A stretch of DNA of 64,000 bases from the NCBI GenBank assembly GCA_043745805.1, contig JAYTSD010000006.1, positions 32,001 to 96,000 on the forward strand, in the 5' to 3' direction. The translations under genes were made by a program, and so were the position numbers. A model generated the notes under the pieces. It searched no databases, was not told where the DNA came from, and saw nothing but the letters and a program-made list of their open reading frames with translations. Numbering within the stretch: position 1 is the stretch's first letter; every line of letters starts with the position of its first letter. Below are positions 1 through 64,000 of the stretch, piece after piece. The stretch is from Fibrobacteria bacterium (GTDB lineage Bacteria; Fibrobacterota; Fibrobacteria; UBA11236).

Positions 1-366
1 ACTTTGCACAAATACTAAATCGGAAAAAGTGTTTTCGGGCAAATAATTTTCCAAGGGATTTAAATCGTCGTGACCCAAATCAGTTAGCACACAGCTCATA
101 TAGCGATTAAAAAAATGATCCACTAATTGCCGGTTTTCTTCTTCATGATCCCCTAATAATTTTTCGAAAAGTTTTTCACTCTGATTTTTGGTTTGTTTTA
201 AAAGTTGTACAAATAATCCTAAGGCGGAATCGTCCACTTCTTCGCCTAGCAATAATAATTGCCGAGAAGTCATGCGATTGAGCTCTTGCGGAGAGCTTAA
301 GCTTTCTCCTCCCGGTAAAGAGGCGAGATAAGCTAAAATCATTTTTTCATTTTCTTCGGAAAGCAT
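1..366 (-). CDS. Hypothetical protein, partial (runs off the left edge)
   Basis: Own translation from ATG at 366: MLSEENEKMILAYLASLPGG...FSDLVFVQS, open to position 1; absent from the ORF track because it has no stop in the window; co-oriented downstream of murD. Confidence 0.7.
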   Translation of the reverse strand, partial: MLSEENEKMILAYLASLPGGESLSSPQELNRMTSRQLLLLGEEVDDSALGLFVQLLKQTKNQSEKLFEKLLGDHEEENRQLVDHFFNRYMSCVLTDLGHDDLNPLENYLPENTFSDLVFVQS

Positions 367-414
367 ATGAATCCCTATTTCGCTAAAGAATAGCAAGCCA
401 TTTTGCTAAAGAGG

Positions 415-1782
415 TTAAAGCGCATGAATTAATTTTTTAAACATTTTTCCTCTTTCCTTATAATTAGCAAACAACCCAAAAGACGCGCAGGCAGGTGAAA
501 GTAAAATGGCTCCCGCTGAAATATTTTCCTGTAAAAACCTTAAAGCTTCAGGTAAATCATCGCAAAATTTTAGGGTGCTTGGCGAATGCTGTTTTTGTAA
601 ATCACTTAAAAGTTTTGGTCCGGTTTGTCCGATAAACGCTATGCATAAGAGACGAGAAGTACTCATGAGTGCCGTTATTAAATCAGCAAAATCAGCATGC
701 TTATCGGATCCGCCGAGTATCAGTCCAAAATGGAGATTTAATAAGGGGGTGGATTTTTCTTCGTACATTTGATTGAGTGTTGCGACCGCGGCAATAGTGG
801 CATCAGGGCGTGTGGCATAAGAGTCATTGAAATAATCAATGTTCTGATGGTGACGAATAAATTCCAAACGATGCTCTAAACCAGAAAAATCTTTTAAAGC
901 TTTTAAGGCTTGGTGTTGTGGAATGCCTAGAATTAAAGCGGCCGCTAAAGCCGCTGCGGCATTTTCCAAATTAAAGGCGCCGGGTAGATGCATTTCTGCT
1001 AAAAGTACGATTAAGCTTTTGGCTGGCCATTGTAAAGAGTGATTTGACAATACGATATCACCCCTTTTCCCAAAAGAAATTTTTTGCGCAGGGCTTTGCT
1101 TAGCTAAATAAATACTGCCTTCGGCATCATTATTGAATATGAGGTGATCATTGGGTTTTTGTGCCGCAACCAAATGGCTTTTGTGTTTCCAATACTCCGC
1201 AAGGTTTATATGCCAATCCAAATGCTCGCTGGTGGTTTTAAGAATAATGGCTACATGCGGACTTTTGTTGAGGGTAGAAAGTTGAAAACTAGATAATTCC
1301 AAAATCACTAAATCTTCTGGGGCGATAGCAGGGATCAAATCAAGGGCCGCTACACCGATGTTACCTCCGAGATGTATGGTGCGTTTTTCCGCATGCGCTT
1401 CCAATAATTTTTGCAATAAACTGCAACAAGTTCCTTTGCCTAAAGTACCGGTTACTCCAATGATTTGAGAGGCAGGAATGAGGTCCATAAAGAGTTCGAT
1501 TTGGGAGGTCACTTTTGCGCCCGATGCTTGAAAGGTCACTAGCTCTGGCAAATCAGGACGAATTCCTGCGGAGCGAAATAAAAGACGAATCTCCGGTAAA
1601 CGTGATAAATAATTTTCCTCACCCGCATAATTTAAAGGGACAGGCAGGTTTTTGGGAGGAATTTTATCAAAAATTAAGATATCCCTATGACCTTGTGCCA
1701 ATAAAAACCGCGCTGTGCTTTGTCCTTCTACCCCAAAACCAAGAATACCGATAGGGGTTGCAAGATTAATCTCATTAGTCAT
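415..1782 (-). CDS. murD: UDP-N-acetylmuramoyl-L-alanine--D-glutamate ligase
   Basis: GFGVEG N-terminus, P-loop GVTGTLGKGT, GGNIG, LELSSFQL, HLDWH, GLEHRLE, NDSYAT, LLSPACASFGLFANYKERG: MurD signature motifs. Confidence 0.93.
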   Translation of the reverse strand: MTNEINLATPIGILGFGVEGQSTARFLLAQGHRDILIFDKIPPKNLPVPLNYAGEENYLSRLPEIRLLFRSAGIRPDLPELVTFQASGAKVTSQIELFMDLIPASQIIGVTGTLGKGTCCSLLQKLLEAHAEKRTIHLGGNIGVAALDLIPAIAPEDLVILELSSFQLSTLNKSPHVAIILKTTSEHLDWHINLAEYWKHKSHLVAAQKPNDHLIFNNDAEGSIYLAKQSPAQKISFGKRGDIVLSNHSLQWPAKSLIVLLAEMHLPGAFNLENAAAALAAALILGIPQHQALKALKDFSGLEHRLEFIRHHQNIDYFNDSYATRPDATIAAVATLNQMYEEKSTPLLNLHFGLILGGSDKHADFADLITALMSTSRLLCIAFIGQTGPKLLSDLQKQHSPSTLKFCDDLPEALRFLQENISAGAILLSPACASFGLFANYKERGKMFKKLIHAL

Positions 1783-1874
1783 ATTTTCTCTTGAAGGTTA
1801 GCTACAAGTTTCCTTGTAGCAATTCCACGCATATTTTATATTCACAGCGGTTCACAACCCCCATGGAGGTTTCG

Positions 1875-2621
1875 GTGAAAGTTGAAATTCTATTAATCGC
1901 GCTATTATTTAGCGTCTCACTCAATGCTTTAATCACGGCACTCAATGCTCGTGGCTCAATTCGCATGATTTTATCTTATTTCTTTGCATTTTTATGCTTT
2001 GGGGTAGCGGTATTTTTTGCGATACAATCACAATCTAATTCCCCATCCTTAGCTCCCTTGGTGTCCATTGAACAGCCAACCAAAAATTTAACAACAATGC
2101 CAGAAAAAGTGGAAGCGGCACCAATAATGGAATTGCCAGCAACTTCGTCTTCACCTTCGCACGAAGGTATCATCATAGCTCCCTCAGCTATTGATTCACA
2201 ATCCATAGTCGCCTCCCATAATGATGCGGCAGTTGGCGAAGCCAAACAACAATTAAAAAATATTCTGGAAGCTGCACTACGCATGCAACGCGTGCTTTCG
2301 GCATTAAATACCGAAGGTATTTCAGAATTATCGGATCAGGAATACGAACAGACCCAAAGCAAGGCCGCCGGTTTTGTAACGGAGGCGAGAAAAATTCGCG
2401 ATCGCGCCATTGCCATTGGCAAAGTACCCGAGGCAGTTAAGGATGCAAAAGAAACCCTGGAAAAGGGATTAGAAAATTTAGTGGCTGCGGCAACTAATTA
2501 TGAGCGCTTTTTTAAATCTGAAAATAAAACCGAAGAAGAGGAGAGAGATTCTGCTTTTCGCAAAGCAGCCGTATCCTCGGCAGGTTTATTTAAAAGAGCT
2601 GGCGACTTAATCGCTAAATAG
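1875..2621 (+). CDS. Hypothetical membrane-anchored protein (2 N-terminal TM helices, Pro/Ser linker, helical C-domain)
   Basis: ORF 1791..2621; GTG at 1875 has GGAGG 5 nt upstream and is followed by two hydrophobic segments. Confidence 0.6.
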   Translation: MKVEILLIALLFSVSLNALITALNARGSIRMILSYFFAFLCFGVAVFFAIQSQSNSPSLAPLVSIEQPTKNLTTMPEKVEAAPIMELPATSSSPSHEGIIIAPSAIDSQSIVASHNDAAVGEAKQQLKNILEAALRMQRVLSALNTEGISELSDQEYEQTQSKAAGFVTEARKIRDRAIAIGKVPEAVKDAKETLEKGLENLVAAATNYERFFKSENKTEEEERDSAFRKAAVSSAGLFKRAGDLIAK

Positions 2622-2645
2622 ATATTTGTATTCAGGAGTAAAAGA

Positions 2646-3017
2646 ATGTCATTAGTTCCAGAAAATTTGATGTATACCAAAGACCATGAATGGGCAAAAA
2701 TACAAGGTCAAGAAGCGACAATTGGAGTAACCGATCATGCACAACGGGAGTTGGGCGATATCGTTTTTGTGGAATTGCCTAAGGTGGGCGCTAAGGTGGA
2801 AAAAGGCGAGAGCTTTGGAACGATTGAAGCCGTAAAAACGGTGGCCGAATTATACGCTCCCGTAACCGGTACGGTACTAGAAATCAACACGACTTTAGCT
2901 ACTGATGCTGGCGTTTTAAATAAAGATCCTTATGGTGAGGGTTGGATTATAAAAATCAAAGTTTCGGAAATGGCTGACGATTTGATGGATGCCGCAGCTT
3001 ATAAAGCGATTATTTAG
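2646..3017 (+). CDS. gcvH: Glycine cleavage system H (lipoyl carrier) protein
   Basis: YTKDHEW, GVTDHAQRELGDIVFVELP, lipoyl-Lys IEAVKTVAELYAPV, NKDPYGEGWI; AGGAG RBS. Confidence 0.95.
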   Translation: MSLVPENLMYTKDHEWAKIQGQEATIGVTDHAQRELGDIVFVELPKVGAKVEKGESFGTIEAVKTVAELYAPVTGTVLEINTTLATDAGVLNKDPYGEGWIIKIKVSEMADDLMDAAAYKAII

Positions 3018-3026
3018 TTAATCTCT

Positions 3027-4214
3027 CTAACAAAATCCCATTAAGAATTTAGCAGCTGGCATTACCCTTATGCCGGTTTGTTTATCCGTGTAATCCTTAC
3101 GCCCTGTTAAGGTGACGAGAAAGCGATTGGGCACGTCTAATTTATCGCCGAAAAAGGCTAAAGTCCCTAATCCATCTGCCTCGGATAATTTGCACTCCAC
3201 TAATAGCCAAGGTTTTTTTTCCCATACAATTAAAAAATCAACTTCACGCTTTTCTCTATCGCGCACAAAAAAAAGCTCTACCTTCAATCCAAAAAGATCT
3301 TGTTGTAAGTGGCAATATTTGAGCAGATGTGAGGCTATCATATTTTCAAAGCGGGGCCCTTCTTGGGCTATTTCCGACCAATCCCAGAGATAGTATTTGG
3401 TTTCTTTTTTTAAGGCTCTTTCCAAACGCTTATGATAAGGTGGGACGGAGAATAGATAGTAGTTGCGAAGTAGTATTTCCAGCCAGTTTTTAAGCGTCTT
3501 ATCGCTTATTTCTAGGTCGACACTAAGTGAGCTTAATGATAAAGGTGAGGAAACACGTGAGGGTAACATTTCTGCTAACAATTCCATTTTGGAAAATTGC
3601 TGAATATTTTCAATGGCACGAATATCTTCGCGAAACAAGCGTTCAAAGCGTTCCTTTTGCCAACGCTTAAGGGTGCGTTCCTGACCGGATAATAAAGGTT
3701 CAGGGAAGCCGCCTAAGTGAAATAATGCCTCGATATTTTTTCCGGTTTTATCAAAAGTTAATATAGGCGCATGTTTAGAGAATGTGCGTAAGGGTGGCTT
3801 ACTATTTTCTAATTCAAATAGTGAAAAAGGGTGAAGACGATAATAATGATAACGTCCCAATAAAGAGTCTCCGCCGCGTCGGAAAATATCTAAGCGTGAG
3901 CTACCGGTAACCAAAATTTTTTGCTGGGCTTCGCGAGTGTCCCAGATTCCTTTAATTTGCGATTTCCAACCATGACTTTTGTGAATTTCATCGAATACCA
4001 AAAACTCGGTTTCTTCGGGCCAAACCATATCTAAAATACGGCGACGATGATCGCGTCGATCCCAATTCAAATAGATTGAATGTTTAAAATGCTGTGTAAT
4101 ATTGCGTGCCAAGGTAGTTTTGCCTACTTGCCGTGGCCCACCCAAGAAAACCATCTTTTTTTGAAGATCTTCTAAAATGTAGGGTTCAAGGTGTCGGGTT
4201 TTTAATAAATCCAT
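3027..4214 (-). CDS. AAA+ ATPase of the AAA_14/DUF4143 family with C-terminal PD-(D/E)xK-like domain
   Basis: GPRQVGKTT Walker A, FDEIHK Walker B, VTGSS, GGFPE, FENMIASHL, EKREVDF...VECK. Confidence 0.88.
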   Translation of the reverse strand: MDLLKTRHLEPYILEDLQKKMVFLGGPRQVGKTTLARNITQHFKHSIYLNWDRRDHRRRILDMVWPEETEFLVFDEIHKSHGWKSQIKGIWDTREAQQKILVTGSSRLDIFRRGGDSLLGRYHYYRLHPFSLFELENSKPPLRTFSKHAPILTFDKTGKNIEALFHLGGFPEPLLSGQERTLKRWQKERFERLFREDIRAIENIQQFSKMELLAEMLPSRVSSPLSLSSLSVDLEISDKTLKNWLEILLRNYYLFSVPPYHKRLERALKKETKYYLWDWSEIAQEGPRFENMIASHLLKYCHLQQDLFGLKVELFFVRDREKREVDFLIVWEKKPWLLVECKLSEADGLGTLAFFGDKLDVPNRFLVTLTGRKDYTDKQTGIRVMPAAKFLMGFC

Positions 4215-4216
4215 AC

Positions 4217-4280
4217 TGATAATTTCGTATAGTATTCCGAAATTGTCAAGACAATTTCGTATAGGACTCCGAAATTGTCA
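4217..4280. repeat. Two tandem 32-bp imperfect palindromes (TGACAATTTCG-N10-CGAAATTGTCA) abutting the ATPase start codon; probable operator/promoter
   Basis: 4217-4248 tgataatttcgtatagtattccgaaattgtca; 4249-4280 agacaatttcgtataggactccgaaattgtca. Confidence 0.8.
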
Positions 4281-4316
4281 GGTTGGTTGAAAGGGTATTT
4301 CTGGATTTTCGTTGCT

Positions 4317-5543
4317 TTAGAGCAGGACTTCCTGAGGCAGAGTGTGACTCAGGAAGCTGCTGGGGCTCATGCTCAGCCCATAGGCACCCGAATTAGGGAT
4401 AATTAATAAATCACCTTCTTCCGCTTGCGGCAGTTCAATTTGTTGCCCAAAAGTATCCAGTGGTGTGCATAGCGATCCGGCTACGTTTACCTTTTCCAAA
4501 GGGGCATTTAATTTATTGGCCACGGTGAGTAACATTTGGCGGCGAATAGGGCTTTGGCTGATATTTCCCGAAGCCGCAAGATGATGATGCATGCCTCCAT
4601 CCACCATTAAGAATATTTGCCCACGCGAAATTTTCTTGTATAAAATACGAGTAATATATAAACCACATTCCCCTACTAAATAACGACCTAATTCAATTTT
4701 TAAATGGGTATGTGGCAAAAGAGGAACATATTGATCCATGAGTTTTTGTAAGCCTAACCCTACGGCGGCTAAATCAAGTTCATTATCCCCTTTAAAATAA
4801 GGAATACCAAAACCTCCCCCAAGATTCAAAATTTGTATAGGTAACTTTAAGGTTTCCTGTAACTCATGAGCATATTCTAAAATTTTCCCCATCGCTTCGA
4901 GTATGGAATCCGCATTGAGGTTTTGTGTGCCGGCAAAAATATGTATGCCCTTCCATTCCAAATAGACCGAGCTTTGCAGGCGTTGGATTAAATCGGGAAC
5001 GCGCTCACTGTCGATACCAAATGCTTTGGAGCCACCTCCCATTTTAAGTCCTGAGCGTGAAAGTTCAAAAGCGGGATTAACACGAATAAGGATATTGGCT
5101 TTTTTGCCGAGCTCCTTGGCGATGGCTTCAGCAAAATCAACTTCTCTTTCGCTTTCTACACTTAAAGTACCAATATCATGGGAAATGGCAAAGCGTATTT
5201 CTGCTTCGGTTTTGCTAGGGCCTGCAAAGCTCATTTTCTTGGCTGCGACACCCGCTTGTAAAGCTTTTTCCATTTCACCGGCGGAGGCTAAATCTAAGCC
5301 TGTATAAAGCTTGCCTAAGGCACGAATGATTTCCACATGGGGATTGGCTTTTACGGCATAGGTGACTTCTAAGTTACGGGGTAAATATTTTTTTAACTCG
5401 GCTTGACGGGCGGCAAGCACGGAGGAGTCGAATATATAAAGCGGTGTGCCATAGGTTTTAGCTAAAGCAGTAATGGGCTTTCCGGCGACTTGTAATACGC
5501 CTTCTTTTTGAGAAAAGTGTTTGAAAAGAAAAGGGATTTCCAT
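4317..5543 (-). CDS. PLP-dependent decarboxylase (LysA/ODC fold), exosortase-A-system-associated type
   Basis: YAVKANP PLP lysine, FAGPSKT, HIFAGTQ, LNLGGGFGIPYF, ELGRYLVGE, DGGMHHHLAASGN, GSLCTPLD, SGAYG; adjacent to AMP ligase. Confidence 0.88.
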   Translation of the reverse strand: MEIPFLFKHFSQKEGVLQVAGKPITALAKTYGTPLYIFDSSVLAARQAELKKYLPRNLEVTYAVKANPHVEIIRALGKLYTGLDLASAGEMEKALQAGVAAKKMSFAGPSKTEAEIRFAISHDIGTLSVESEREVDFAEAIAKELGKKANILIRVNPAFELSRSGLKMGGGSKAFGIDSERVPDLIQRLQSSVYLEWKGIHIFAGTQNLNADSILEAMGKILEYAHELQETLKLPIQILNLGGGFGIPYFKGDNELDLAAVGLGLQKLMDQYVPLLPHTHLKIELGRYLVGECGLYITRILYKKISRGQIFLMVDGGMHHHLAASGNISQSPIRRQMLLTVANKLNAPLEKVNVAGSLCTPLDTFGQQIELPQAEEGDLLIIPNSGAYGLSMSPSSFLSHTLPQEVLL

Positions 5544-5579
5544 AACATGTCCTTACTAATTTTTTCTAAAATACTTTTC

Positions 5580-7187
5580 TTATTTACTCTTAATGCCAAG
5601 TTTTTCAAAAACTTGCTTTTTAATCAGCGAACGATCCAATTTACCATTGGCATTGCGTGGTAAATCATCACGAATTTCCAACCCTTGCGGAATCATATAA
5701 GGCGGCATGGTTTTTTTGCAATAATCGAGGAGCAACTCTTGGGTTACGGATTGGCCTTCAATTCCCGAAAGAATTAAATAAATACTTTGCCCATAAATTT
5801 CATGCGGAATACCTAAAGCCATCACCGCCGAAACAAAACCTGAAGAATAAACGATTTCTTCGATTTCCGTGGGGCTAATACGATTGCCCGCGCTTTTAAT
5901 CATTTCATCATTACGACCCACAAAATACAAAAGCCCATTTGCTTCAATGCGTACACGGTCGCCGGAGTAAACCACGATTTCGGGATTAGGCACTTCCTTA
6001 GATTGCAAAGGATTATGCCGATAGCGAATGGCGGTAAGTTCAGGTGCATTCCAATACCCTTGCGCCACTAATACACCGCGATGCACGAGCTCCCCTATTT
6101 CTCCACTTTTAACGGCTTGATGATTTTCATCGAGCACTAAAATTTCTTCGCCTGGAATGGCCTTGCCCATGGACGTGGGGAATTGATCGGTAAGCGAAGG
6201 ATCAAGAAAGGTGGAGCGAAACGCTTCCGTGAGGCCATACATTAAATACAAATCCACCTTAGGCGCACGCGCGCGAATTTCGCGCACTAATTTTTCGGGA
6301 ATCGCTCCACCTGAATTGGTGAAGTAACGCAAAGACGGTAATTCTTCGCCTTTCCAAGGGATTTGCAAAAGTTGAATCCATGTAGTCGCTACGGCAGCGA
6401 TGCCGGTAATTTCAAATTTTTTCGCCGTGGTAATAATGTCTTTAGGAAATAAATAATCGAGTAAAACAATTTGGGCGCGACATAAAAATGTGGTGGTGAG
6501 TTGATTCAAACCATAATCAAAACCAAAAGTTAAAATACTCAGTAACCGATCATTTTCATTGATTTTTAAATACTCCGCAACGGTTTTAGCGCCGGCCACC
6601 AAATTCAAATGACTTAATACCACGCCTTTGGGGCTGCCGGTAGATCCTGAGGTATAAAGGATGGCTGCTAAATCGGGCTCCACCACATAAGGTAATGTTA
6701 ATGTTTCGGTAACATTTAAAGCATCGCTCCAATCGATAATATTGATTCCAGCTAATGTCAATTCATTGGCGGCTTCTTTAGCATCTTCAATCTTGCCGAT
6801 AGCGATAATGGTATGTAATTCCGGTAGCATTTCCCGATTTTCGGCTATTAAGGATAGTCGATTATAAGTCGTGATTAAAATTTTCGATCCACTGTCTTTT
6901 AAAATATGGGCAGCTTGAGAGCTATGCGAAAGACGACGAATCGGCACGAATACAGCACCGGCCATACTAATACCAAATATGCAGCTAACCTTTTCAAAAC
7001 GCTTTTCTAAAAAGAAGGCAACTCTATCGCCTTTAACAATGCCTTTCGAAATAAGGACCTGTGCTAATTGTTCGCTTTCCTTTTGGAAATGGGCATAGGT
7101 TTTACTTTCCTGTTTATGGAATACCGCGATTTTTTCCGGACAGACTTTAGCGGCATTTTGCAAAATTTGATGTAATACTCTTATCAT
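5580..7187 (-). CDS. AMP-forming acyl/aminoacyl ligase, exosortase-A-system-associated type
   Basis: ILYTSGSTGSPKGV, MYGLTEAFRST, SGD, GRNDEMIKSAGNRISPTEIEE, LPRNANGKLDR. Confidence 0.9.
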   Translation of the reverse strand: MIRVLHQILQNAAKVCPEKIAVFHKQESKTYAHFQKESEQLAQVLISKGIVKGDRVAFFLEKRFEKVSCIFGISMAGAVFVPIRRLSHSSQAAHILKDSGSKILITTYNRLSLIAENREMLPELHTIIAIGKIEDAKEAANELTLAGINIIDWSDALNVTETLTLPYVVEPDLAAILYTSGSTGSPKGVVLSHLNLVAGAKTVAEYLKINENDRLLSILTFGFDYGLNQLTTTFLCRAQIVLLDYLFPKDIITTAKKFEITGIAAVATTWIQLLQIPWKGEELPSLRYFTNSGGAIPEKLVREIRARAPKVDLYLMYGLTEAFRSTFLDPSLTDQFPTSMGKAIPGEEILVLDENHQAVKSGEIGELVHRGVLVAQGYWNAPELTAIRYRHNPLQSKEVPNPEIVVYSGDRVRIEANGLLYFVGRNDEMIKSAGNRISPTEIEEIVYSSGFVSAVMALGIPHEIYGQSIYLILSGIEGQSVTQELLLDYCKKTMPPYMIPQGLEIRDDLPRNANGKLDRSLIKKQVFEKLGIKSK

Positions 7188-7189
7188 TT

Positions 7190-8062
7190 TTATCCCCGTG
7201 ACATAAAGGGCTGCAAGGCCCTCCAGGTTAATTCACTGATTTTATTTTTGGAACCAGGTGTGGAAAAGGTATGATCCGATCCCTCCACAGTTTGGACTAT
7301 TACTTTTTGTTTATTTAAAAGTTCGGCAGTTTGAGTTTGTGCATTAAAATAAGCTTGAAATTCTTTAGCGGTAAAATCTTCTGTGCTTAAAAATAGATGA
7401 ATAGGTTTATTCGCCTTCACAAAATTTAAAATTCCGGCATATACTTTTTTCGGTAAAGATTGTTCAGCGGTACTGGCCTGTTCCGATTTTGCGGAAGAAT
7501 TTTTAAAGCAAGTCTTAATTATCATTTGCATTAAAGATTGTAGCGATTGTAAAGGATTAAAACGTAGCGTAATCACTTTAATAATAAAGTCCTTAGAAAA
7601 AAATCTCTGCCCATAATAATGTTTGAGCATAGTTTTGGCTTCACCCTGTTCGGTATGGATATAGGGATTGCAGAGAATTAATCCTTGTACTCGTTGCGTC
7701 AATGACGCAGTCATTACCGTGGCTGCCGCTCCATCGCAAAGCGACCAAATCACTACATTTCGCAAATGGGAATATTGCGCAAAAGCAAATTCTACTGCGG
7801 AATTAATAGACGCACTGGCGGATTCAAAGCCACTAAATTCCCCTTCGGCATCGCCATTGCCAGCATAGTCAAAACGAAGTACCGTAACACCTTTATTACT
7901 TAGCTCTCTGGCAATTTGTACAAAGGAGCGATGGCTTCCTACTCGATTTTGCGGACCGCCAATCACCATAATCATTAAAAAAGAAAATTCCGGCATAGCG
8001 CGATGTAATATGCCATATAAATTTTTCCCCTCGGCAGAAAATGAAATGACTTCTTCTTTCAT
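7190..8062 (-). CDS. Alpha/beta hydrolase 1 (exosortase-A-associated type)
   Basis: GGPQNRVGSHRSF, RFDYAGNGDAEG, nucleophile elbow WSLCDG, C-terminal DHTFS. Confidence 0.85.
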   Translation of the reverse strand: MKEEVISFSAEGKNLYGILHRAMPEFSFLMIMVIGGPQNRVGSHRSFVQIARELSNKGVTVLRFDYAGNGDAEGEFSGFESASASINSAVEFAFAQYSHLRNVVIWSLCDGAAATVMTASLTQRVQGLILCNPYIHTEQGEAKTMLKHYYGQRFFSKDFIIKVITLRFNPLQSLQSLMQMIIKTCFKNSSAKSEQASTAEQSLPKKVYAGILNFVKANKPIHLFLSTEDFTAKEFQAYFNAQTQTAELLNKQKVIVQTVEGSDHTFSTPGSKNKISELTWRALQPFMSRG

Positions 8063-8907
8063 AGGATTTTTTTCAACCCAGCCAGCGAGGCATTATTTAA
8101 CGTAGGCGCATCCCAACGCCAATACCTATCCCAAAAGGGTTCTAGGGCTAAGGCTTCGGATTGAATTTTTTCGCTCGGCCCTATATTTTGCGCCCATTTT
8201 TGTAAGGGTGGTGTAATAGCTTCGCCTATTGAAATAATAAGTGTAGGAATGTTTAGCGTGATTTTTTTTTCGGCAAAATCCAAAAAGGAATGATATAAGT
8301 CGGGACTAAAAGGATAGCCCATCACTTCAAAACTCTCCCCACTTTCCAGTTGTTGCATTAAAGATTTAACCGTAACACCGGAATTACCTCCGCTTGTAAT
8401 GCCGGTACTTAATTTTTGTCGCAAAAATTGCTGTAAAAAAAGTTTAATGTCGGGTAAGGGTTGCCAAAGCAAAAGAAAAGTGATCTCGGAATGCATGGCC
8501 GCATAATAAGCGGCTAAATTCGCCCCTAAGCGTAAGCCCCATAAACCTATTTGCGTGGCTTGAGATTTGGCTTTTAATAATTCAATAGCCGATCCGATTT
8601 CGGCTAACCAGTTTTGCAAAGAGGCCTCGTTTAAATCGCCTTCACTATCGCCACAGCCACTAAAATCAAAACGCAAAACGGCAAACCCATTTTGCGCCAA
8701 GGTACGCGCGGTTTTCACGACTATGCTATGGCTTTGATTTTTTTCTTCGGCAAAAGGATGACAATAAACTATGGCCGCCGAGGTTTGGATATTTTGTGCG
8801 GGATGATAAAATCCCAGCAATTGCCGACCTTGCCCATTTTGTGGGCCCGCAAAAAAAAACATCTCTTCAGCAACCATAGACAAACCAGAGGATAAACTAG
8901 GCAACAA
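8059..8907 (-). CDS. Alpha/beta hydrolase 2 (exosortase-A-associated type); start may be ATG at 8877
   Basis: HPFAEEKNQS, RFDFSGCGDSEG, elbow WGLRLG, LWQP, QQFLRQ, EVMGY. Confidence 0.82.
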   Translation of the reverse strand: MLPSLSSGLSMVAEEMFFFAGPQNGQGRQLLGFYHPAQNIQTSAAIVYCHPFAEEKNQSHSIVVKTARTLAQNGFAVLRFDFSGCGDSEGDLNEASLQNWLAEIGSAIELLKAKSQATQIGLWGLRLGANLAAYYAAMHSEITFLLLWQPLPDIKLFLQQFLRQKLSTGITSGGNSGVTVKSLMQQLESGESFEVMGYPFSPDLYHSFLDFAEKKITLNIPTLIISIGEAITPPLQKWAQNIGPSEKIQSEALALEPFWDRYWRWDAPTLNNASLAGLKKIL

Positions 8908-8909
8908 GC

Positions 8910-9155
8910 TTAAACTTTCTTTTGTACTAATTCCACCAAGGATTGTACCGATTCGAAAGATTCAGCCGATAAATCTTCATCTTCAAAAGCAAAACCGAAA
9001 TGCTCTTCCAAGGCCACAATTAAGCTATTCACGGCCATAGAATCCAATAGGTTACCTACCAATTTCATATCGTCGGGAATGGGCTTGGTACGATATTCAC
9101 CGCCGACGCTTTGGGCAATTATTTTTTTGATTTGTTCTTTTAGGTCTTGTGTCAT
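8910..9155 (-). CDS. Acyl carrier protein
   Basis: 81 aa, acidic, phosphopantetheine site LLDSM, LEEHFG...ESFESV. Confidence 0.85.
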   Translation of the reverse strand: MTQDLKEQIKKIIAQSVGGEYRTKPIPDDMKLVGNLLDSMAVNSLIVALEEHFGFAFEDEDLSAESFESVQSLVELVQKKV

Positions 9156-9173
9156 AATGATCTTTCCTGATTT

Positions 9174-11048
9174 TTATTTTGCATCGGCATGTTCGCGCAT
9201 CCAAAGTTCCAGCACAAACAAATAATAGAGATAGCTTCCGAAATAAGACGTTTTGTCGGATTTACTTTTTTTATACAAACCATCGATAAAGTTATTTTGG
9301 AAAATATTACGCGCCTTTAAGCGGCCATCGAATAAAGTATCCATTAATAATTTATTGAGCTCTCCTTCGCGTAACATCCAGCGTACTACGGGGATACCAA
9401 AGCCATGTTTCTTTTTATTGATAATATCTTTCGGCAACATATGGCGAAAGGATTCTTTATATAAATAACGCAATTGTCCATTATGAACTTTTAAATCCGA
9501 AGGAATCAGTCCACTGAATTCTACTACCTCATGATCGAGAAAAGGATAGCGAACCTTTATGCCTGCAAGCTCAGTCATGCGATTGACTTTGCGTAAATCA
9601 TTATCCATTAAAGTGATTTTTAAATCATGAAATAAAAACTGATCTAAAGCATCCTTAGTTCCTGCACCTTCTAAATAATGTTGGGCAATATCTTGCGGGC
9701 GCACAAATTTTTGTTGCATTAAAAAATCTTTATGAAAAATTTTGGCATAATCGGGAAAGTAATAGGAAATATCATAGGCATGTATGCGTTCATGCAATGG
9801 CGCATTCGCGCGCTTGACATAATTTTCGGCTTGTAAGATAATTCCTTTTTTGGACCAATTCGGCAACGGCGCAAGCATCTTGCCTGCTAAGGTCACTGCC
9901 CAATTTGGAAAGCGTTGGAAATTGGAAAAATATTCGAGGTAACGGGTATTTCCGCCAAAAACTTCATCGCCGCCATCACCACCTAATAAAACATTAATTC
10001 CATTTTCGCGCGCTTTGGCTGCACAAAAATAAGTAGGGATAACGGAAGAGTTTGCATAAGGCTCATCGAAAGATTTAATAATTATCGGCAAGGATTTTAA
10101 AATGTCATCAGGTGTTACATAGTATTCATGACTTTGGGTTTTAAAGGCATTCACGGCAATATGCACATATTCCATTTCATCATAGCCAGGTTCATCAAAG
10201 CCCATGGAAAAGGTTTTGGCCTCGCCAGGATGCAATTGACTAATTAATCCAGCCACCAAACTGGAATCGGTTCCGCCACTTAAAAAGGCTCCCACATTTT
10301 GAATAGAACTGCGATAATCTAAATCGCGTTGTACGGCTTGTAACATTAACTGTTGGATTTTTTCCTTTAGTTTTTTTTCGTCGCGCCATTTTTCTTGCGG
10401 ATATTGCATGGACCAATATTTTTCCACGCGCGCCTGGCCTTTATCTATGCGCAAACAATGTCCGCTTTCGAGCTTGCGAACGTCTTTATAAATAGTGCCC
10501 GGCGTAGGAATCATTTCCATGTGCAAATAGCTGAAAACGGCTTGCGGAGAAATTTCTCTTTTAAAGCCTGGCATTGCGGCAATGGCCGCAATTTTGGAGG
10601 CGATTACTAATCCCTCTGAATCTTCCCAATACACTAAAGGCTTAATGCCTATGCGATCGGTAAAAGCAAAACCTTTTTGCGCTTGCTTTTCCCAAATAAA
10701 TACGGCGAAAGGCCCCGCAATTTCTTTCCACCAATTTTCATGGTGTTTTTGATAGAGGTCTGCAATAATGGAGGCTTCGCTAAATCCTTCACGCCCGCTC
10801 GCAGACCAAAAGTCGCGGAAATTGTGAATTTCTGCATCGCATAATACGATTAGATTTTCATTTTCAAATACACCACCACCTGCACCATCGGTAAAGGCAT
10901 TATACATGCCTCCACCTACAGAGCCAGCGACCACCGTTTTGGTACTGCCTCGATTGGGATAGCGCATTGCTTGTAATAAAGCATCTACAGTTTCACGAGC
11001 AACAGGACGCTCCTGATTTTTATGTATGCGTACGCAAATTCCACTCAT
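9174..11048 (-). CDS. Asparagine-synthetase-like amide ligase lacking the N-terminal catalytic Cys
   Basis: FLSGGTDSS, FDEPYANSS, GDGGDEVFGG, VRYPFLD, KKHGFGIP; N-terminus is MSGI rather than MCGI. Confidence 0.85.
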   Translation of the reverse strand: MSGICVRIHKNQERPVARETVDALLQAMRYPNRGSTKTVVAGSVGGGMYNAFTDGAGGGVFENENLIVLCDAEIHNFRDFWSASGREGFSEASIIADLYQKHHENWWKEIAGPFAVFIWEKQAQKGFAFTDRIGIKPLVYWEDSEGLVIASKIAAIAAMPGFKREISPQAVFSYLHMEMIPTPGTIYKDVRKLESGHCLRIDKGQARVEKYWSMQYPQEKWRDEKKLKEKIQQLMLQAVQRDLDYRSSIQNVGAFLSGGTDSSLVAGLISQLHPGEAKTFSMGFDEPGYDEMEYVHIAVNAFKTQSHEYYVTPDDILKSLPIIIKSFDEPYANSSVIPTYFCAAKARENGINVLLGGDGGDEVFGGNTRYLEYFSNFQRFPNWAVTLAGKMLAPLPNWSKKGIILQAENYVKRANAPLHERIHAYDISYYFPDYAKIFHKDFLMQQKFVRPQDIAQHYLEGAGTKDALDQFLFHDLKITLMDNDLRKVNRMTELAGIKVRYPFLDHEVVEFSGLIPSDLKVHNGQLRYLYKESFRHMLPKDIINKKKHGFGIPVVRWMLREGELNKLLMDTLFDGRLKARNIFQNNFIDGLYKKSKSDKTSYFGSYLYYLFVLELWMREHADAK

Positions 11049-11054
11049 GTTTCC

Positions 11055-12932
11055 TCAAATCCTCTTGGTATCGACATCGACAAAAGCTTGATGCCACAAT
11101 TCAAAATTAATAAGACTCCATATCCATAGGCTATAATCGCGTTGACCTTTTGCATGTTCTTGCAAAATTTTGCGTATGGATGAATTTTTAAAATAGCCAC
11201 GTTTTTGAAAACGCTCACTGGTTAGTAAATCCCAAGCATAGGTTTTTAATTCGCGCTGAAACCATTGTTCCCGCGGAATAGCAAAGCCTTGTTTCTTTTT
11301 ATTTAAAATGGATTCGGGCAAGTAACGTGCAGCGACTTTGCGCAAAATATATTTCCCGCGACCATCTTGCATTTGTATTTCCCAGGGGATGGAAGCCGCA
11401 AATTCTACAATATTATAATCAAGCAGTGGCGCACGTGTTTCCAAGGAGTTGGCCATGGACATCCGATCGACTTTCATTAAAATATCTTCCGGTAAATACA
11501 CCTTGGTGTCGAGATATTGCAAACGACTAATCCAAGCCTGAGGTGCATTTTGCCAATAGCCTAATGCACTATACGGATCTAGTCCCTGTAAAAACTGTTC
11601 ACGCATTTCAGGAGTAAATAAATCGTCTTTAATAGGTGGATAAAGTTCCACCATTTCTCCGCGCTCATATTTTTCTAATTGCGCTAAACGCTTCAAGAAA
11701 TTTTTTCCCCGCGCCTGCATAGGTAGAGCGGATCCGAGTGGACCTAAAATTTGTTCGCGTAAAAATTTTGGAATTGCTTTGTACTTTGCGTATTCACCAT
11801 GCCAACGGTAATGATTATATCCCGCAAATAATTCATCGCCGCCATCACCTGCTAAAATCACAGTTACTTTTTCGCGCGCCAATTTTGACACATAATAGGT
11901 AGGTAACGCGGAAGAGTCGGCAAAGGGTTCATCAAAATGCCAAACTAAGGAGGGCAATAAACCTACTGCATCCGCTTGGGCGGTGAACTCCGTATGGGTT
12001 GTGGCAAATTTTTCGGCAATTAAGCGTGCATCTGCTGCTTCGGAATATCCTTTTTCTGTAAAGTCGATAGTGAAGGTGCGCACGGGTTCGGCGCTCGCCT
12101 TGGCCATCATGGCCACCACTAAACTGGAATCAATGCCGCCGCTTAAAAAAGCACCGAGCGGCACTTCGCTGAGTAAACGTCTTTTTACTGCGGCTTGTAA
12201 TAGGGAATCCAATTTGTCGACATAGTCCATTTCTGTTTTACATTCCGTATTAGGCTTATATTCGACGTCCCAATATTGGGTAACTTTTAAGTTACTATCT
12301 TGCAAAAGCAAAAAATGCCCAGGACGTAATTTTTGAATGCCTTGAAATATGGTTTTCGGTGCAGGAATATAAGCATAAGAGAAAAATTGATTGACGGCTG
12401 CGGGATCTACTTGTCGAGCGATTTCCGGTTCGGCTAAAATAGATTTCATTTCCGAAGCAAAGAGAAAGCGTTTTTGATCGTGATAAAAATACAGAGGCTT
12501 TTTACCTAAGCGATCCCGGGCGGCAAATAATCTTTTGCGCGGCGCATCCCAAATGGCGAATGCAAACATACCGTTGAGTTTATGCACGATGTCAGGACCA
12601 TAAGCGGCATAGCCGTTTAAGATGACTTCGGTATCGGAATGGGTGCGAAAGACAAAGCCTTTTGCTTGCAACTCTTTACGCAGTTCTTGGAAATTATAAA
12701 TCTCTCCATTAAAAACTAAGACTATAGATTCATCAGGAGTGAGCATGGGTTGGGTGCCGCCGGATAAATCGATAATGCTTAAGCGTTGATGCCCAAGACC
12801 CACATTGTTTTTTAACCATAAGCCTTCGGCATCGGGACCGCGATGCACAATTAGGTTACCCATACGTCGTAGTATCGAACGTTTATTTTCAATAGGCTCT
12901 TTAAAAGAAATATATCCGAATATGCCACACAT
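11055..12932 (-). CDS. asnB: Asparagine synthetase (glutamine-hydrolysing) family amidotransferase
   Basis: MCGIFG, HRGPD, HQRLSIIDL, FNGEIYNF, RDRLGKKPL, LSGGIDSS, GDGGDELFAGY, KVDRMSMANSLE, KKQGF. Confidence 0.92.
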   Translation of the reverse strand: MCGIFGYISFKEPIENKRSILRRMGNLIVHRGPDAEGLWLKNNVGLGHQRLSIIDLSGGTQPMLTPDESIVLVFNGEIYNFQELRKELQAKGFVFRTHSDTEVILNGYAAYGPDIVHKLNGMFAFAIWDAPRKRLFAARDRLGKKPLYFYHDQKRFLFASEMKSILAEPEIARQVDPAAVNQFFSYAYIPAPKTIFQGIQKLRPGHFLLLQDSNLKVTQYWDVEYKPNTECKTEMDYVDKLDSLLQAAVKRRLLSEVPLGAFLSGGIDSSLVVAMMAKASAEPVRTFTIDFTEKGYSEAADARLIAEKFATTHTEFTAQADAVGLLPSLVWHFDEPFADSSALPTYYVSKLAREKVTVILAGDGGDELFAGYNHYRWHGEYAKYKAIPKFLREQILGPLGSALPMQARGKNFLKRLAQLEKYERGEMVELYPPIKDDLFTPEMREQFLQGLDPYSALGYWQNAPQAWISRLQYLDTKVYLPEDILMKVDRMSMANSLETRAPLLDYNIVEFAASIPWEIQMQDGRGKYILRKVAARYLPESILNKKKQGFAIPREQWFQRELKTYAWDLLTSERFQKRGYFKNSSIRKILQEHAKGQRDYSLWIWSLINFELWHQAFVDVDTKRI

Positions 12933-12933
12933 A

Positions 12934-14469
12934 TTAAATCATTCCCAATTTAATTTTAATTGCCGCTGCAAAGGAATGACGATGCGCTTTAGCCACGATA
13001 AATCGATAGGTTACCCCTAAATGAAAAAGGGTAATGCAACAACCTGCTGCAAAAAGAAAAGCCCAGCCATGAAATGGAATAAAGGGCAATAGAAAAAATC
13101 CTATGCTAAAAGTGACTGTGGCCAAAGTTATATTCGGTAATACCGAAATACGCCAAAACTCTAATAAACTACTCCCCACTTGTCTCGCGGTGGAAAGGGG
13201 AATAATAAATCCTTCGAATAAACAAGCGGGAATTAAAGCGGCAAAGGCAATACCCAACATGCCATATGGTTTAACCAAAAACAAACTGAGTAAAAACGTG
13301 CTAATAGTTTCACCTAAAATAAAAGCCGCAAAGATTTTGTTTTTCCGGCGGCCAAAAAGAATTTGTTGCGCTACGGCTGAGGATAAAGCCGCAACATTAG
13401 CTAATGTTAATAATACTAATACCGTACTACTCGATCCATAAGGTTCTGCGAGTAGATATTTTTCTCCCATCCATTGACCCAAGAAGGGTTTGCCTAACAG
13501 TAAAAGGTTTAAGGCAATGATACAGACCATGGCAAATAGATAACGAGACCCAGTAAGCAGTAAGGAACGAATGGCGTTCAAATCATTTTTGACATCCATA
13601 GGAATGACGATTTGTAACAAAGGAGTGGACACTGCGCTAATTAAACCGACCATATAGGGTAACATTTCGGAACCAATATTGTAATAGGTAACCGCCGCAG
13701 ATCCAATGGCTTTCCCAATGATAAATGGCCCGGCAATTTGTCCAAATTGATAAAAGGTACCGATCAGAAAATTAAAGGCACCATAATTAAATAGTTCACC
13801 AAATACCTTTGCTTCAAAGGATGGGCACCGTAATTTGATTTGGGGTTGCACACGAAAAGCTAAGACTATACCAATGAGACCTTCGAGAATTTGCGTAGAA
13901 AAATTAATGCAGGCCATGGCAAGTAAACCCATATCTCCTCGTAAGGCAAGTACAATGCAACTGGCATTTATTAAGCGAATAAAAAGCGCGGTGCCACTCA
14001 CTAAATCAAATCGCTGTGCTCCAATAATCATACCCTGAAAAATACTAAGCGGAAATTTTAAAGCTGTGGCTGCTCCTAATATTAATAGGGCATTTCGAAC
14101 GGTGGGGATGCCTTCGGGATCGATATTAATAAAATGAGGGAAAATTCGTGAAACAACAAATGATAAAATCAAGATTAAAATACCGAGGCCAGAAAGTACT
14201 GTAAATGCAGAATTAGCTTTGGCATTGAGCTGTTGAATATTTCCATCGGCCATATGCCTAGTAATATAATGTCCAACAGCACCCTGCATTCCCAAATCAA
14301 GATAACCATAATAACCTGTAATCATTATCGCTAATGACCAAAGTCCATAATGCCCATCGCCTAAATGCTTCACAATAAAAGGCGATAAGAAAAAGCCAAC
14401 TACAATAGTCGTGAAAAAAGATCCCCAGTTAACTAGGATGTTACGAGTGTACTGTTTGGAATTGAACAA
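12934..14469 (-). CDS. Wzx-like polysaccharide flippase
   Basis: Many TM helices, PFIVKHLGDGHYGLWSL, DLGMQGAV; located in a polysaccharide locus. Confidence 0.82.
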   Translation of the reverse strand: MFNSKQYTRNILVNWGSFFTTIVVGFFLSPFIVKHLGDGHYGLWSLAIMITGYYGYLDLGMQGAVGHYITRHMADGNIQQLNAKANSAFTVLSGLGILILILSFVVSRIFPHFINIDPEGIPTVRNALLILGAATALKFPLSIFQGMIIGAQRFDLVSGTALFIRLINASCIVLALRGDMGLLAMACINFSTQILEGLIGIVLAFRVQPQIKLRCPSFEAKVFGELFNYGAFNFLIGTFYQFGQIAGPFIIGKAIGSAAVTYYNIGSEMLPYMVGLISAVSTPLLQIVIPMDVKNDLNAIRSLLLTGSRYLFAMVCIIALNLLLLGKPFLGQWMGEKYLLAEPYGSSSTVLVLLTLANVAALSSAVAQQILFGRRKNKIFAAFILGETISTFLLSLFLVKPYGMLGIAFAALIPACLFEGFIIPLSTARQVGSSLLEFWRISVLPNITLATVTFSIGFFLLPFIPFHGWAFLFAAGCCITLFHLGVTYRFIVAKAHRHSFAAAIKIKLGMI

Positions 14470-14478
14470 AGTTGCTTT

Positions 14479-15120
14479 CTAAAAAATAGCTTTACGAATA
14501 TGAAATGCTTCGGCATATTGCGCATTGCTTTCTAAACCACGTAAGCGTAATAAAGACCAAAATACATCGTCAGTAAACCAATGTTTTTCTCTCTGTGAAG
14601 CATAGGCTTTGCTCAAAAAAGCGATTTTATTTTCACTGAGTCCCTTTTCTAAGGGAGAAAAGAAATTGGGTATGCCCATATCGCCATCCCATTTTGGGAT
14701 TTCATATTCTAAAATAAGATGATTACGAAAAGTGTTCCAGGTTAATTCATTCACCAAGCGATGATCTTGATGCAAATCTTTGCGATAATGCGTAAAAATT
14801 AAATCGGGTGCAAAATCTTTTTTTATTTGTTCAAAATGTTCTTTAATTTCTAAACCACTATAAGGCAAAAAGCCATCGCGAAAATTTTTGATGATAATAT
14901 TTTTTTTATTCACCTGGCGCAAAAACTTTTCCGCGCAGGCACGCGCTTCTAACTCACGTGCTGGAGTTGAGGAGAAAACTACCCAATGAAATTCAGCATC
15001 CGGACATTGCTCGGCAATTTTTAAAATCGTTCCGCCACAACCAATTTCAATATCATCGCAATGCGCACCTAAGCAAAGTACTTTGAGATCTCGCTGTTTG
15101 CAAAACTCCAAGGCCAACAT
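14479..15120 (-). CDS. PIG-L/LmbE family deacetylase
   Basis: GAHCDDIEIGCGG, FRDG, DLHQDH; likely ATG at 15120 overlapping the upstream stop. Confidence 0.85.
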   Translation of the reverse strand: MLALEFCKQRDLKVLCLGAHCDDIEIGCGGTILKIAEQCPDAEFHWVVFSSTPARELEARACAEKFLRQVNKKNIIIKNFRDGFLPYSGLEIKEHFEQIKKDFAPDLIFTHYRKDLHQDHRLVNELTWNTFRNHLILEYEIPKWDGDMGIPNFFSPLEKGLSENKIAFLSKAYASQREKHWFTDDVFWSLLRLRGLESNAQYAEAFHIRKAIF

Positions 15121-15914
15121 TAAGCGACTCCCGATTTCTTCCACAATTCCCAAGGCGCTTCGCCCTTAGCATATTTATCATCAAGTAATTGCTTGTCTTT
15201 GAACGTATCCATACAAGTCCAAAAACCTTTATAGCGATAGGAAATTAATTCGTTGTTTTGAATAAGACGTTGAAAAGGTTCGTGTACTAATTCTTCGCCT
15301 TGATGTAAGGATTTAAAAATATCTTGTTTGAAAATAAAATAACCGCCATTGATCCAAATACCACTTTGACTTAAGTCTTGAATGTCTTTAACCAAACCAT
15401 TTTCTTGTACATCGACTACATGAAAGCTTTGTGTAGGCTTTATACTTAAAAAGGACGCTGTTTTATTAGACTGCCGGAAAAAATCGGTATAGGTATCCAA
15501 TGGTAAATCGCTAAGTCCATCGCTATAATTAGCATAGAACATTTCTTCGCCTTCTAAATGTTTTTGTACCGCCTTCAAACGCATACCTATATTAGAATTG
15601 AGGCCGGTATCACAAAAAGTAATTTTCCAATCTTGAATATCACTATTTAGCAGTTGTGGTTTTTTATCGGGACTTCCACCATTTAAAATAAAATCATTAC
15701 TGAGCCATTCCTCATAATTGATGAAATAATTTTTAATCATGTCGGCTTTATGCCCTAAACACAGAATAAAATCTTTATGCCCATAATGCGCATAATATTT
15801 CATTACATGCCATAGTATGGGACGATAGCCGATAGGCACCATAGGCTTAGGAACACTTTCTGAATATTCACGTAAACGCATGCCTAATCCACCGCAGAAT
15901 AATACGACTTTCAT
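15120..15914 (-). CDS. rfbF: Glucose-1-phosphate cytidylyltransferase-like nucleotidyltransferase
   Basis: LFCGGLGMRLRE, PKPMVPIG, NYSDGL, WINGGYF, FWTCMDTFKD, APW. Confidence 0.82.
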   Translation of the reverse strand: MKVVLFCGGLGMRLREYSESVPKPMVPIGYRPILWHVMKYYAHYGHKDFILCLGHKADMIKNYFINYEEWLSNDFILNGGSPDKKPQLLNSDIQDWKITFCDTGLNSNIGMRLKAVQKHLEGEEMFYANYSDGLSDLPLDTYTDFFRQSNKTASFLSIKPTQSFHVVDVQENGLVKDIQDLSQSGIWINGGYFIFKQDIFKSLHQGEELVHEPFQRLIQNNELISYRYKGFWTCMDTFKDKQLLDDKYAKGEAPWELWKKSGVA

Positions 15915-15955
15915 AATAACTCCCTATTATTTAATAACAGAATTCTCTGCTTTTT

Positions 15956-17335
15956 TTAGTTCATTAATTTTTGTATTAATTTTAAACTCACTAGAGTTTG
16001 TGCCGCATGATTTAAAGCTGTAAAAGCAATACCTGATTTTTTAGCAATATCAAGCAAGCTATGTTGTCCATCGGAATAGTTTAAGGTCCATAGCAAGGCT
16101 AATTCATTTAATCCATTATCTTTTTGATCGGCTAAGGCCTTATATACGCCACGACGACCTAGCATTGGTTCACATTTAGGATTGAGATTTAAATACTTTC
16201 GATTAAGCTCTAAGATATTTAAAATCGCTAAAATCTTTTCCAAAGAATCCGCTAAAGCATAAGGCTTAACAAAATCGGGATTATCGCCCGAAGTGTGGTA
16301 TTCGGGAAATTCACCATGCGGTGTGCGCATAAGACTTCCCACCGGTAAATTAAATCCCGGCGAACAATATTGTCTTTCATCATAACCATAAGGGATGAAA
16401 TCTTTGAGAGTATGGGGCTGTTGACTTTGTGTCAATACATATTCCGCAGCACTGTCAATTGCAGCATTCCCACGACGACTGCGCTTATAAGTCATGGATC
16501 CACTATCGCCTAACAATGAGAGTACCAGGCCATGCTTAATGTTTTCGGTTTGTTTTTCATTTAAAGCGAGCCAGGTAATGGATCCAATTGTTACGGGAAC
16601 AAATACAAAGCGATAGGAATAATGCCGATGGCGTGGATCAAGTTTCCCCAAGTAACTTGCCAGTAACGTAGCAACACTGATACCCGATAGATTATCATTA
16701 CATAAAGAAGGATGACAAACATGGCAAGAAATTAAAACTTCGTCGGTGCTTGAGCCGGGTAATAAGTATTCTCCATAAGTAAGGGAACCCTCTTCTAGGG
16801 AGGAATCTATATACACTTCATATTCATCTTCAGGCAAAGCCTGCAATTGCTTGTGTGCAAGACAGAAGCCCCAACTCTCTTTATAAAAGGAATTGCGATA
16901 TTGAATCCAATCGGGTTTGTCGGGCATGCTAAATAAATGTGGTTTTAATTCCGCTAAAGACATTTTCGCTTTAATGGGCGTACTATAACCGATAACATGT
17001 AAGTTACAGTGTTGGAAATCTATGACTCTTTCGCCACGTGAATTTTTCACATAAGCATCACGAATATTCCATTCTTTAGGTACTACCCAGTCGAATACCG
17101 CCGTGCCCGTAGGCACTTCACGAATGCTCAAGGGAATATGTTCGGATAAGTGTTTGAGGGTTTGGCGAACGCCATCACCGGTAATACTACGGCAAATGGG
17201 ATAGAGCTGGCGAATAATAGCATGTAAAGCCTCGCCAATATTTTGTAGAGATAATGCCTCGGTTAATCCTTGCATACCAAAAACATGCGGCTTAGCGTTC
17301 GAATTTTCTGTAGGAATGCTTGGCGTTTTATCCAA
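15956..17335 (-). CDS. DUF4910/DUF2172 aminopeptidase-like protein with C-terminal wHTH
   Basis: PICRSITGDG, FDWVVPKEWNI, HVCHPSLCNDNLSG, DERQYCSPG, EYHTSGD, CEPMLGRRG. Confidence 0.85.
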   Translation of the reverse strand: MDKTPSIPTENSNAKPHVFGMQGLTEALSLQNIGEALHAIIRQLYPICRSITGDGVRQTLKHLSEHIPLSIREVPTGTAVFDWVVPKEWNIRDAYVKNSRGERVIDFQHCNLHVIGYSTPIKAKMSLAELKPHLFSMPDKPDWIQYRNSFYKESWGFCLAHKQLQALPEDEYEVYIDSSLEEGSLTYGEYLLPGSSTDEVLISCHVCHPSLCNDNLSGISVATLLASYLGKLDPRHRHYSYRFVFVPVTIGSITWLALNEKQTENIKHGLVLSLLGDSGSMTYKRSRRGNAAIDSAAEYVLTQSQQPHTLKDFIPYGYDERQYCSPGFNLPVGSLMRTPHGEFPEYHTSGDNPDFVKPYALADSLEKILAILNILELNRKYLNLNPKCEPMLGRRGVYKALADQKDNGLNELALLWTLNYSDGQHSLLDIAKKSGIAFTALNHAAQTLVSLKLIQKLMN

Positions 17336-17337
17336 AA

Positions 17338-18681
17338 TTAAAGCCCTATGCCTTCGTATTGAGCTATACTTTTTTTGTCTAGCTGACGACGGCCATCAAT
17401 AAAAACGGGAATTATTGATGACTTAGGCAAGCCTTTTAAAAGTTCCGGCACTTGCAAAAACTCTTTCCATCGTGTTACTAAAATAATAACATCCACATTT
17501 TGTATAACATCATGCAATGAAGTACTATAAATAATGGTGTCTTTAAATATTTTTTCCGCCTCATGTTTAGCGACGGGATCATAGGCTTGCACTTTAGCAC
17601 CCGCAGCTAATAAATCTTTAATAATTGGGATAGCAGGGCTTTCGCGCATATCATCGGTGTCGGGACGAAATGATAAGCCCAAGATTGCAACACGGATCCC
17701 TGCAAGGGATGAAAAATGTTTTCCTAATAAACGTTGCACTTGTTTGGGTTGGCGTGCATTGATATCTATTACAGCTTGCAGCAATTCCATTTTTTCGCCC
17801 GCATTTTGTCCATGTGCAATTAAGGCGCTCACATCTTTCGGTAAACAGGATCCACCGAATCCACAACCTGCCATGAGAAAAGAATTAATAGCAGGACGTA
17901 TGCGTTCACCGCTCGGTAATATTGGGCTTAAGTAGCGGCTTAAATGTAAACCTTGCATCACTTCTACTGTGTCAATGCCGCCTAAAGCCGAACCTAAATT
18001 CGCCAATTCATTTGAGAAGGAGATTAAAGTAGCGAGCATGGCATTAGAAGCGTACTTAATCATTTCTGCGGTTTTATTATTAGTACGCACCGTATCGACA
18101 TTAGGCCAAGCGGCATAAGCTTCGCCAAGTAAATCAATTGCTCTTTCATCATTGCCGCCGAGCACAATACGATCGGGAAACATAAAGTCACTAATCGCTT
18201 CGCCTTCGGTGAGGAATTCCGGATTCATGCCCACGCCAAAATCGGAACCGGCTTTTTTGCCAGAAGCTTTTTCTAACTCCGGCAATACCACCTCATCCGT
18301 AGTACCGGGTACCACGGTACTTTTAACCACGACTAAGTGATAACCATTTTTGTCTTTGAGCACTGCTCCAATTTGTTGCGCTACGGTTCTTACAAAACGT
18401 AAGTCAATGGCTTTACCGTCAAAAGGTGTTCCCACGGCAATTAAAGTCATCTCACTATTCATCACGGCATCGCGTAAATCGATAGTGGCGACTAAATTTT
18501 TGCCGATGTTTTTTTTAAGTAAATCTTCTAGGCCCAATTCAAAAATGGGAGGAAATCCTTGATTGATACGTTTCACTTTTTCCGCATCAATATCCACACA
18601 AGCCACTTGATGGCCTTTTTCCGCTAAGCAAGCTCCGCTCACCAAGCCCACATAACCTGTGCCGATAATGGAAATTCTCAT
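17338..18681 (-). CDS. ugd: UDP-glucose/GDP-mannose dehydrogenase family protein
   Basis: GTGYVG, VGTP, KSTVVPGT, NPEFL, AEMIKYASN, GFGGSCLPKD, DDMRESPA. Confidence 0.9.
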   Translation of the reverse strand: MRISIIGTGYVGLVSGACLAEKGHQVACVDIDAEKVKRINQGFPPIFELGLEDLLKKNIGKNLVATIDLRDAVMNSEMTLIAVGTPFDGKAIDLRFVRTVAQQIGAVLKDKNGYHLVVVKSTVVPGTTDEVVLPELEKASGKKAGSDFGVGMNPEFLTEGEAISDFMFPDRIVLGGNDERAIDLLGEAYAAWPNVDTVRTNNKTAEMIKYASNAMLATLISFSNELANLGSALGGIDTVEVMQGLHLSRYLSPILPSGERIRPAINSFLMAGCGFGGSCLPKDVSALIAHGQNAGEKMELLQAVIDINARQPKQVQRLLGKHFSSLAGIRVAILGLSFRPDTDDMRESPAIPIIKDLLAAGAKVQAYDPVAKHEAEKIFKDTIIYSTSLHDVIQNVDVIILVTRWKEFLQVPELLKGLPKSSIIPVFIDGRRQLDKKSIAQYEGIGL

Positions 18682-18720
18682 AGGTTAACCTCTATGTTAC
18701 TTTGTTTTTTGTAATTCCTT

Positions 18721-19827
18721 TTATGATTCTTCTGCGGTTTGATTGCCTGAATACCAAATCATGGAACGACGTAAACCTTCGTCTACCAAAATACTTGGAT
18801 TATAATCCAATTCGGTGCGTGCCTTAGTGATAATGGGACAACGTCTTTCGGGGTTATCAATTAAATAATCTTCATCCACTTTTTTTACCACTTTACCCTT
18901 ATAATCAAATAAATCACGACCTAAAGCTACCACTTTATCGGCCAACTCAGCCATGGAGATTTCTGGAGTTTCTACGCCAATATTATATGCCTCGCCCGCT
19001 CGACCGCGTGTCAGCACTTTATAATATCCTGTCACCGCATCCGCGACATAGCAAAAAGTACGTTTAGGACTACCATCGGAACGCATCACAATGTCTCGTC
19101 CGGCGAACACGTCACGAGCAAAGTCCGGTAACACGCGCGTATCGGTAATTTTTAAGCCGGGACCATAATTATTAAAAGGGCGCGCAACCTTTATGGGAAT
19201 GCCATGTTGTTGGGAGAAATTAACGCAAAGTGTTTCGCCAAAACGCTTGCTTTCATCATAACAGGCGCGTGGACCCGTGCAAGAGACATTGCCACGATAA
19301 ACTTCGGGAGTAGGAATGCTTTCGGGCGTCGGATCGCCATAAATTTCGCTGCTCGAATAAAAAAGAAAACCTTCAACCGGATGCGCGCTGGTTTTTTGTT
19401 TTTTGCAATACTCTAATAAAGTGCGCAAGCCACCGACATTAGCATCCATGGTTTCGATGGGATACATACGGTAATATTTGGGCGAAGCGATGGAAGCGGC
19501 ATGAATAATATATTGAAAGTCCGGCATATCGGCTGGCAAAGGATCGGTAATATCATGCTTAACCAAATTTAAATGCGGATTACTTTGAGCGGCTTTAAGC
19601 CAAGTAGGAATACCGCGAATATAATTGTCATATACCGTTAAAGAAATGATCTTATTAGGATTCTTTGTATTCCAATGTAATACCGACTGCACTAAGGTAT
19701 AACCTAAAAAGCCAGCACCTCCCACGATGAGTAAATTTTTGCCCGCTATTTGTCCAAACTCTTGTTGTAGATTTCCACAAACATAATCCATATCTTGTTT
19801 GAGAATATCATCTGCTGTTTCTACCAT
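18721..19827 (-). CDS. NAD-dependent epimerase/dehydratase, UDP-glucuronate decarboxylase-like
   Basis: GGAGFLG, HAASIASP, SSSEIYGD, GPRACYDESKR, RPFNNYGPG; ATG at 19827 preceded by AGGAG. Confidence 0.85.
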   Translation of the reverse strand: MVETADDILKQDMDYVCGNLQQEFGQIAGKNLLIVGGAGFLGYTLVQSVLHWNTKNPNKIISLTVYDNYIRGIPTWLKAAQSNPHLNLVKHDITDPLPADMPDFQYIIHAASIASPKYYRMYPIETMDANVGGLRTLLEYCKKQKTSAHPVEGFLFYSSSEIYGDPTPESIPTPEVYRGNVSCTGPRACYDESKRFGETLCVNFSQQHGIPIKVARPFNNYGPGLKITDTRVLPDFARDVFAGRDIVMRSDGSPKRTFCYVADAVTGYYKVLTRGRAGEAYNIGVETPEISMAELADKVVALGRDLFDYKGKVVKKVDEDYLIDNPERRCPIITKARTELDYNPSILVDEGLRRSMIWYSGNQTAEES

Positions 19828-19846
19828 GGTTACTCCTAAGTTACTG

Positions 19847-21088
19847 CTAATATTCTTTGGCTTCGGGAATAGGAACGATAAATTTTCCACCCCATTCACG
19901 GATGAAGGATAATTGTTGCATGATTTCTTCTTTTAAATTCCAAGCGCCAATAAAAATATAATCGGGTTTTGTTTCCATGATTTTTTCTGGACCGAAAACG
20001 GGAATACGTGAACCAGGAAGATATTTGCCTTGCTTGTAGGTATTGCGATCCGCCGTGAAATCAAGAAAGTCCGTGCGTATGGCACAGTAGTTAAGCAAGG
20101 TATTGGTTTTACCCGCAGCCCCGTAACCTGCAATAGTTTTACCTTCGCGCTTGACTTTGATTAAAAAATCCAATAATTTGCGTTTGGTTTCTTTCACCTT
20201 TTCAGCAAAGGAAAAATAATGAGGCAAGGATAATAAACCTTCGCGCTCTTCCAAAGTTTTCATGTCTACCACATTTTGCGTAACCGGTTTAGAGGTATCT
20301 TCTGTGTGACGGCCGTAAATACGAATGGATCCGCCATGCGTGGTTAATTCATCAACATCGAATAAAGTGATGCCATGATGCGCAAAAAATTTTTCTACTG
20401 TGCTAAAAGACAAATAGGAAAAATGTTCATGATAGATGGTATCAAATTGGTTACGCTGCATGAGACGTAATAAATGTGGGAATTCCATGGTGATCACGCC
20501 ATTTGATTTAAGCATAATTTTCATGCCGCCCACAAAGTCATGTAAATTCGGGACATGCGCTAATACATTATTGCCTAGCAGTAAATCTGCTTTACCATCC
20601 TGCGCTAATTCAGTAGCGGTTTGCACGCCAAAAAATTTTACAGTAGAAGGAATGCCTTTTTCAATTGCCACTTTAGCCACATTCGCCGCAGGTTCTACAC
20701 CTAAAACGGGCACGCCTTTTTGCACAAAGTATTGTAATAAATAACCATCATTGCTGGCAATTTCTACCACTTTACTGTGTTGGCCAATGCCAAATTTTTC
20801 CACCATTAAATCGGTATAATCTTTAGCATGTTTAAGCCATGTATCGGCAAAGGAAGAGAAGTAAGCGTACTCCGTAAAAATTTTATCGGGACTAACAAAC
20901 TCTTCAAGTTGTACGAGAAAACATTTTTCACAAACATAAGCATGCAAGGGATAAAAAGGCTCCATCTCGCCTAATTGTTCTGGGGCGATAATATTTTGAC
21001 ATAAGGGCGATAAGCCCAAGTCGGCAAAGGTATGCTGCAAAGGGGTTGCACAAAAACGACAGGTGGAAATATTTTTTACTTTAGTCAT
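19847..21088 (-). CDS. NDP-sugar C-methyltransferase (class I SAM, N-terminal Zn site)
   Basis: CRFC...CEKCFLVQL, EIASNDGYLL, NNVLAHVP, FDTIYHEHFSY, HGGSIR, GYGAAGK. Confidence 0.88.
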   Translation of the reverse strand: MTKVKNISTCRFCATPLQHTFADLGLSPLCQNIIAPEQLGEMEPFYPLHAYVCEKCFLVQLEEFVSPDKIFTEYAYFSSFADTWLKHAKDYTDLMVEKFGIGQHSKVVEIASNDGYLLQYFVQKGVPVLGVEPAANVAKVAIEKGIPSTVKFFGVQTATELAQDGKADLLLGNNVLAHVPNLHDFVGGMKIMLKSNGVITMEFPHLLRLMQRNQFDTIYHEHFSYLSFSTVEKFFAHHGITLFDVDELTTHGGSIRIYGRHTEDTSKPVTQNVVDMKTLEEREGLLSLPHYFSFAEKVKETKRKLLDFLIKVKREGKTIAGYGAAGKTNTLLNYCAIRTDFLDFTADRNTYKQGKYLPGSRIPVFGPEKIMETKPDYIFIGAWNLKEEIMQQLSFIREWGGKFIVPIPEAKEY

Positions 21089-21149
21089 ATAACTCTTTCG
21101 GATTTTGACTTTTTAGGAAGAAAAATAATTAATACGATTTGATAGTTTT

Positions 21150-22250
21150 TTAAGCTTGCAGAAATTTTTCTAATTCCGCAACGATACGTTCACTGGCATG
21201 GCCATCCCAACCTTGGGGTATTCCACCTTTTTTCCATTGCCCCGCAAAAATTCGATCCACGGCATTTTTAATTTTCTCAGGATCGGTTCCTACTACTTCG
21301 CTAGTACCGACTTCCACTGTAATGGGACGCTCGGTGTTTTCACGCATAGTAATACAAGGTATTCCTAATACCGTCGTTTCCTCTTGCAGGCCACCCGAAT
21401 CAGTGAGCGCGAATAAAGACGAATCATTTAATTTTAGCATTTGATGATAATTCAGCGGCTCGCAAATAATCACATTTTTCATGGCTTTTAAGCGCGGCAT
21501 GAAACCAAAAGTTTCTAGCATTTTCAAAGTGCGCGGATGTGCCGGAAAAACCAATTTTATTTTTTGTTGAATATAATCGAAGGCCCCAAGTAACCCGGCT
21601 AAAATTTCTTTATTGTCGACATTAGAAGGCCTATGCATTGTGAGAAAAGCATACTCTTTGGCTTGCACGCCTAGTTCAGTTAATAGGGTATTGTCTTTGG
21701 ATAATTTCACATTGTACAATAAGGTGTCTATCATCACATTGCCAGCAGCGTGAATTTGTTCTGCTTTTATACCCATATTCAAAAGATTATGTTCGGCATC
21801 CGGATCCGTGGTGAAAAATAAATCACAAATACTATCCGTCACTAATCGATTAATTTCTTCGGGCATTTGCATATCGAAGGAACGCAAGCCCGCTTCTACA
21901 TGCGCTACCGGAATCCATAATTTTTTCGCTACAATGGTGCAGGCCATGGTGGAGTTTACATCGCCCACCACCAAAACTAAATCCGGTTTTTGGCTTAAAC
22001 AAATTTTTTCGAAGGCGATCATGATTTTTCCGGTTTGTTCGCCATGACTTCCCGAGCCTACTTCTAAATCCACATCAGGTTTGGGAATATGCAATAAATC
22101 AAAAAATGATTTCGACATTTTCTCATCATAATGCTGTCCTGTATGGACCAAATAGGCTTGTAATTTACCTGACTTGTTTAATGCCGATATAATCGGGGCG
22201 ACTTTCATAAAGTTGGGACGAGCTCCACAAACAAGCATAACTTTTTTCAT
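21150..22250 (-). CDS. wecB: UDP-N-acetylglucosamine 2-epimerase (non-hydrolysing)
   Basis: GARPNFMK, HTGQHYD, VGDVNST, HVEAGLRS, MPEEINR, TDSGGLQEE, RENTERP, WDGHASERI. Confidence 0.93.
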   Translation of the reverse strand: MKKVMLVCGARPNFMKVAPIISALNKSGKLQAYLVHTGQHYDEKMSKSFFDLLHIPKPDVDLEVGSGSHGEQTGKIMIAFEKICLSQKPDLVLVVGDVNSTMACTIVAKKLWIPVAHVEAGLRSFDMQMPEEINRLVTDSICDLFFTTDPDAEHNLLNMGIKAEQIHAAGNVMIDTLLYNVKLSKDNTLLTELGVQAKEYAFLTMHRPSNVDNKEILAGLLGAFDYIQQKIKLVFPAHPRTLKMLETFGFMPRLKAMKNVIICEPLNYHQMLKLNDSSLFALTDSGGLQEETTVLGIPCITMRENTERPITVEVGTSEVVGTDPEKIKNAVDRIFAGQWKKGGIPQGWDGHASERIVAELEKFLQA

Positions 22251-22364
22251 CCGATGAAAATCCTTTAATTTCGTTTTTCAACTCCTAAAAATAGGTAATT
22301 CATGCTCAATATCCCTGCACTTAAAAACACAATTCTTACAACTTTTAAAATCTGTCGAAAGGGT

Positions 22365-23624
22365 TTACACCTCTTTAAATGCAGACCATCCAAAATGCCA
22401 AATCCAATTACCAATCCAAGCACCTAAAAGCGCAACAATCACTTCCGTAATATCAGGGAAACGTCCATCAATAAATCCTTGCGCTAATTCTAAGGGTAAA
22501 GCAATGCTGATGGCTAGTAAGGCGATACGCAGATCGGAGTTTTTTTGATTTGTCGTTTGTGAATAATTGAGTAAAAAACCTAAAGGCATATACAGAAAAA
22601 GAATATCGAAAAAATGGCTTAAACTATTAAAGTCGGTATTTTCATAATACGCAAAAAAAGGCAACCAATTAATGGACTGATATGCCAATCCAAAATGAAA
22701 GGGGTATAAAGCTAAGATCGCTGCTACAAAATAAGTGGCTAAAAATAACAAGAGTGCAATTCGATTTTTATTTAGTGGAATATACGATAGTAATAAGGCA
22801 GCAGTAATCCCTGAAATTGCAACGCATATATCTTGGAGGCTAAATCCGCGTGACTGGATAATTAATTGTGTGCATTCCAAACCGAATGCTAAAGCTGCAA
22901 TTAATAGGGTAGCGGTTAAGCGCGGCCAAACAAATTTTTTCTGTTGCAGAAAAGCTTGCAGGACAATAAAAAATAGACCGTAAAAAAACCAATCATTAAT
23001 TTTTTCAGACCATGATCCTTGGAATCCATGATGAAATTCATAAAGCACAAATTTTATTTTTTCTTTGAATAAACCAAAATCCAAACTAAAGTTAAAAGGC
23101 TGCCAAGCTTGGCCACAGAGCATTGCAAAGAGCCCGAATAAAGTGAAGCCCAGTCGAGTGGAAGTCCAAGCCTGCACATATTTATTTTCAACAATCCAAT
23201 CGCTAAAGGAAAAGGCACCGAGCCCTAATACAAAACCACAGGCGGTTCCTAAGGAGTTACTGATCACATCAAAATAGGATGACCATCTGTCCGTAGTAAA
23301 TAATTGTAAGCACTCGACACTAAAGCTTAAAGTCGCACCACTGCAAATTACGAGGAGTGCAGTAAGCAGTCGCGAAGCGATTAAGGTACTGGTAACACGT
23401 GATGCGAAATAACCAAAAGGCAAAAAGAAAATCACATTTTGTACAAAATCAAAAGTAGAAGCACCTCCGTTTGGAGTTCGGAAAGTATAGTGTAGGCCAT
23501 CAATTAATTGCGGCCAAAGTCCTCGCGTTTCAATCCGAAAATGGAAGGGAATTAATGTGGCATAGACAATAAAAAATACGGTTAGCCCTAAAAGGCTACG
23601 CCAAAAATGTTCTTTGTTTCGCAC
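22365..23624 (-). CDS. VanZ-repeat polytopic membrane protein
   Basis: Three VanZ-like units (PFHF...DFVQNVIFFLPFG; VECLQLF..DR; LECTQL..SR; LELAQGFIDGR.PDITEV). Confidence 0.75.
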   Translation of the reverse strand: MRNKEHFWRSLLGLTVFFIVYATLIPFHFRIETRGLWPQLIDGLHYTFRTPNGGASTFDFVQNVIFFLPFGYFASRVTSTLIASRLLTALLVICSGATLSFSVECLQLFTTDRWSSYFDVISNSLGTACGFVLGLGAFSFSDWIVENKYVQAWTSTRLGFTLFGLFAMLCGQAWQPFNFSLDFGLFKEKIKFVLYEFHHGFQGSWSEKINDWFFYGLFFIVLQAFLQQKKFVWPRLTATLLIAALAFGLECTQLIIQSRGFSLQDICVAISGITAALLLSYIPLNKNRIALLLFLATYFVAAILALYPFHFGLAYQSINWLPFFAYYENTDFNSLSHFFDILFLYMPLGFLLNYSQTTNQKNSDLRIALLAISIALPLELAQGFIDGRFPDITEVIVALLGAWIGNWIWHFGWSAFKEV

Positions 23625-24298
23625 TAGCGATTAAATAAAAAATAAAGCGTTGCGACAGACGCACCAATGGTGACTATTTGTGCCACCGTAGTTAGAGTTT
23701 CCTTAAACCAATACCAACCGTTCTTTTCATCGGGTATGGGGATGATAAAAATATCTCCCGAATGAATGCCCACTTTAGCTAGAGTAGTTCCCTTGGAAAA
23801 CTCTTCCAAAGTGCTGATATGTAAATCTTTGGTTCCCCGTAATACTTTCATTTTTTCAATATTTATTTCACCATTGGGACCACCAGAAATATATATCGCA
23901 TCCCATAAAACATGGGTAGTGGGAATATAGTACATGCCGGGCTTTTTCCAAAAACCAACTAAGGTAATACGTAATGCCGGAAGGGCTTGGATATGGGTAT
24001 CTTTTAAATAATCGGAAAGCTTGCTGGCTAAATACCCTTCTAATTCCTTACGGGTTTTGTCGCCCACAATAACTTTCCCTAAAACCGGAAAATCCACAAT
24101 CCCCTGTTTATCGATGGCATATCCCCCATTGATAAATGCCGAACTATCGAGAGGAACATGAATGAGTATGGCTTCGCCAGGAATAAAACGCTCTGTCACC
24201 TCGCTCAAGGAATCCTGCGCCTGTAAATTTATAGGTAATAGAGCCAGAAGCATTAGGCACCAGCAAGCATAAAAGTAGGGTGAAATTTTCACACGCAT
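23624..24298 (-). CDS. Polysaccharide export protein (short Wza/SLBB type)
   Basis: Signal peptide, IDKQGIVDFPVLGKV, GFWKKPGMYY, DAIYISGG, HSGDIFIIP, C-terminal hydrophobic helix. Confidence 0.75.
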   Translation of the reverse strand: MRVKISPYFYACWCLMLLALLPINLQAQDSLSEVTERFIPGEAILIHVPLDSSAFINGGYAIDKQGIVDFPVLGKVIVGDKTRKELEGYLASKLSDYLKDTHIQALPALRITLVGFWKKPGMYYIPTTHVLWDAIYISGGPNGEINIEKMKVLRGTKDLHISTLEEFSKGTTLAKVGIHSGDIFIIPIPDEKNGWYWFKETLTTVAQIVTIGASVATLYFLFNR

Positions 24299-24449
24299 TT
24301 AGTCTCCTAATCCCCGTGGAGTGAAAGGCAAAAGTATAAATTTTAAACCAATGCCCCAATGTAAATGGCTGGCGCAAAAGCGAGGTTAAATTATATTTGC
24401 CACTTTGTTGGGAATTGAGAGCCTATGCCAATAAAAATGAAGGTGAAAC

Positions 24450-25493
24450 TTGCTTAAAACTTGGACGAATAATAATCCGCTCAGTGAGTCAGAAAAATTG
24501 ACTTGGGATAATTTTGTTTTGCGGGATCATGCCGAAGGAACTTTATTTCAAAGTCAAGTTTGGCAAAAAGTTTTGCAACAAACCTATGGCCTTGCTTACT
24601 TTCAGCTTGCAGAAATTCGCGATGAAAAAATAGTGGGTGTGGTAAGTCTCTACTTATTGCGATCGCTCACCGGCGGGAAAAATTTATATGCCTTACCTTA
24701 CACGGTATATGGTGGTATATTAGCCAATGATAAAGAGTCCGCGCAAATATTACATAATGCCGCCATGGTGATTGCCCAAAGTGAAAAAGCGGGCATGGTG
24801 CATTTACGCAATACGGTGCCAAGCGGTTTAGATTTACCGACCACCAACTTGCATGTGCATTTTATTAAAACCTTGGACGCTACTGAAGACGCTTGCTTAA
24901 ATGCTATTCCCCGAAAATCGCGCGCCACTATTCGTAATGCGATGCAAAAATTCAAATTGTCGTATTCCATTAGCCGGGATTATGATTTATTATGGGAATT
25001 ACATGCTGCGAATTTAAAAAAATTAGGCTCTCCGGTTTTCCCTAAAAAATATTTCCGTAATATTATGGAAATTCTTGGCGATCAAGTCGATATACTCTTT
25101 GTGAATTATGAAGGCAAAGCGATTGCGGGCGTGATGACTTTTTATTATAAAGATGTTTGTAACCCTTATTTCTCAGGCTCTTTTGCCGAATATAATTTCA
25201 CCGGCGCAAATAATTACATGTATTATGCGCTCATGTGCCATGCTTTAAAGCGTGGGTACAAGCGTTATGATTTTGGTAAAAGTCGACGTGATACCGGACC
25301 TTATCAATTCAAATGCAATATGGGTTTTGAACCCACCACTTTGCCCTATCAATTTATTTTTAATACCGAAAAACATATTCCTAATCTTAATCCTTCGAAT
25401 CCCAAATTGGCATTGTTTATTAAGCTTTGGTCGAAGCAGCCGCTATGGACTTCAAAAATTCTCGGCTCTTATTTGAATCGATTTTTTCCGTGA
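24450..25493 (+). CDS. FemAB-related GNAT protein, PEP-CTERM-system-associated type
   Basis: WDNFV, TLFQ..W, LP..VYGG, PRKSRATIR, LGSPVFPKKYF, YDFGKSRRDTGPYQFK, NLNPSNPK. Confidence 0.85.
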   Translation: MLKTWTNNNPLSESEKLTWDNFVLRDHAEGTLFQSQVWQKVLQQTYGLAYFQLAEIRDEKIVGVVSLYLLRSLTGGKNLYALPYTVYGGILANDKESAQILHNAAMVIAQSEKAGMVHLRNTVPSGLDLPTTNLHVHFIKTLDATEDACLNAIPRKSRATIRNAMQKFKLSYSISRDYDLLWELHAANLKKLGSPVFPKKYFRNIMEILGDQVDILFVNYEGKAIAGVMTFYYKDVCNPYFSGSFAEYNFTGANNYMYYALMCHALKRGYKRYDFGKSRRDTGPYQFKCNMGFEPTTLPYQFIFNTEKHIPNLNPSNPKLALFIKLWSKQPLWTSKILGSYLNRFFP

Positions 25494-26662
25494 AATTACT
25501 TTTTCTCGCGCATCGGTTACCTTATCCGCCTAATAAAGGCGATAAGATCCGCTCCTATAATGAGTTACTCTTTTTAGCCAAACATTTTGAAGTCGATGTT
25601 TTGGGATTTATTGATAGTCGTGAGGATGCACAATATTTACCTGTTTTACAAAAGTTTTGTAAAAGTGCCGAAGCCTTATACCGCAATCGCTGGCATTGGT
25701 TCTGGCGTTTATGCATGGGTTTTTTAAAAGGACAATCGTTATCGGTTTCACTTTATTATCATGGTGGCATGGCGCAAAAAGTGAAAACTTTAGTACAAAA
25801 AAATCACTATGATCACATTTTTGTTTTTTCCGGTCAAATGGCGCAATATGTAAAAGGCCATGAAAACAAAACCGTATTGGATTTTTGTGATGTGGATTCG
25901 CATAAATGGGATAATTATGCGGAGAAGTTACCGGCTTATAAAGCTTGGTTTTTTCGTTTAGAAGCAAAGCGTCTTTTGGTTTTTGAAAGTGCGTATGCGA
26001 AGCGTTTAAAGCACAGTTTATTTATTACGGATGCAGAGCGCGCTATTTTTTTAAGTCTAGGTGGCAAAGGTCAAATTGGGGTTTTACCCAATGGCGTGGA
26101 CACTGATTTTTTTCAGTCTCAAAAAGAAAATCATGTGAATGGCCGTATCCTTTTTACCGGTGCCATGGATTATTTTCCGAATGAGGAAGGCATGTTATGG
26201 TTTGTTCGCGAAGTATGGGACTCTTTGTATAAACTTTTTCCCACCGCTCAATTGATTATTGCGGGAAGCAATCCTACTGCTAAGTTACAAGCCTTAGCGA
26301 ATAAGCCGGGCATTGAAGTTACGGGTTACTTGCAGGATATGCGCGCCGAACAAGTGAAGGCGCATATTGTAATTGTGCCTTTGCGCATTGCTCGCGGTAT
26401 GCAAAACAAGGTACTCGAAGCCATGGCCTGCGGTAAGGCTGTGATAGCGACACAAAAAGCTTTGGGCGGCATTCATCCGGAAAATGGTAAGCATTTGTTG
26501 ATCGCTAATACGCCGCAAGAATTTTTAACCTCACTGATCGAACTTTTAGATAATCCCGCAAGGGTAACCTCCCTGGGACTAGCTGCAAGGGCGCATATGG
26601 TGGATAATTTTAGTTGGGAAAAGCATTTGAATAAAAGTTTGTTGCCTTTGTTTTCGTTGTAA
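25490..26662 (+). CDS. GT4 glycosyltransferase, PEP-CTERM/EpsH1-associated type
   Basis: HRLPYPPNKGDKIRS, DFCDVDSHKW, NGVD, FTGAMDYFPN, PLRIARGMQNKVLEAMA; GTG start in GTGA overlap. Confidence 0.88.
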   Translation: MKLLFLAHRLPYPPNKGDKIRSYNELLFLAKHFEVDVLGFIDSREDAQYLPVLQKFCKSAEALYRNRWHWFWRLCMGFLKGQSLSVSLYYHGGMAQKVKTLVQKNHYDHIFVFSGQMAQYVKGHENKTVLDFCDVDSHKWDNYAEKLPAYKAWFFRLEAKRLLVFESAYAKRLKHSLFITDAERAIFLSLGGKGQIGVLPNGVDTDFFQSQKENHVNGRILFTGAMDYFPNEEGMLWFVREVWDSLYKLFPTAQLIIAGSNPTAKLQALANKPGIEVTGYLQDMRAEQVKAHIVIVPLRIARGMQNKVLEAMACGKAVIATQKALGGIHPENGKHLLIANTPQEFLTSLIELLDNPARVTSLGLAARAHMVDNFSWEKHLNKSLLPLFSL

Positions 26663-26673
26663 TTTGCGTTTTG

Positions 26674-26705
26674 TCGTAGGGGCACAAAATTTTGTGCCCC
26701 TACGA
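26674..26705. repeat. GTAG-type REP-like palindrome, copy 1
   Basis: Perfect 32-bp palindrome TCGTAGGGGCACAAAATTTTGTGCCCCTACGA. Confidence 0.8.
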
Positions 26706-26751
26706 AGTGTTACCTATTGAAGAACACATTTTTTAAACTTAGCTTTGGAAA

Positions 26752-27735
26752 ATGCTCGCAAAATTTATGACAAATTTTATTTGGCCATCGACCCAATATT
26801 TTCAGATTATACTGGTATTATCTTTGCTGTTTGGTTTCAATCAAACTGTTATTGCGCAAGTTACATATTCAGGGACACTATTAGAAGAATCAATAAATAG
26901 CGAGCAATTTCAAGCGCCGTGGGATGGTCCAGGTTCTGCAATGTTCAATCCAGCCACAATTGCGGAAACTAAAGTTTTCGAATTATCCGCAAGCCGTTTC
27001 AGTTCTCTTTCAGGAAAAACCCCTAGTAAAGTCTATATGGGGGCCGTTAATGTTTATCAAGGTTTATGTATTGGTTTAGGGTGGTTTGAATCAATTTCAC
27101 AAACAGACGGCTCCTCTTTCAGTTATCTGAAATCTATATTTTCTTCTAGAATTGTTTATAGTTGGAATAATTTTGCAGGTTCAGGTTCTGCTTTTGATTT
27201 CGGTTTAGCTTACAAAGTTGTAACCCTAGATCCATTTGGGATTGTGCAAAATAAAATTGGAAGTAATGATTTGGGAATTCATATTTTGTGACCATCCTTG
27301 CCGAATAAGCTGGGTAGTCTACACACAGGATTGGCATTCAATGATTTGTTTAGCACACAAGCAGAAACTTTGATTGGGTCGAAATATTCTCTTGAATGGA
27401 ATAGTGAATTGTCATTATTATTGAAGGATTTTTATGATAGGGTAGATTTTTTTGCAAGTTTTGCATTCCTTGATCCATTCTATTCTAAGGATGCTCTTAA
27501 TCCCGATCGGCATTATTTGAAATCCTTTGGAGTAGAAATACGCCCTATACCGCTATTTGGCTTGAAGCTAGAGCGTACTTGGCGTGGTTACTGGACTTTA
27601 GGTACAATTGGCCGTAAAGTGATTAATGATAAATACAAAATTGGGGCAGAAATTAATTTATCACATGACAGCTTTCACAAACCGGATCAAGGACGGGGTT
27701 TTCTTATATCCCTTGGGCTGAATTTGGGAATGTAA
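26752..27735 (+). pseudogene. Probable outer-membrane beta-barrel (PorV-like) gene interrupted by one in-frame TGA at 27289-27291
   Basis: ORFs 26752..27291 and 27298..27735 are in the same frame, separated only by TGA CCA TCC; signal peptide, SAMFNPA motif, alternating beta-strand pattern, C-terminus ISLGLNLGM. Confidence 0.65.
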
Positions 27736-27809
27736 CTTCCAAGGCACTGGGCGGTATCGATGCCGTGTCGTGACAAACATTTAAATCAAAAATTGTTGCC
27801 GTTGTTTGA

Positions 27810-27847
27810 TAATTGTAGGGGCACAAGATTTTGTGCCCCTACAATTA
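27810..27847. repeat. GTAG-type REP-like palindrome, copy 2
   Basis: 38-bp palindrome TAATTGTAGGGGCACAAGATTTTGTGCCCCTACAATTA with one central mismatch; core shared with 26674-26705. Confidence 0.8.
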
Positions 27848-27857
27848 ATGGCATACC

Positions 27858-28424
27858 TCATTTTGAAAATTTGCTAATCGGTATTACCACACTTAATGCT
27901 TCGGCTTCATCGTTTCCCGTATTGCGATAAGAATGTGGTTCATCGCCAGGAAAAGCCACCAAATGCCTTTCCTTCACCACAAAAGATTCTCCTGCAACCG
28001 TTACGGTAACTTCACCTGACAATACAAAAAGATATTCTTTCGTTCCATGTAAATGTGGATGCCCTGCAAATGAAGCTTTCGCTTGAATATGCATATTGTC
28101 GATTTCAATACCTTGTAGACGATCGGGTAAAACTTTAATAATGGATGCCTTGCCCGCGCCGCGTTTTTGAATTTGAAAATCTGAAGGTTGATAGACTTGT
28201 GTACGGCTACGCGGTTGATTAAGTAATTCATCAACGCCCACATGCAAGGCTTCGGCAATTTTAATGAGCACATGTAAAGAGGGGTTGCCGCCACCCGATT
28301 CCAAATAGGTAATAGTAGAGCGAGGGATTTTTGAATATTCGGCTAAATCTTTTTGTGACCAGCCGCGTTTTTTGCGTAATTCCAAAACATTTTTGGCTAA
28401 GTGTACAGAGATATCATTTTGCAT
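27858..28424 (-). CDS. XRE-family HTH plus cupin transcriptional regulator (SutR/PuuR-like)
   Basis: LRKKRGWSQKDLAE...STITYLESGGGNPSL; cupin HPHLHGTKEYLFVLSG...GDEPHSYRN; likely ATG at 28424. Confidence 0.88.
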   Translation of the reverse strand: MQNDISVHLAKNVLELRKKRGWSQKDLAEYSKIPRSTITYLESGGGNPSLHVLIKIAEALHVGVDELLNQPRSRTQVYQPSDFQIQKRGAGKASIIKVLPDRLQGIEIDNMHIQAKASFAGHPHLHGTKEYLFVLSGEVTVTVAGESFVVKERHLVAFPGDEPHSYRNTGNDEAEALSVVIPISKFSK

Positions 28425-28487
28425 TTTCGCCTCGACTTGGGCGGAGGACCGCCGCATTTTTGAGCAATATTATCAATAGCTTAACAT

Positions 28488-28515
28488 TTGGCTAATACAT
28501 TAGCATTTTAGCCAA
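28488..28515. promoter_or_regulatory. Nested inverted repeats, probable operator of the XRE regulator
   Basis: TTGGCTAA-N12-TTAGCCAA (28488-28515) enclosing GCTAAT-AC-ATTAGC (28491-28504), between divergent genes. Confidence 0.5.
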
Positions 28516-28590
28516 TGAAGGTACAAAGGTTACCGAGAATAGTTAATATTCTTCGCTGGATAGTTTTGGTTTTTTTTTAAAGGAGTCATA

Positions 28591-29286
28591 ATGAATAATT
28601 GGGCATTATTTAGCCAAGAAGGTTTTCTCTTCTTGTTACGTTGGGGCCATTTTATTTTCGGTATAGCATGGATTGGAATTCTTTGGTATTTCAATTTTAT
28701 GCAAGGCGGCTTCATGAACGAAGTGGAAGCGGATATCAAAAAGGCCGTGAATCAAAAATTAGCGCCGCGTACGCTTTGGTATTTTCGTTGGGGCGCCATG
28801 GGTACGGTCTTAACAGGTTGGACCATTATTTTTATGCGCATTTCTCAAGGGGGAATGGAATTGTTCAGCACTTCTTGGGGTGTTACTATTACCACCGGTG
28901 CTGCTTTGGGTACCTTAATGTGGTTTAATGTCTGGTTTGTGATATGGCCTCGTCAGAAAAAAATCATTGCTGCGGCAAATGGTGAAAAAATTGACAATGT
29001 GCCGGTTTTAGCGCGTCGTGCTTTCTTGGCTTCACGTACTAACACTTTACTTTCCGTACCTTTATTGTTTTTCATGGCAGCCGCTAGCCATTTGCCTATA
29101 CAAATTGAAAATCCTCGCTGGACTTGGGCGGTATTGATTGGCGTGCTTTTGGTATTATTGGAAATCAATGCGCTTAAGGCTGATAAAGGTCCAACCACCA
29201 AGCCTATTGAAAAAGTAAGCAGCGTCATTCATTATGGCCTTTTGCTTACAGTTATTCTTTATGTCGCTTTGGAAGTACTTTTATAG
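28591..29286 (+). CDS. Urate-oxidase N-terminal-domain (PuuD-like) membrane protein
   Basis: LLRWGHFIFGIAWIGILWYFNF, LWYFRWGA, GTLMWFNVWFVIWPRQKK, ASRTNTLLSVPLLFFMAAASH. Confidence 0.75.
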   Translation: MNNWALFSQEGFLFLLRWGHFIFGIAWIGILWYFNFMQGGFMNEVEADIKKAVNQKLAPRTLWYFRWGAMGTVLTGWTIIFMRISQGGMELFSTSWGVTITTGAALGTLMWFNVWFVIWPRQKKIIAAANGEKIDNVPVLARRAFLASRTNTLLSVPLLFFMAAASHLPIQIENPRWTWAVLIGVLLVLLEINALKADKGPTTKPIEKVSSVIHYGLLLTVILYVALEVLL

Positions 29287-29312
29287 TTCAAATTTCTTCA
29301 AAGGAAACAACT

Positions 29313-29693
29313 ATGTTGTCTCACTCATCATTCAGCGCCAAAACTTTTTGGCGCTTTTTTGTTTTAAGTTTTGCAACGGCTTTACTTTCCACGATTTACA
29401 CCGCTTGCAATAAAAAGGAATCGGCAGCGAATCCTGAAGAAGCTAAGCTATTAGCAGGGAAACGCATTTATGCAAATAATTGCACCGCTTGTCACAGCGC
29501 GGATGCTCATAAAGATGGTAGCTTAGGCCCAGCCATTGCAGGCTCTTCATTGGAGTTAGTGACGGCACGCATTACCCTAGCTAGCTATCCGGACGGCTAT
29601 AAACCCAAGCGTGATACGCATATTATGCCTAGACTTCCATTAACGGTTGAAGATATTAATAATGTGGTTGCCTTCCTAAATAGCAAGCCTTAA
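29313..29693 (+). CDS. Monoheme cytochrome c (probable lipoprotein)
   Basis: Signal peptide ending YTAC; GKRIYANNCTACH, GPAIAG, distal MP. Confidence 0.85.
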   Translation: MLSHSSFSAKTFWRFFVLSFATALLSTIYTACNKKESAANPEEAKLLAGKRIYANNCTACHSADAHKDGSLGPAIAGSSLELVTARITLASYPDGYKPKRDTHIMPRLPLTVEDINNVVAFLNSKP

Positions 29694-29717
29694 TTTTCAA
29701 GGAAACATATAGGTTAC

Positions 29718-30512
29718 ATGATTCCTTCACCACTTTTTTCTCCATTTTCATCCCCTGCGGAAAAATTCCCTTTGGCAATTTTAAAGATATTGCGGGAATT
29801 ATCGGAAATTCCTTATGAGAATTTAAGCAAAATTGTAGGCTATGCGGAATCGCAGCAAACTGAAAAGGCGGTAGATTTTCAAAACGCATGGTTACAAAAA
29901 GCGGCGGAACAGGGCTTGGGCGGCACTTGCTTTTCTCTGACCTATCATTTGCATGAACGCTTACAAGCCATTGGATTTGCATCGCAATTTATTATGGGCG
30001 ACAAAATCACGCAAAAAAATATTCACTGTGGTTTGCTCATTGATTGGGATGCAAAAAAATATTTACTCGATCCAGGCTATTTAATTTATGACCCTTTGCT
30101 TTTGCCCGAGAATGGTTTGGTGACTCAGCAATGGGTTGCGCCCAATGCCATTCGCTTGGATGATGGCGTGGACTATTGGAGGCTTTACACGGGTAAGCCA
30201 AATGAACTCAAACATCGTTTTGATTTCCGCAAACAAGCAGTGGGAGAGGCTGAATTTATTCAGCATTGGGAAAGTTCCTATGCGTTTGAAATGATGAATT
30301 ATCCGGTTTTAAATAAAGTGACCAACGGCGTGCAATACTATTTGCAAAAGCGGAATTTAATGATTCGTGATTCGGAGGGCAGTAAAATGCTCCGCTTATC
30401 CGAAGAACAATGGAAAGCGGCGGCACAAAAATATTTTGGTGTATCCGAAGCTTTGGCGCAGTCGGCTTTGGGAATTATCTTAAAGAAGAATAAAGGATTT
30501 TTTACCTCCTAA
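29718..30512 (+). CDS. Arylamine N-acetyltransferase family protein
   Basis: IPYENLS, GGTCF (Cys), IHCGL (His), YLLDPG (Asp) catalytic triad. Confidence 0.8.
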   Translation: MIPSPLFSPFSSPAEKFPLAILKILRELSEIPYENLSKIVGYAESQQTEKAVDFQNAWLQKAAEQGLGGTCFSLTYHLHERLQAIGFASQFIMGDKITQKNIHCGLLIDWDAKKYLLDPGYLIYDPLLLPENGLVTQQWVAPNAIRLDDGVDYWRLYTGKPNELKHRFDFRKQAVGEAEFIQHWESSYAFEMMNYPVLNKVTNGVQYYLQKRNLMIRDSEGSKMLRLSEEQWKAAAQKYFGVSEALAQSALGIILKKNKGFFTS

Positions 30513-30539
30513 ATTTACCTCCTAAAATGGAAGAGAAGC

Positions 30540-31196
30540 ATGGCCAATAAATTAGCTCCCAGTATTTTGAATGCCGATTTGGCCCAACTTAAAGATCAAG
30601 CGCAAGCTTTAGAAGTAGGCGGGGCCGATTGGTTGCATTTAGATATTATGGATGGACATTTTGTTCCCAATTTTACTTTTGGCCCTATTGTGGTAGAGGC
30701 TATTCGCAAGCACAGTAAAATGTTTTTGGATTGCCATTTAATGATTACTAATCCGGAAAATTATGTTGAGGCTTTTGCCAAAGCGGGAGCCAATTCCATT
30801 ACCGTACATCAAGAAGCTACGCCGCATTTAGATTCTCTCATTGCAAAAATAAAATCCTTGGGATGTCGCGCCGGAGTGAGTTTAAATCCCGGTACATCTT
30901 TGTCCACGTTGGATTGGGTTTTACCGCAATGCGATATGGTTTTACTTATGTCCGTTAATCCAGGTTTTGGCGGACAAAAATTTTTGCCTTATTCTTTTGA
31001 GAAGATTCGCGCTTTGCGTTCACGCATTGATGCATTGCAAATGCCAATTGATATCGAAGTCGATGGCGGTATTGGTTTGACAAATGCCCAAAGTGTTATC
31101 GGAGCCGGTGCTACAGCTATAGTTGTGGGTTCCGCCATTTTTGGTTCGGGAGACATTATTGGAACTTGTCAAAAAATAAAGCAACTCATCGGATAA
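30540..31196 (+). CDS. rpe: Ribulose-phosphate 3-epimerase
   Basis: APSILNAD, HLDIMDGHFVPN, DCHLMI, MSVNPGFGGQKF, EVDGGI, VGSAIF. Confidence 0.96.
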   Translation: MANKLAPSILNADLAQLKDQAQALEVGGADWLHLDIMDGHFVPNFTFGPIVVEAIRKHSKMFLDCHLMITNPENYVEAFAKAGANSITVHQEATPHLDSLIAKIKSLGCRAGVSLNPGTSLSTLDWVLPQCDMVLLMSVNPGFGGQKFLPYSFEKIRALRSRIDALQMPIDIEVDGGIGLTNAQSVIGAGATAIVVGSAIFGSGDIIGTCQKIKQLIG

Positions 31197-31234
31197 AAAC
31201 AGCGAATTTTTTTCGCTTGTAGTATAATCCCACT

Positions 31235-32707
31235 ATGAATTTTTCAGTTGAAAGCGTATTGTTGATTGGATCAATACTCATTTTGGTGAGTTTATTGATT
31301 TCCAAATTTTTTGACAATGTGGGTGTTCCTACTTTATTACTTTTCATTGCTGTAGGCATGTTGGCGGGTAGTGAAGGTCCGGGTCACATTGTTTTTCAAA
31401 ATGCCGAAGTGGCACGCGCGGTAGGCATTGTTTCCCTCATAATAATTTTGTTTTCCGGTGGAATCGGCACGCAATGGCGTGTGGTTAAGCCTGTGCTTTG
31501 GCAAGGACTAAGCTTAGCCACTTTTGGAGTAGTGGCCTCCATGACTGTTGTAGGTATTTTTGCGGTTCATTTTTTGGCGATGAGCTGGATCAATGCTTTA
31601 CTTTTAGGAGCAATCATTTCCTCTACCGATGCGGCAGCCGTATTTTCTCAGTTACGTTCCAGACAAGTTACCCTAAAAGGTGGACTTAATCCTTTATTAG
31701 AATTAGAATCGGGAAGCAATGATCCCATGGCGGTGTTTTTAACCGTTAGCTTGATTTTATTAATTCAGCATCCCGACACCTCTCCTTGGAAATTATTGCT
31801 CTTGTTTTTGCAGCAAATGGGACTGGGAGCCTTGATAGGATACGGTTTGGGTAAAGCCATGGTGTTTTTATTTAATCGTTTACGCTTTACCCATGAAGGC
31901 TTTTATTTGGTGTTTTCTTTAGCCTTTGCTTGCTTTGCTTACGCTGCCTCCGATGTGGTGCATGGCAGTGGATTTTTGGCAGTGTATTTGGTGGGCATAA
32001 TTATTGGCAATGGCCATGTGGTGCATAAAAAAAGTATGTTGCGTTTTTTCGATGGCTTAGCTTGGCTTAGTCAAATTGGAATGTTTTTAACTTTGGGCTT
32101 ATTTGTTTTCCCTTCACATTTATGGGAAGTGTTGAGTAGTAGTTTATTGGCTTCGGCGGCATTGATATTTGTGGCGCGGCCACTCAGCGTTTACTTGAGT
32201 TTGGCTTTTAGCTCCTTAGGTTGGCGAGAAAAAAGTTTAATTTCTTGGGTGGGTTTGCGTGGTGCTGTGCCGGTGATTTTAGCGACCTTTCCTTTATTAG
32301 CCAAATTACCCGAAGCAGAAAAACTTTTTAATATGATATTCTTCATTGTGTTAACGTCTACGTTACTGCAAGGGTGGAGCTTGCCTTATGTGGCAAAAAT
32401 ATTGCGTGTTACGGCACCGGTTGAAAAAAAACGTAAATACCCTATGAAATTTGCTCCTCAAGGTGGTTCCGATACCGAGTTGATGGAGTTTTTACTGCCC
32501 TTTAATGCGGCCGTAGCGGGTAAACCGGTAGTTTCACTGAATATGCCTGAAGATAGCTTATTAGCATTAATATGTAGATCGGAAAAATTTATTGTGCCCA
32601 GTGGCGGAACGATGTTGGAAGACGGCGATACTTTATTGACCTTGGTGAACACAGAAAATTTACCCAAGGTAAAAGAGATTTTTTCCAAATTAAAAGATGC
32701 GGGATAG
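31235..32707 (+). CDS. cvrA: Potassium/proton antiporter (CvrA/NhaP2 type) with TrkA-C domain
   Basis: GMLAGSEGPG, SSTDAAAVFS, LELESGSNDPMA, GSGFLAVY, WVGLRGAVPVILATFP, PSGGT.LE.GD. Confidence 0.88.
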   Translation: MNFSVESVLLIGSILILVSLLISKFFDNVGVPTLLLFIAVGMLAGSEGPGHIVFQNAEVARAVGIVSLIIILFSGGIGTQWRVVKPVLWQGLSLATFGVVASMTVVGIFAVHFLAMSWINALLLGAIISSTDAAAVFSQLRSRQVTLKGGLNPLLELESGSNDPMAVFLTVSLILLIQHPDTSPWKLLLLFLQQMGLGALIGYGLGKAMVFLFNRLRFTHEGFYLVFSLAFACFAYAASDVVHGSGFLAVYLVGIIIGNGHVVHKKSMLRFFDGLAWLSQIGMFLTLGLFVFPSHLWEVLSSSLLASAALIFVARPLSVYLSLAFSSLGWREKSLISWVGLRGAVPVILATFPLLAKLPEAEKLFNMIFFIVLTSTLLQGWSLPYVAKILRVTAPVEKKRKYPMKFAPQGGSDTELMEFLLPFNAAVAGKPVVSLNMPEDSLLALICRSEKFIVPSGGTMLEDGDTLLTLVNTENLPKVKEIFSKLKDAG

Positions 32708-32797
32708 TCATTTTCGCAATAAGTTTTAACTTTCCGAATATAGAGTGAAATTGCTTTGTGTATAAAAGGTTATACCCTAAATTTTAAAGGACAATTC

Positions 32798-33625
32798 ATG
32801 CGAATCCTGCTACTTACCTTTTCTTTTTTATTATTGCATTGCGCTTTTTTGCCTAAGCCAGAAATTCAATATCCAGCAAAATTCAATGGCCCCTTAGGTT
32901 ATAAAAGTGAAACAGAAAATTTTGTCGCCTACTATTCAGGTGGGAAAATCGATAGTCTCTTGTCCTTGCAAACCATGGACAGCTTGCAACTTCATGCCGA
33001 TTATGAAAGAGGAAAACTAAAAGGCGATCTTATTTTCCAATTTAAAAATGGCGATAAACGATTAACGCATTTTAACAAAATAGGTGAAAAAGATTGGCCC
33101 GAAGAAAGTTGTATAGATAGCACGGGTAAGTCTTTGGAAAAGGTTAAAGAGGAAACCATAAACGAAAAGTCATTCCGTAAAAAATTCAACTATCTGTATA
33201 GTATGCAAACCGTTTCGGAAATAAAAAATAAATCAAAAGAAGGCTGGGAATTAGTCATTGCCCGCAATGGAGATACTTTATGCCGTGAAGAATTTAAAAA
33301 TGGCAAGAAAAAATCCAAAACCGATAGAGGATGTTACCGAGGAATCGAAGAAGTTAATCAAGTCATAAATGAAGGTAAAAAAGCATTAAATGCTTATTAT
33401 GAAAAATTCACATGGGAAAAGAAATTTAATGCCAAGTTAACCTTGCAGTTACTGGTCAATAAAGAAGGTAAAGTGGAAATCATTTATCCCAAAGCATTGT
33501 TTTGTAAAAATGAAATTTTTATTATCGAAGTTTTAAATAAGGTTTCGCAATGGGAGTTTAGAGCGGTGAAATATCCTGCACCACAATACCTTACTTTGCC
33601 TTTGGTATTTCACCAGGAAAAATAA
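32798..33625 (+). CDS. Hypothetical lipoprotein with C-terminal TonB-C/AgmX-like domain
   Basis: LLLHC lipobox-like signal; C-terminus KLTLQLLVNKEGKV...VLNKVSQWEF...LTLPLVF. Confidence 0.55.
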   Translation: MRILLLTFSFLLLHCAFLPKPEIQYPAKFNGPLGYKSETENFVAYYSGGKIDSLLSLQTMDSLQLHADYERGKLKGDLIFQFKNGDKRLTHFNKIGEKDWPEESCIDSTGKSLEKVKEETINEKSFRKKFNYLYSMQTVSEIKNKSKEGWELVIARNGDTLCREEFKNGKKKSKTDRGCYRGIEEVNQVINEGKKALNAYYEKFTWEKKFNAKLTLQLLVNKEGKVEIIYPKALFCKNEIFIIEVLNKVSQWEFRAVKYPAPQYLTLPLVFHQEK

Positions 33626-33803
33626 ATACTCATCAAATAATGATGGTGAGATTTAAAAATTTTCCATCCAGATTAAACATTATTGCATCTGTTTGGCCAT
33701 CTCTTCTTCGTCGCCGTCTGGGATGTGCCATGAGTTGAATTTAAAATATTGTCACATATAAATAAATGTGGCTAATAGCCCTCCCGCAAATAAATTTTTT
33801 TTA

Positions 33804-34439
33804 TTAAAAAGGGGTTTTCCGCATCCAAATTTCCCATTCTCTATCCACAAAATCCCATTCTGGATTTTGGTTTATATCACGAAGATTTTTCAATAACTCA
33901 ATAAAATCATTGTAATAAATAGCCGGAAATTCAAAGTAGGTTAAAAAGTCGACGCCGTGATTTTTTTCTAGGTAACGTGAATGATACAGTTTACGAAATA
34001 TTTTTGAAGCGAAGGGGAGGCCAATAGCAATATGCCCTATTGCTTTAGCGGAGGGCTTTAAATAGGTTAATCGCTCATCCGAAGCCATTGCCCACCAAGC
34101 TGAATTTTTACGAATGGGAATGAGTACCGCATAAGTTTCACTGCTCGATGGATATTCAGGCGTTGAAAGCGATAAAAGTTCTTCCCGTTTGGGTTGGTCG
34201 GTATATTGCAAATGTTGTGCGCAGCCAATGAGATAGGGGCAATCTATTTTTAATTCCGAAGGTAAAAGTGCGCTTGGGGTTTCTAAACGATAAATGTTGC
34301 TTTGGGGATGGGGATAATATTCGGGCTCGCCTTTAATGGAAGATATACTTTCAAAGCGACAAACACTTAGGCGCATGCCCTCTGGTAAATTACTTTGTAA
34401 AGCAAGAGGAAGTTTTTCAAAGAAAAAATAAGTCCACAT
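33804..34439 (-). CDS. cld: Short (clade 2-like) chlorite dismutase
   Basis: LIPIRKNSAWW..ASDER, proximal His GHIAIG, distal Arg IFRKLYHSR, DFLTYFEF, PEWDFVDRE. Confidence 0.75.
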   Translation of the reverse strand: MWTYFFFEKLPLALQSNLPEGMRLSVCRFESISSIKGEPEYYPHPQSNIYRLETPSALLPSELKIDCPYLIGCAQHLQYTDQPKREELLSLSTPEYPSSSETYAVLIPIRKNSAWWAMASDERLTYLKPSAKAIGHIAIGLPFASKIFRKLYHSRYLEKNHGVDFLTYFEFPAIYYNDFIELLKNLRDINQNPEWDFVDREWEIWMRKTPF

Positions 34440-34508
34440 AATTTATTCTCGCAAAAAAAGATTCACTATTTTTTATAAGGTAAAAATTTTCCATTCAAAG
34501 TGAGTTGT

Positions 34509-34539
34509 ACTCTATCCCCTTTGGGATCGGAGATAGAGC
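34509..34539 (-). terminator. 10-bp stem hairpin downstream of the porin gene; no U-tract (weak terminator or stabiliser)
   Basis: Minus strand CTCTATCTCC-N9-GGGGATAGAG. Confidence 0.35.
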
Positions 34540-34550
34540 ATGTTCCTTAT

Positions 34551-35879
34551 TTAGAAATTGAATGTCGGCATAAAGTATAGGAACCAACCGGGTTGACTTG
34601 AAAAAGCCTTATTGGTTATCTTAGCTGCCGGAAGCGCTTTAGCCATATCTCCAGGTAGGAATACGGCTGCACCTAAAACAATATTGGATTTGGGATAAAG
34701 ACCAACATGTAACTCTAAGTTAAATTCCTGACCGTATGGATCGTCAAGCCCAGTTGGGGCCGCTTGTGGAGTGAAATAATGATATTGCGGTTTAATCGTA
34801 ACTCGTGGATTACCTGTAGCATTGGGGAAAAGAGCAATGTCAGCATCCAAACGATAGTCAATCACACCGTATTTAGGATTGGTTATAAAATAATCCATCC
34901 AACCATAATAAGCGTGTGCGAAATAATAATTAGCTCTATACGATTTCAGGTCGGAATCGGTTGAGTCATCATCACCACTCATCATATCAACGCCAGCATT
35001 TACTTTGATAGGTCCATTAGCATAACCAATGCGTGTGGCTAATTGAAAAGCAGCGCTGCTTAAATTGTTGTTTTTAACATAGAGTTCGCCACCTTGCCAA
35101 ATAAACTCTTCTTCAAAAGTAATCACACTTACTTTCCCTGCTACACGTTCCCCATAATATTGTAAATCATAATTACTGGAAGTTACACCTGCATAGGTTG
35201 TTCCTAAGCGTGATTGGTCGTAAAATCCATAGACATCACCGGTAATGTCAGGTGTGATTTGATGAGTATAATAAAGACCACTTAAGAGCAATCTATCTTT
35301 GGTTATCACAGCGCTAGTATCTTTTACCAAATATGCAACACCTGTTAAGTTACCTGGGTCCAAATTCAAATTAAAAGATAAACCATCAAATGCTCGGGAG
35401 GTTGGGCTCCATTCTAGTGTGCTTAAGAAGCGACCTGCACCTAAAGACATTTTTTGGCGACCCATAACGGTTTTGAAAATACCTTCTTCAATTGAGAAAT
35501 AACCTTGTAATAAATCCACGCCTTTAGCATTACCAGTAGAGGCTGTGGCTGGGTTCGCAGCAGATGCTGCGGGAGTGGGCTCACTTCCGAAGTTACGTAC
35601 ATCTTGCATTTCCACTTTAACTTCGGTATTCATCGAAGGTGAAGCCAAAAAGCCTATACGCGAACGCATTTGAGTGCTTAAAAAAGGTTTATTAGGGAGA
35701 GTATCTCTTACATCCTTACTATCATATTCCGTACGTAAACGCACTTGACCATAGAAAGGCGGTTGAGGGGTATTATAAGGCGATTCAACGGGAGGCGCTG
35801 CCTGTAAAGTGAAGGTAGCAAGTAGTAACGCCGAAGCTACCTTTCCACAATGAGAAAAATTTTGAAAATAGCTTTTCAT
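34551..35879 (-). CDS. Alginate-export-family outer-membrane porin (probable nitrate/nitrite uptake)
   Basis: Signal peptide, GQVRLRTEY, QDVRNFG, GRQKM...WSPTSRAFDG, HAYYGWMDYF, terminal Phe; last gene of the nrt run. Confidence 0.75.
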   Translation of the reverse strand: MKSYFQNFSHCGKVASALLLATFTLQAAPPVESPYNTPQPPFYGQVRLRTEYDSKDVRDTLPNKPFLSTQMRSRIGFLASPSMNTEVKVEMQDVRNFGSEPTPAASAANPATASTGNAKGVDLLQGYFSIEEGIFKTVMGRQKMSLGAGRFLSTLEWSPTSRAFDGLSFNLNLDPGNLTGVAYLVKDTSAVITKDRLLLSGLYYTHQITPDITGDVYGFYDQSRLGTTYAGVTSSNYDLQYYGERVAGKVSVITFEEEFIWQGGELYVKNNNLSSAAFQLATRIGYANGPIKVNAGVDMMSGDDDSTDSDLKSYRANYYFAHAYYGWMDYFITNPKYGVIDYRLDADIALFPNATGNPRVTIKPQYHYFTPQAAPTGLDDPYGQEFNLELHVGLYPKSNIVLGAAVFLPGDMAKALPAAKITNKAFSSQPGWFLYFMPTFNF

Positions 35880-35988
35880 GGCAAATCCTTTGCTGTGGGG
35901 CTTTCCCCGGTGTGTGTATTCTAAATGTTAACTATGGCCACTGCTTTGTGTGCCTGGTATTTTATGACAGTTTTATATGTCCCTAAAA

Positions 35989-36801
35989 CTATGCTGCTTG
36001 ATGCAAATGCGTGCTGATTAAGTAATGCAGGAGCTCCTTTCTTAAGCGTAGATAATCCGGACTTTCCATTACGCTTTCACGTGTACGTGGTCTTGGGATA
36101 TTTACATCCACAATTTCTGCTATGCGTGCTTTAGGCCCATTCGACATTAATACAATGCGGTCGGATAGAAAAACGGCTTCATCGACATCATGTGTGATCA
36201 TAATCACAGTTTTTTTGTTTTTTTCCCAAATAGCGGTTAATTCATCTTGCATAAATCCACGCGTTAAAGCATCGAGCGCGCCGAAGGGTTCATCCAAAAG
36301 CATCACCATGGGATCCGCCGCAAAGGCGCGTGCCAAGCCTACGCGCTGTTTCATACCGCCCGAAAGCTCTCCCGGTTTTTTTTGCGCATGGCCAGAAAGA
36401 TGCACCATATCCACATACTTGCGGGTTTCCTCTAGGCGGAAGGCGCGGTTTTTATCCGCATGCACACTATCCACGGAGGTTTTAACATTATCAAAAACAG
36501 TTAACCAAGGTAAAAGAGAATGAGATTGAAATACCACAGCTCTATCTAAGCCGGGACCCGTAACTTGCTTGTCATTTACGAGAACGGCTCCAGCGCTGGG
36601 CATAGAAAGGCCGGCTACCAAATTAAGCAAAGTACTTTTTCCACATCCTGAATGGCCGATGATGCTGATAAATTCGCCCTTAGCTATTTCCAAATTCACA
36701 TCTTCTAAGGCGTAGTAACGTGAAGCACCGCTTCCGAACCATTGGTGTACGCCTTGCAGGTGTACAAATTTTTGTTCTTTTTCCGAATTAATATTTTCCA
36801 T
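35989..36801 (-). CDS. nrtD: Nitrate ABC transporter ATP-binding subunit (NrtC/NrtD type)
   Basis: GHSGCGKST, VVFQSHSLLPWL, LSGGMKQRVG, LLDEPFGALDALTR, THDVDEA, MSNGP. Confidence 0.88.
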   Translation of the reverse strand: MENINSEKEQKFVHLQGVHQWFGSGASRYYALEDVNLEIAKGEFISIIGHSGCGKSTLLNLVAGLSMPSAGAVLVNDKQVTGPGLDRAVVFQSHSLLPWLTVFDNVKTSVDSVHADKNRAFRLEETRKYVDMVHLSGHAQKKPGELSGGMKQRVGLARAFAADPMVMLLDEPFGALDALTRGFMQDELTAIWEKNKKTVIMITHDVDEAVFLSDRIVLMSNGPKARIAEIVDVNIPRPRTRESVMESPDYLRLRKELLHYLISTHLHQAA

Positions 36802-36809
36802 ATAATCTC

Positions 36810-37715
36810 CTACGCACTCATCTCAGTACCGAATAAACGAGCAATTCCCGCCATCAAACGATCAAGTGTTAGTCCAACCAGACCAACATATACCACCGAC
36901 ACTATAATATCGCTGAGGCGGGAACTATTCCAAGAATCCCAAATGAAAAATCCAATACCCACACCACCGGTTAACATTTCGGCAGCCACAATAGCGAGCC
37001 AAGCCATACCAATAGCGATGCGCAAGCCGGTGAATATATAAGGCGCAGCCGCAGGGAGAAGGATTTTGAAAAAATAACGAGTGCCTCGGATATTATAAAC
37101 CTTAGCTACATTGTCAAAGTCTTTAGGAATGCGACGTACACCCACCGAAGTATTGATTAATATGGGCCACACTGCGGTTATGAATATCACAAATATGGAA
37201 GAAGGGTTTGCTTGATTAAATATGGCTAAAGAAATAGGCAACCATGCCAATGGGGGTATCGTGCGTAATACTTGGAAAAAAGGATCGAAAGCCTTATAAG
37301 CCATGACTGATTTTCCTAAAATAATTCCAACAATTATGCCTACAAATGCGGCCAAGGAATAACCAATACCCACGCGGGCCAAAGAAGAAAGTAATTGCCA
37401 GCCCAAACCTTTATCATTGGCGCCATTATCAAAAAACGGATGGGCTATATAACCCCAACTTTCGCGAATAGTTTTAACCGGACCGGGTAAGGTTACCCCC
37501 TGGCTTTGGCTATAAATTTCCCAGAACAAACCAATAAAAAATAAAGCGACAAGAGGAAGAATGATGGTTTGCGCCTTTTCACGACGACGCAAGGTTTTTT
37601 CGTCTTCTTCTTTTTCTGCGACACTCTCAAAACCCACATTACTGGAGGATGGCATCGAAGAGGTTCGCTTCGATGTTTCAGAGACTAATTTTGTATCAGA
37701 TGAATTGAGTAACAT
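36810..37715 (-). CDS. nrtB: Nitrate ABC transporter permease
   Basis: PFFDNGANDKGLGWQ, QVLRTIPPLAWLP, GLRIAIGMAWLAIVAAEMLTGGVGIGFFIWDSWN. Confidence 0.9.
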   Translation of the reverse strand: MLLNSSDTKLVSETSKRTSSMPSSSNVGFESVAEKEEDEKTLRRREKAQTIILPLVALFFIGLFWEIYSQSQGVTLPGPVKTIRESWGYIAHPFFDNGANDKGLGWQLLSSLARVGIGYSLAAFVGIIVGIILGKSVMAYKAFDPFFQVLRTIPPLAWLPISLAIFNQANPSSIFVIFITAVWPILINTSVGVRRIPKDFDNVAKVYNIRGTRYFFKILLPAAAPYIFTGLRIAIGMAWLAIVAAEMLTGGVGIGFFIWDSWNSSRLSDIIVSVVYVGLVGLTLDRLMAGIARLFGTEMSA

Positions 37716-37732
37716 ATAGCTAACAGTCCTTT

Positions 37733-39043
37733 TTATTTTTTCGCGCCAGTTTTTTTGCCATCAATATTTTTAATTTTTAATTTGGCTAAGTAAGCTTCTG
37801 GATCCTTTGGATCAAAGGTGACACCATCAAAGAAGGTTTCGATACCGCGTGAATCGGATTCGGGAATCATGGCGCTTTGACCAATTTCTTTAGCGCATTC
37901 TTTCCAAATATCGGAGCGATTAACGGCATTCACAACCTTATCATAATCTACGCCATTAGGTAAAAATCCCCAGCGACGGGTTTCCGCTAAAAACCATTTA
38001 TCATGACTCTTGTAAGGAAAGGAAGCATGATCCATCCAATACTTCATGAATTCACCGGTCTTTTTAGGACGGCCATCGCCATAGTCAGTAATTCCTTTGT
38101 TACGGGGTAACAAATCTTCTATATTGCAATTAATCCAATTTTTTTGCGCTAAAATTCTGGACATTTCTTCTTTGTTTTCTGGCTTATCACACCAGATTTG
38201 CGCTTCCATAATGGCCTTCACTATAGCTTTGGTGGCAATGGGATGCGCATCCACCCAATCTTTACGCATGGTGAAAGATTTTTCTGGATGATCTTTCCAA
38301 ATCTCTTGGGTTTGTAAAGCGGTAAATCCAATTTTTTGATTAATTAATTGTTGATTCCAAGGTTCACCTACACAGAAGGCATCCATATTACCTACGCGCA
38401 TATTCGCTACCATTTGTGGAGGTGGAATTACAATAGTGGATACATCCAGATCAGGATCAATACCTGCGGCGGCTAACCAATAACGCACCCAATAATTATG
38501 GGTTCCCGTAGGAAAAGTCATGGCAATTTTAAGTGGTACTTTTTTCTTTTTGCCATTCTCAACATAAGGCTTAAGCGGCGAAGCATCTTTGGTGATCTTT
38601 AAATCCATGTACTTGGAAGCGACGGAGATAGCTTGATTATTATAATTCAAACGACATAATATATACATGGGAATGGGAACATTACCCTTGGTGATCAAGC
38701 CCAAGCTCATGGAATAGGGCATGGGGGTTAAAATATGTGCGCCATCAATGCCACCATTGCCAGAACCCAATTCTAAATTGTCACGCGTAGCACCCCACGA
38801 CGCTTGTTTTAAAACTTCCACATCGGGCATGCCATATTTAGCAAAAAGTTTTTTTTCTTTAGCTATGGCGAGTGGTGCAAAATCGGTAAGCGCGATATAC
38901 CCTAATTTAGCTTTAGTGGTTTCGGGCGTTTGAGCAACAACGGAGGTTGACAAAGAGGTTAATATTACCGTTACCCCTAATAAGGTTTTTAAAAAAGATT
39001 TAGACGGATAAATATATCGAGGTGTTTTTTTCCATAAAGACAT
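37733..39043 (-). CDS. nrtA: Nitrate ABC transporter substrate-binding protein (NrtA/CmpA family)
   Basis: Signal peptide; KLGYIALTD, QASWGATRDNL, TFPTGTH, IPPPQMVANM, CVGEPWNQ, HPEK, ETFFDG. Confidence 0.9.
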   Translation of the reverse strand: MSLWKKTPRYIYPSKSFLKTLLGVTVILTSLSTSVVAQTPETTKAKLGYIALTDFAPLAIAKEKKLFAKYGMPDVEVLKQASWGATRDNLELGSGNGGIDGAHILTPMPYSMSLGLITKGNVPIPMYILCRLNYNNQAISVASKYMDLKITKDASPLKPYVENGKKKKVPLKIAMTFPTGTHNYWVRYWLAAAGIDPDLDVSTIVIPPPQMVANMRVGNMDAFCVGEPWNQQLINQKIGFTALQTQEIWKDHPEKSFTMRKDWVDAHPIATKAIVKAIMEAQIWCDKPENKEEMSRILAQKNWINCNIEDLLPRNKGITDYGDGRPKKTGEFMKYWMDHASFPYKSHDKWFLAETRRWGFLPNGVDYDKVVNAVNRSDIWKECAKEIGQSAMIPESDSRGIETFFDGVTFDPKDPEAYLAKLKIKNIDGKKTGAKK

Positions 39044-39084
39044 TTGGCATACTCCTGCTCAGACTTAAAAGATGGCATGTACGA

Positions 39085-39115
39085 CCAAAAGCCCGGACGG
39101 ACCGGAATCAGTTGG
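39085..39115 (-). ncRNA. Conserved 31-nt leader hairpin, copy in nrtA 5' UTR (putative cis-regulatory RNA)
   Basis: CCAACTGATTCCGGTCCGTCCGGGCTTTTGG, 28/31 identical to 46469-46499. Confidence 0.55.
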
Positions 39116-39147
39116 AAAGCGCTCAATTGTGAGCTATCCATGGTTAA

Positions 39148-39163
39148 AGCAAGCGATGTGCCA
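39148..39163 (-). promoter_or_regulatory. Sigma-54 -24/-12 promoter of the nrtABC operon
   Basis: TGGCAC-ATCGC-TTGCT matches consensus TGGCAC-N5-TTGC. Confidence 0.8.
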
Positions 39164-39383
39164 TTCTATTAAAAAGAATATTTTGCGGCGATTACGTTGT
39201 TTTATTATGACAGAAGATGGTGTGAAAAATAAAATGCCAATAAATGTCAAATTTTTTTGTCAAGACTCTACACTTATTCACACTTATTACAATTATTGTC
39301 AGTCAATAGTAAATGTCGACCTACAGGCCATATAAACAATGGCTTATAGGGCATGACAAAAAATAATTTATTATCAAATGAAT

Positions 39384-40277
39384 TTATTTGTGGTTTTGAA
39401 ATGGTGTAAATTCGGTTTTATGTCCGTCAAGCGTAAAATAATTTTTCTCATCTTTTATTAATACCGCCGACTTTATTCCTAAATCCACCATTTTAATAGG
39501 TGTTTCGCGATGACGATTTTTAAAGGCAGTTTTTAGGGCCGTCGTGCCAGAGGCTAAATCCATAATTTCCCAATTTTTAAAATAAGTTATAGCACCTTCG
39601 GCTTGTAAGCCTAGTGATCCTTTTACCAAAGGAATTTGCGTTCCCGTTGTTCCTGCAATGCGAACCTTAGAGCAGCTCATGGTTACAAAGCTATTCACCT
39701 TAATTTCCAAACTATCGTCCCATACAAATACTTCAATGGAATTCCAGCCACTCACTTCATGTTTCGCATTTTTCACGACATGCAATCGTCCAGTTGCCGC
39801 TCCAACTGTTGCTGCCACACCGCCACTATCCTTCGACACGTAGCGCGTAAGGTCCTTAGCATCGGCGGTAATATTCACCCATGCATTGGTGGTCCACAGG
39901 CTTCCCGCATCTCCGGGCATGGTTTGAATTTCCAATCCATCGGGCCAAACTTTATCTTTAATAATGTGATAGAGTAAGCCGGTATTTCCATTGGCCTTAT
40001 ATTGTAAGCGAGTGCGATAGCGTGTGTATTGAGTTTCCGTAGCAATGTAGCCAGTTACATTATTGTTAATCATTAATTGATTAGAGTCCGGCAAGGGTTT
40101 GAAGTTTATGGAGTCCTTACGGTTTGTGCTGCCAAAGGTATATAAGCCATCTAAATTTTTCCCATTAAAAACTTTAACCCAAGTGGGTTCTGCTTGACTG
40201 GTAGTATAATATCCGCTTGCTAAGAGGAAGAAAACAAAAAATGAAAGCATTTTTTTTGAACGAGAAGTAAAATTCAT
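39384..40277 (-). CDS. Secreted DUF1080 (3-keto-disaccharide hydrolase-like) protein with C-terminal tail
   Basis: Signal peptide, WVKVFNGKNLDG, NTGLLY, LEIQ, GWNSIEV, GSLGLQAEG..YFKN; ATG at 40277 after GGAGG. Confidence 0.75.
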   Translation of the reverse strand: MNFTSRSKKMLSFFVFFLLASGYYTTSQAEPTWVKVFNGKNLDGLYTFGSTNRKDSINFKPLPDSNQLMINNNVTGYIATETQYTRYRTRLQYKANGNTGLLYHIIKDKVWPDGLEIQTMPGDAGSLWTTNAWVNITADAKDLTRYVSKDSGGVAATVGAATGRLHVVKNAKHEVSGWNSIEVFVWDDSLEIKVNSFVTMSCSKVRIAGTTGTQIPLVKGSLGLQAEGAITYFKNWEIMDLASGTTALKTAFKNRHRETPIKMVDLGIKSAVLIKDEKNYFTLDGHKTEFTPFQNHK

Positions 40278-40431
40278 AAGGTCCTCCATATTTTGTTATG
40301 CACCATATTTCCCCAAAATAATGGCAACCGGTAATTAGAGGTAAATGTAAAGCGAAGCGGAATAATTTTCTGGGCGATTTGCAAAAAAAGCTCAGGCAGT
40401 AGCATAAAAACGAAATTGTTTAGTAGGAATA

Positions 40432-41469
40432 TTAAGCTTTGTCTCCTCTATTCTCTAAAGCACTTTGGTATTCGCCTTCATGACAAATAGCAGTAAGGTT
40501 TAAATTTTCCACTTCTTTTTCAGTAACATGACCAAAACGCAACATGGTTTGCAAATACCATTTCGCATGCTTAGGATTGGGATAGGAGGCGCCTTCACCT
40601 GCAAAGCGTAAAAAATTTTGTGGGAAAATTTTGCGTTTTCCACCCGCTTCTAATTCACTATTCAAAGCGTTTTCTAAAAGACTTTGGGAGGTGTTTACAT
40701 AACGCTTTCCCGATAGCAGCGTAGCCGCTTCTTTATGGTTTTCTTTTTTTTGTAACCATTGCGCTGCCGAAAAAAGTGCGCGTAATACGGCAGCATGTGC
40801 TTCTTGATTTTGTTGTAACCAAAAATTTTTTAATCCTAAAACTTTTTCGCCACAAGGAGGAGCGCAATCTTCGCTAACACCTACGATAAATCCTAATTTT
40901 GAAATAGCTGCCCTTTGATTCCAAGGTTCTCCCGCACAAAATCCATCAATGGCTCCCGTGCGTAATTGCCCGACCATTTCTTGCGGAGGTACTACTTTTA
41001 AAACAATATTATCGCCAATTGCCAAACCCGCTTTTGCTAACCATATACGCCATAAATATTCATGTGTGCTGCGCGGAAATACAATCCCTAAGCGCAAAGG
41101 CTCGGAAGCCTTTTCATTTTGCAACCAATGGGCTAAGGATAAAGCATCACTCACTCCGGCATTCCATAAACGGTTGCTCAAAGTAATGGCATTACCATAT
41201 TGACTCAATGTATAAGCGTAACCGCAAGGTTCCGCAGGACCATGATGCCCCAAGCTTATTTGTAAAGGCAATGTGATAAGCATATGAGCGGCTTGAATAT
41301 CATCGTTTAATAAGCGCTGACAAATTTGTCCCCAATTTTGAAACTTGCAAAGCTCCACCGGGATATTTTCTTTTTCAAAAAATCCCAATTCTTTAGCAAT
41401 AACTAATGGGGCGCAGTCCGCAAGCGGAATGAAGCCGATACGAAGAATGGAGGTGGTGGTAAAATTCAT
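40432..41469 (-). CDS. nasS: Cytoplasmic NrtA-fold nitrate sensor (NasS-like)
   Basis: LRIGFIPLADCAPL directly at the N-terminus (no signal peptide), GNAITLS, FPRSTH, VVPPQEMV, GFCAGEPWN, EKVLG. Confidence 0.75.
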   Translation of the reverse strand: MNFTTTSILRIGFIPLADCAPLVIAKELGFFEKENIPVELCKFQNWGQICQRLLNDDIQAAHMLITLPLQISLGHHGPAEPCGYAYTLSQYGNAITLSNRLWNAGVSDALSLAHWLQNEKASEPLRLGIVFPRSTHEYLWRIWLAKAGLAIGDNIVLKVVPPQEMVGQLRTGAIDGFCAGEPWNQRAAISKLGFIVGVSEDCAPPCGEKVLGLKNFWLQQNQEAHAAVLRALFSAAQWLQKKENHKEAATLLSGKRYVNTSQSLLENALNSELEAGGKRKIFPQNFLRFAGEGASYPNPKHAKWYLQTMLRFGHVTEKEVENLNLTAICHEGEYQSALENRGDKA

Positions 41470-41614
41470 ATAAGCTTTAAGTGAGAATTAAAGTAATTCT
41501 TGAACATCAAAATTGTGTAGCTTTTTTTTTAAAACACCGGTAAAATCGTGAAAAGGTTTAAAAAAATCGTTTGTTTAAAAACAAGTGGAAGTATTCAATA
41601 ATCTGGAGCATAAA

Positions 41615-43246
41615 ATGAGTTCTAATCAACAACCTCGCCAAAATATTTTTGCTTCTGCTTGGTCGCAAATACGGCAGGGAAATGCAACTTTGCTCGTGAT
41701 TTTGTCCATGTCCGGTTTCGTTTTGTTTTGGATATTTTCTTCACAAACATTGAATACTGTCAAGGTGAATGGTGAAATGTATAAGAATATTGTGCGCGGT
41801 AAGGATTTGATTGCCGATATTCTCCCTCCTCCTGAATATATACTCGAATCGTATTTGGTGGTTTTACAATTATGTGATGAAACGGATCCAGCAAAGCTGC
41901 AACAACTTTTCGATAAAAGTAAATCCTTGAAAAAAGATTTTTTAGATAGGCATGCTTATTGGGATGGTGATTTGCCCGCAAACGAAATGCGCACGACATT
42001 GTTAGAAACGTCATATGCACCAGCAATGGAGTTTTATAAAATTCGCGATGAGCAATTTTTACCGCTCATTCAAGCTGGAAAAAAAGCAGAAGCTAAGGCC
42101 TTAGCCGCAGGATCCATGAAAGTGGTATATGAAGCGCATCGTCAGGCAATTGATAAAGTGGTGGCCTTGTCCACCGAGCATAATTCGGCCTATGAAGCCT
42201 CAGCTAATGGCTTAATCAAAAAGCGTACACTCATGTTAACATTACTCGGGTTTTTTATTTTGGTGGTAAATGTATTTGGTTTTGTAACTATGCGTAAGGT
42301 TATTGCGCAACAATTGAAAGAATTGTTAGCCGCACTTAATGCTTTGGGTGAAGGCAATCTTACTTATAAATTAAATATGGTCGAAGGATCAGAGTTTGGT
42401 AAAATTGGAAAATCATTAAATCGCGGTATGGAAAAAGTGGCGGATACGATTAAAACTATTCGCCATAATGCGGATTTATTGTCGGGTTATGCACAAAATA
42501 TGTTGAAAGAAAATTTAGAAATTGGAAGCTCCATTCAAAAAATCTCCAGCCAAGCCAAGCATGTGTCGGACAATGCGGAACAAGTGGGACGAGACTCACA
42601 AACATTAGCCGCCGGTACTGAAGAAATGACGGCGAGTATTAAAGAAATTTCTCGTAATACGTCTTCTGCCTCTGAAGTGGTATCGGGCATGGTTTCCAAA
42701 TTACAATTAACGGATACCGGTGTGACCAAGCTCAGAGAAAGTAGTGAACAAATTGGGCAATTCATAACGGAAATTACCGCGATAGCCGAGCAAACCAATT
42801 TATTGGCTTTGAATGCCACCATTGAAGCAGCACGCGCAGGTGAGTCCGGTAAAGGCTTTGCTGTGGTGGCGAGTGAAGTAAAAGAATTGGCTAAAGCCAC
42901 GGCTAAGGCTTCGGATGAAATTATTCGTCGTATAACAGTTATTCAAAGTGATACTCAAGGTGCTGCCAATAATATTCGCGATATTCGTTTGATTGTTGGC
43001 AATGTGCATGATTACCAAAGTTCCATAGCAAGTGCCGTGGAAGAGCAAAGTGTCACGACTTCGGAAATGAGTGGTAACATTAATGCTTCGGCCCAAAATA
43101 GTATTGAAATTGCTAATACGGTAACAGCGCTTGCTGAATCGATGGGTGATACTGCCAAAGGTGCCGAAAAAAATAGTGAAGCGGCTAAAAAATTAACCGC
43201 CATGGCTACTGAATTAAAAACTTTAGTCGGCCAGTTCCAATGTTGA
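41615..43246 (+). CDS. Methyl-accepting chemotaxis protein (TM, periplasmic sensor, TM, HAMP, MA domain)
   Basis: [37 protein letters not shown]; sensor [17 protein letters not shown] at 41615 after GGAG. Confidence 0.92.
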
Positions 43247-43251
43247 TTTTT

Positions 43252-44988
43252 TTAGCGTAATAATAACCACAGCTCAATACTTGCTGCGAGTGTCGTTAGC
43301 CCAGCAAGTAATTTCCATACCAGCAAGGGATTGCGTTCGAGTAGAGGACGGAATACCGGCGCATGGACAACTTCTTCCTGTTTTTCCAAATGAAATTGTA
43401 ATTCCGATACCGACTCATATCTTTTTTTAGGATCCGCTTCCGTAGCTTTTTGTAATGCCGCTTCCAACCAAAAAGGGGTTTCGGGACGAAAGCGTGAAGG
43501 CGGAATCCATCGAATAAAACGTGGGGAAGAAAAGGGTTCGATTTCCCCATACGGATATTTGCGGGTTAATAATTCATAAAGGGTAACTCCTAAAGCATAA
43601 ATATCCGACTGTACCGAAGTTCTATCTCCACGAAAAACCTCGGGAGCCATATAGCTTGGGGTTCCCGGGGCTGAGAAAGCTAATCCCTCGCCGGTAATGG
43701 GTTGCAAGCCATCCACTTGAATAATTCCCAAATCCATAATTTTAACTTTGCCATTACGATCGATAAAAATATTGTCGGGTTTAATATCGCGATGCACAAT
43801 ATCCTTGCTATGCAAAACATGTAAACCTTTACAAATTTGCAAACCAATTTGTACTACTTCATCCGCCGAAAAATAATGCCCACGCTTGATACGCTGGCGT
43901 AAAGTTTCGCCTTGATAAAACGGCATTGCATAATATAAACAGGATCGTCGGCCCGAAGTAATAGGTAACACGGGTATGACATATTCACTATAAATACGTT
44001 TGCCTACCCATTCCTCGCGGAGAAATCGATCGATAAACACTTTATCATCGCGAAAACGGGGATGCGGAAATTTGAGCGCCACACTTTCGCCGGTACGGGT
44101 ATCTTCCGCTTGGTAGATGGAGGCCATATAGCCCTCATGCACGGTGCGTAAAATGCGGAAATCATCTAGTATTTGCCCAGGTAACACTGTGGTTGCGAAA
44201 GGTAAATCCGAAGCTTCGCTTTGCAAATCGGCTTCTTGATGTTCTGGAAGGCTTTCAATATGTACGACTTGGGTGGTGATATTATCTTGAGAGCCGAAGC
44301 TAAAGGCGGCATGTACTAATTGATCCGCGGCAGTTTGGGGATCTATTTCTCCTAAGGCAATGGAAAGTAGTTTTTCATCGGGTAGGCATTTGTTTAAACC
44401 ATCTGTGCATAGCACAAAAATATCGCCGATTTTAAGTTCGTCTTGAAAAAAATCAGCATGAATATGACTGTCTAAACCAATTGCACGCGAAACCACATTA
44501 CGCATTTCGGGATGATCCCAAACATGATCTTGAGTTAATAATTTTATTTGTTTATTACGAATTAAATAGATGCGACTATCGCCTACATGCGAGACAAAAT
44601 AACGATGGCCCTTAATGATTAAAGCCGAAAATGTAGTGGCGGCACCCCCGCGACTTTGTTCAGCTTTTTCCGGTTGATAAATACTTTGATTGAGTTGGGT
44701 TAAAATTTGTTCAACGCATTTTTGAATACTCCATGTGTCAGGAGTACTATAATAATCAGCAAGAAAATTTTTTACCGATTTCTCGGCAGCAGCTCTGCCA
44801 CCATGGCCAATACCCACACCATCGGCTACCACAACGGCCACACCCTTTGATTGCAGGGCATCGCCTTCGGGTGTTACGCAACCATAAAAATCTTCATTGC
44901 CTTGTCGACGCCCTTGAGAGGAATGGACACCAAGAGCGACTTTTAATTTTTTCAAACGCGTGCTTTTGTCACTAAGGGTGAACCCCAT
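43252..44988 (-). CDS. Bifunctional PP2C phosphatase / Ser-Thr kinase
   Basis: NED, VADGVG, HVGDSRIY, LCTDG, SQDNIT; then VALK, HRDIKPDN, DLG, GTPSYMAPE, DIYALG; C-terminal TM. Confidence 0.9.
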   Translation of the reverse strand: MGFTLSDKSTRLKKLKVALGVHSSQGRRQGNEDFYGCVTPEGDALQSKGVAVVVADGVGIGHGGRAAAEKSVKNFLADYYSTPDTWSIQKCVEQILTQLNQSIYQPEKAEQSRGGAATTFSALIIKGHRYFVSHVGDSRIYLIRNKQIKLLTQDHVWDHPEMRNVVSRAIGLDSHIHADFFQDELKIGDIFVLCTDGLNKCLPDEKLLSIALGEIDPQTAADQLVHAAFSFGSQDNITTQVVHIESLPEHQEADLQSEASDLPFATTVLPGQILDDFRILRTVHEGYMASIYQAEDTRTGESVALKFPHPRFRDDKVFIDRFLREEWVGKRIYSEYVIPVLPITSGRRSCLYYAMPFYQGETLRQRIKRGHYFSADEVVQIGLQICKGLHVLHSKDIVHRDIKPDNIFIDRNGKVKIMDLGIIQVDGLQPITGEGLAFSAPGTPSYMAPEVFRGDRTSVQSDIYALGVTLYELLTRKYPYGEIEPFSSPRFIRWIPPSRFRPETPFWLEAALQKATEADPKKRYESVSELQFHLEKQEEVVHAPVFRPLLERNPLLVWKLLAGLTTLAASIELWLLLR

Positions 44989-46166
44989 GTCGTGCGCCAG
45001 CGTTTTTTAACACTCATTAAACCAATGAAAGCACAAATTCCCATGCCCGCAAAAATAATAAGTCCCATACGATAATCACCGGTATATTGTTTACAAAATC
45101 CTAATGAAGTGGCTAAATAAAATCCGCCCATGCCACCAGCCATTCCGACCAGCCCAGTAAGTACGCCAATTTCACGACGAAAACGTTGGGGGATTAATTG
45201 AAATACGGCACCATTACCCATGCCAAGGCAAGTCATGCACAAAACAAAGAGTACCACAGAAATCCAAAGTATATGTGGAGCAAACGCAATTGTAAGCAAA
45301 CAAGCTGCTACACATAAATAAAGTGTTTGTAAAGATTTTATTCCACCGATTTTATCCGCTAGGTTACCTCCAAAAGGACGGGACATTGATCCCGCAAAAA
45401 CACAAGCCGCGGTTAAATAACCAGCCGTAACTGGCGAGATACCATATTGACTATTGAAATAAATCACTAAGCTCGAAGCCAATCCCACAAAGCCACCAAA
45501 AGTTACGAGATAGAAGAACATAAACCACCAAGCATCCTGGTCCCGTAAAACAGCTAAGTATTGCGAAAGTTTTTTAGGAGGAGGCGCATCAGGCGCATCT
45601 TTAGCGAGTATGGTAAAAATGATGAAAGTTATAGAGAGCGGAATTAAGGCTATTCCAAAAACGGCATTCCAACCATAATGATTGGCTAATAGCGGTGCAA
45701 ATAAAGCAGAAAATACCGTACCCGAATTTCCCGCTCCCGCAATACCCATTGCCAAACCTTGCGATTCGGGAGGATACCAACGTGAGGCCAGCGGCAAAGC
45801 AACGGCAAAGGCAGTCCCTGCTACACCTAATAAGATTCCCATGAAATACATTTCCTGCAAATTATGCAAATGAAATATCCAAGCCCATAATAAGCCAGCA
45901 ATAACTACAACTTGTGTGAGCATGCCGGTTTTTTTAGCGCCAATTTTATCCACGAAAATTCCTATGAAGAGACGCATAATAGCCCCTGCTAATACGGGGA
46001 CTGCGACCATTAAACCTTTTTGCGAAGGGGATAAGCCTAAATCGCGCGCTATGTGCACGCCTAGAGGGCCGAGTAAAACCCAAACCATAAAACTCATGTC
46101 AAAATAAAGAAATGCAGAAAATAATGTTGCCGGATGGCCCGCTTTCATAAAGCTTTTGATATTCAC
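44952..46166 (-). CDS. narK: NarK/NasA-family MFS nitrate/nitrite transporter
   Basis: LFSAFLYFDMSFMVW, FAVALPLASRWYPP..QG.AMGIAGAGNSG, TFGGFVG, GMGNGAVFQL.PQRF. Confidence 0.9.
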   Translation of the reverse strand: MNIKSFMKAGHPATLFSAFLYFDMSFMVWVLLGPLGVHIARDLGLSPSQKGLMVAVPVLAGAIMRLFIGIFVDKIGAKKTGMLTQVVVIAGLLWAWIFHLHNLQEMYFMGILLGVAGTAFAVALPLASRWYPPESQGLAMGIAGAGNSGTVFSALFAPLLANHYGWNAVFGIALIPLSITFIIFTILAKDAPDAPPPKKLSQYLAVLRDQDAWWFMFFYLVTFGGFVGLASSLVIYFNSQYGISPVTAGYLTAACVFAGSMSRPFGGNLADKIGGIKSLQTLYLCVAACLLTIAFAPHILWISVVLFVLCMTCLGMGNGAVFQLIPQRFRREIGVLTGLVGMAGGMGGFYLATSLGFCKQYTGDYRMGLIIFAGMGICAFIGLMSVKKRWRTTWGSPLVTKARV

Positions 46167-46204
46167 GATTCAACCCCTAAAATTCATTTGTTGCTGTTTG
46201 AGAA

Positions 46205-46220
46205 AGCAAACCTTAGGCCA
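46205..46220 (-). promoter_or_regulatory. Sigma-54 -24/-12 promoter of the narK-kinase operon
   Basis: TGGCCT-AAGGT-TTGCT, about 40 nt upstream of the GTG start. Confidence 0.65.
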
Positions 46221-46429
46221 TTAATTTTTCTTCTGCTTTACAAATGTCTAAATAACCTGAATAAATTGGCTTAAATTGATAATTATCGTTTAAAATTGGC
46301 CATTGTAAAAAATACCATTAGTTCTGGTAGGGTAATTTATTGTCATTTGTTGTTAAACAATAAAAGACAATTGTCGACAATCAAAGTTAATTAAAGACCA
46401 CAAACCCATGATACACGTGGTTTACAGAG

Positions 46430-46445
46430 TGGTACAAAATTTGCG
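46430..46445 (+). promoter_or_regulatory. Sigma-54 -24/-12 promoter of the nirA operon
   Basis: TGGTAC-AAAAT-TTGCG. Confidence 0.65.
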
Positions 46446-46468
46446 TTACCTAATTTTGGTTTTACAAC

Positions 46469-46499
46469 CCAACCGATTCCGGTCTGCCCGGGCTTTTGG
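46469..46499 (+). ncRNA. Conserved 31-nt leader hairpin, copy in nirA 5' UTR (putative cis-regulatory RNA)
   Basis: CCAACCGATTCCGGTCTGCCCGGGCTTTTGG, 28/31 identical to 39085-39115 (-). Confidence 0.55.
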
Positions 46500-46532
46500 A
46501 CGACGACTCAATGCTTATTCAGGAGTACGCCC

Positions 46533-48404
46533 ATGGCAACGGAAAACACAACTCAAACATTTGTTTCGCCAATATCCCAAATGCATGCAAGCACGGCCAA
46601 TCAAGGCTCTCCAGTTATTGCAGGAAAAGATTTTTCGTCTGAACAAAAAGAATATCTCGATGGTTTTTTTAGGGGTTTGCTATCGACATCCCTAAATGTG
46701 AACGGGGTAAATCGCAATTCAACCACTGCCATTACGACTGCTACTATTCCTTATGGTGAAGCCGAAGCCATTGGTTATAAGGCGCAATTGGCTTGGACGG
46801 ATGCAGGTAAAAAATTAAGTAAAGAAGAACAAATAAAATTTGCAGCCAATCCTCTTGATAGCTGGGGAAAGATTCGCGCCTTATCAGTAGAAGGCCAGTT
46901 GCCGCAAGGGCCGGACATTTTCCATTTCAAATATCACGGTCTCTTCAATGTTAGCCCTGCGCAAGAAAGTATGATGTGTCGTATGCGGCTTCCAGGCGGT
47001 GTACTTAAATCCTATCAGCTCGAAGGCATTGCTAATGCTGCCGAAAATTTTGGTGGAGGCTATGCGCATATTACTACGCGCGCAAATTTTCAAATTCGTG
47101 AAATACCCGCAACCGGTATGGAACCTTTGCTTACAACCTTACATGAAGTAGGTATTGTGCCACGGGGATCGGGTGCCGATAATATTCGCAATGTAACCGG
47201 CAATCCCACGGCAGGCATTGATAAGCAAGAGTTTTATGATGTTTTGCCTTTATGCAAAGAATTGCATCATTACATTCTCAATCATCGTGAAATGTACGGT
47301 TTACCGCGCAAGTTCAATGTGGCTTTTGATGGGGGCAATTCCATTGCCGCCTTAGAAGAGACTAATGATATTGGTTTTAAAGCCGTAAAGGTATTCTCGG
47401 GGGCGGGTTCGGGACATGAGTTTGCAACAGGCGTTTATTTTCGCGTCGCGTTAGGCGGCATTACCGGCCACAAAGATTTTGCCCGTGACACAGGTCTTTT
47501 ATTAAAACCGGAAGAATGTTTGCCAGTTACAGTGGCGATGATCAAAGTATTCATTGCCAATGGTGATAGAGGACAACGCGGCAAGGCGCGCTTAAAATAT
47601 GTATTGGATAAATGGGGCTTTGCCAAATTTTTAGAGGAAACACAGAAGTTACTCCCCTTTCCCTTAAATTATTTAGCCGCCGAAAAATGTGAATTTGCTC
47701 CGGCCATTGATAAACTCGCGCATGTAGGCATACATACCCAAAAACAAAAGGGACTTAGCTATATTGGGATTCATACGCCGGTGGGTCGCTTGAGCGTTAA
47801 ACAAATGCGCGACCTCGCAAGCATTGCGCAACAATTTGGTTCGGGAACTATTCGCTTAACGGTTTGGCAGAATTTAATCCTTTCGGACATTTCAAATAGC
47901 CAAGTGCCACAAGCTCTACAGGCATTGGAAGCAGCGGGCTTTGCATATCAACCGAATATGGTGCTTGCAGGCTTAGTCTCTTGCACGGGTGCCGAAGGTT
48001 GCAAGTTTGGTATGGCTGCCACCAAAAGCACCGCAGTGGTTCTGGCGGAATATTTAAATGGTAAGGTGGATTTGGATCAACCTGTGAATATTCATTTAAC
48101 CGGTTGTCCGCATTCTTGCGCACAACATTATATCGGAGATATTGGTCTATTAGCTACTTCTGCGGAAGTGAACGGAGAAAAAGTAGGTGCCTTCCATATT
48201 TATGTGGGCGGCGGTTATGCCGCTGAAAGAGGTATCGCACGACAAATTATGAAAGCGATTCCTATTACCACACTTCCGCAAACTTTAGAATTTGTTTTGA
48301 AAACCTATTTACAAAAACGCAAAGGCTCCGAAAGTTTTGCGGCATTTACTCAACAACTCGAAGAAACAGATTTGCTCACCATGTTCACACTAGCGCAAGC
48401 ATAA
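46533..48404 (+). CDS. nirA: Siroheme/[4Fe-4S] assimilatory nitrite reductase (NirA family)
   Basis: FKYHGLF, HITTRANFQIR, GADNIRNVT, LPRKFN, NDIG, RLTVWQN, SCTGAEGCKFG, HLTGCPHSCAQH. Confidence 0.88.
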   Translation: MATENTTQTFVSPISQMHASTANQGSPVIAGKDFSSEQKEYLDGFFRGLLSTSLNVNGVNRNSTTAITTATIPYGEAEAIGYKAQLAWTDAGKKLSKEEQIKFAANPLDSWGKIRALSVEGQLPQGPDIFHFKYHGLFNVSPAQESMMCRMRLPGGVLKSYQLEGIANAAENFGGGYAHITTRANFQIREIPATGMEPLLTTLHEVGIVPRGSGADNIRNVTGNPTAGIDKQEFYDVLPLCKELHHYILNHREMYGLPRKFNVAFDGGNSIAALEETNDIGFKAVKVFSGAGSGHEFATGVYFRVALGGITGHKDFARDTGLLLKPEECLPVTVAMIKVFIANGDRGQRGKARLKYVLDKWGFAKFLEETQKLLPFPLNYLAAEKCEFAPAIDKLAHVGIHTQKQKGLSYIGIHTPVGRLSVKQMRDLASIAQQFGSGTIRLTVWQNLILSDISNSQVPQALQALEAAGFAYQPNMVLAGLVSCTGAEGCKFGMAATKSTAVVLAEYLNGKVDLDQPVNIHLTGCPHSCAQHYIGDIGLLATSAEVNGEKVGAFHIYVGGGYAAERGIARQIMKAIPITTLPQTLEFVLKTYLQKRKGSESFAAFTQQLEETDLLTMFTLAQA

Positions 48405-48424
48405 ATTTTATTTCAAGGATAGCG

Positions 48425-50317
48425 ATGCAATCACCTATTATTCCGGAATCCGCACCCTTTAATTTAGAACAACGTAGTTGGCTGAATGGATTTTTGGCGG
48501 GTTTACAAAATGTGCAAAACCTCAATGGTAATGCAGGATTTTCCTCACAAGAGAGTAGTATCGGACAGGGTACGAGTACCTCGAATGTTATGCGTCAACC
48601 TTTGCTTATTTTATTTGGTTCCCAAAGTGGAAATACTGAGGCTTTGGCTAATGTTATGGCCGATAAAATCAAAGCGGCCTCCTTTGCCGGTATTGCGGGT
48701 GGTCAAGCCTGGGATATTCGCATATTAGGCATGGAAAAATTCAAAGATATTATTTGGGAAAAAGAAAAAGCCATTTTGTTAATGTCAAGCACTTGGGGTG
48801 ACGGGGATATGCCCGATAATGCCATTGATTTTTGGAATTATATGGGTGGAACCGATTTGCCGAATTTAACCGCCTTACATTTTGCAGTATTAGGCTTGGG
48901 CGATAAAAACTATGCACGCTATTGCCAAGCCGGTAAAGAATGGGATAAGCGCTGGGCCGATATAGGGGCGCAACGCTTATTGCCTCTTACCGAATGCGAT
49001 ACCGATTATGAAGCTACTGCGGATACTTGGATTTTACAAGTTACCCAAGCTTTAGAGCCTTTATATGCGATGGGAATTAATACTGATAAAAAAACTAATA
49101 GTACAGCTACTTCCATTGCTTCGACATCAGCTACGGTATCCTTAAAAGGGGAGTCCGCTAAATCAGAAAGCGCGGAAATAAAGTTCGATAAAAAAAATCC
49201 TTTTCCGGCTCCCTTACTCGAGAATCATCCATTAAATGCCAAAGGTTCGGGTAAAGATACCCGTCACATTGCACTTTCCTTAATGGGTAGTGGATTAGAA
49301 TACAAAGTAGGCGATGCCTTAGGAGTTTGTCCCAATAACTGTTATGACTTAACCGATAAAATAATTATCGCACTCAATTGTATGGGTAATGAAAAGGTTA
49401 CACTAAACTCTGGTGAGTCGCTGACTTTAAGAGCCGCCTTGCTCTCCAAATTAGATTTACAAAAAACCTCCTTACCCTTAATTCATGGTTTAGCTAATTG
49501 CTCAGAAAATTCCTCGGAAAAAAAATCTTTGTCGGAATTATTAGGTTCTCAGGATTCCGAAAAAGCAGCGCAATTTTTACAAGGCAAAGATGTACTAAAT
49601 GTATTACAACTTTTCCCTCACACTAAATTGGATCCACAGTTATTAATTTCGGCTCTTGGCAAACTTGGGCCAAGGCTTTATTCAATTTCTTCTTCGCCCA
49701 AAGAAAATATTGATGAAGTGACTTTGACTATTGGCGTGGTGCGTAATATGGTGGAAAATCGTTTGCGCCGAGGTGTATGCTCTACGTTTTTGGCCGAACG
49801 CTTACCCTTAGGCATGACGGCTCCGGTATTTGTGCATAAATCCACTACTTTTGGTTTGCCAACTGAAAATGGTAAACCCATTATTATGGTGGGACCAGGA
49901 ACAGGCATAGCCCCCTTCCGTGCTTTCTTGCAAGAGAGACGTATCACGGGAGATACGGGTAAAAACTGGTTATTCTTTGGTGATCAAAAACGCAATTATG
50001 ATTTCTTATACGCCGAAGAATGTATTGCTTGGCAAGAAGAAGGTTTTTTAAATGAATTGGATTTGGCTTTCTCGCGCGATCAAGAAGAAAAAATTTATGT
50101 ACAAAGTTTAATGCTGCAAAAGTCCAAACAACTTTGGAATTGGTTAGAAGAGGGGGCTTACTTTTATGTCTGTGGCGATGCCAAGCGCATGGCTAAAGAT
50201 GTCGATCACGCTTTGCAAAGCGTGATTAGCAAAGAGGGCGGATTTTCGGAAGACAAAGCTAAAGAATATTTATCTAAGATGAAAGAACAAAAACGCTATC
50301 AGCGCGATGTTTATTAA
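48425..50317 (+). CDS. Diflavin NADPH reductase (CysJ / sulfite reductase alpha-like)
   Basis: Flavodoxin GSQSGNTE, STWGDGDMPDN; FAD RLYSISSS; NADPH GPGTGIAPFR, CGDAKRMAKDV, RYQRDVY. Confidence 0.9.
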   Translation: MQSPIIPESAPFNLEQRSWLNGFLAGLQNVQNLNGNAGFSSQESSIGQGTSTSNVMRQPLLILFGSQSGNTEALANVMADKIKAASFAGIAGGQAWDIRILGMEKFKDIIWEKEKAILLMSSTWGDGDMPDNAIDFWNYMGGTDLPNLTALHFAVLGLGDKNYARYCQAGKEWDKRWADIGAQRLLPLTECDTDYEATADTWILQVTQALEPLYAMGINTDKKTNSTATSIASTSATVSLKGESAKSESAEIKFDKKNPFPAPLLENHPLNAKGSGKDTRHIALSLMGSGLEYKVGDALGVCPNNCYDLTDKIIIALNCMGNEKVTLNSGESLTLRAALLSKLDLQKTSLPLIHGLANCSENSSEKKSLSELLGSQDSEKAAQFLQGKDVLNVLQLFPHTKLDPQLLISALGKLGPRLYSISSSPKENIDEVTLTIGVVRNMVENRLRRGVCSTFLAERLPLGMTAPVFVHKSTTFGLPTENGKPIIMVGPGTGIAPFRAFLQERRITGDTGKNWLFFGDQKRNYDFLYAEECIAWQEEGFLNELDLAFSRDQEEKIYVQSLMLQKSKQLWNWLEEGAYFYVCGDAKRMAKDVDHALQSVISKEGGFSEDKAKEYLSKMKEQKRYQRDVY

Positions 50318-50320
50318 TTC

Positions 50321-52048
50321 ATGAATGCCAAACCTTTACTTTCCCAGTTTGTTCCCGATGCCGAAGATTTAGTCGGATCGTATTTACAAGAACAAAAAAA
50401 TCTCACTGCTGTGGAACGCTTTTCCATAGCCCATGATAAAGGTTTGGATAAAGATTTAGTACATCCGGCTCAATCCAAATATTATTTGGATTTGTTACCG
50501 TTAGAAAAACCCAAACCCGGTGAGCAATATGCTTTTGAAGTTGATCTCGATCGCTGTTCGGGCTGTAAAGCCTGTGTTACGGCTTGCCATAATTTAAATG
50601 GCTTGGATGAAAATGAAACTTGGCGTTCTGTCGGATTAATTCATAATGTATATGGAAAGCCTCTGCAACAAACCGTAACTACCGCTTGCCATCATTGTAT
50701 TGAACCTGCTTGTGCACATGGCTGTCCGGTTAAGGCTTATGAAAAAGATCCTATTACTGGCATAGTTAAACATTTAGACGATCAATGTATCGGCTGTGAA
50801 TATTGCATTTTAAAATGCCCGTATGATGTACCTCAATATCATGAAGAAAAAGGCATTGTACGTAAATGTGATATGTGTGTTGGTCGCTTGGAAGTAGGCG
50901 AAGCGCCTGCTTGTGTACAGGCTTGCCCCACCAAAGCCATTCGCATTCAAATTGTCAATCAAGCTATTGTGCGTCAACAACCCGAAGCTTATGGAAACCT
51001 TCCTACTGCTCCCGATTCAACCTATACCCATCCGACCACGGTTTATAAATCCACAAGAGTATTTCCCGACAATATGCGCGCAGGCGATGCCTTTGTGGTG
51101 AAGCGCGAGAAGGCGCATTCGCCTTTGGCTTGGATGTTAGTACTTTCGCAAATGGCGGCAGGTCTTTTTGCTGGCCATTTATTATTACTTAAGTTTGCGC
51201 CACAAGTGTTAACTTCTGGGTTAACCTTGGCACTTTCGGGTTTGGGCTTTTTAATTATGGCGGTGGCAATTGTTGTCAGTGTTTTGCATTTGGGTCGCCC
51301 GCTCTATGCCTTTCGGGCCATTATTGGTTTTCGTCGCTCTTGGCTTTCGCGCGAGATTGTGGCTTTTGGATTAGTTTTGACTTTAGCCGGTTTTAACTTG
51401 CTCACCCTCATCTTACTGCAATTCATGCCTCAGTTTTTGTTTCAATTTTCACCCTTCAAGCTATTGCAAATTAAACAAATTTTGGAGTTAACTCGTGTGT
51501 TACTTACCATTGCAGGCGTGCTGGCGGTGTTTACTTCCGTGATGGTTTATTTTGATACGCCCAGAGTTTTATGGAAAACCCGCTTTACCTTTTTACGCTT
51601 TTATGCTACTGCAGGGTTATTAGGGGGAACATTACTAGCTCTGACGGTTTCTCTTTTTCATTTAGGTTTGGAAAATTCCAAAATAATTTTAGCCTCTCCC
51701 GCATTACATGTGGTGATGGGAATGGTTATAGTTTTGCAAATATTCAAACTGATTGGTGAAGCTGGTTTACAAAATCATGCCGATGACGAAAATCATTTGC
51801 CGCTAAAAAAAGCTTTGCACTTGATAAAGAGCGAATTGTCTTTCCATTGGAATGCGCGTCTTTATTGCGGAATTTTCGGTGGCTTATTATTACCTATTTG
51901 TTGGTTATATGGTGCGAATACATTTTCCTTAGTTGTGCAAATAGGAATTTTGACCTTAGCTTTCACATTACTTTTTTGCGGTGAATTTTTAGAACGGTCT
52001 CTCTTTTTTATGACTTGCGTACCTCCGCGTATGCCAGGAGTTGGATAA
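50321..52048 (+). CDS. Fusion of DmsB-like 4x[4Fe-4S] domain and DmsC/NrfD-like membrane anchor
   Basis: [41 protein letters not shown]...PACVQACP; then ~8 TM with HLGRP...RSWLSREI and [10 protein letters not shown]. Confidence 0.88.
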
Positions 52049-54252
52049 TGGACACAGTAAAAACCTCTCTTCTATCCTCGATATTCAGACAGCGAGAAGG
52101 CAAGCTTACGCGCGATTTGGTACGCACACCCGGAAAATTTGGCCTAGGACAAACACCCACCCGCCTGCAACCTACTAGCGTAACGTCTATGGTATGTGGT
52201 TATTGTTCCACCGGCTGCGGTTTAAATATTCATTTAAAAAACAATCAGGCAATCAATTTAACTCCCGATGCGAATTATCCCGTAAACCTAGGTATGGCTT
52301 GCCCCAAAGGCTGGGAGGCTTTGACTCCATTGGTCGCCGACGATAGAGCCTTAACGCCTTTGTTACGTAACGCACAAGGAACTTTAGCGGACGCGACTTG
52401 GGACGATGCCTTAAAAGCCTTTACGTCCAATTTCAAACGCATTATTGCGGAACATGGTCCTGAAGCCGTCGCTTTTTTAAGCACCGGACAAATTCCTACC
52501 GAAGAAATGTTTATGCTCGGTACAATTGCAAAATTCGGCATGGGTTTTATACATGGCGATGCTAATACACGTCAATGCATGGCCACTTCGCATGTGGCTT
52601 ATAAACAAGCCTTTGGTTTTGATGCCCCGCCTTTTTCATATCAAGATTTTGAAGAAAGCGATACCTTGGTTTTTGTGGGTGCTAATCCTTGCATCGCCCA
52701 CCCCATCATGTGGGAGCGAGTCTGCATGAACCCAAATCACCCTAATATTATAGTAGTGGATCCACGCCAAACTGAAACCGCCTTGGCAGCTACGCATCAT
52801 TATGCTTTACAACCGAAATCGGATCTTACCTTGCTTTATGGGTTAGCGCATATTTTGATTCGTAATGATTGGATTGATAAAACTTATATCGCCGATCATG
52901 TGAATGACTTTGATGCTTTCAAAAATCATGTCGCGGAATTTACGCCACAAATGGTCAGTTATAAAACCGGCTTAAGTGAAGAACAAATTTATGAATTTGT
53001 AGATCTCATTCGTTTAAGCAAGCGCGTTTCTTTTTGGTGGACTATGGGCGTGAATCAAAGTCATGAAGGTGTGCGTGCTGCGCAAGCCATTATTAATTTG
53101 GCTTTGATCACGGGGAATATGGGACGGCCTGGCACAGGGGCCAATTCTATTACGGGGCAAGTCAATGCCATGGGTTCGCGTTTGTATAGTAATACCACAT
53201 CATTAGTCGGTGGACATGATTTTTTAAATGCCGAACATCGACAAAAAATTGCCACTCTTATGGATATGGATGTGAATTTAATTCCCCAAAAAAACACTTT
53301 GGCTTATGATCAAATCATAGAGAAGGTTCGCACAGGCGAAATTAAAGGACTGTGGGTTATCGCCACCAATCCCGTGCATTCATGGGTGGATCAAAATAAT
53401 TTGCGTAAAGCCTTTGCTAATCTCGAATTTTTAGCGGTGCAAGATATGTATACCACTAGTGATACAGCGAAATTAGCGCATGTAGTTTTTCCCGCTGCTG
53501 GCTGGGGTGAAAAAGAAGGTTCAGTAATTAATTCGGAACGCCGCATCGGTTTATTTAAAAAGGTGAGCGCGGCTCCCGGACAGGCCTTAGCAGATTTTTA
53601 CATCTTTAAACTTTTGGCAAAATATTGGGGTTGCGATAAACTTTTTGCAAACTATACTAAGCCGGAAGATGCTTTTCAAATGATGAAAAAAATATCCGCG
53701 GCGCAACCTTGCGACATTACCGGTATTGAAGATTATCAGCATATTGATAAACAGGGTGGCATTCAATGGCCTTATCCTTTAGGCAAAGAACCGAAGGAAA
53801 AACAAAGACGACTTTTTGAAAACGGAAAATATTATCATGCCGATGGGAAGGCCAAATTACTTTTCGATCCAATCAAACCCTTACCCGAAGAGGTAACTCC
53901 CGAGTTTCCCTTTGCCTTGCTTACCGGTCGCGCTAGTTCGGCTCAGTGGCATACCAATACGCGCACGGCTAAATCTGCGGTCTTACGAAAACTTTATGTA
54001 CAAAATTGTTATGTGGAAATTCATCCTGAAGATGCCAAAGAATTAGGTGTTAACTCCGGCGATACGGTGAATGTAAGCTCGAAACGCGGCTCGATAGAAG
54101 CCAAGGTTTTTGTGGCCTCTACGATGCAAAGAGGGCAAGTTTATATTCCCATGCATTATGATGGACTCAATCAATTAACTTTTCCTGCTTTTGATGCATA
54201 TTCACGGCAACCCTCGTATAAGCACTGTGCGGTGAGGGTGGATAAGGTTTAA
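52048..54252 (+). CDS. Molybdopterin oxidoreductase, assimilatory nitrate reductase catalytic subunit (NasA/NarB-like), no Tat signal
   Basis: CGYCSTGC...CPKG [4Fe-4S], [56 protein letters not shown] in TAATG overlap. Confidence 0.85.
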
Positions 54253-54297
54253 TCTCAAAAACCTCATACAATAGCCTATTTCAGCTTTAAAATCAGC

Positions 54298-54326
54298 TTG
54301 CTTTTAGGTATAACAAAAGTTATACT
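54298..54326 (+). promoter_or_regulatory. Sigma-70-type promoter with overlapping palindromic TA operator
   Basis: TTGCTT-17 nt-TATACT; GTATAAC-AAAA-GTTATAC at 54308-54325; ATG 7 nt after the -10 element (likely leaderless). Confidence 0.7.
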
Positions 54327-54332
54327 TTTACC

Positions 54333-54569
54333 ATGAAAACGGCAATATCCATTCCTGATAAAATTTACCATAATGCGGACCTTGTTGCCGAGCGTTTAGG
54401 CGTCTCGCGTAGTGAATTATATGTAACAGCTTTACAAGAATTTCTATTGCAACACTCTTCTGATAAAGTGACTGAAAAATTAAATGAAGTTTATCAAGCC
54501 ATTGGGAGCAAACTGGATTCTTCATTAAAAACCATGCAATTTAAATCATTGCCTAGAGAAAAATGGTAA
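54333..54569 (+). CDS. RHH antitoxin (ChpI/MazE-like)
   Basis: MKTAISIPD...AERLGVSRSELY..AL; overlaps the downstream toxin. Confidence 0.85.
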   Translation: MKTAISIPDKIYHNADLVAERLGVSRSELYVTALQEFLLQHSSDKVTEKLNEVYQAIGSKLDSSLKTMQFKSLPREKW

Positions 54570-54913
54570 TTAAGCGCGGTGAAATTTGGTGGGCGGATTT
54601 ACCCGATCCGATTGGATCTGAGCCAGGTTATGCACGACCAGTACTAATTATACAATCTGATGAATTTAATCGTAGCGTCATTGATACCATTATTGTTGCT
54701 GCCTTAACCAGTAATTTAAAACTTGCTCGTGCTCCAGGTAACGTAGAAGTTTCTGCAAAAAAAACCGGATTATCTAAAAACTCAATTATTAATATCTCGC
54801 AACTTTTAACGCTGGATAAAACATTTTTAACGAAAAAAGTTAGAGCCTTAGATAAGGAAAGTTTTGTGCAGGTTGAAGATGGTTTACGTTTGGTATTGGG
54901 ATTAATGTATTAA
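54563..54913 (+). CDS. mazF: PemK/MazF family endoribonuclease toxin
   Basis: RGEIWWADL, GSEPGYARPVLIIQSD.FN, ALTSN, GNV, SQLLTLDK. Confidence 0.9.
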   Translation: MVIKRGEIWWADLPDPIGSEPGYARPVLIIQSDEFNRSVIDTIIVAALTSNLKLARAPGNVEVSAKKTGLSKNSIINISQLLTLDKTFLTKKVRALDKESFVQVEDGLRLVLGLMY

Positions 54914-55657
54914 ACTTGCAGCCTTCCTAGCCACTCCTATATAAGATAACAGTAGCGAGGGTGTAAATTTAAACGTAAAATCCTCCGGTACAATTCCTGT
55001 TCGCAGCATTTCCCAAAAAGCTTTTTTCTGGAAGTCGGGACGTAACCCTAAAATTTCCTCTACCTGCATTTCATTCTGCAAACAATATTTTTTCATTTCC
55101 TTAGGCTTTATAAAGAGAGGAAGTATATGCATATGCTTGGGCGTGTTTTTTACAAACCATTCCAAGCCTTTGATAATAATCAGCCAAGCCAAAAAATTGC
55201 GATTAAAAGTATGAAAGAAAAACAATCCTCGCGGCTTAAGCAAGCGTGCAGCTTCAGCTACAATCAATGTAGGGTATTCCACATGCTCCAAAAAATCCAT
55301 CGCAGATACGAAGTCGAAAGAGGAATCACGATAGGGCAAATGATAGGCATCGGCCTGTTGATAGGTAATATTTATTTCGCTGATTTGTGTATTAGCCAAT
55401 TTCAAAGTGGACAATGAAAAATCACAACCGATAGATTTAATATTTTGTTTAGCCAACTCTCTTGACAAAAAGCCTGCTCCGCAGCCTATGTCCAACACCA
55501 AAGGTGACGAGTTAAAATTTTCGGCTTTAATTTTTTCAATGATCCAGGCCTGTTTTAATTTTCCTTCAGCCCGTAATAAAGCCACGGGATCATTTTGGGC
55601 ATTTAACCAGCGAACGCCAAGCGAATCATAAAAACTATTGTTGATTTTTGCGGACAC
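54902..55657 (-). CDS. UbiG-like SAM O-methyltransferase
   Basis: INNSFY..LG.RW, LDIGCGAGFLS, MDFLEHV, FFHTFNRN, FIKPKE. Confidence 0.82.
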   Translation of the reverse strand: MSAKINNSFYDSLGVRWLNAQNDPVALLRAEGKLKQAWIIEKIKAENFNSSPLVLDIGCGAGFLSRELAKQNIKSIGCDFSLSTLKLANTQISEINITYQQADAYHLPYRDSSFDFVSAMDFLEHVEYPTLIVAEAARLLKPRGLFFFHTFNRNFLAWLIIIKGLEWFVKNTPKHMHILPLFIKPKEMKKYCLQNEMQVEEILGLRPDFQKKAFWEMLRTGIVPEDFTFKFTPSLLLSYIGVARKAASLIH

Positions 55658-56123
55658 GAGTTTTCCAAAAATTCCAATATCCTATTTGATAAAGTAAAAA
55701 TAGGCTTCCTAAAATTATTTGTGTTTGCAGAAAGGCGTAAAGAATATTTTTTTGGGCAAGAGAAAAAATATTTGCATACTGTACAAGTCCGGCCAAAACT
55801 AGTTGCATCACGTGTAGGGAATATAAAACACCATGCAATTGCTTTTCACCTTGGTTACAAAAGCGTGCATGGATGTGCATATCTTTGAATACAAAAATTA
55901 TGGAAAAAATTGCTGCGGTCCAATAAAATCCTGAGTGTTGAGGGCCTGAGTCAAGAAGGATAAAAGCCAAACAAAATAAATAAGTTACCGTATCCGCAGG
56001 GTGACCTAAGCGTTCCCATGTAGGCAAATGGCGCTGATGATGAAAATGAAACTCATCCCAAGCCATAGCCACATTATGTAAAAGAAATGGTAACAGTATC
56101 CAATAGGTATAGAAAAAACTCAT
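55635..56123 (-). CDS. Small His-rich membrane protein
   Basis: About 4 TM; DEFHFHHQR.LP.WER.GHP.D, KDMHIH, EKQLH; in operon with type III PKS. Confidence 0.65.
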   Translation of the reverse strand: MSFFYTYWILLPFLLHNVAMAWDEFHFHHQRHLPTWERLGHPADTVTYLFCLAFILLDSGPQHSGFYWTAAIFSIIFVFKDMHIHARFCNQGEKQLHGVLYSLHVMQLVLAGLVQYANIFSLAQKNILYAFLQTQIILGSLFLLYQIGYWNFWKTRVRKNQQ

Positions 56124-56134
56124 TCTACATTAAA

Positions 56135-57271
56135 TTAATATTTGCGTAACAAGCAACCATATACCGTTAAGCCTGGTCCAAAGGCTAAGCTCACAATAGG
56201 CGTTCCTGAAGGGATGGACGAATCTTCAGCAATTAATTGCCAAACATGTGGTAGTGTTGCGGAAGACATATTGCCATATTGAAATAATACAGCCTTACTG
56301 GCAGAGACTTGTTCGGGTTTTAAATTTAAGGTTTCGGCGACTTTGTCGATGATTCTTGGACCGCCGGGATGAATAGCAAATAAGGCACGAGCTAAAAGCT
56401 CTTTGGGCAATGCAGACTGTGCCCACAAATTATTTACAAAAGCTTCAATGGTTTTAGCAATAATATCCGGCACTTCGCGGGATAAGAGCATTTCAAAACC
56501 CGCAGCACCTAGGCCCCAGCCAATTGCGGAAATGGAATTGGGAATAATTTCCTCCGATAAGGCCAATATTTCTAAAGATTGTGCGCTAGGCTGCGCATGC
56601 AAAGAATATTTGATGAAGCCATCGGCAAAAAGACTTTGTACCACCAATTGTTCCGGCGTATGCAAGCTAGGGTTTAAATGTAATGTGCAAAGTTCCGTAT
56701 GCACAATATCAATATGCGGCTCCGTGGTGGAGAGTAAGCCTACACCCATTCGAATGGCTGGCATAGAGGCATAGCAACCCATGTGATAGGCATGCAATAC
56801 GCCCGTAATTGCTCCCCAACCGCGTTGCATTACAGTTTTTTGCACCGCGCTGGGCGAAACATATCCGGTACAGGTAACATGAATGATACGATTAACTGGC
56901 GAGGCATTGTCGGGATAAAATTTTTGCAAAATATCTTCGGTTACTTCTGCAAAAACTTGCATACGTTGCGCCATATCCATGCCCGTAGCATTTTCACGCA
57001 AACGGAAAATCCGCATTTCATCCCAATTCGTATGTAAAAAATCATCTAGGTCGGCGCCACGACTGCCTAAGGCTAAAGGATTGGGACCAAAGCGCGCAAT
57101 GTAGCGGCGCATTTTCTTAAGAAACTCTTCACGATCGAACGTTACGCCTTGCAAGCGGGTTTCTTCAGCTTGAGTATGAGCTTGCGCTAGCCATTCTGCA
57201 CATTGTGCATAATCGCCTTCATGTTGTGGGCGTAGTCTATGAAAGCCGGAGAGGTAGGTAGATGTTTGCAT
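56135..57271 (-). CDS. Type III polyketide synthase (chalcone synthase-like)
   Basis: HVTCTGY, HMGCYA (Cys), ELCTLH, SLFADG, AIHPGG (His), GNMSSAT (Asn), AFGPGLT. Confidence 0.92.
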   Translation of the reverse strand: MQTSTYLSGFHRLRPQHEGDYAQCAEWLAQAHTQAEETRLQGVTFDREEFLKKMRRYIARFGPNPLALGSRGADLDDFLHTNWDEMRIFRLRENATGMDMAQRMQVFAEVTEDILQKFYPDNASPVNRIIHVTCTGYVSPSAVQKTVMQRGWGAITGVLHAYHMGCYASMPAIRMGVGLLSTTEPHIDIVHTELCTLHLNPSLHTPEQLVVQSLFADGFIKYSLHAQPSAQSLEILALSEEIIPNSISAIGWGLGAAGFEMLLSREVPDIIAKTIEAFVNNLWAQSALPKELLARALFAIHPGGPRIIDKVAETLNLKPEQVSASKAVLFQYGNMSSATLPHVWQLIAEDSSIPSGTPIVSLAFGPGLTVYGCLLRKY

Positions 57272-57360
57272 ATGAAGTAAGATACTTTTCTACACGCTAA
57301 ATAAAAAGAAAATTAAGAGTGTAGTAAAAGAAAAAGGCCTTGCTAAAAAAAGCGAAGCTT

Positions 57361-58329
57361 TTAATTTTTGCGCGAGTAGAAAAATTTGCCTATCAGTTTA
57401 TTTTCTTGTTGAAGAAAATAAATACCGGAAGAGGCATTCATCTGAGCGGAGTTTTTTCCATTCCAAGCATACGTATAACCGATAGGATAAAGCATACTCA
57501 CCTTATGTCCAAATATATCGAGCAATACCAGAGGCGCTAAGGATTTTTGATTTTCAGCTAAACGAATATTAATGAACTCACCAGATTGTGCAGCGGAGAA
57601 ATTATTTGCATGAAGTGATTTGAATGAATTTGCATGGTTGTGAATAGAAACCGCTGGAGTGGGTAGCGTATCGAATTCGGCTTTGATCAATTGATATTTA
57701 ATTTGACCCTTGACATTTGCATTAAAAACTCGGCTATCCCAAGCGCCCTTTAATAAACCCATTAAAGAAGCAGAATCGGGGCTGGTAATAATGTAGGACA
57801 AGTAAGAACCACTTTCCGAAGTTAAGCCACTAGTGGGATTAGTAGTAATGGTTTTTAATGTGGTGGTACCTTGCCATCGCGTAAAATACTTTGATCCCGA
57901 GTCCCGTCCGATGATTTCATCACTCGTTAAATTGCCGCTAGGTGTATGGGTTAAGCGAAACCAAAATTCATAATGCGTATCGGCCAAGCGCATGACGCTT
58001 CCATCATTTAAAACCACCTTTACGCCGGGATCCAATACGGTTTTTAAAACATCATGTTTTAGGCGCATTTTGTAATAAACATTTTTTTGAGTTTCGGAGC
58101 ATGCTCCCTCCCAATTACTTAAAATTTGATAGTTGATACTATCGGATAGCAATGCCATATTGCTTAAATCGGAGTTTAATAACTTACTTTCATCTAAAAC
58201 GGGAGTGTTGTGATCCGTTCCGGTTAAAATCATTTGCTTGGCAGTTTGTAGATTAAAAGTTTTGTCGCATAGAAAAGCAGCACCCCATTGGGTAAACGTT
58301 AAAACGATTAAAAGGGATACTAATTTCAT
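57361..58329 (-). CDS. Secreted hypothetical protein with FlgD/T9SS-like C-terminal domain
   Basis: Signal peptide; C-terminus LLDIFGHKV...AWNGKN...SSGIYFL. Confidence 0.65.
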   Translation of the reverse strand: MKLVSLLIVLTFTQWGAAFLCDKTFNLQTAKQMILTGTDHNTPVLDESKLLNSDLSNMALLSDSINYQILSNWEGACSETQKNVYYKMRLKHDVLKTVLDPGVKVVLNDGSVMRLADTHYEFWFRLTHTPSGNLTSDEIIGRDSGSKYFTRWQGTTTLKTITTNPTSGLTSESGSYLSYIITSPDSASLMGLLKGAWDSRVFNANVKGQIKYQLIKAEFDTLPTPAVSIHNHANSFKSLHANNFSAAQSGEFINIRLAENQKSLAPLVLLDIFGHKVSMLYPIGYTYAWNGKNSAQMNASSGIYFLQQENKLIGKFFYSRKN

Positions 58330-58423
58330 AATGCCTCTTTGTCCGGGAAATACTCCACAGTTAATTTAAGTCGAGGTGGAATAAAAGCAATGCATTTTAC
58401 AGAGATTTTGTAGATTCTTCGGG

Positions 58424-59527
58424 GTGAAAACGCATTTTTTATCCTCAGCAAAATCCAAAAAAACCTTGATCTTTTGTCCTATTGGACTTGGCAATTTTAT
58501 TATGGCGACGCCGGCATTCCTTTTTTTAAGTGAAAATTTAGGGCGCAAAAACCTTTATCTATTAGCTTTAAAGCCCTCAATCGAAGCTTTGGCTAAAGAA
58601 AGCGGTTGCTTTCAAGAAGTTTTTTGTTGGGATCCCGATAAACAAGGATTAGCGATGGGTTTGCAAACTTTGCATAAAATTCGGGCGGAAAAATTTGCTT
58701 ATTCTTTGGCTTTATTTCCTAGTTCACATTGGAAATTTTCGCTCTTTGCTTTTATGGCAGGCATTCGGCAGAGATGGGGTTTTGGCTATGCGCATACACA
58801 ATGGCCGCGCTATTTGCAGCAAGTTTCTTTAAAGCTTGACGTTGACGCGCATGATACCCTACAAAATATGCATTTGGCCGAAACTTTTTTAGGGACCAAG
58901 AATTTGACTCCCGCAAAATTATTTTTTCCTCTTAAGCCCAGCCCTATAAGCCTATCTTCCGCAGCAAGCGAAATTTATTTTGTATGTCATCCTGGATCGA
59001 GTGCCGAACGGGGAATGGATGAAAAGCGTTTGCCTGCCGAACAATATGGTCAATTAATTTTGAAATTACATTCAGAATTAGGATTTAAATGTTTATTAAT
59101 CGGTGGACTGGAAGAGGAGAATTTACGTGCGGAAGTGAAGAAAATCGCCGCTTCAGCTCTAGTGGAATGGCCCTCGAAAAACCTTTCAGAATTAGCATGG
59201 CTAATACAAAACAGTCAGTTTTTTCTCGGCAATGATTCTGGGCTTATGCATATGGCCGTGGCTTTGGATAAGCGCTGCGTAGTTTTCTTTGGGCCTACGG
59301 ATGAAAAACGCACCGGTCCTTTTGAATACTGGGTGACACAAAATGGTTTACCTAAACATCTAATAATACGTCGCGAGGATTTGCAATGTGCTCCGTGTTG
59401 GACTATTCGAACCATAGGAAAAAATCCACCTTGTATACACAACGACACCCGTTGTCTACAGAACTTTCCTTTGCAAGCTTATTGGCCGCGGCTAAAATTA
59501 TTTTTACAAAATCTAAACAAGACTTAG
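58424..59527 (+). CDS. GT9 (ADP-heptose:LPS heptosyltransferase-like) glycosyltransferase
   Basis: GLGNFIMATP, HPGS, KRLP, IGG..E, GNDSGLMHMAVA, FFGPT, CAPC. Confidence 0.87.
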   Translation: MKTHFLSSAKSKKTLIFCPIGLGNFIMATPAFLFLSENLGRKNLYLLALKPSIEALAKESGCFQEVFCWDPDKQGLAMGLQTLHKIRAEKFAYSLALFPSSHWKFSLFAFMAGIRQRWGFGYAHTQWPRYLQQVSLKLDVDAHDTLQNMHLAETFLGTKNLTPAKLFFPLKPSPISLSSAASEIYFVCHPGSSAERGMDEKRLPAEQYGQLILKLHSELGFKCLLIGGLEEENLRAEVKKIAASALVEWPSKNLSELAWLIQNSQFFLGNDSGLMHMAVALDKRCVVFFGPTDEKRTGPFEYWVTQNGLPKHLIIRREDLQCAPCWTIRTIGKNPPCIHNDTRCLQNFPLQAYWPRLKLFLQNLNKT

Positions 59528-59688
59528 TTAAATAAAATCTTAAAGTACTTTCAACCGCTTGCTTGCAACTGAAAATAAAAAAGAGTCAAAAAGAGAGATT
59601 CTCTTTGCAGGTAAATGCTATTATTCTAATGCCTGATTAATTATGATTCATTTTCCTGTATCAATCTTAAAATAGTCTTAGAAAGAAC

Positions 59689-60879
59689 TTGATGAACGTA
59701 TTGCCTCCAAGGAAAAATTTTTGCTTTTTAATTCCTTCTTTGACCAGGCTTTTTTATGGATTATTGCTGGGCCTAATTATTTTTACATCGCAAGTTGTGG
59801 CTGCGGATCTTGGAACCGATATCATTACGGTTACCGATACCTCTTTGATACGTAGACTTTGGCAACATGCTTATCCCGATTCAACTCCTCCGACGGGGGA
59901 CTATCGGGTATGGTTCATTGCAGCGGACAGTAATCAAGAAAATGAAGCCGTTGCTTTTTTGCATAACGGCACCGAAATTTATCGCGATGATGGCACATAT
60001 GATGAATTTCAAAATGCGCGCGCGCGCGCTGGAGTCGAAGGGGAAAATGGAATACATGATCCCTTTGCGGCCTCTGCTTCCTTTTCCATTTGGGATGAAT
60101 TAAAAGCTACACCTAAAAAATGGGAAAGCTGGATGATTTGGCCCGCGGGATTAAAAATGTCCGCTGGAATGGCATTGGGTGGAATGCGTGGCGCCGATCC
60201 TGAAATGGAAAGACATTATGCCGCGACTTGGGAAGAAAATCTCTTTCATTATTTTTTATGTGGTGCGGGATTTCGTTGGGATGAATATGGTGGTGGATTA
60301 AATCGTAGCTTGCATTTATACGATACCTCAAGTAATGCCGATTGGTTTACCAGTTATGCTGGCTTTACTTTTGAACTTGGCGCTCCAGGCATACTTTATC
60401 AATTGGAAACAGCAGGACATCCCTTTCCTGAATATTATTGGTTGGAAAAACCCTTACCAATTATTCGTAGTCATAGCAAAGGTGTCGCTATAAGTGCTTG
60501 GGATGATAGCAGCTATGATAGCAATTGGCGACAAAAAATTACTTTGCGTTTAGGAGCCATACGCTATACCCTGCTTTTTGATTTTGATAGTTATCGCTCT
60601 TTAGTACAGCATTTTGGATTAGAGGATTTGTCGATTGGTAGCGGACACTATGGCATAGGACTTTTGGTCGCTCGGCATATTCTAGCACCTACCCTGTATT
60701 TGGAGTTATTTCCCACCGCATTTCTTTTCGCAAAATCAACCGCTTATCCGGTGGCACTCAAAACCGCCTCCGTACATTTTGATTTTCAATTTGCCGGACC
60801 CAGCACTTTATATTTAGGCCTGTCTTTACGATTACATATTGATAATCCCATTATGCATTTTTCCGGAGAAAAATTATGA
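59689..60879 (+). CDS. Hypothetical exported protein, aromatic/Gly-rich (possibly outer membrane)
   Basis: Signal peptide ending VVAA; Trp/Tyr/Gly-rich; ATGA overlap with the next gene. Confidence 0.6.
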   Translation: MMNVLPPRKNFCFLIPSLTRLFYGLLLGLIIFTSQVVAADLGTDIITVTDTSLIRRLWQHAYPDSTPPTGDYRVWFIAADSNQENEAVAFLHNGTEIYRDDGTYDEFQNARARAGVEGENGIHDPFAASASFSIWDELKATPKKWESWMIWPAGLKMSAGMALGGMRGADPEMERHYAATWEENLFHYFLCGAGFRWDEYGGGLNRSLHLYDTSSNADWFTSYAGFTFELGAPGILYQLETAGHPFPEYYWLEKPLPIIRSHSKGVAISAWDDSSYDSNWRQKITLRLGAIRYTLLFDFDSYRSLVQHFGLEDLSIGSGHYGIGLLVARHILAPTLYLELFPTAFLFAKSTAYPVALKTASVHFDFQFAGPSTLYLGLSLRLHIDNPIMHFSGEKL

Positions 60880-61952
60880 GTCCCGAAGCCCTTTATCGAC
60901 TATCCGAAGATCCTCTTAAGCAAGGTGAACGTGCATTAGATAAAATTCGTCGTCTAGCTTTTATTGCGACTTTCTTCCCCATACCTATAGTAAGCATGTC
61001 CGTAATTGGATTTTTTTGGTTTCAACCCCATTGGTATATGGATCCCTTTATGGTTTTGTTACTGGGTGTATTTACGATTGGCCAAACTTTAATTTTCACG
61101 CAACTTAGAGGCGTGATAAAAGGAGTTAAGAATACCGCTAAAGTTATTTTGGTTTTGCAAAATGCGGGAGATGAGCCTGACTTAGAAAAATTACGTGGAG
61201 AACTCAGAGAAAAAGTATCTCCCGGACATTTGCGTGATTTAGTATTGCGCTGGATTGATTTGGGATTACGCGGAGAAATAAAAGGCTCCGAAGCTTTGAT
61301 GGATAACTCTTCCGATCGACGCTCGTTAACGGATTTGCGAAATATGTCGGTACATGTTTCCCTCAATCGCACCACCCTAAAGCTCGGATTTTTAGGCACT
61401 TTAATTGGTTTAGTGATGACTTTCCCGCCAATGAAAAGAGCCATTTTAGGTTTAGGCAGCAGTGATGGGGAGTTGCGTTTTATTCATGATATTGCCGAAG
61501 CTATTGATGGCGATCAATATGCCATCATCGCTACTTTAGTAGCCACGGCACTTTCCGTTTTAATTGAATTGGTTACCGTACAGATTTTAGAAAGAGCTTT
61601 GGGTGGATTTGATTTAGTAAATAGCCATATTATCGATTGGAATTTAACGCGCTTGCAGCCTTGGATTCGTAAAAAATATGGTCCCGATGCTAAAGAGAGT
61701 CATTTAAAATCTGGCCAATTGCATTTGGAAGAGCGCCTATTGCAAGCGCAAGCAGAGATGGATAAAAATATTGGGCATATGCTCGATGCCATGGCGCGTA
61801 CTAGTAAACATTTAGAGTCCATCACCGAAGCTCAAAAAACCATTGGTCGCCGCGTTTTGGAATTAACGGAGTTTGAAAAACAATATCGCAGTTTTATACA
61901 GACTAAGCAAGAAGCTGCGGCTCCCACAACTATGCGGACGGAGAAGGGTTAA
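60876..61952 (+). CDS. MotA/TolQ/ExbB-family proton channel protein with C-terminal coiled-coil tail
   Basis: 2 N-terminal TM, LKLGFLGTLIGLV, AIIATLVATALSV, ~90-aa heptad-like tail. Confidence 0.7.
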   Translation: MSPEALYRLSEDPLKQGERALDKIRRLAFIATFFPIPIVSMSVIGFFWFQPHWYMDPFMVLLLGVFTIGQTLIFTQLRGVIKGVKNTAKVILVLQNAGDEPDLEKLRGELREKVSPGHLRDLVLRWIDLGLRGEIKGSEALMDNSSDRRSLTDLRNMSVHVSLNRTTLKLGFLGTLIGLVMTFPPMKRAILGLGSSDGELRFIHDIAEAIDGDQYAIIATLVATALSVLIELVTVQILERALGGFDLVNSHIIDWNLTRLQPWIRKKYGPDAKESHLKSGQLHLEERLLQAQAEMDKNIGHMLDAMARTSKHLESITEAQKTIGRRVLELTEFEKQYRSFIQTKQEAAAPTTMRTEKG

Positions 61953-62500
61953 TGAGTCGCTATCGCAGGGCTCGTCTCGATTTGGGCGAAGCGCTTTCCT
62001 TTGAAGATGTGCTCACGGTAATTACCGTATTATTGGTGTTACGTATGGTATTTATGGTGCCATTAGTGAATATTGACAAAGCGAAAACTGTGTCGGCTCG
62101 TCGCGACAGCTATTGGCCGCAAGAAGCCGGTTGGGTGCTTAGTCATCCCAAAGATTCCATCGAGATTCAGGCTTATCGCTCCGCTTTTGATTTAGATGGA
62201 CGCACGGTAAAGATTTCCAAAGAAATTAATAATGGACGAGAGGATATTTACCTAGAAGCTGTTAGCCCCGATAGTAGTTTGTTTATTCTCAAACAATATC
62301 CAACGACTTCACAGTTTATCGCGATGAATGTGCAAGGGCCAGGTCACGCCTTAAGTTTCCGTCGTGGCAAATTATTGTGGAGTGAGGTAGAAAAGGAATG
62401 GTTTGTCGCTGCCGATAGCATTGATTATGGCAATCATGCGCCGAGTAAAGCGATGGAAAATGAATTTCGCGCTTGGACAAAGAAACATCGGGGTTACTAA
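61952..62500 (+). CDS. MotB/ExbD-like single-pass partner with an unrecognised periplasmic domain
   Basis: Basic N-terminus RYRRAR, then SFEDVLTVITVLLVL with an Asp at the TM start; TAATG coupling to the MotA-like gene. Confidence 0.55.
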   Translation: MSRYRRARLDLGEALSFEDVLTVITVLLVLRMVFMVPLVNIDKAKTVSARRDSYWPQEAGWVLSHPKDSIEIQAYRSAFDLDGRTVKISKEINNGREDIYLEAVSPDSSLFILKQYPTTSQFIAMNVQGPGHALSFRRGKLLWSEVEKEWFVAADSIDYGNHAPSKAMENEFRAWTKKHRGY

Positions 62501-62510
62501 GGTGCGAGGC

Positions 62511-64000
62511 GTGAAAAAACATTTACTTAATCCCATGCATCGATTTATTGCTTTTAGCTTATTTATGCTAAATGTTTTTTGTTCCCTGAGTAGTGCAAAA
62601 AATGGCAATGAACCTTTAAATCATTTTGGATTAGCTGCCTTAACCGATGAGACTATTGCGGGACGTATTACGACACGTTTCAAAGCGCATGGCAAGCCGA
62701 TATTTATGATTCAAGACCTTAATGTGGGTTTGAGTCAAGGGGATATTATGCGCTTTCAAGACAAGGCTGTGTTAATTGATGCCGATGTATGGCAAACTTT
62801 ACAAGATGAAAATGCTTTACAGCATTTGAATCCTGCGCCCTTGCTGCGCGTGCAAGCGAAGGCCAGTGGAGTGGCTTGGGAAAATCGCGCCAAAATGGTA
62901 AGTTCACCGCGCGAAAAAAAAGCTTATTTATTGGGTTCAGAATTAATAAAAATTTTGGAAGACAATTTTGGCGGCGCTCCCGCACGAGAACAAATGGTCA
63001 TGACTTTTGATGGCCCTAATTTAGTGCTCATGGCGCCGGTTGAGTTTTATGATCAATTACGTTATACGCCGGTTAAACGCATTCCTTCTTCGGGCACGCC
63101 AAATTTTATTTCCCTTCCTCCCCAAGGCGCTTTTGTCGATCAAGATTTTTACTGGCAAGCTTGGGCGATAGATCCCACTGAGCCGGCAGGTAACTTGCGA
63201 TATACTATAACCGGAGAGTTACCTAAGGGCCTAGTGTGGGACGCTTCCTCTCATTCCTTAAGAGGAAAACCCTCGGTGGAAGGTCGTTTCAAATTAGTGG
63301 TTGAAGTGCGAAACAAAGGAAATGCCAATGATACACAAGGCATAATCATTGCGATACAAAATAATCATGCCCCATATTTAGCCCAAAGCCCAAAGGCTCT
63401 GGCGGTGGTGGGACAAAAGTGGTTTTATCATGCTGATGCGGTGGATAGAGATCATGCCGGTGAAACCATAAAAATACTCACACAACCTTTACCACCAGGC
63501 ATGGAATACGATTCCATTGCTCGAATTTTTACTTGGATACCGGCAGATACCTTAAGCGGCAAAGAATTTCCCTTTGCCTTGAGATTAATGGATCCTTTGA
63601 ATGCGCATACTGATCAACGCTTTACTTTAAAAGTTATTCCTGCCAAGGACTTGGCCTATACCAAAGATATTCACATCAATATTCCTTGGGATACCTTACA
63701 AGAAGGCCATAGTTATACTTGGGAAGCCGGAACTTCGGCAGCGGCTTGGTCGGAACAGGGGATAAGTCTTGTACAAGTTACAGGTGATGATAGTACCGAT
63801 TATACTGAAGGGACGGTGCATTTAAAGCCCATGCAAAGCGGTCAAATGAAATTGCAATTTCACTTTGAAGTATTGGGACAACCCTTATTGCAAGCTTTGA
63901 CTATTCCAGTAAAAAGAAATTTATCGCCTTATTTTGCAAGTACTTTAGGCGTCGGTGAATTTTTAACCGATCAAACGGCCATGTATAGGCCTGTGGCGGT
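62511..64000 (+). CDS. Large secreted protein with putative Ig (He_PIG/cadherin-like) repeats, partial
   Basis: Own translation from GTG 62511, open to the window end: signal peptide, GELPKGLVWDASSHSLRGKPSVEG, NHAP, AVDRD, PLPPGMEYDSIARIFTWIP. Confidence 0.75.
   Translation, partial: MKKHLLNPMHRFIAFSLFMLNVFCSLSSAKNGNEPLNHFGLAALTDETIAGRITTRFKAHGKPIFMIQDLNVGLSQGDIMRFQDKAVLIDADVWQTLQDENALQHLNPAPLLRVQAKASGVAWENRAKMVSSPREKKAYLLGSELIKILEDNFGGAPAREQMVMTFDGPNLVLMAPVEFYDQLRYTPVKRIPSSGTPNFISLPPQGAFVDQDFYWQAWAIDPTEPAGNLRYTITGELPKGLVWDASSHSLRGKPSVEGRFKLVVEVRNKGNANDTQGIIIAIQNNHAPYLAQSPKALAVVGQKWFYHADAVDRDHAGETIKILTQPLPPGMEYDSIARIFTWIPADTLSGKEFPFALRLMDPLNAHTDQRFTLKVIPAKDLAYTKDIHINIPWDTLQEGHSYTWEAGTSAAAWSEQGISLVQVTGDDSTDYTEGTVHLKPMQSGQMKLQFHFEVLGQPLLQALTIPVKRNLSPYFASTLGVGEFLTDQTAMYRPVA

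Follow-up and report, generated by a model that had tools for sequence, protein, structure and literature searches.

Two nitrate-assimilation operons with a shared leader motif

The window analysed here, the whole 64-kb stretch of DNA from a Fibrobacteria bacterium, carries two operons for nitrate assimilation (Table 1). One comprises nrtA, nrtB, nrtC and an alginate-export-type porin, the other nirA, a CysJ-like flavoprotein, a 4Fe-4S/DmsC-like protein and the molybdopterin nitrate reductase nasA, and the gene order of both is kept in relatives. The leaders of nrtA and nirA each contain a copy of a 31-nt motif, which an initial annotation made from the sequence had singled out as a candidate regulatory RNA. 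Its description of the pair is accurate: the copies are identical at 28/31 positions, the three differences (motif positions 6, 17 and 19) are all unpaired in a CCAA/UUGG plus CCGG/CCGG fold, and each copy is placed between a sigma-54-type promoter and a CAGGAGTAYGCC ribosome binding site (RBS) with its start codon. From the -24/-12 spacing, nrtA transcription would start near 39137, placing the motif at about +23, and nirA transcription probably starts near 46456, with the motif at about +13. Allowing up to three mismatches, a pattern search of the window found these two sites only and no match in any of 100 dinucleotide-preserving shuffles of it (0/100). With the same tolerance, a 25-nt core was found at the same two sites and nowhere else in the 3,949,059-base genome; its backwards control had no match.

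Table 1. Positions of the leader elements and genes of the two operons in the window
Feature	Position	Strand	Detail
Operon 3′ of copy 1	34551..39043	-	Pfam NMT1_2, BPD_transp_1, ABC_tran, Alginate_exp
Alginate-export-type porin	34551-35879	-	
nrtC	35989-36801	-	
nrtB	36810-37715	-	
nrtA	37733-39043	-	
nrtA start region	39038..39057	-	RBS (CAGGAGTAYGCC, 39057-39046), start codon (39043-39041), first codons; CAGGAGTATGCC = RBS
Anti-start segment, nrtA leader	39079..39094	-	motif positions 22-31 plus 6 nt of 3′ flank (GGGCUUUUGGUCGUAC)
Motif copy 1, nrtA leader	39085..39115	-	CCAACTGATTCCGGTCCGTCCGGGCTTTTGG (39115-39085); model R1, 52.5 bits
Copy 1 P1	39115-39112 (CCAA) with 39088-39085 (UUGG)	-	
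Copy 1 P2	39105-39102 (CCGG) with 39096-39093 (CCGG)	-	loop UCCGU, 39101-39097
Sigma-54-type promoter, nrtA operon	39149..39163	-	TGGCAC-N5-TTGC
NrtA-like protein (‘nasS-like’)	40432..41469	-	345 aa, cytoplasmic, no signal peptide
narK	44952-46166	-	
Sigma-54-type promoter, nirA operon	46430..46444	+	TGGTAC-N5-TTGC
Motif copy 2, nirA leader	46469..46499	+	CCAACCGATTCCGGTCTGCCCGGGCTTTTGG; model R1, 45.3 bits
Copy 2 P1	46469-46472 with 46496-46499	+	
Copy 2 P2	46479-46482 with 46488-46491	+	loop UCUGC, 46483-46487
nirA start region	46520..46535	+	RBS (CAGGAGTACGCC, 46520-46531), start codon ATG at 46533
Operon 3′ of copy 2	46533..54252	+	
nirA	46533-48404	+	NirA family NF007126, 805 bits
CysJ-like flavoprotein	48425-50317	+	
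4Fe-4S/DmsC-like protein	50321-52048	+	
nasA	52015-54252	+	molybdopterin nitrate reductase

Distribution of the motif

Covariance model R1 gave 38 matches of at least 43.7 bits in 26/32 genomes of one uncultured Fibrobacteria family, all of them at nitrate-assimilation (nas) loci, and the next-best match in the family genomes scored 31.2 bits. The motif is a regulon-wide element of this family. Filtering left 49 non-redundant instances, a count that overstates independence because within-class sequences are close kin; 23 lie upstream of nirA, 14 of nrtA and 5 of narK, and the remainder include a formate/nitrite-transporter (nitrite-channel) gene, a porin, a nasA operon and an nrtA paralogue. 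The annotation had reported the narK leader to be free of the motif, which is true of the source genome but not of relatives, whose narK leaders carry it. All 49 instances share the orientation of their gene and have a sigma-54 promoter (TGGYAY-N5-TTGC) 17–57 nt to their 5′ side. Among genomes of the family, the motif occurs in 26/28 with a nirA orthologue and in 0/4 without nirA. One genome (G008) has nirA and the sigma-54 promoter and lacks the motif, which is therefore not part of the promoter.

Conservation extends across six genera, in which NirA proteins are just 47–61% identical to that of the window, and among 185,579 species genomes scanned, no convincing copy turned up beyond the family. 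Spacing varies between promoter and 5′ arm, between arm and core, and between core and start codon, and the motif would lie between +7 and about +45 from the inferred 5′ end. Some leaders bear an additional 5′ hairpin. A REP- or MITE-like dispersed repeat was rejected as an identity for the motif, there being two copies in the source genome and one to four per relative, with all 38 strong family matches at nas loci. Nor is it a known family: Rfam 15 had no gathering-score match in the 64-kb window or in the nas clusters of relatives (121 kb), and permissive Rfam scans gave matches at chance level only.

Conserved fold and covariation

The family consensus, CCAAYYG-N3/4-CCGGUCCGYCCG-NN-CYUUUGG, forms a single conserved hairpin with the 5-nt loop UCCGY in 33/33 short instances. 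The outer and inner stems drawn in the initial annotation are recovered for the isolated nrtA copy (((((..(..(((((.....))))))..)))), -8.4 kcal/mol), but the minimum-energy fold of the nirA copy uses a shifted outer register; compared with shuffles, neither isolated 31-mer has extra stability (z -0.70 for nrtA, -0.50 for nirA). The nucleotides of the loop and internal loop scarcely vary among the six genera. With P1 and the core of P2 invariant in the 33 distinct short instances, except for a single GC swap, the motif itself shows weak covariation (consensus energy -4.2 kcal/mol, covariation term -0.06). What variation there is consists of a compensatory change in the outer stem, GCAAC...UUUGC for CCAAC...UUUGG, in two genera, and of a varying pair that extends P2 (CG 8, UA 7, UG 7, AU 1).

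Expanded leaders bear on structure at the RNA level. In 14 leaders an insertion of 63–130 nt lies between 5′ arm and core, and RNAalifold closes CCAA:UUGG around the insertion in 10 g3 and 4 g4 leaders. The g3 insertion set pairs in 95.2% of cells, with 9/36 pairs changed on both sides; none of 500 shuffles reached the real values, and slid controls did not exceed 49.6% pairing or 3 pairs with two-sided change. These covarying inserted helices, which include G-U pairs, support an RNA-level function together with the one type of compensatory outer-stem change.

The same observations weigh on the idea that a transcription factor binds CCGGTCCGYCCGG and CCAAC on double-stranded DNA 3′ of the promoter. 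An invariant core without covariation is what protein-bound DNA sites display, and CCGG-N5-CCGG and CCAA-N23-TTGG are inverted repeats in DNA, but the repeats are not concentric (centres at positions 17 and 16) and in the 14 expanded leaders the halves stand 63–130 bp apart with RNA-type covariation, G-U pairs included, between them. The fixed gene-relative orientation (49/49), the range of promoter distances (17–57 nt) and the complementarity of the motif 3′ half to the start region also count against an operator, and we regard it as very unlikely. We give similarly little credence to a role in RNA stability or processing, or as an sRNA target, in which the motif would set mRNA half-life or be a site of cleavage or sRNA pairing without sensing nitrate. 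The position of the motif very near the inferred 5′ end (+7 to about +45) and the extra 5′ hairpin of some leaders would suit such a role, but a generic stabiliser would need neither a near-invariant sequence nor confinement to a single regulon.

Pairing with the start codon region

Several classes of leader are complementary to their own start region. Alignment folding (alifold) predicts the helix GGGCC.UUGG:CCAA.GGCCC (-19.7 kcal/mol) in 8 g4/g2 nirA leaders, UUGG.CAUAC:GUAUG.CCAA in 13 nrtA/narK leaders and GCCAU:AUGGC in 15 nirA leaders. In minimum-energy folds, at least four pairs join the start region to the motif 3′ half or its flank in 28/33 short leaders. Forcing P1 and P2 in these 33 leaders has a median cost of 7.1 kcal/mol and leaves the AUG at least partly paired in 22 of them. 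In the 107-nt nrtA leader of the window, the anti-start segment pairs with 39052-39038 (-30 kcal/mol, z -1.60; duplex z -1.99). In the minimum-energy fold of the nirA leader, GCCC and GGCA around the AUG pair with GGGC and UGCC of the motif, with a whole-leader z of just -0.27 and a duplex z of +0.11 against shuffles. Overall, start-region duplexes beat composition shuffles (z < -1.64) in only 15/46 leaders; they did not do so in g3 nirA, g4 narK and the window’s own nirA leaders, and the helices show almost no within-class compensatory change. Leaders complementary to their start codon region suggest control of translation, which we favour over attenuation, with support that is uneven.

In an attenuation model, P2 and the U-run that follows would together make a weak intrinsic terminator that a bound antiterminator protein lets polymerase pass, an arrangement functionally like the NasR/NasT leaders. 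The order of sigma-54 promoter and leader is that of the NasR/NasT systems as set out in PMC5424462. Under permissive settings, a terminator scan accepts the nrtA copy (5 pairs, tail CTTTTGGT) and rejects the nirA copy. The stem has only 4–5 pairs (about -8 kcal/mol), and the U tract, 3–4 U overall, is just UUU in 26/49 instances (CYUUUGG with Y = C), and in the conserved fold its bases pair with the 5′ arm. Neither the 16 receiver proteins of 128–302 aa nor a regular-expression search yielded an ANTAR protein, and there is one pentaloop hairpin as against two hexaloop hairpins. We regard an attenuator as improbable.

A proposed translational switch and its candidate regulators

With no Rfam family, no dispersed repeat and a sigma-54 promoter 5′ of the motif in 49/49 instances, the evidence supports the proposal of the initial annotation that the motif is an undescribed cis-regulatory leader RNA common to genes of nitrate uptake and of nitrite and nitrate reduction. 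We suggest that it is a lineage-specific, cis-acting nitrate/nitrite leader RNA, transcribed from sigma-54 promoters and acting as a translational switch. The promoters presumably report nitrogen limitation, to which the leader RNA would add a second control after initiation. One state would be the small two-helix form, with P1 (CCAA:UUGG), P2 (CCGG:CCGG), the UCCGY loop and a pyrimidine-rich internal loop. In the competing and predicted more stable state of many leaders, the motif 3′ half and adjacent bases would pair with the RBS or start codon region, so that the default state probably hides the start site. When nitrate or nitrite is present, recognition of the invariant P1/P2 fold by an effector (protein or small molecule) might shift the balance and allow translation. 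Taken whole, we give this explanation an even chance of being correct.

The cytoplasmic nasS-like protein encoded in the window co-occurs with the motif and is a candidate sensor; alternatively, it may be a detached regulatory domain of an NrtC-type transporter. The nas clusters of the family hold no recognisable gene for a pathway-specific transcription factor or RNA-binding regulator. Neither the ANTAR domain (Pfam) nor a NasT-type regulator was found among the genome’s 16 receiver-domain proteins of 128–302 aa, and a regular expression for ANTAR had no match; a whole-genome PF03861 search returned 0 matches, as did its controls, which makes it uninformative.

The lack of a recognisable regulator gene in the nas clusters, and of a REC-ANTAR protein among those 16, would also fit a protein-free riboswitch, in which P1 and P2 would form an aptamer that binds nitrate, nitrite or a metabolite of nitrogen status, with the start-region pairing as expression platform. 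Near-invariant loop and internal-loop nucleotides in six genera, a competing start-region helix and, as is typical of aptamers, variable peripheral insertions around a conserved core agree with this. The element is nonetheless very small, with low predicted stability, and its stems are invariant, whereas those of aptamers usually covary. Apart from fluoride sensing, no RNA is known to recognise a small oxyanion, and this too counts against a nitrate or nitrite riboswitch, which we consider unlikely.

Significance

What is known of pathway-specific control in bacterial nitrate assimilation comes mainly from the ANTAR antiterminators NasR and NasT. This Fibrobacteria family couples sigma-54 promoters to a different leader RNA, unrelated to the NasR/NasT leaders and common to the transcription units of the pathway (transporters, porin, nitrite reductase and nitrate reductase). 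The motif marks the regulon cleanly in an uncultured lineage and is a compact candidate for RNA-based sensing through a protein or a ligand, testable in vitro in a minimal form of 31 nt. If the effector were a small molecule, the motif would found a new class of riboswitch in a central pathway of the nitrogen cycle. As an aptamer for nitrate, nitrite or a closely linked nitrogen metabolite, which we consider unlikely, it would be the first RNA sensor of nitrate assimilation and among the smallest aptamers known, replacing the NasR/NasT protein regulators in this lineage.

Comparison with known systems

ANTAR target RNAs have two tandem hairpins with hexanucleotide loops, A at position 1 and G at position 4. 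The motif is unlike them, as had been noted at the outset, in having one hairpin with the pentaloop UCCGY; an ANTAR target was rejected on this basis (one pentaloop hairpin in 33/33 short instances) and for want of a convincing terminator overlap. The NasR and NasS-NasT leaders of Klebsiella, Azotobacter, Pseudomonas and Paracoccus nevertheless share its setting: PMC5424462 places them in nitrate assimilation, downstream of Ntr/sigma-54-type promoters, as a pathway-specific layer. A further likeness to NasS-NasT systems is the NrtA-like cytoplasmic protein encoded in the Fibrobacteria cluster. The motif differs in its complementarity to the start codon region, in having no convincing terminator and in that no ANTAR protein was found among the 16 receiver-domain proteins.

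The narK RNA (RF03032), like the motif, is a cis-regulatory candidate 5′ of nitrate-transporter genes. The narK motif reportedly stems from a survey of 224 motifs. The word ‘narK’ does not occur in the main text of PMC5737381. The RF03032 model begins with a sigma-54-like GGCAC-N5-UUGCU, and in the nrtA leader it matches the promoter part only (39162-39119; 13.7 bits, gathering score 43.2, E 1.8), leaving the motif outside the match; it has no match in the nirA leader. Membership of RF03032 was rejected on these grounds.

RAT hairpins, the targets of BglG/SacY-type antiterminators, are similar in being about 30 nt long and built of stem, asymmetric internal loop, stem and loop; the proteins that bind them are PTS-regulated, and the hairpins overlap strong terminators. 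Their sequence differs from that of the motif. Translational ON switches, among them riboswitches and protein-bound operators such as IRE/IRP, have no sequence or structural homology to it, and the likeness is functional only: a small 5′-UTR structure with an alternative pairing of the RBS or start codon.

Two copies of the element in a nitrate-assimilation cluster

Re-reading both sites bore out the initial annotation's account of a 31-nt element in the nrtA leader (copy 1, CCAACTGATTCCGGTCCGTCCGGGCTTTTGG) and the nirA leader (copy 2, CCAACCGATTCCGGTCTGCCCGGGCTTTTGG), with 28 of 31 positions identical and each copy lying between a sigma-54-type promoter and a similar ribosome-binding site, CAGGAGTAYGCC, followed by the start codon of nrtA or nirA. 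That annotation described a GC-rich element in AT-rich surroundings, and the element is conspicuous because genome G+C is 40%. No alignment between the two leaders extends beyond the promoter, the motif and the ribosome-binding site. With up to three mismatches, the window contains copies 1 and 2 only (0 of 100 shuffles match), and a 25-nt core searched at three mismatches finds these same two copies in the whole 3.95-Mb genome.

Copy 1 precedes nrtA, nrtB, nrtC and an alginate-export-type porin gene, while copy 2 precedes genes for NirA, a CysJ-like flavodoxin/FAD/NAD protein, a 4Fe-4S protein with a DmsC-like membrane anchor and a molybdopterin nitrate reductase. This electron-supply set is unusual for assimilatory reduction and is conserved in the family. 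Five genes separate the two operons, encoding a DUF1080 protein, a cytoplasmic NrtA-like protein (nasS-like), a chemoreceptor, a PP2C phosphatase-Ser/Thr kinase fusion and NarK.

Features of the window at and around the two leader-element copies
Feature	Coordinates	Strand	Remark
Surface-polysaccharide cluster	9174-26662		large
ORF	33804-34439		just 3' of porin gene
Alginate-export-type porin	34551-35879		last gene of nrtABC operon
nrtA	37733-39043	-	first gene after copy 1
Motif copy 1	39115-39085	-	nrtA leader
Sigma-54-type promoter	39163-39149	-	upstream of copy 1
nasS-like gene	40432-41469		cytoplasmic NrtA-like protein
Methyl-accepting chemotaxis protein	41585-43246		divergent from nasS-like gene
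PP2C-kinase fusion	43252-44988		37-nt overlap with narK 3' end
narK	44952-46166	-
Sigma-54-like promoter of narK	46206-46220	-	TGGCCT-N5-TTGC
Sigma-54-type promoter	46430-46444	+	upstream of copy 2
Motif copy 2	46469-46499	+	nirA leader
nirA	46533-48404	+	first gene after copy 2
nirA to nitrate reductase	46533-54252		electron-supply set
MazF/PemK-type toxin ORF	54563-54913		adjoins nasA 3' end

Several neighbours deserve mention in their own right. The porin gene closes the nrtABC operon across the family, has a separate motif copy of its own in one genome (G012, locus L072), and probably encodes a nitrate/nitrite porin; the ORF beside it matches chlorite dismutase at 21.7 bits, below the cut-off of 25. 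The position of the chemotaxis gene beside the nasS-like gene may point to nitrate taxis. The pairing of narK with the following PP2C-kinase fusion gene recurs in two relatives (G010 and G001). The polysaccharide cluster contains two asparagine-synthase paralogues, sugar epimerases and dehydrogenases, a flippase, glycosyltransferases and an export protein.

Distribution of the element

At up to two mismatches, the core CCGGTCYGYCCGGGCYTTTGG occurs in 25 of the 31 other genomes of the window's uncultured Fibrobacteria family (f1, 32 genomes), spanning all six genera, and in 4 of the 176 remaining genomes of the class. Three of these four (L062, L064 and L070, the fourth being L063) were inspected and are near-misses with no nitrate-assimilation gene downstream, as is a further near-match in another family (L068). 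An exact-pattern scan of one genome per species, across 185,579 species, returned 91 stretches, of which f1 accounts for about half; the other half were rejected, having neither the CCAAC arm nor a sigma-54 promoter and in many cases lying inside coding sequence. The 33 distinct short instances served to build a covariance model, which gave 38 matches of at least 43.7 bits, every one at a nitrate-assimilation locus, in 26 of the 32 family genomes; the next-best match scored 31.2 bits. A dispersed repeat, which the initial annotation had named as an outcome that would undo its reading, is ruled out by the two genome copies and by the confinement of all 38 matches to these loci.

NirA orthologues (47-61% identical) are present in 28 of the 32 family genomes, 26 of which carry the motif. 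In G044 the nirA leader runs off the contig, and in G008 nirA has a sigma-54 promoter and a short leader without the motif. The motif is absent from all four nirA-less family genomes, and five genomes of sister families have neither motif nor NirA orthologue. The family counts take in one genome flagged as unpublished (G021), without which 26 of 32 becomes 25 of 31 and the other counts are unchanged. A metagenome scan for outer-stem variants gave 29 matches, of which the 8 with a sigma-54 promoter were all CC...GG and the other 21 had neither feature; no new outer-stem variants were found. The initial annotation had not seen the motif in the narK leader, which holds for the window genome (a leader of only ~28 nt) but not for five relatives (G017, G010, G016, G020 and G047), whose narK leaders carry it.

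Anatomy across the family

Pooling all loci gave 102 distinct pattern matches, 49 of which pass a strict filter requiring a CCAAY arm and, no more than 200 nt upstream, TGG[CT]A[CT]-N5-TTGC (a single GCAAC case was admitted manually); instances at L014, L154 and L005 (minus strand) fail the strict regex alone and look real. The downstream gene is nirA in 23 instances, nrtA in 14, narK in 5, and an nrtA paralogue and the porin gene in 1 each. The remaining five were resolved separately as two nrtA-type leaders, nrtA of G017 and two G012 loci, namely a formate/nitrite-transporter gene followed by nirA and a 4Fe-4S/nasA operon. The consensus is CCAAY-YG-N3/4-CCGG-UCCGY-CCG-NN-C-Y-UUUGG, in which an outer stem P1 (CCAA:UUGG, the CCAA side being the 5' arm) can enclose an inner stem P2 (CCGG:CCGG, loop UCCGY). 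The promoter-to-arm distance is 17-57 nt, apart from a single outlier of 148 nt, in which the promoter call is probably spurious; on the inferred transcript the arm would thus lie between about +7 and +45.

Arm and core are 5-6 nt apart in 35 'short' instances and 63-130 nt apart in 14 'long' ones, the latter found in nrtA and porin leaders of two genera, g3 and g4. A leader peptide was considered, as a single frame is open through both window copies, and rejected because spacers of 5 or 6 nt and insertions of 63-130 nt keep no frame in the family.

Additional features accompany particular leader classes. The nrtA and narK leaders of g3 (e.g. L007:1330-1530) have a conserved GUCCGUGU box at the inferred 5' end that repeats the P2 loop sequence, and ACGGACC in the g3 insertion is complementary to both; this arrangement could provide a further, third partner for pairing or another binding site. 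A possible kissing pairing between the P2 loop and ACGGAC of g3 insertions was also noted, short GC-rich complements of this kind being common. In nirA leaders of g4 and g2 (e.g. L119:360-434), the spacer CGGUYC allows a CCGG-UYC-CCGG hairpin that would compete with P2, and a variable hairpin stands ahead of the 5' arm. CCAACCG has a match in the 3' region of 16S rRNA, which is a chance expectation.

RNA or DNA element

Since P1 and three P2 pairs are invariant in the 33 aligned rows, there are few countable changes inside the motif. CG forms the first P1 pair in 32 rows and is replaced by GC in one, and the pair extending P2 is CG in 8, UA in 7, UG in 7, AU in 1 and unpaired in 10. In the short motif 89.8% of cells pair, versus 87.5% in shuffles, and both-side changes number 13 cells versus 5.1 ± 2.4 (reached by 1 of 500 shuffles); its alifold consensus energy of -4.2 kcal/mol is weak. 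The GCAAC...UUUGC variant is found in two genera and, since the same nrtA paralogue lies downstream in both, may have arisen once.

Better evidence is found in the long leaders (10 of g3 and 4 of g4), in which RNAalifold closes CCAA:UUGG around the entire insertion. For g3, pairing extends to 95.2% of cells and both sides change in 9 of 36 pairs, a level of covariation that 0 of 500 shuffles reach, with slid partners giving at most 49.6% pairing and three both-side-changing pairs, though the shuffle comparison is somewhat favourable to structure because the structure was derived from the same alignment. Covariation in relatives, proposed in the initial annotation as a check, is seen in the long-leader insertions and is slight inside the motif, whose stems are nearly invariant.

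These data also bear on whether the motif could be a DNA operator. Its inverted repeats are not concentric at the DNA level, the motif has the same orientation in all 49 instances, every spacing varies, and the site is split by a 63-130-bp insertion with RNA-type covariation. An insertion of this kind between site halves is hard to reconcile with an operator, making one unlikely, and we consider it probable that the motif functions at the RNA level.

Predicted pairing with the translation start

The isolated 31-nt copies are not unusually stable (z -0.70 and -0.50). When whole leaders are folded, pairing between the 3' half of the motif and the start of translation is a common outcome, with three alifold solutions: GGGCC.UUGG with CCAA.GGCCC containing the AUG (8 g4/g2 nirA leaders, -19.7 kcal/mol), UUGG.CAUAC with GUAUG.CCAA just 5' of the AUG (13 nrtA/narK leaders, including the window nrtA), and GCCAU with AUGGC plus flanking pairs (15 nirA leaders). 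In the first two, P1 and the start-region helix are mutually exclusive because both use the UUGG arm. At least four start-region pairs appear in the minimum-energy fold of 28 of 33 short leaders, and forcing P1 and P2 costs a median of 7.1 kcal/mol (range 1.8-11.9). The window nrtA leader takes a start-pairing fold (-30 kcal/mol, z -1.60).

By such pairing, the motif 3' half would act on translation initiation. We regard this translational-switch step as evenly balanced, because the shuffle, forced-fold, covariation and kinship results count against it. Only 15 of the 46 leaders (8 of 38, plus 7 of 8 new ones) have a start-region duplex below z -1.64 against composition shuffles, and no excess over shuffles is seen in g3 nirA, g4 narK or window nirA leaders (the last with duplex z +0.11 and whole-leader z -0.27). 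With P1 and P2 forced, the AUG remains paired, at least in part, in 22 of 33 leaders. The start-region helices show hardly any covariation within classes, whose members are close kin. A transcription attenuator is a weaker candidate than the translational switch, as a permissive terminator scan accepts one window copy and not the other, and the U-run is just three nucleotides long in roughly half of the instances.

Candidate effectors

The genome has 65 receiver-domain matches, and among the 16 receiver proteins scanned (open frames of 148-308 aa, called ORFs of 128-302 aa) neither an ANTAR domain nor a NasT-type regulator was found. A whole-genome PF03861 search gave no match, but nor did its controls, making it uninformative, and an ANTAR regex had no genome match, which is weak evidence.

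The nasS-like gene is the only conserved cluster gene that is neither enzyme nor transporter. Orthologues (43-52% identical) occur in 23 of the 26 motif-positive genomes, the three misses being incomplete assemblies, and in none of the six motif-negative ones, including nirA-bearing G008, the sole genome separating the motif from the cluster as a whole. Counting against a role in RNA control, the solved structures closest to its product belong to C-terminal regulatory domains, those of cyanobacterial NrtC/CmpC (E 5e-53). In G004 the gene directly follows the two ATPase genes of an nrt operon, and its product may be a detached transporter regulator. The isoelectric point (7.1 in the window, 6.2-9.6 in relatives) is uninformative. 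As the clusters have no gene for a dedicated regulator, the RNA might sense a ligand directly.

Relation to known leader RNAs

The leader element is real, strongly conserved and regulon-specific, and it matches no described RNA family. Its conservation, its occurrence at nitrate-assimilation loci only and its lack of an Rfam 15 match uphold the initial annotation's proposal of an undescribed shared leader element. It most probably works as RNA, with translation initiation a plausible point of action. Identity with a known Rfam family, which the initial annotation held would tell against its proposal, was not found: neither the window nor 121 kb of relatives' clusters matches any Rfam 15 family at the gathering score. 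Literature searches on nitrate-assimilation leaders, narK motifs, Fibrobacterota and riboswitches turned up no description of the element. NasS-NasT leaders are among the matters treated in PMC5424462; narK is absent from the main text of PMC5737381, whose supplements may list Fibrobacteres intergenic-region motifs. Permissive Rfam scans returned only chance matches and the promoter part of RF03032 narK (13.7 bits), and it is to this promoter part that the alignment between RF03032 and the nrtA leader is confined.

Follow-up and report, generated by a model that had tools for sequence, protein, structure and literature searches.

Textbook assimilatory nitrate reductases are soluble enzymes that draw their electrons from ferredoxin, flavodoxin or NAD(P)H. 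The catalytic subunits NasA, NasC and NarB, which are fed by ferredoxin/flavodoxin or by NADH modules, are cytoplasmic, lack a twin-arginine (Tat) signal, bind Mo through a Cys, carry an FS0 cysteine motif, and are encoded among nas-type neighbours. Electron supply of another kind is found in DmsABC of Escherichia coli and PsrABC of Thermus, where the wiring runs from quinol through four iron-sulfur clusters to FS0 and Mo. In enzymes of the DmsABC type, the B and C subunits are separate polypeptides, and the A and B subunits of DmsABC, PsrABC, TtrABC and ArrABC are Tat-exported and periplasmic. SoeABC of Allochromatium vinosum and Aquifex aeolicus likewise combines a haem-free anchor of the DmsC/NrfD type with a Mo-bisPGD and a 4x[4Fe-4S] subunit, and the hypothesis has been put forward that its peripheral subunits are cytoplasmic with a quinone site on the N-side (PMC8076601). 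Where Wells et al. (2020; PMC7331816) treat the Nas/Aio/Nap/Fdh clade, its members are described as never occurring with canonical four-cluster or anchor subunits.

The operon considered here occupies positions 46533-54252 of a 64,000-nt window, the whole stretch of DNA analysed, from a Fibrobacteria bacterium (GCA_043745805.1, contig JAYTSD010000006.1). With moderate confidence, its last two genes are read as encoding a two-protein, membrane-anchored and cytoplasm-facing quinol:nitrate oxidoreductase, with nitrite reduced along a separate path from NADPH through a CysJ-like reductase to NirA. An operon of this kind was noted at the level of annotation for Lacipirellula parvula PX69, in a single sentence of the genome description (Dedysh et al. 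2020; PMC6995999) that leaves orientation, donor and assay aside; that wording fits planctomycete loci compared below, such as L055 and L065 of the Lacipirellulaceae, the family identity being taken from the description.

Organization of the operon

The four genes of the operon lie on one strand, divergent from a transporter gene (Table 1). They are separated by 20 nt between nirA and the CysJ-like gene and by 3 nt between the latter and the fusion gene. The open reading frame of the Mo subunit would run from 52015 if started at a TTG codon, and the ATG adopted as its start shares one base with the TAA stop of the fusion gene (TAATG) and is preceded by AGGAG at 52036-52040. A preliminary description had proposed this gene run, the overlap of start and stop, and a Mo subunit devoid of both a twin-arginine signal and a BFD domain; open reading frames, Pfam, NCBIfam and checks for motifs and leaders bear out each of these points.

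Table 1. Features of the operon and its upstream flank, in window positions.
Feature	Position	Strand	Domain or family matches; remarks
NarK-like MFS nitrate/nitrite transporter	44952-46166	-	MFS_1 (166 bits); TIGR00886; divergent from operon
narK/nirA divergent intergenic region	46167-46532		Candidate operator palindrome
NirA-family sirohaem/[4Fe-4S] reductase, 623 aa	46533-48404	+	NF007126 (805 bits); NIR_SIR; NIR_SIR_ferr
CysJ-like NADPH diflavin reductase, 630 aa	48425-50317	+	Flavodoxin_1; FAD_binding_1; NAD_binding_1; NF004859
4x[4Fe-4S] + DmsC fusion protein, 575 aa	50321-52048	+	Fer4_11; DmsC (PF04976)
Putative nitrate reductase, Mo-bisPGD catalytic subunit of the Nas type, 734 aa	52048-54252	+	Molybdop_Fe4S4; Molybdopterin; Molydop_binding

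The transporter scores slightly below the cut-off of the NarK family model TIGR00886 (295.8 against 311.7 bits), and homologues of 66-71% identity are equally placed in Fibrobacteria loci. Between narK and nirA, a 33-bp imperfect palindrome (46339-46371) with 16-nt arms that are 88% complementary is a candidate operator, while a scan of the region for consensus promoters returned nothing better than chance. The NirA-family protein exceeds the NF007126 cut-off of 523 bits and falls far under those of CysI (127 bits; cut-off 756) and ferredoxin-dependent sulfite reductase (94 bits), and on this basis it is read as an assimilatory nitrite reductase. Its neighbour, the sole FAD_binding_1 protein of the genome, passes NF004859 (486.9 bits; cut-off 432) and scores 578 bits with the cysJ model TIGR01931 (cut-off 668). 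The pair resembles E. coli CysJI, in which an FMN/FAD/NADPH diflavin reductase likewise stands beside a sirohaem-[4Fe-4S] hemoprotein, but there the hemoprotein is CysI and here it belongs to the NirA family and is set in the context of NarK and a nitrate reductase.

The Mo subunit of the operon is the only catalytic Mo-bisPGD enzyme of the genome, the two further PF00384 matches being NuoG-like and ActB-like. MoaA is present above its cut-off, the genome has MqnA/MqnD of the futalosine route to menaquinone, and a search for NrfA gave no match above cut-off.

The molybdenum subunit

The Mo subunit opens with an N-terminal arm (residues 1-47), followed by the FS0 cysteines C50, C53, C57 and C85 and the Mo ligand C177. 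This ligand stands in a C-M-A motif, as in Desulfovibrio desulfuricans NapA, in place of the Sec/Cys-His of formate dehydrogenases, and a second diagnostic stretch, T369-G-Q-x-N-A, corresponds to TGQPNA in NapA and to RGQNNVQG in formate dehydrogenases. Both motifs, along with the four FS0 cysteines and K87, are invariant in 33/33 aligned Mo subunits. These residues indicate an active site of the nitrate reductase type, Nap/Nas-like in character. None of the 33 subunits, the query included, has a twin-arginine motif or hydrophobic leader, and Pfam finds no Fer2_BFD domain in the query. The subunit thus has the features listed above for NasA, NasC and NarB, but has no BFD, NasB-type or ferredoxin-type partner; unlike them, it has an obligate four-cluster/anchor partner, present in all of the best 80 of 453 related loci.

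Family models give a less pointed answer, as the subunit lies below every curated NCBIfam cut-off. Its best match is the broad formate dehydrogenase alpha model TIGR01591 (482 bits; cut-off 666), followed by NasA_Halo NF041323 (441; cut-off 1000), NasC NF047855 (421; cut-off 1100) and two NapA equivalog models (338 and 323; cut-offs 904 and 930). Bit scores against the PDB are nearly equal for an F420-dependent formate dehydrogenase (344, the best) and NapA (322). Identity to proteins encoded on plasmids is 31-34% for Nas-cluster enzymes and 26-28% for FdhF and NapA.

The phylogeny comprises 26 rows, with three Nas, two Nap, two FdhF and one FdnG as references and with NarB and NasC absent. 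The 17 Mo subunits associated with fusion proteins form a single clade (100/100), which is sister, with moderate support (93/81), to the three proteobacterial Nas-cluster enzymes, leaving Nap outside. Nas, Nap and the fusion-associated subunits together are split from FdhF and FdnG (100/99), and an AU test of a group chosen after the first tree rejects a clade of the Mo subunit with FdhF (p = 0.008). Periplasmic NapA was rejected as an identity on three grounds: the missing Tat motif, the failed equivalog models and the position of Nap outside the clade. An FdhF-type formate dehydrogenase alpha subunit was likewise set aside, with C-M and T-G-Q at the diagnostic positions and TIGR01591 below its cut-off.

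The more general proposal that the subunit is a cytoplasmic dehydrogenase of formate, or of some other substrate, that feeds the quinone pool takes its appeal from the leading NCBIfam and PDB scores and from the JGI name of the fusion homologues, 'formate dehydrogenase iron-sulfur subunit'. It is very improbable given the two active-site motifs, the separation from FdhF in the tree and AU test, and the nitrate transporters and nitrite reductases that are regular neighbours of these genes.

The fusion protein

The product of the third gene combines a conserved N-terminal arm (residues ~17-54), a DmsB-type 4x[4Fe-4S] domain (~69-250) and an 8-helix anchor of the DmsC/NrfD type (~267-564) in one polypeptide, where complex iron-sulfur molybdoenzymes of the DmsABC type have separate B and C subunits. 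Pfam assigns Fer4_11 to residues 120-210 and DmsC to residues 268-563 (49.8 bits; cut-off 22.3). Sixteen cysteines make up four cluster motifs (79/82/85/89, 123/126/131/135, 156/159/162/166 and 183/186/198/202), the iron-sulfur domain matches FdnH and PsrB, and both hydropathy and the AlphaFold2 model give eight membrane helices. In Foldseek, the membrane domain has structural matches in ActC (8k9e_C; E = 6.6e-5) and PsrC (2vpw_C; TMt 0.62).

This fusion protein has neither a twin-arginine motif nor a hydrophobic leader, and the Tat motif is absent from all 34 fusions aligned. Loops on the iron-sulfur side of the membrane hold on average 12.3 Lys and Arg residues against 1.06 on the opposite side, with the iron-sulfur side higher in every one of the 34 sequences; by the positive-inside rule, the iron-sulfur domain is thus predicted to lie in the cytoplasm throughout the set.

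A putative quinol site can be traced by alignment. The fusion family aligns to E. coli DmsC in hhalign with a probability of 95.4% (E = 1.7e-8), bringing S320, H323, S340 and E345 opposite S62, H65, S82 and E87, which Table 2 of PMC8076601 gives as the four quinone-site residues of DmsC. Replacement of DmsC His65 stopped quinol oxidation, and Glu87 has a role in quinol coordination according to mutational studies cited in the same article (PMC8076601). Three of the four positions (H323, S340 and E345) do not vary across the 34 fusions, and the fourth, S320, is conserved in at least 90%. Mapped through the DmsC alignment, SoeC His65, Glu87, Ser82 and Ser85 (PMC8076601) match H323, E345, S340 and S343 of the fusion. 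Charged residues invariant in the membrane domain are R344, E345, R415, K476, R513, E555, E558 and R559.

Pairing of the fusion protein with the Mo subunit

Loci were compared for the best 80 of 453 relatives retrieved by a search of genome contigs, drawn from several phyla. In 80/80, the Mo gene lies directly downstream of the fusion gene on the same strand. A model of the two proteins of the present operon as a complex reached an ipSAE of 0.91 (runs 0.92, 0.91 and 0.91; best control 0.00), with contact agreement between runs of at least 83% and partner pLDDT of at least 82. The ipSAE mark was attained by 58/80 solved complexes and 2/110 mismatched pairs in a benchmark whose counts apply only roughly here, since custom alignments were used, and the pass may reflect likeness or memory because similar alpha-beta complexes (FdnGH, PsrAB) have been solved. 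In the modelled interface, Mo residues 83-90, around the FS0 ligand C85, pack against fusion residues 80-88, at the first cluster motif, together with both N-terminal arms.

The company kept by this constant pair is varied. A NirB-type NAD(P)H nitrite reductase with no CysJ is found in 36/80 loci, a NirA-type enzyme with CysJ in 21/80 (NirB also in 2) and a NirA that carries rubredoxin-like, Rieske and FNR domains as fusions in 2/80, while two further loci have CysJ but no NirA-type gene (L003, which starts inside CysJ, and L060, with a FAD_binding_1-only protein). An assimilatory-type sirohaem nitrite reductase is nearby in 61/80 loci; no nitrite reductase is nearby in 18, ten of them under 11 kb and eight with long flanks. 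The CysJ-like genes accompany NirA-type genes only, and across the set the fusion-Mo pair has NAD(P)H nitrite reductases of three kinds beside it. By this pattern of gene neighbourhoods, CysJ is assigned to NirA and not to the Mo subunit.

These distributions bear on a rival in which the whole complex is fed by NAD(P)H, electrons passing from the CysJ-like reductase (NirB in other phyla) to the four-cluster domain and on to Mo, with the DmsC domain serving as a mere tether, perhaps beside NarK. The CysJ-like gene does immediately precede the fusion gene, a Ralstonia nas cluster has a separate NAD(P)/FAD oxidoreductase adjoining its Mo subunit, and NasA-CysJ fusion nitrate reductases described from other bacteria imply that a CysJ-type reductase can feed a Nas domain (PMC4013037). 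This rival is nevertheless quite unlikely: the three NAD(P)H modules that accompany the pair are unrelated and none is nearby in the 18 loci above, CysJ follows NirA-type genes only, and a passive tether would need no 8-helix NrfD fold with four DmsC quinol-site residues, three of them invariant.

A second rival keeps the quinol donor and makes the enzyme mainly respiratory or redox-balancing, its nitrite excreted or passed on and assimilation secondary. Consistent with it are the eight long-flank loci that have no nitrite reductase nearby, the Nap-like energetics of a quinol link, and L. parvula PX69, a carrier of such an operon that is positive for nitrate reduction on API 20NE (PMC6995999). 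It is unlikely, given that the pair shares a compact operon with NirA and CysJ here, opposite a divergent NarK gene, that 61/80 loci have an assimilatory-type sirohaem nitrite reductase nearby, and that the NrfA search of this genome gave no match above cut-off.

The strict pairing, the varied nitrite reductases and the link of CysJ to NirA fit a split from quinol through the fusion and Mo to nitrate, and from NADPH through CysJ and NirA to nitrite. The same split had been put forward in the preliminary description and gains support from comparative genomics (the fusion going with Mo, CysJ with NirA), with the donors themselves inferred; its suggested computational checks came out in the same direction, with the Mo subunit grouping with nitrate reductases (Nas, Nap) away from FdhF, the iron-sulfur domain on the cytoplasmic side and a complex model with passed controls.

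Proposed mechanism and comparison

The electrons for nitrate reduction probably come from the quinone pool of the respiratory chain. Quinol, probably menaquinol, would be oxidised at a DmsC-type site that the 8-helix domain presents towards the cytoplasm, and its electrons would pass through the four [4Fe-4S] clusters of the fusion to the Nas-type subunit with its FS0 and Mo-bisPGD, where nitrate imported by NarK would become nitrite. Nitrite would then be reduced to ammonium by NirA with NADPH electrons delivered by the CysJ-like reductase, much as CysJI works in sulfite reduction; we infer this role of the CysJ-like protein as NADPH-fed donor to NirA, as we do the quinol donor, the direction of electron flow and the enzyme activities. 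The enzyme itself would presumably not pump protons, energy being conserved upstream at complex I.

The module represents a new variety of complex iron-sulfur molybdoenzyme, with a SoeABC-like orientation. It shares the wiring of DmsABC and PsrABC, with Foldseek matches to PsrB, PsrC, FdnH and ActC, but is free of signal peptides and would be inverted in the membrane, its catalytic subunit belongs to another clade, and both partners bear family-specific N-terminal arms. The predicted orientation is that proposed for SoeABC, from which it differs in its catalytic subunit (SoeA there; here, by its best relatives, a member of the Nas/Nap/Fdh clade), in the proposed flow from quinol to substrate rather than from substrate to quinone, in serving nitrogen assimilation rather than sulfur oxidation, and in the union of B and C, which are not fused in SoeABC.

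If correct, this reading would mean that a large number of bacteria, spread broadly over the phylogeny, draw on the respiratory quinone pool to pay for nitrate assimilation. Models of what nitrate use costs in redox and energy terms would then change, because NADH passing through complex I would still build proton-motive force. It would also provide a second natural inverted DmsC-type quinone module, after SoeABC, and shift the criteria by which a genome devoid of Nar and Nap is credited with nitrate respiration. A bolder extension, rather unlikely as a whole, would rank these enzymes with Nar and Nap as a third class of membrane-bound nitrate reductase, cytoplasm-facing, haem-free and NrfD-type, used in assimilation and respiration and the sole nitrate reductase of many Planctomycetota, Verrucomicrobiota, Myxococcota and Fibrobacterota, with part of the large potential drop between menaquinol and nitrate conserved as protons are translocated along a pathway formed by the invariant charged residues of the NrfD-like domain.

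Distribution and annotation

The fusion protein matches 453 genome stretches and upwards of 8000 protein clusters, the latter formed at 90% identity, and the fusion-Mo arrangement is widespread across phyla. The preliminary description had not recognised the scheme as biochemically characterised, and the literature searched yielded no biochemical study of the module; in print the module is mentioned once, in the annotation-level sentence on L. parvula (PMC6995999), and by its wide distribution it is not confined to this genome. Should the proposed reading hold, calls of 'nasA', 'napA' and 'formate dehydrogenase iron-sulfur subunit' in metagenomes would need rereading, the last of these being the label that JGI attaches to homologues of the fusion. 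Among the best 150 representatives of the membrane domain, 54 are fusions and 87 are without Cys motifs, 31 of the latter also being without a start Met.

Operon organization

The genes for a NirA-family sirohaem reductase, a CysJ-like diflavin reductase, the fusion of a four-cluster iron-sulfur domain to a membrane anchor and the molybdenum (Mo) subunit follow one another, with 20 nt between the first two and 3 nt between the next, and the last two sharing a single base (TAATG). This run, read from the sequence alone in the preliminary description, is correct in all points by open reading frames and Pfam/NCBIfam domains, as are the base shared between the Mo-subunit ATG and the fusion stop and, for the Mo subunit, the lack of a Tat signal and of a BFD domain in Pfam/NCBIfam. 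The longest form of the Mo-subunit reading frame begins at TTG 52015, but its homologues begin at the same position as ATG 52048, ahead of which lies an AGGAG. The fusion bears 16 Cys residues arranged as four cluster motifs, along with eight predicted helices.

Features of the operon, its flanks and related loci (window positions unless a contig or locus is named)
Feature	Position	Strand	Characteristics
PP2C-kinase protein, 578 aa	43252-44988	-	PP2C phosphatase domain joined to Ser/Thr kinase domain
NarK-like MFS gene	44952-46166	-	divergent from the four-gene run
Imperfect palindrome, 33 bp	46339-46371		narK-nirA intergenic region
NirA-family sirohaem reductase, 623 aa	46533-48404	+	NF007126, 805 bits (cut-off 523)
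CysJ-like diflavin reductase, 630 aa	48425-50317	+	flavodoxin, FAD_binding_1, NAD_binding_1 (Pfam/NCBIfam)
Fusion, 575 aa	50321-52048	+	four-cluster ferredoxin domain; DmsC PF04976 at residues 268-563
AGGAG	52036-52040		
Mo subunit, 734 aa	52048-54252	+	Fe4S4, Molybdopterin, Molydop_binding
ORF, 78 aa	54333-54569	+	overlaps start of toxin gene
PemK/MazF-family toxin gene	54563-54913	+	PF02452, 99 bits
Methyltransferase	54902-55657	-	UbiG equivalog, 123.8 bits (cut-off 102.95)
Second sirohaem reductase, 766 aa	G000:C37:96691-98991 (= L106:6691-8991)	-	NCBIfam ambiguous, every match below cut-off
Single-protein nitrite reductases, planctomycete, ~1000 aa	L040:4945-7887; L050:4792-7884		NirA-type sirohaem, rubredoxin-like, Rieske, FAD_binding_6, NAD_binding_1
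CysJ-like partner of NirA, ~540 aa	L041:13776-15395		PF04060 'FeS' motif replaces flavodoxin domain
Mo enzyme with neighbouring genes, Cetobacterium somerae plasmid p1	L090:6010-10727		41% identity to fusion-associated Mo subunits

A promoter and terminator scan of 46000-54700 returned 18 and 10 sites against 19.9 and 9.9 expected, none of them usable. The palindrome (ATTGTCATTTGTTGTT / AACAATAAAAGACAAT), followed by TGTCGACAAT, is a candidate operator. The PP2C-kinase gene overlaps the narK 3' end by 37 nt, so that the two are probably co-transcribed, and a verrucomicrobial locus (L074) likewise has a kinase match (30% identity over 559 aa) placed between NarK and NirA; the PP2C-kinase protein may regulate nitrate uptake through phosphorylation. 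Directly downstream of the operon, the 78-aa ORF and the toxin gene look like a type II toxin-antitoxin pair.

Identity of the molybdenum subunit

Scores against the PDB leave the Mo subunit approximately equidistant from two formate dehydrogenases (an F420-formate dehydrogenase at 344 bits and a second one at 321 bits) and Desulfovibrio desulfuricans NapA (322 bits), and it passes no cut-off among the curated NCBIfam models. Its active-site residues are more telling, in that C177-M-A aligns to the C-M-A of NapA, where formate dehydrogenases carry Sec/Cys-His, and T369-G-Q-x-N-A aligns to TGQPNA of NapA, where formate dehydrogenases carry RGQNNVQG. These residues, together with the ligands of the N-terminal [4Fe-4S] cluster (FS0), are invariant in all 33 aligned fusion-associated subunits. 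In PLSDB, the subunit is 31-34% identical to the Mo subunits of classical nirBD-nas clusters (Ralstonia, Sulfitobacter) and 26-28% identical to FdhF and NapA.

A 26-row maximum-likelihood tree combined every second fusion-associated subunit (17 of 33) with references comprising 3 Nas, 2 Nap, 2 FdhF, 1 FdnG and 1 Cetobacterium enzyme, the Nas, Nap and Fdh sequences being plasmid-borne. The fusion-associated subunits form one clade (100/100), sister to Nas (93/81) with Nap outside in this reference set without NarB or NasC, and the three groups are set apart from the formate dehydrogenases (100/99). An AU test rejected a clade with FdhF (p = 0.008), the tested group having been chosen after viewing a quick tree. 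The reading as a formate dehydrogenase is rejected from the active-site residues and the tree, and the Mo subunit is, as judged from its sequence, a nitrate-reductase-type enzyme.

The nearest outgroup to the fusion-associated subunits is the C. somerae plasmid enzyme (L090), which is accompanied by a 135-aa 4Fe-4S dicluster protein, an FAD-dependent oxidoreductase and a TDT-family transporter, and which is possibly a relative that is soluble and fed by NAD(P)H.

Orientation, fold and putative quinol site of the fusion

Neither the 34 fusions nor the 33 Mo subunits contain a twin-arginine motif. When the helix boundaries follow an AlphaFold2 model of the fusion (pLDDT 79.4, pTM 0.78), the loops carry a mean of 12.3 Lys+Arg on the iron-sulfur side compared to 1.06 on the opposite side, a bias common to all 34 sequences. 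The iron-sulfur side is thus predicted to face the cytoplasm, as the preliminary description had it.

A PDB sequence search matched the iron-sulfur domain only, with no match of the membrane domain at E <= 0.001, and placement of the latter therefore required a fold search. Foldseek related the N-terminal domain to FdnH, PsrB and ArrB, and the membrane domain to ActC (E = 6.6e-5) and PsrC; an ESM Atlas search returned the same family only, under generic names. Profile comparison with Escherichia coli DmsC (probability 95.4%, E = 1.7e-8) aligns S320, H323, S340 and E345 of the fusion to Ser62, His65, Ser82 and Glu87, which are precisely the DmsC quinone-site residues that Calisto and Pereira 2021 (PMC8076601) give in their Table 2. 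Passages of that review state that replacement of His65 abolished quinol oxidation and cite mutational studies in which Glu87 was important to quinol coordination. Within the 34-sequence family, H323, S340 and E345 never vary and conservation of S320 reaches at least 90%, and the fusion appears to retain a putative quinol site. As the quinone site adjoins the iron-sulfur subunit, with a cytoplasmic side proposed for SoeC in the same passages (PMC8076601), the orientation of the fusion would put its quinol site on the cytoplasmic side.

Modelled as a complex, the Mo subunit and residues 1-262 of the fusion gave an ipSAE of 0.91 against 0.00 for the best control, with contact agreement of at least 83% between runs and partner pLDDT of at least 82. 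Of 80 solved complexes, 58 came up to that mark, as did 2 of 110 mismatched pairs, counts that are only rough because the model was supplied with our own alignments. In the model, FS0 (around C85) adjoins the fusion's first cluster motif, and the interface contains both family-specific N-terminal arms. Since comparable alpha-beta pairs have already been solved, the score shows likeness and is not proof of binding.

Distribution and partner genes

The fusion family is large, in that at least 8000 candidates were scored, all of which matched, and a genome-contig search matched 453 genome stretches; among the record titles are Fibrobacteria, Planctomycetota, Myxococcota, Verrucomicrobiota and Methylomirabilota. 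Cultivated holders include Adhaeretor mobilis HG15A2 (locus L069), a Gimesia strain, a Sorangium strain and, probably, Lacipirellula parvula PX69. Full-length relatives (E <= 1e-100) occur in 20 of 24 same-family genomes, or in 19 of 23 once the unpublished G021 is set aside; outside the family, they occur in 3 of 7 genomes from the order and 4 of 9 from the class. The cluster is therefore native to this lineage, Fibrobacteria MAGs being the relatives that carry names.

Among the best 80 of the 453 loci, every fusion gene is directly followed by a Mo-subunit homologue (54-68% identity), and 49 loci hold a NarK-like MFS gene.

Nitrite reductase genes beside the fusion in the best 80 of 453 loci
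Neighbour	Loci
NirB-type (Pyr_redox_2, BFD, sirohaem), without CysJ	36
NirA-type with CysJ-like gene	21 (2 also with NirB)
NirA fused to rubredoxin-like, Rieske, FAD and NAD domains	2 (L040, L050)
NirA-like ORF cut by contig end	1 (L051)
CysJ only, locus beginning within CysJ	1 (L003)
NirB with FAD_binding_1-only protein	1 (L060)
No sirohaem reductase seen	18 (10 of them < 11 kb)

Across these loci, the nitrite reductase always comes with its own NAD(P)H module, three kinds of which occur, and the Mo subunit always comes with the fusion. The single-protein design of L040 and L050 is the third way to supply the nitrite reductase with such a module. Some planctomycete loci pair NirA with a CysJ-like protein of the shorter, PF04060-bearing form, as in L041.

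Relation to known systems

The closest architecture to the fusion-Mo module is that of the complex iron-sulfur molybdoenzymes, and its predicted orientation is that proposed for SoeABC, but its catalytic subunit is Nas-type, its B and C parts are fused and electron flow would be reversed. According to Wells et al. 2020 (PMC7331816), canonical four-cluster or anchor subunits accompany no member of the Nas/Aio/Nap/Fdh clade, and a Nas-type nitrate reductase linked to either goes unmentioned in the searched passages of a 2021 NrfD review and of a 2023 MopB survey. The sole mention found, in a search that did not reach supplementary tables, comes from passages of the Lacipirellula parvula PX69 genome paper (Dedysh et al. 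2020; PMC6995999), which describe such a nitrate reductase at the level of annotation, with NarK and an NAD(P)H nitrite reductase nearby, and nitrate reduction on an API 20NE strip. The search found no biochemical description, and the module is a widespread, biochemically uncharacterised, Nas-type variant of a known architecture.

Genome background and proposed electron supply

The assembly (3.95 Mb, 50 contigs, 99% complete) contains three PF00384 matches, namely the Mo subunit, a NuoG-like protein and a QrcB/QrcC-like fusion carrying the Tat-variant domain typical of ActB; it holds no Nar or Nap. The sequencing runs listed comprise four DNA runs from a single sediment-metagenome study, two of them possible sources, and no RNA run. 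MoaA lies above cut-off and a MobA-like gene is present. The futalosine-route genes MqnA/MqnD suggest menaquinone; despite them, the methyltransferase downstream of the operon exceeds the UbiG equivalog cut-off.

The CysJ-like protein of the operon is the only one in the genome, and no NrfA scores above cut-off there. For the second sirohaem reductase, the genome offers no CysJ-like partner, and the genes around it (GCS2, an ATP-grasp protein, GGDEF-EAL and others) give no pointer to sulfur or nitrogen; this enzyme may be the sulfite reductase. The operon NirA is a putative nitrite reductase, and elimination by way of this second enzyme does not separate a nitrite from a sulfite role.

The preliminary description had proposed a quinol-fed, cytoplasm-facing nitrate reductase alongside NADPH-driven nitrite reduction, an interpretation that every available computational test supports, among them phylogeny, topology and the complex model. 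We infer a mechanism in which NarK would import nitrate and quinol would be oxidized at the cytoplasm-side DmsC site of the fusion, two electrons passing through its four clusters and FS0 to Mo, with nitrite released into the cytoplasm; NirA would then reduce nitrite with six electrons delivered from NADPH through the FAD and FMN of CysJ. An NADPH-fed supply to nitrate reduction itself is a live alternative, in favour of which NasA-CysJ fusions are described elsewhere in passages of PMC4013037.

For the quinol-fed route, the menaquinone potential is approximately -74 mV. With the nitrate/nitrite couple at +433 mV, as quoted in a passage of PMC10100899, the quinol-to-nitrate step would be strongly downhill. 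Quinol oxidation and nitrate reduction would exchange their protons on one and the same side of the membrane, making the enzyme itself non-electrogenic unless its NrfD-like domain pumps, and proton-motive force would still be built by NADH oxidation through complex I.
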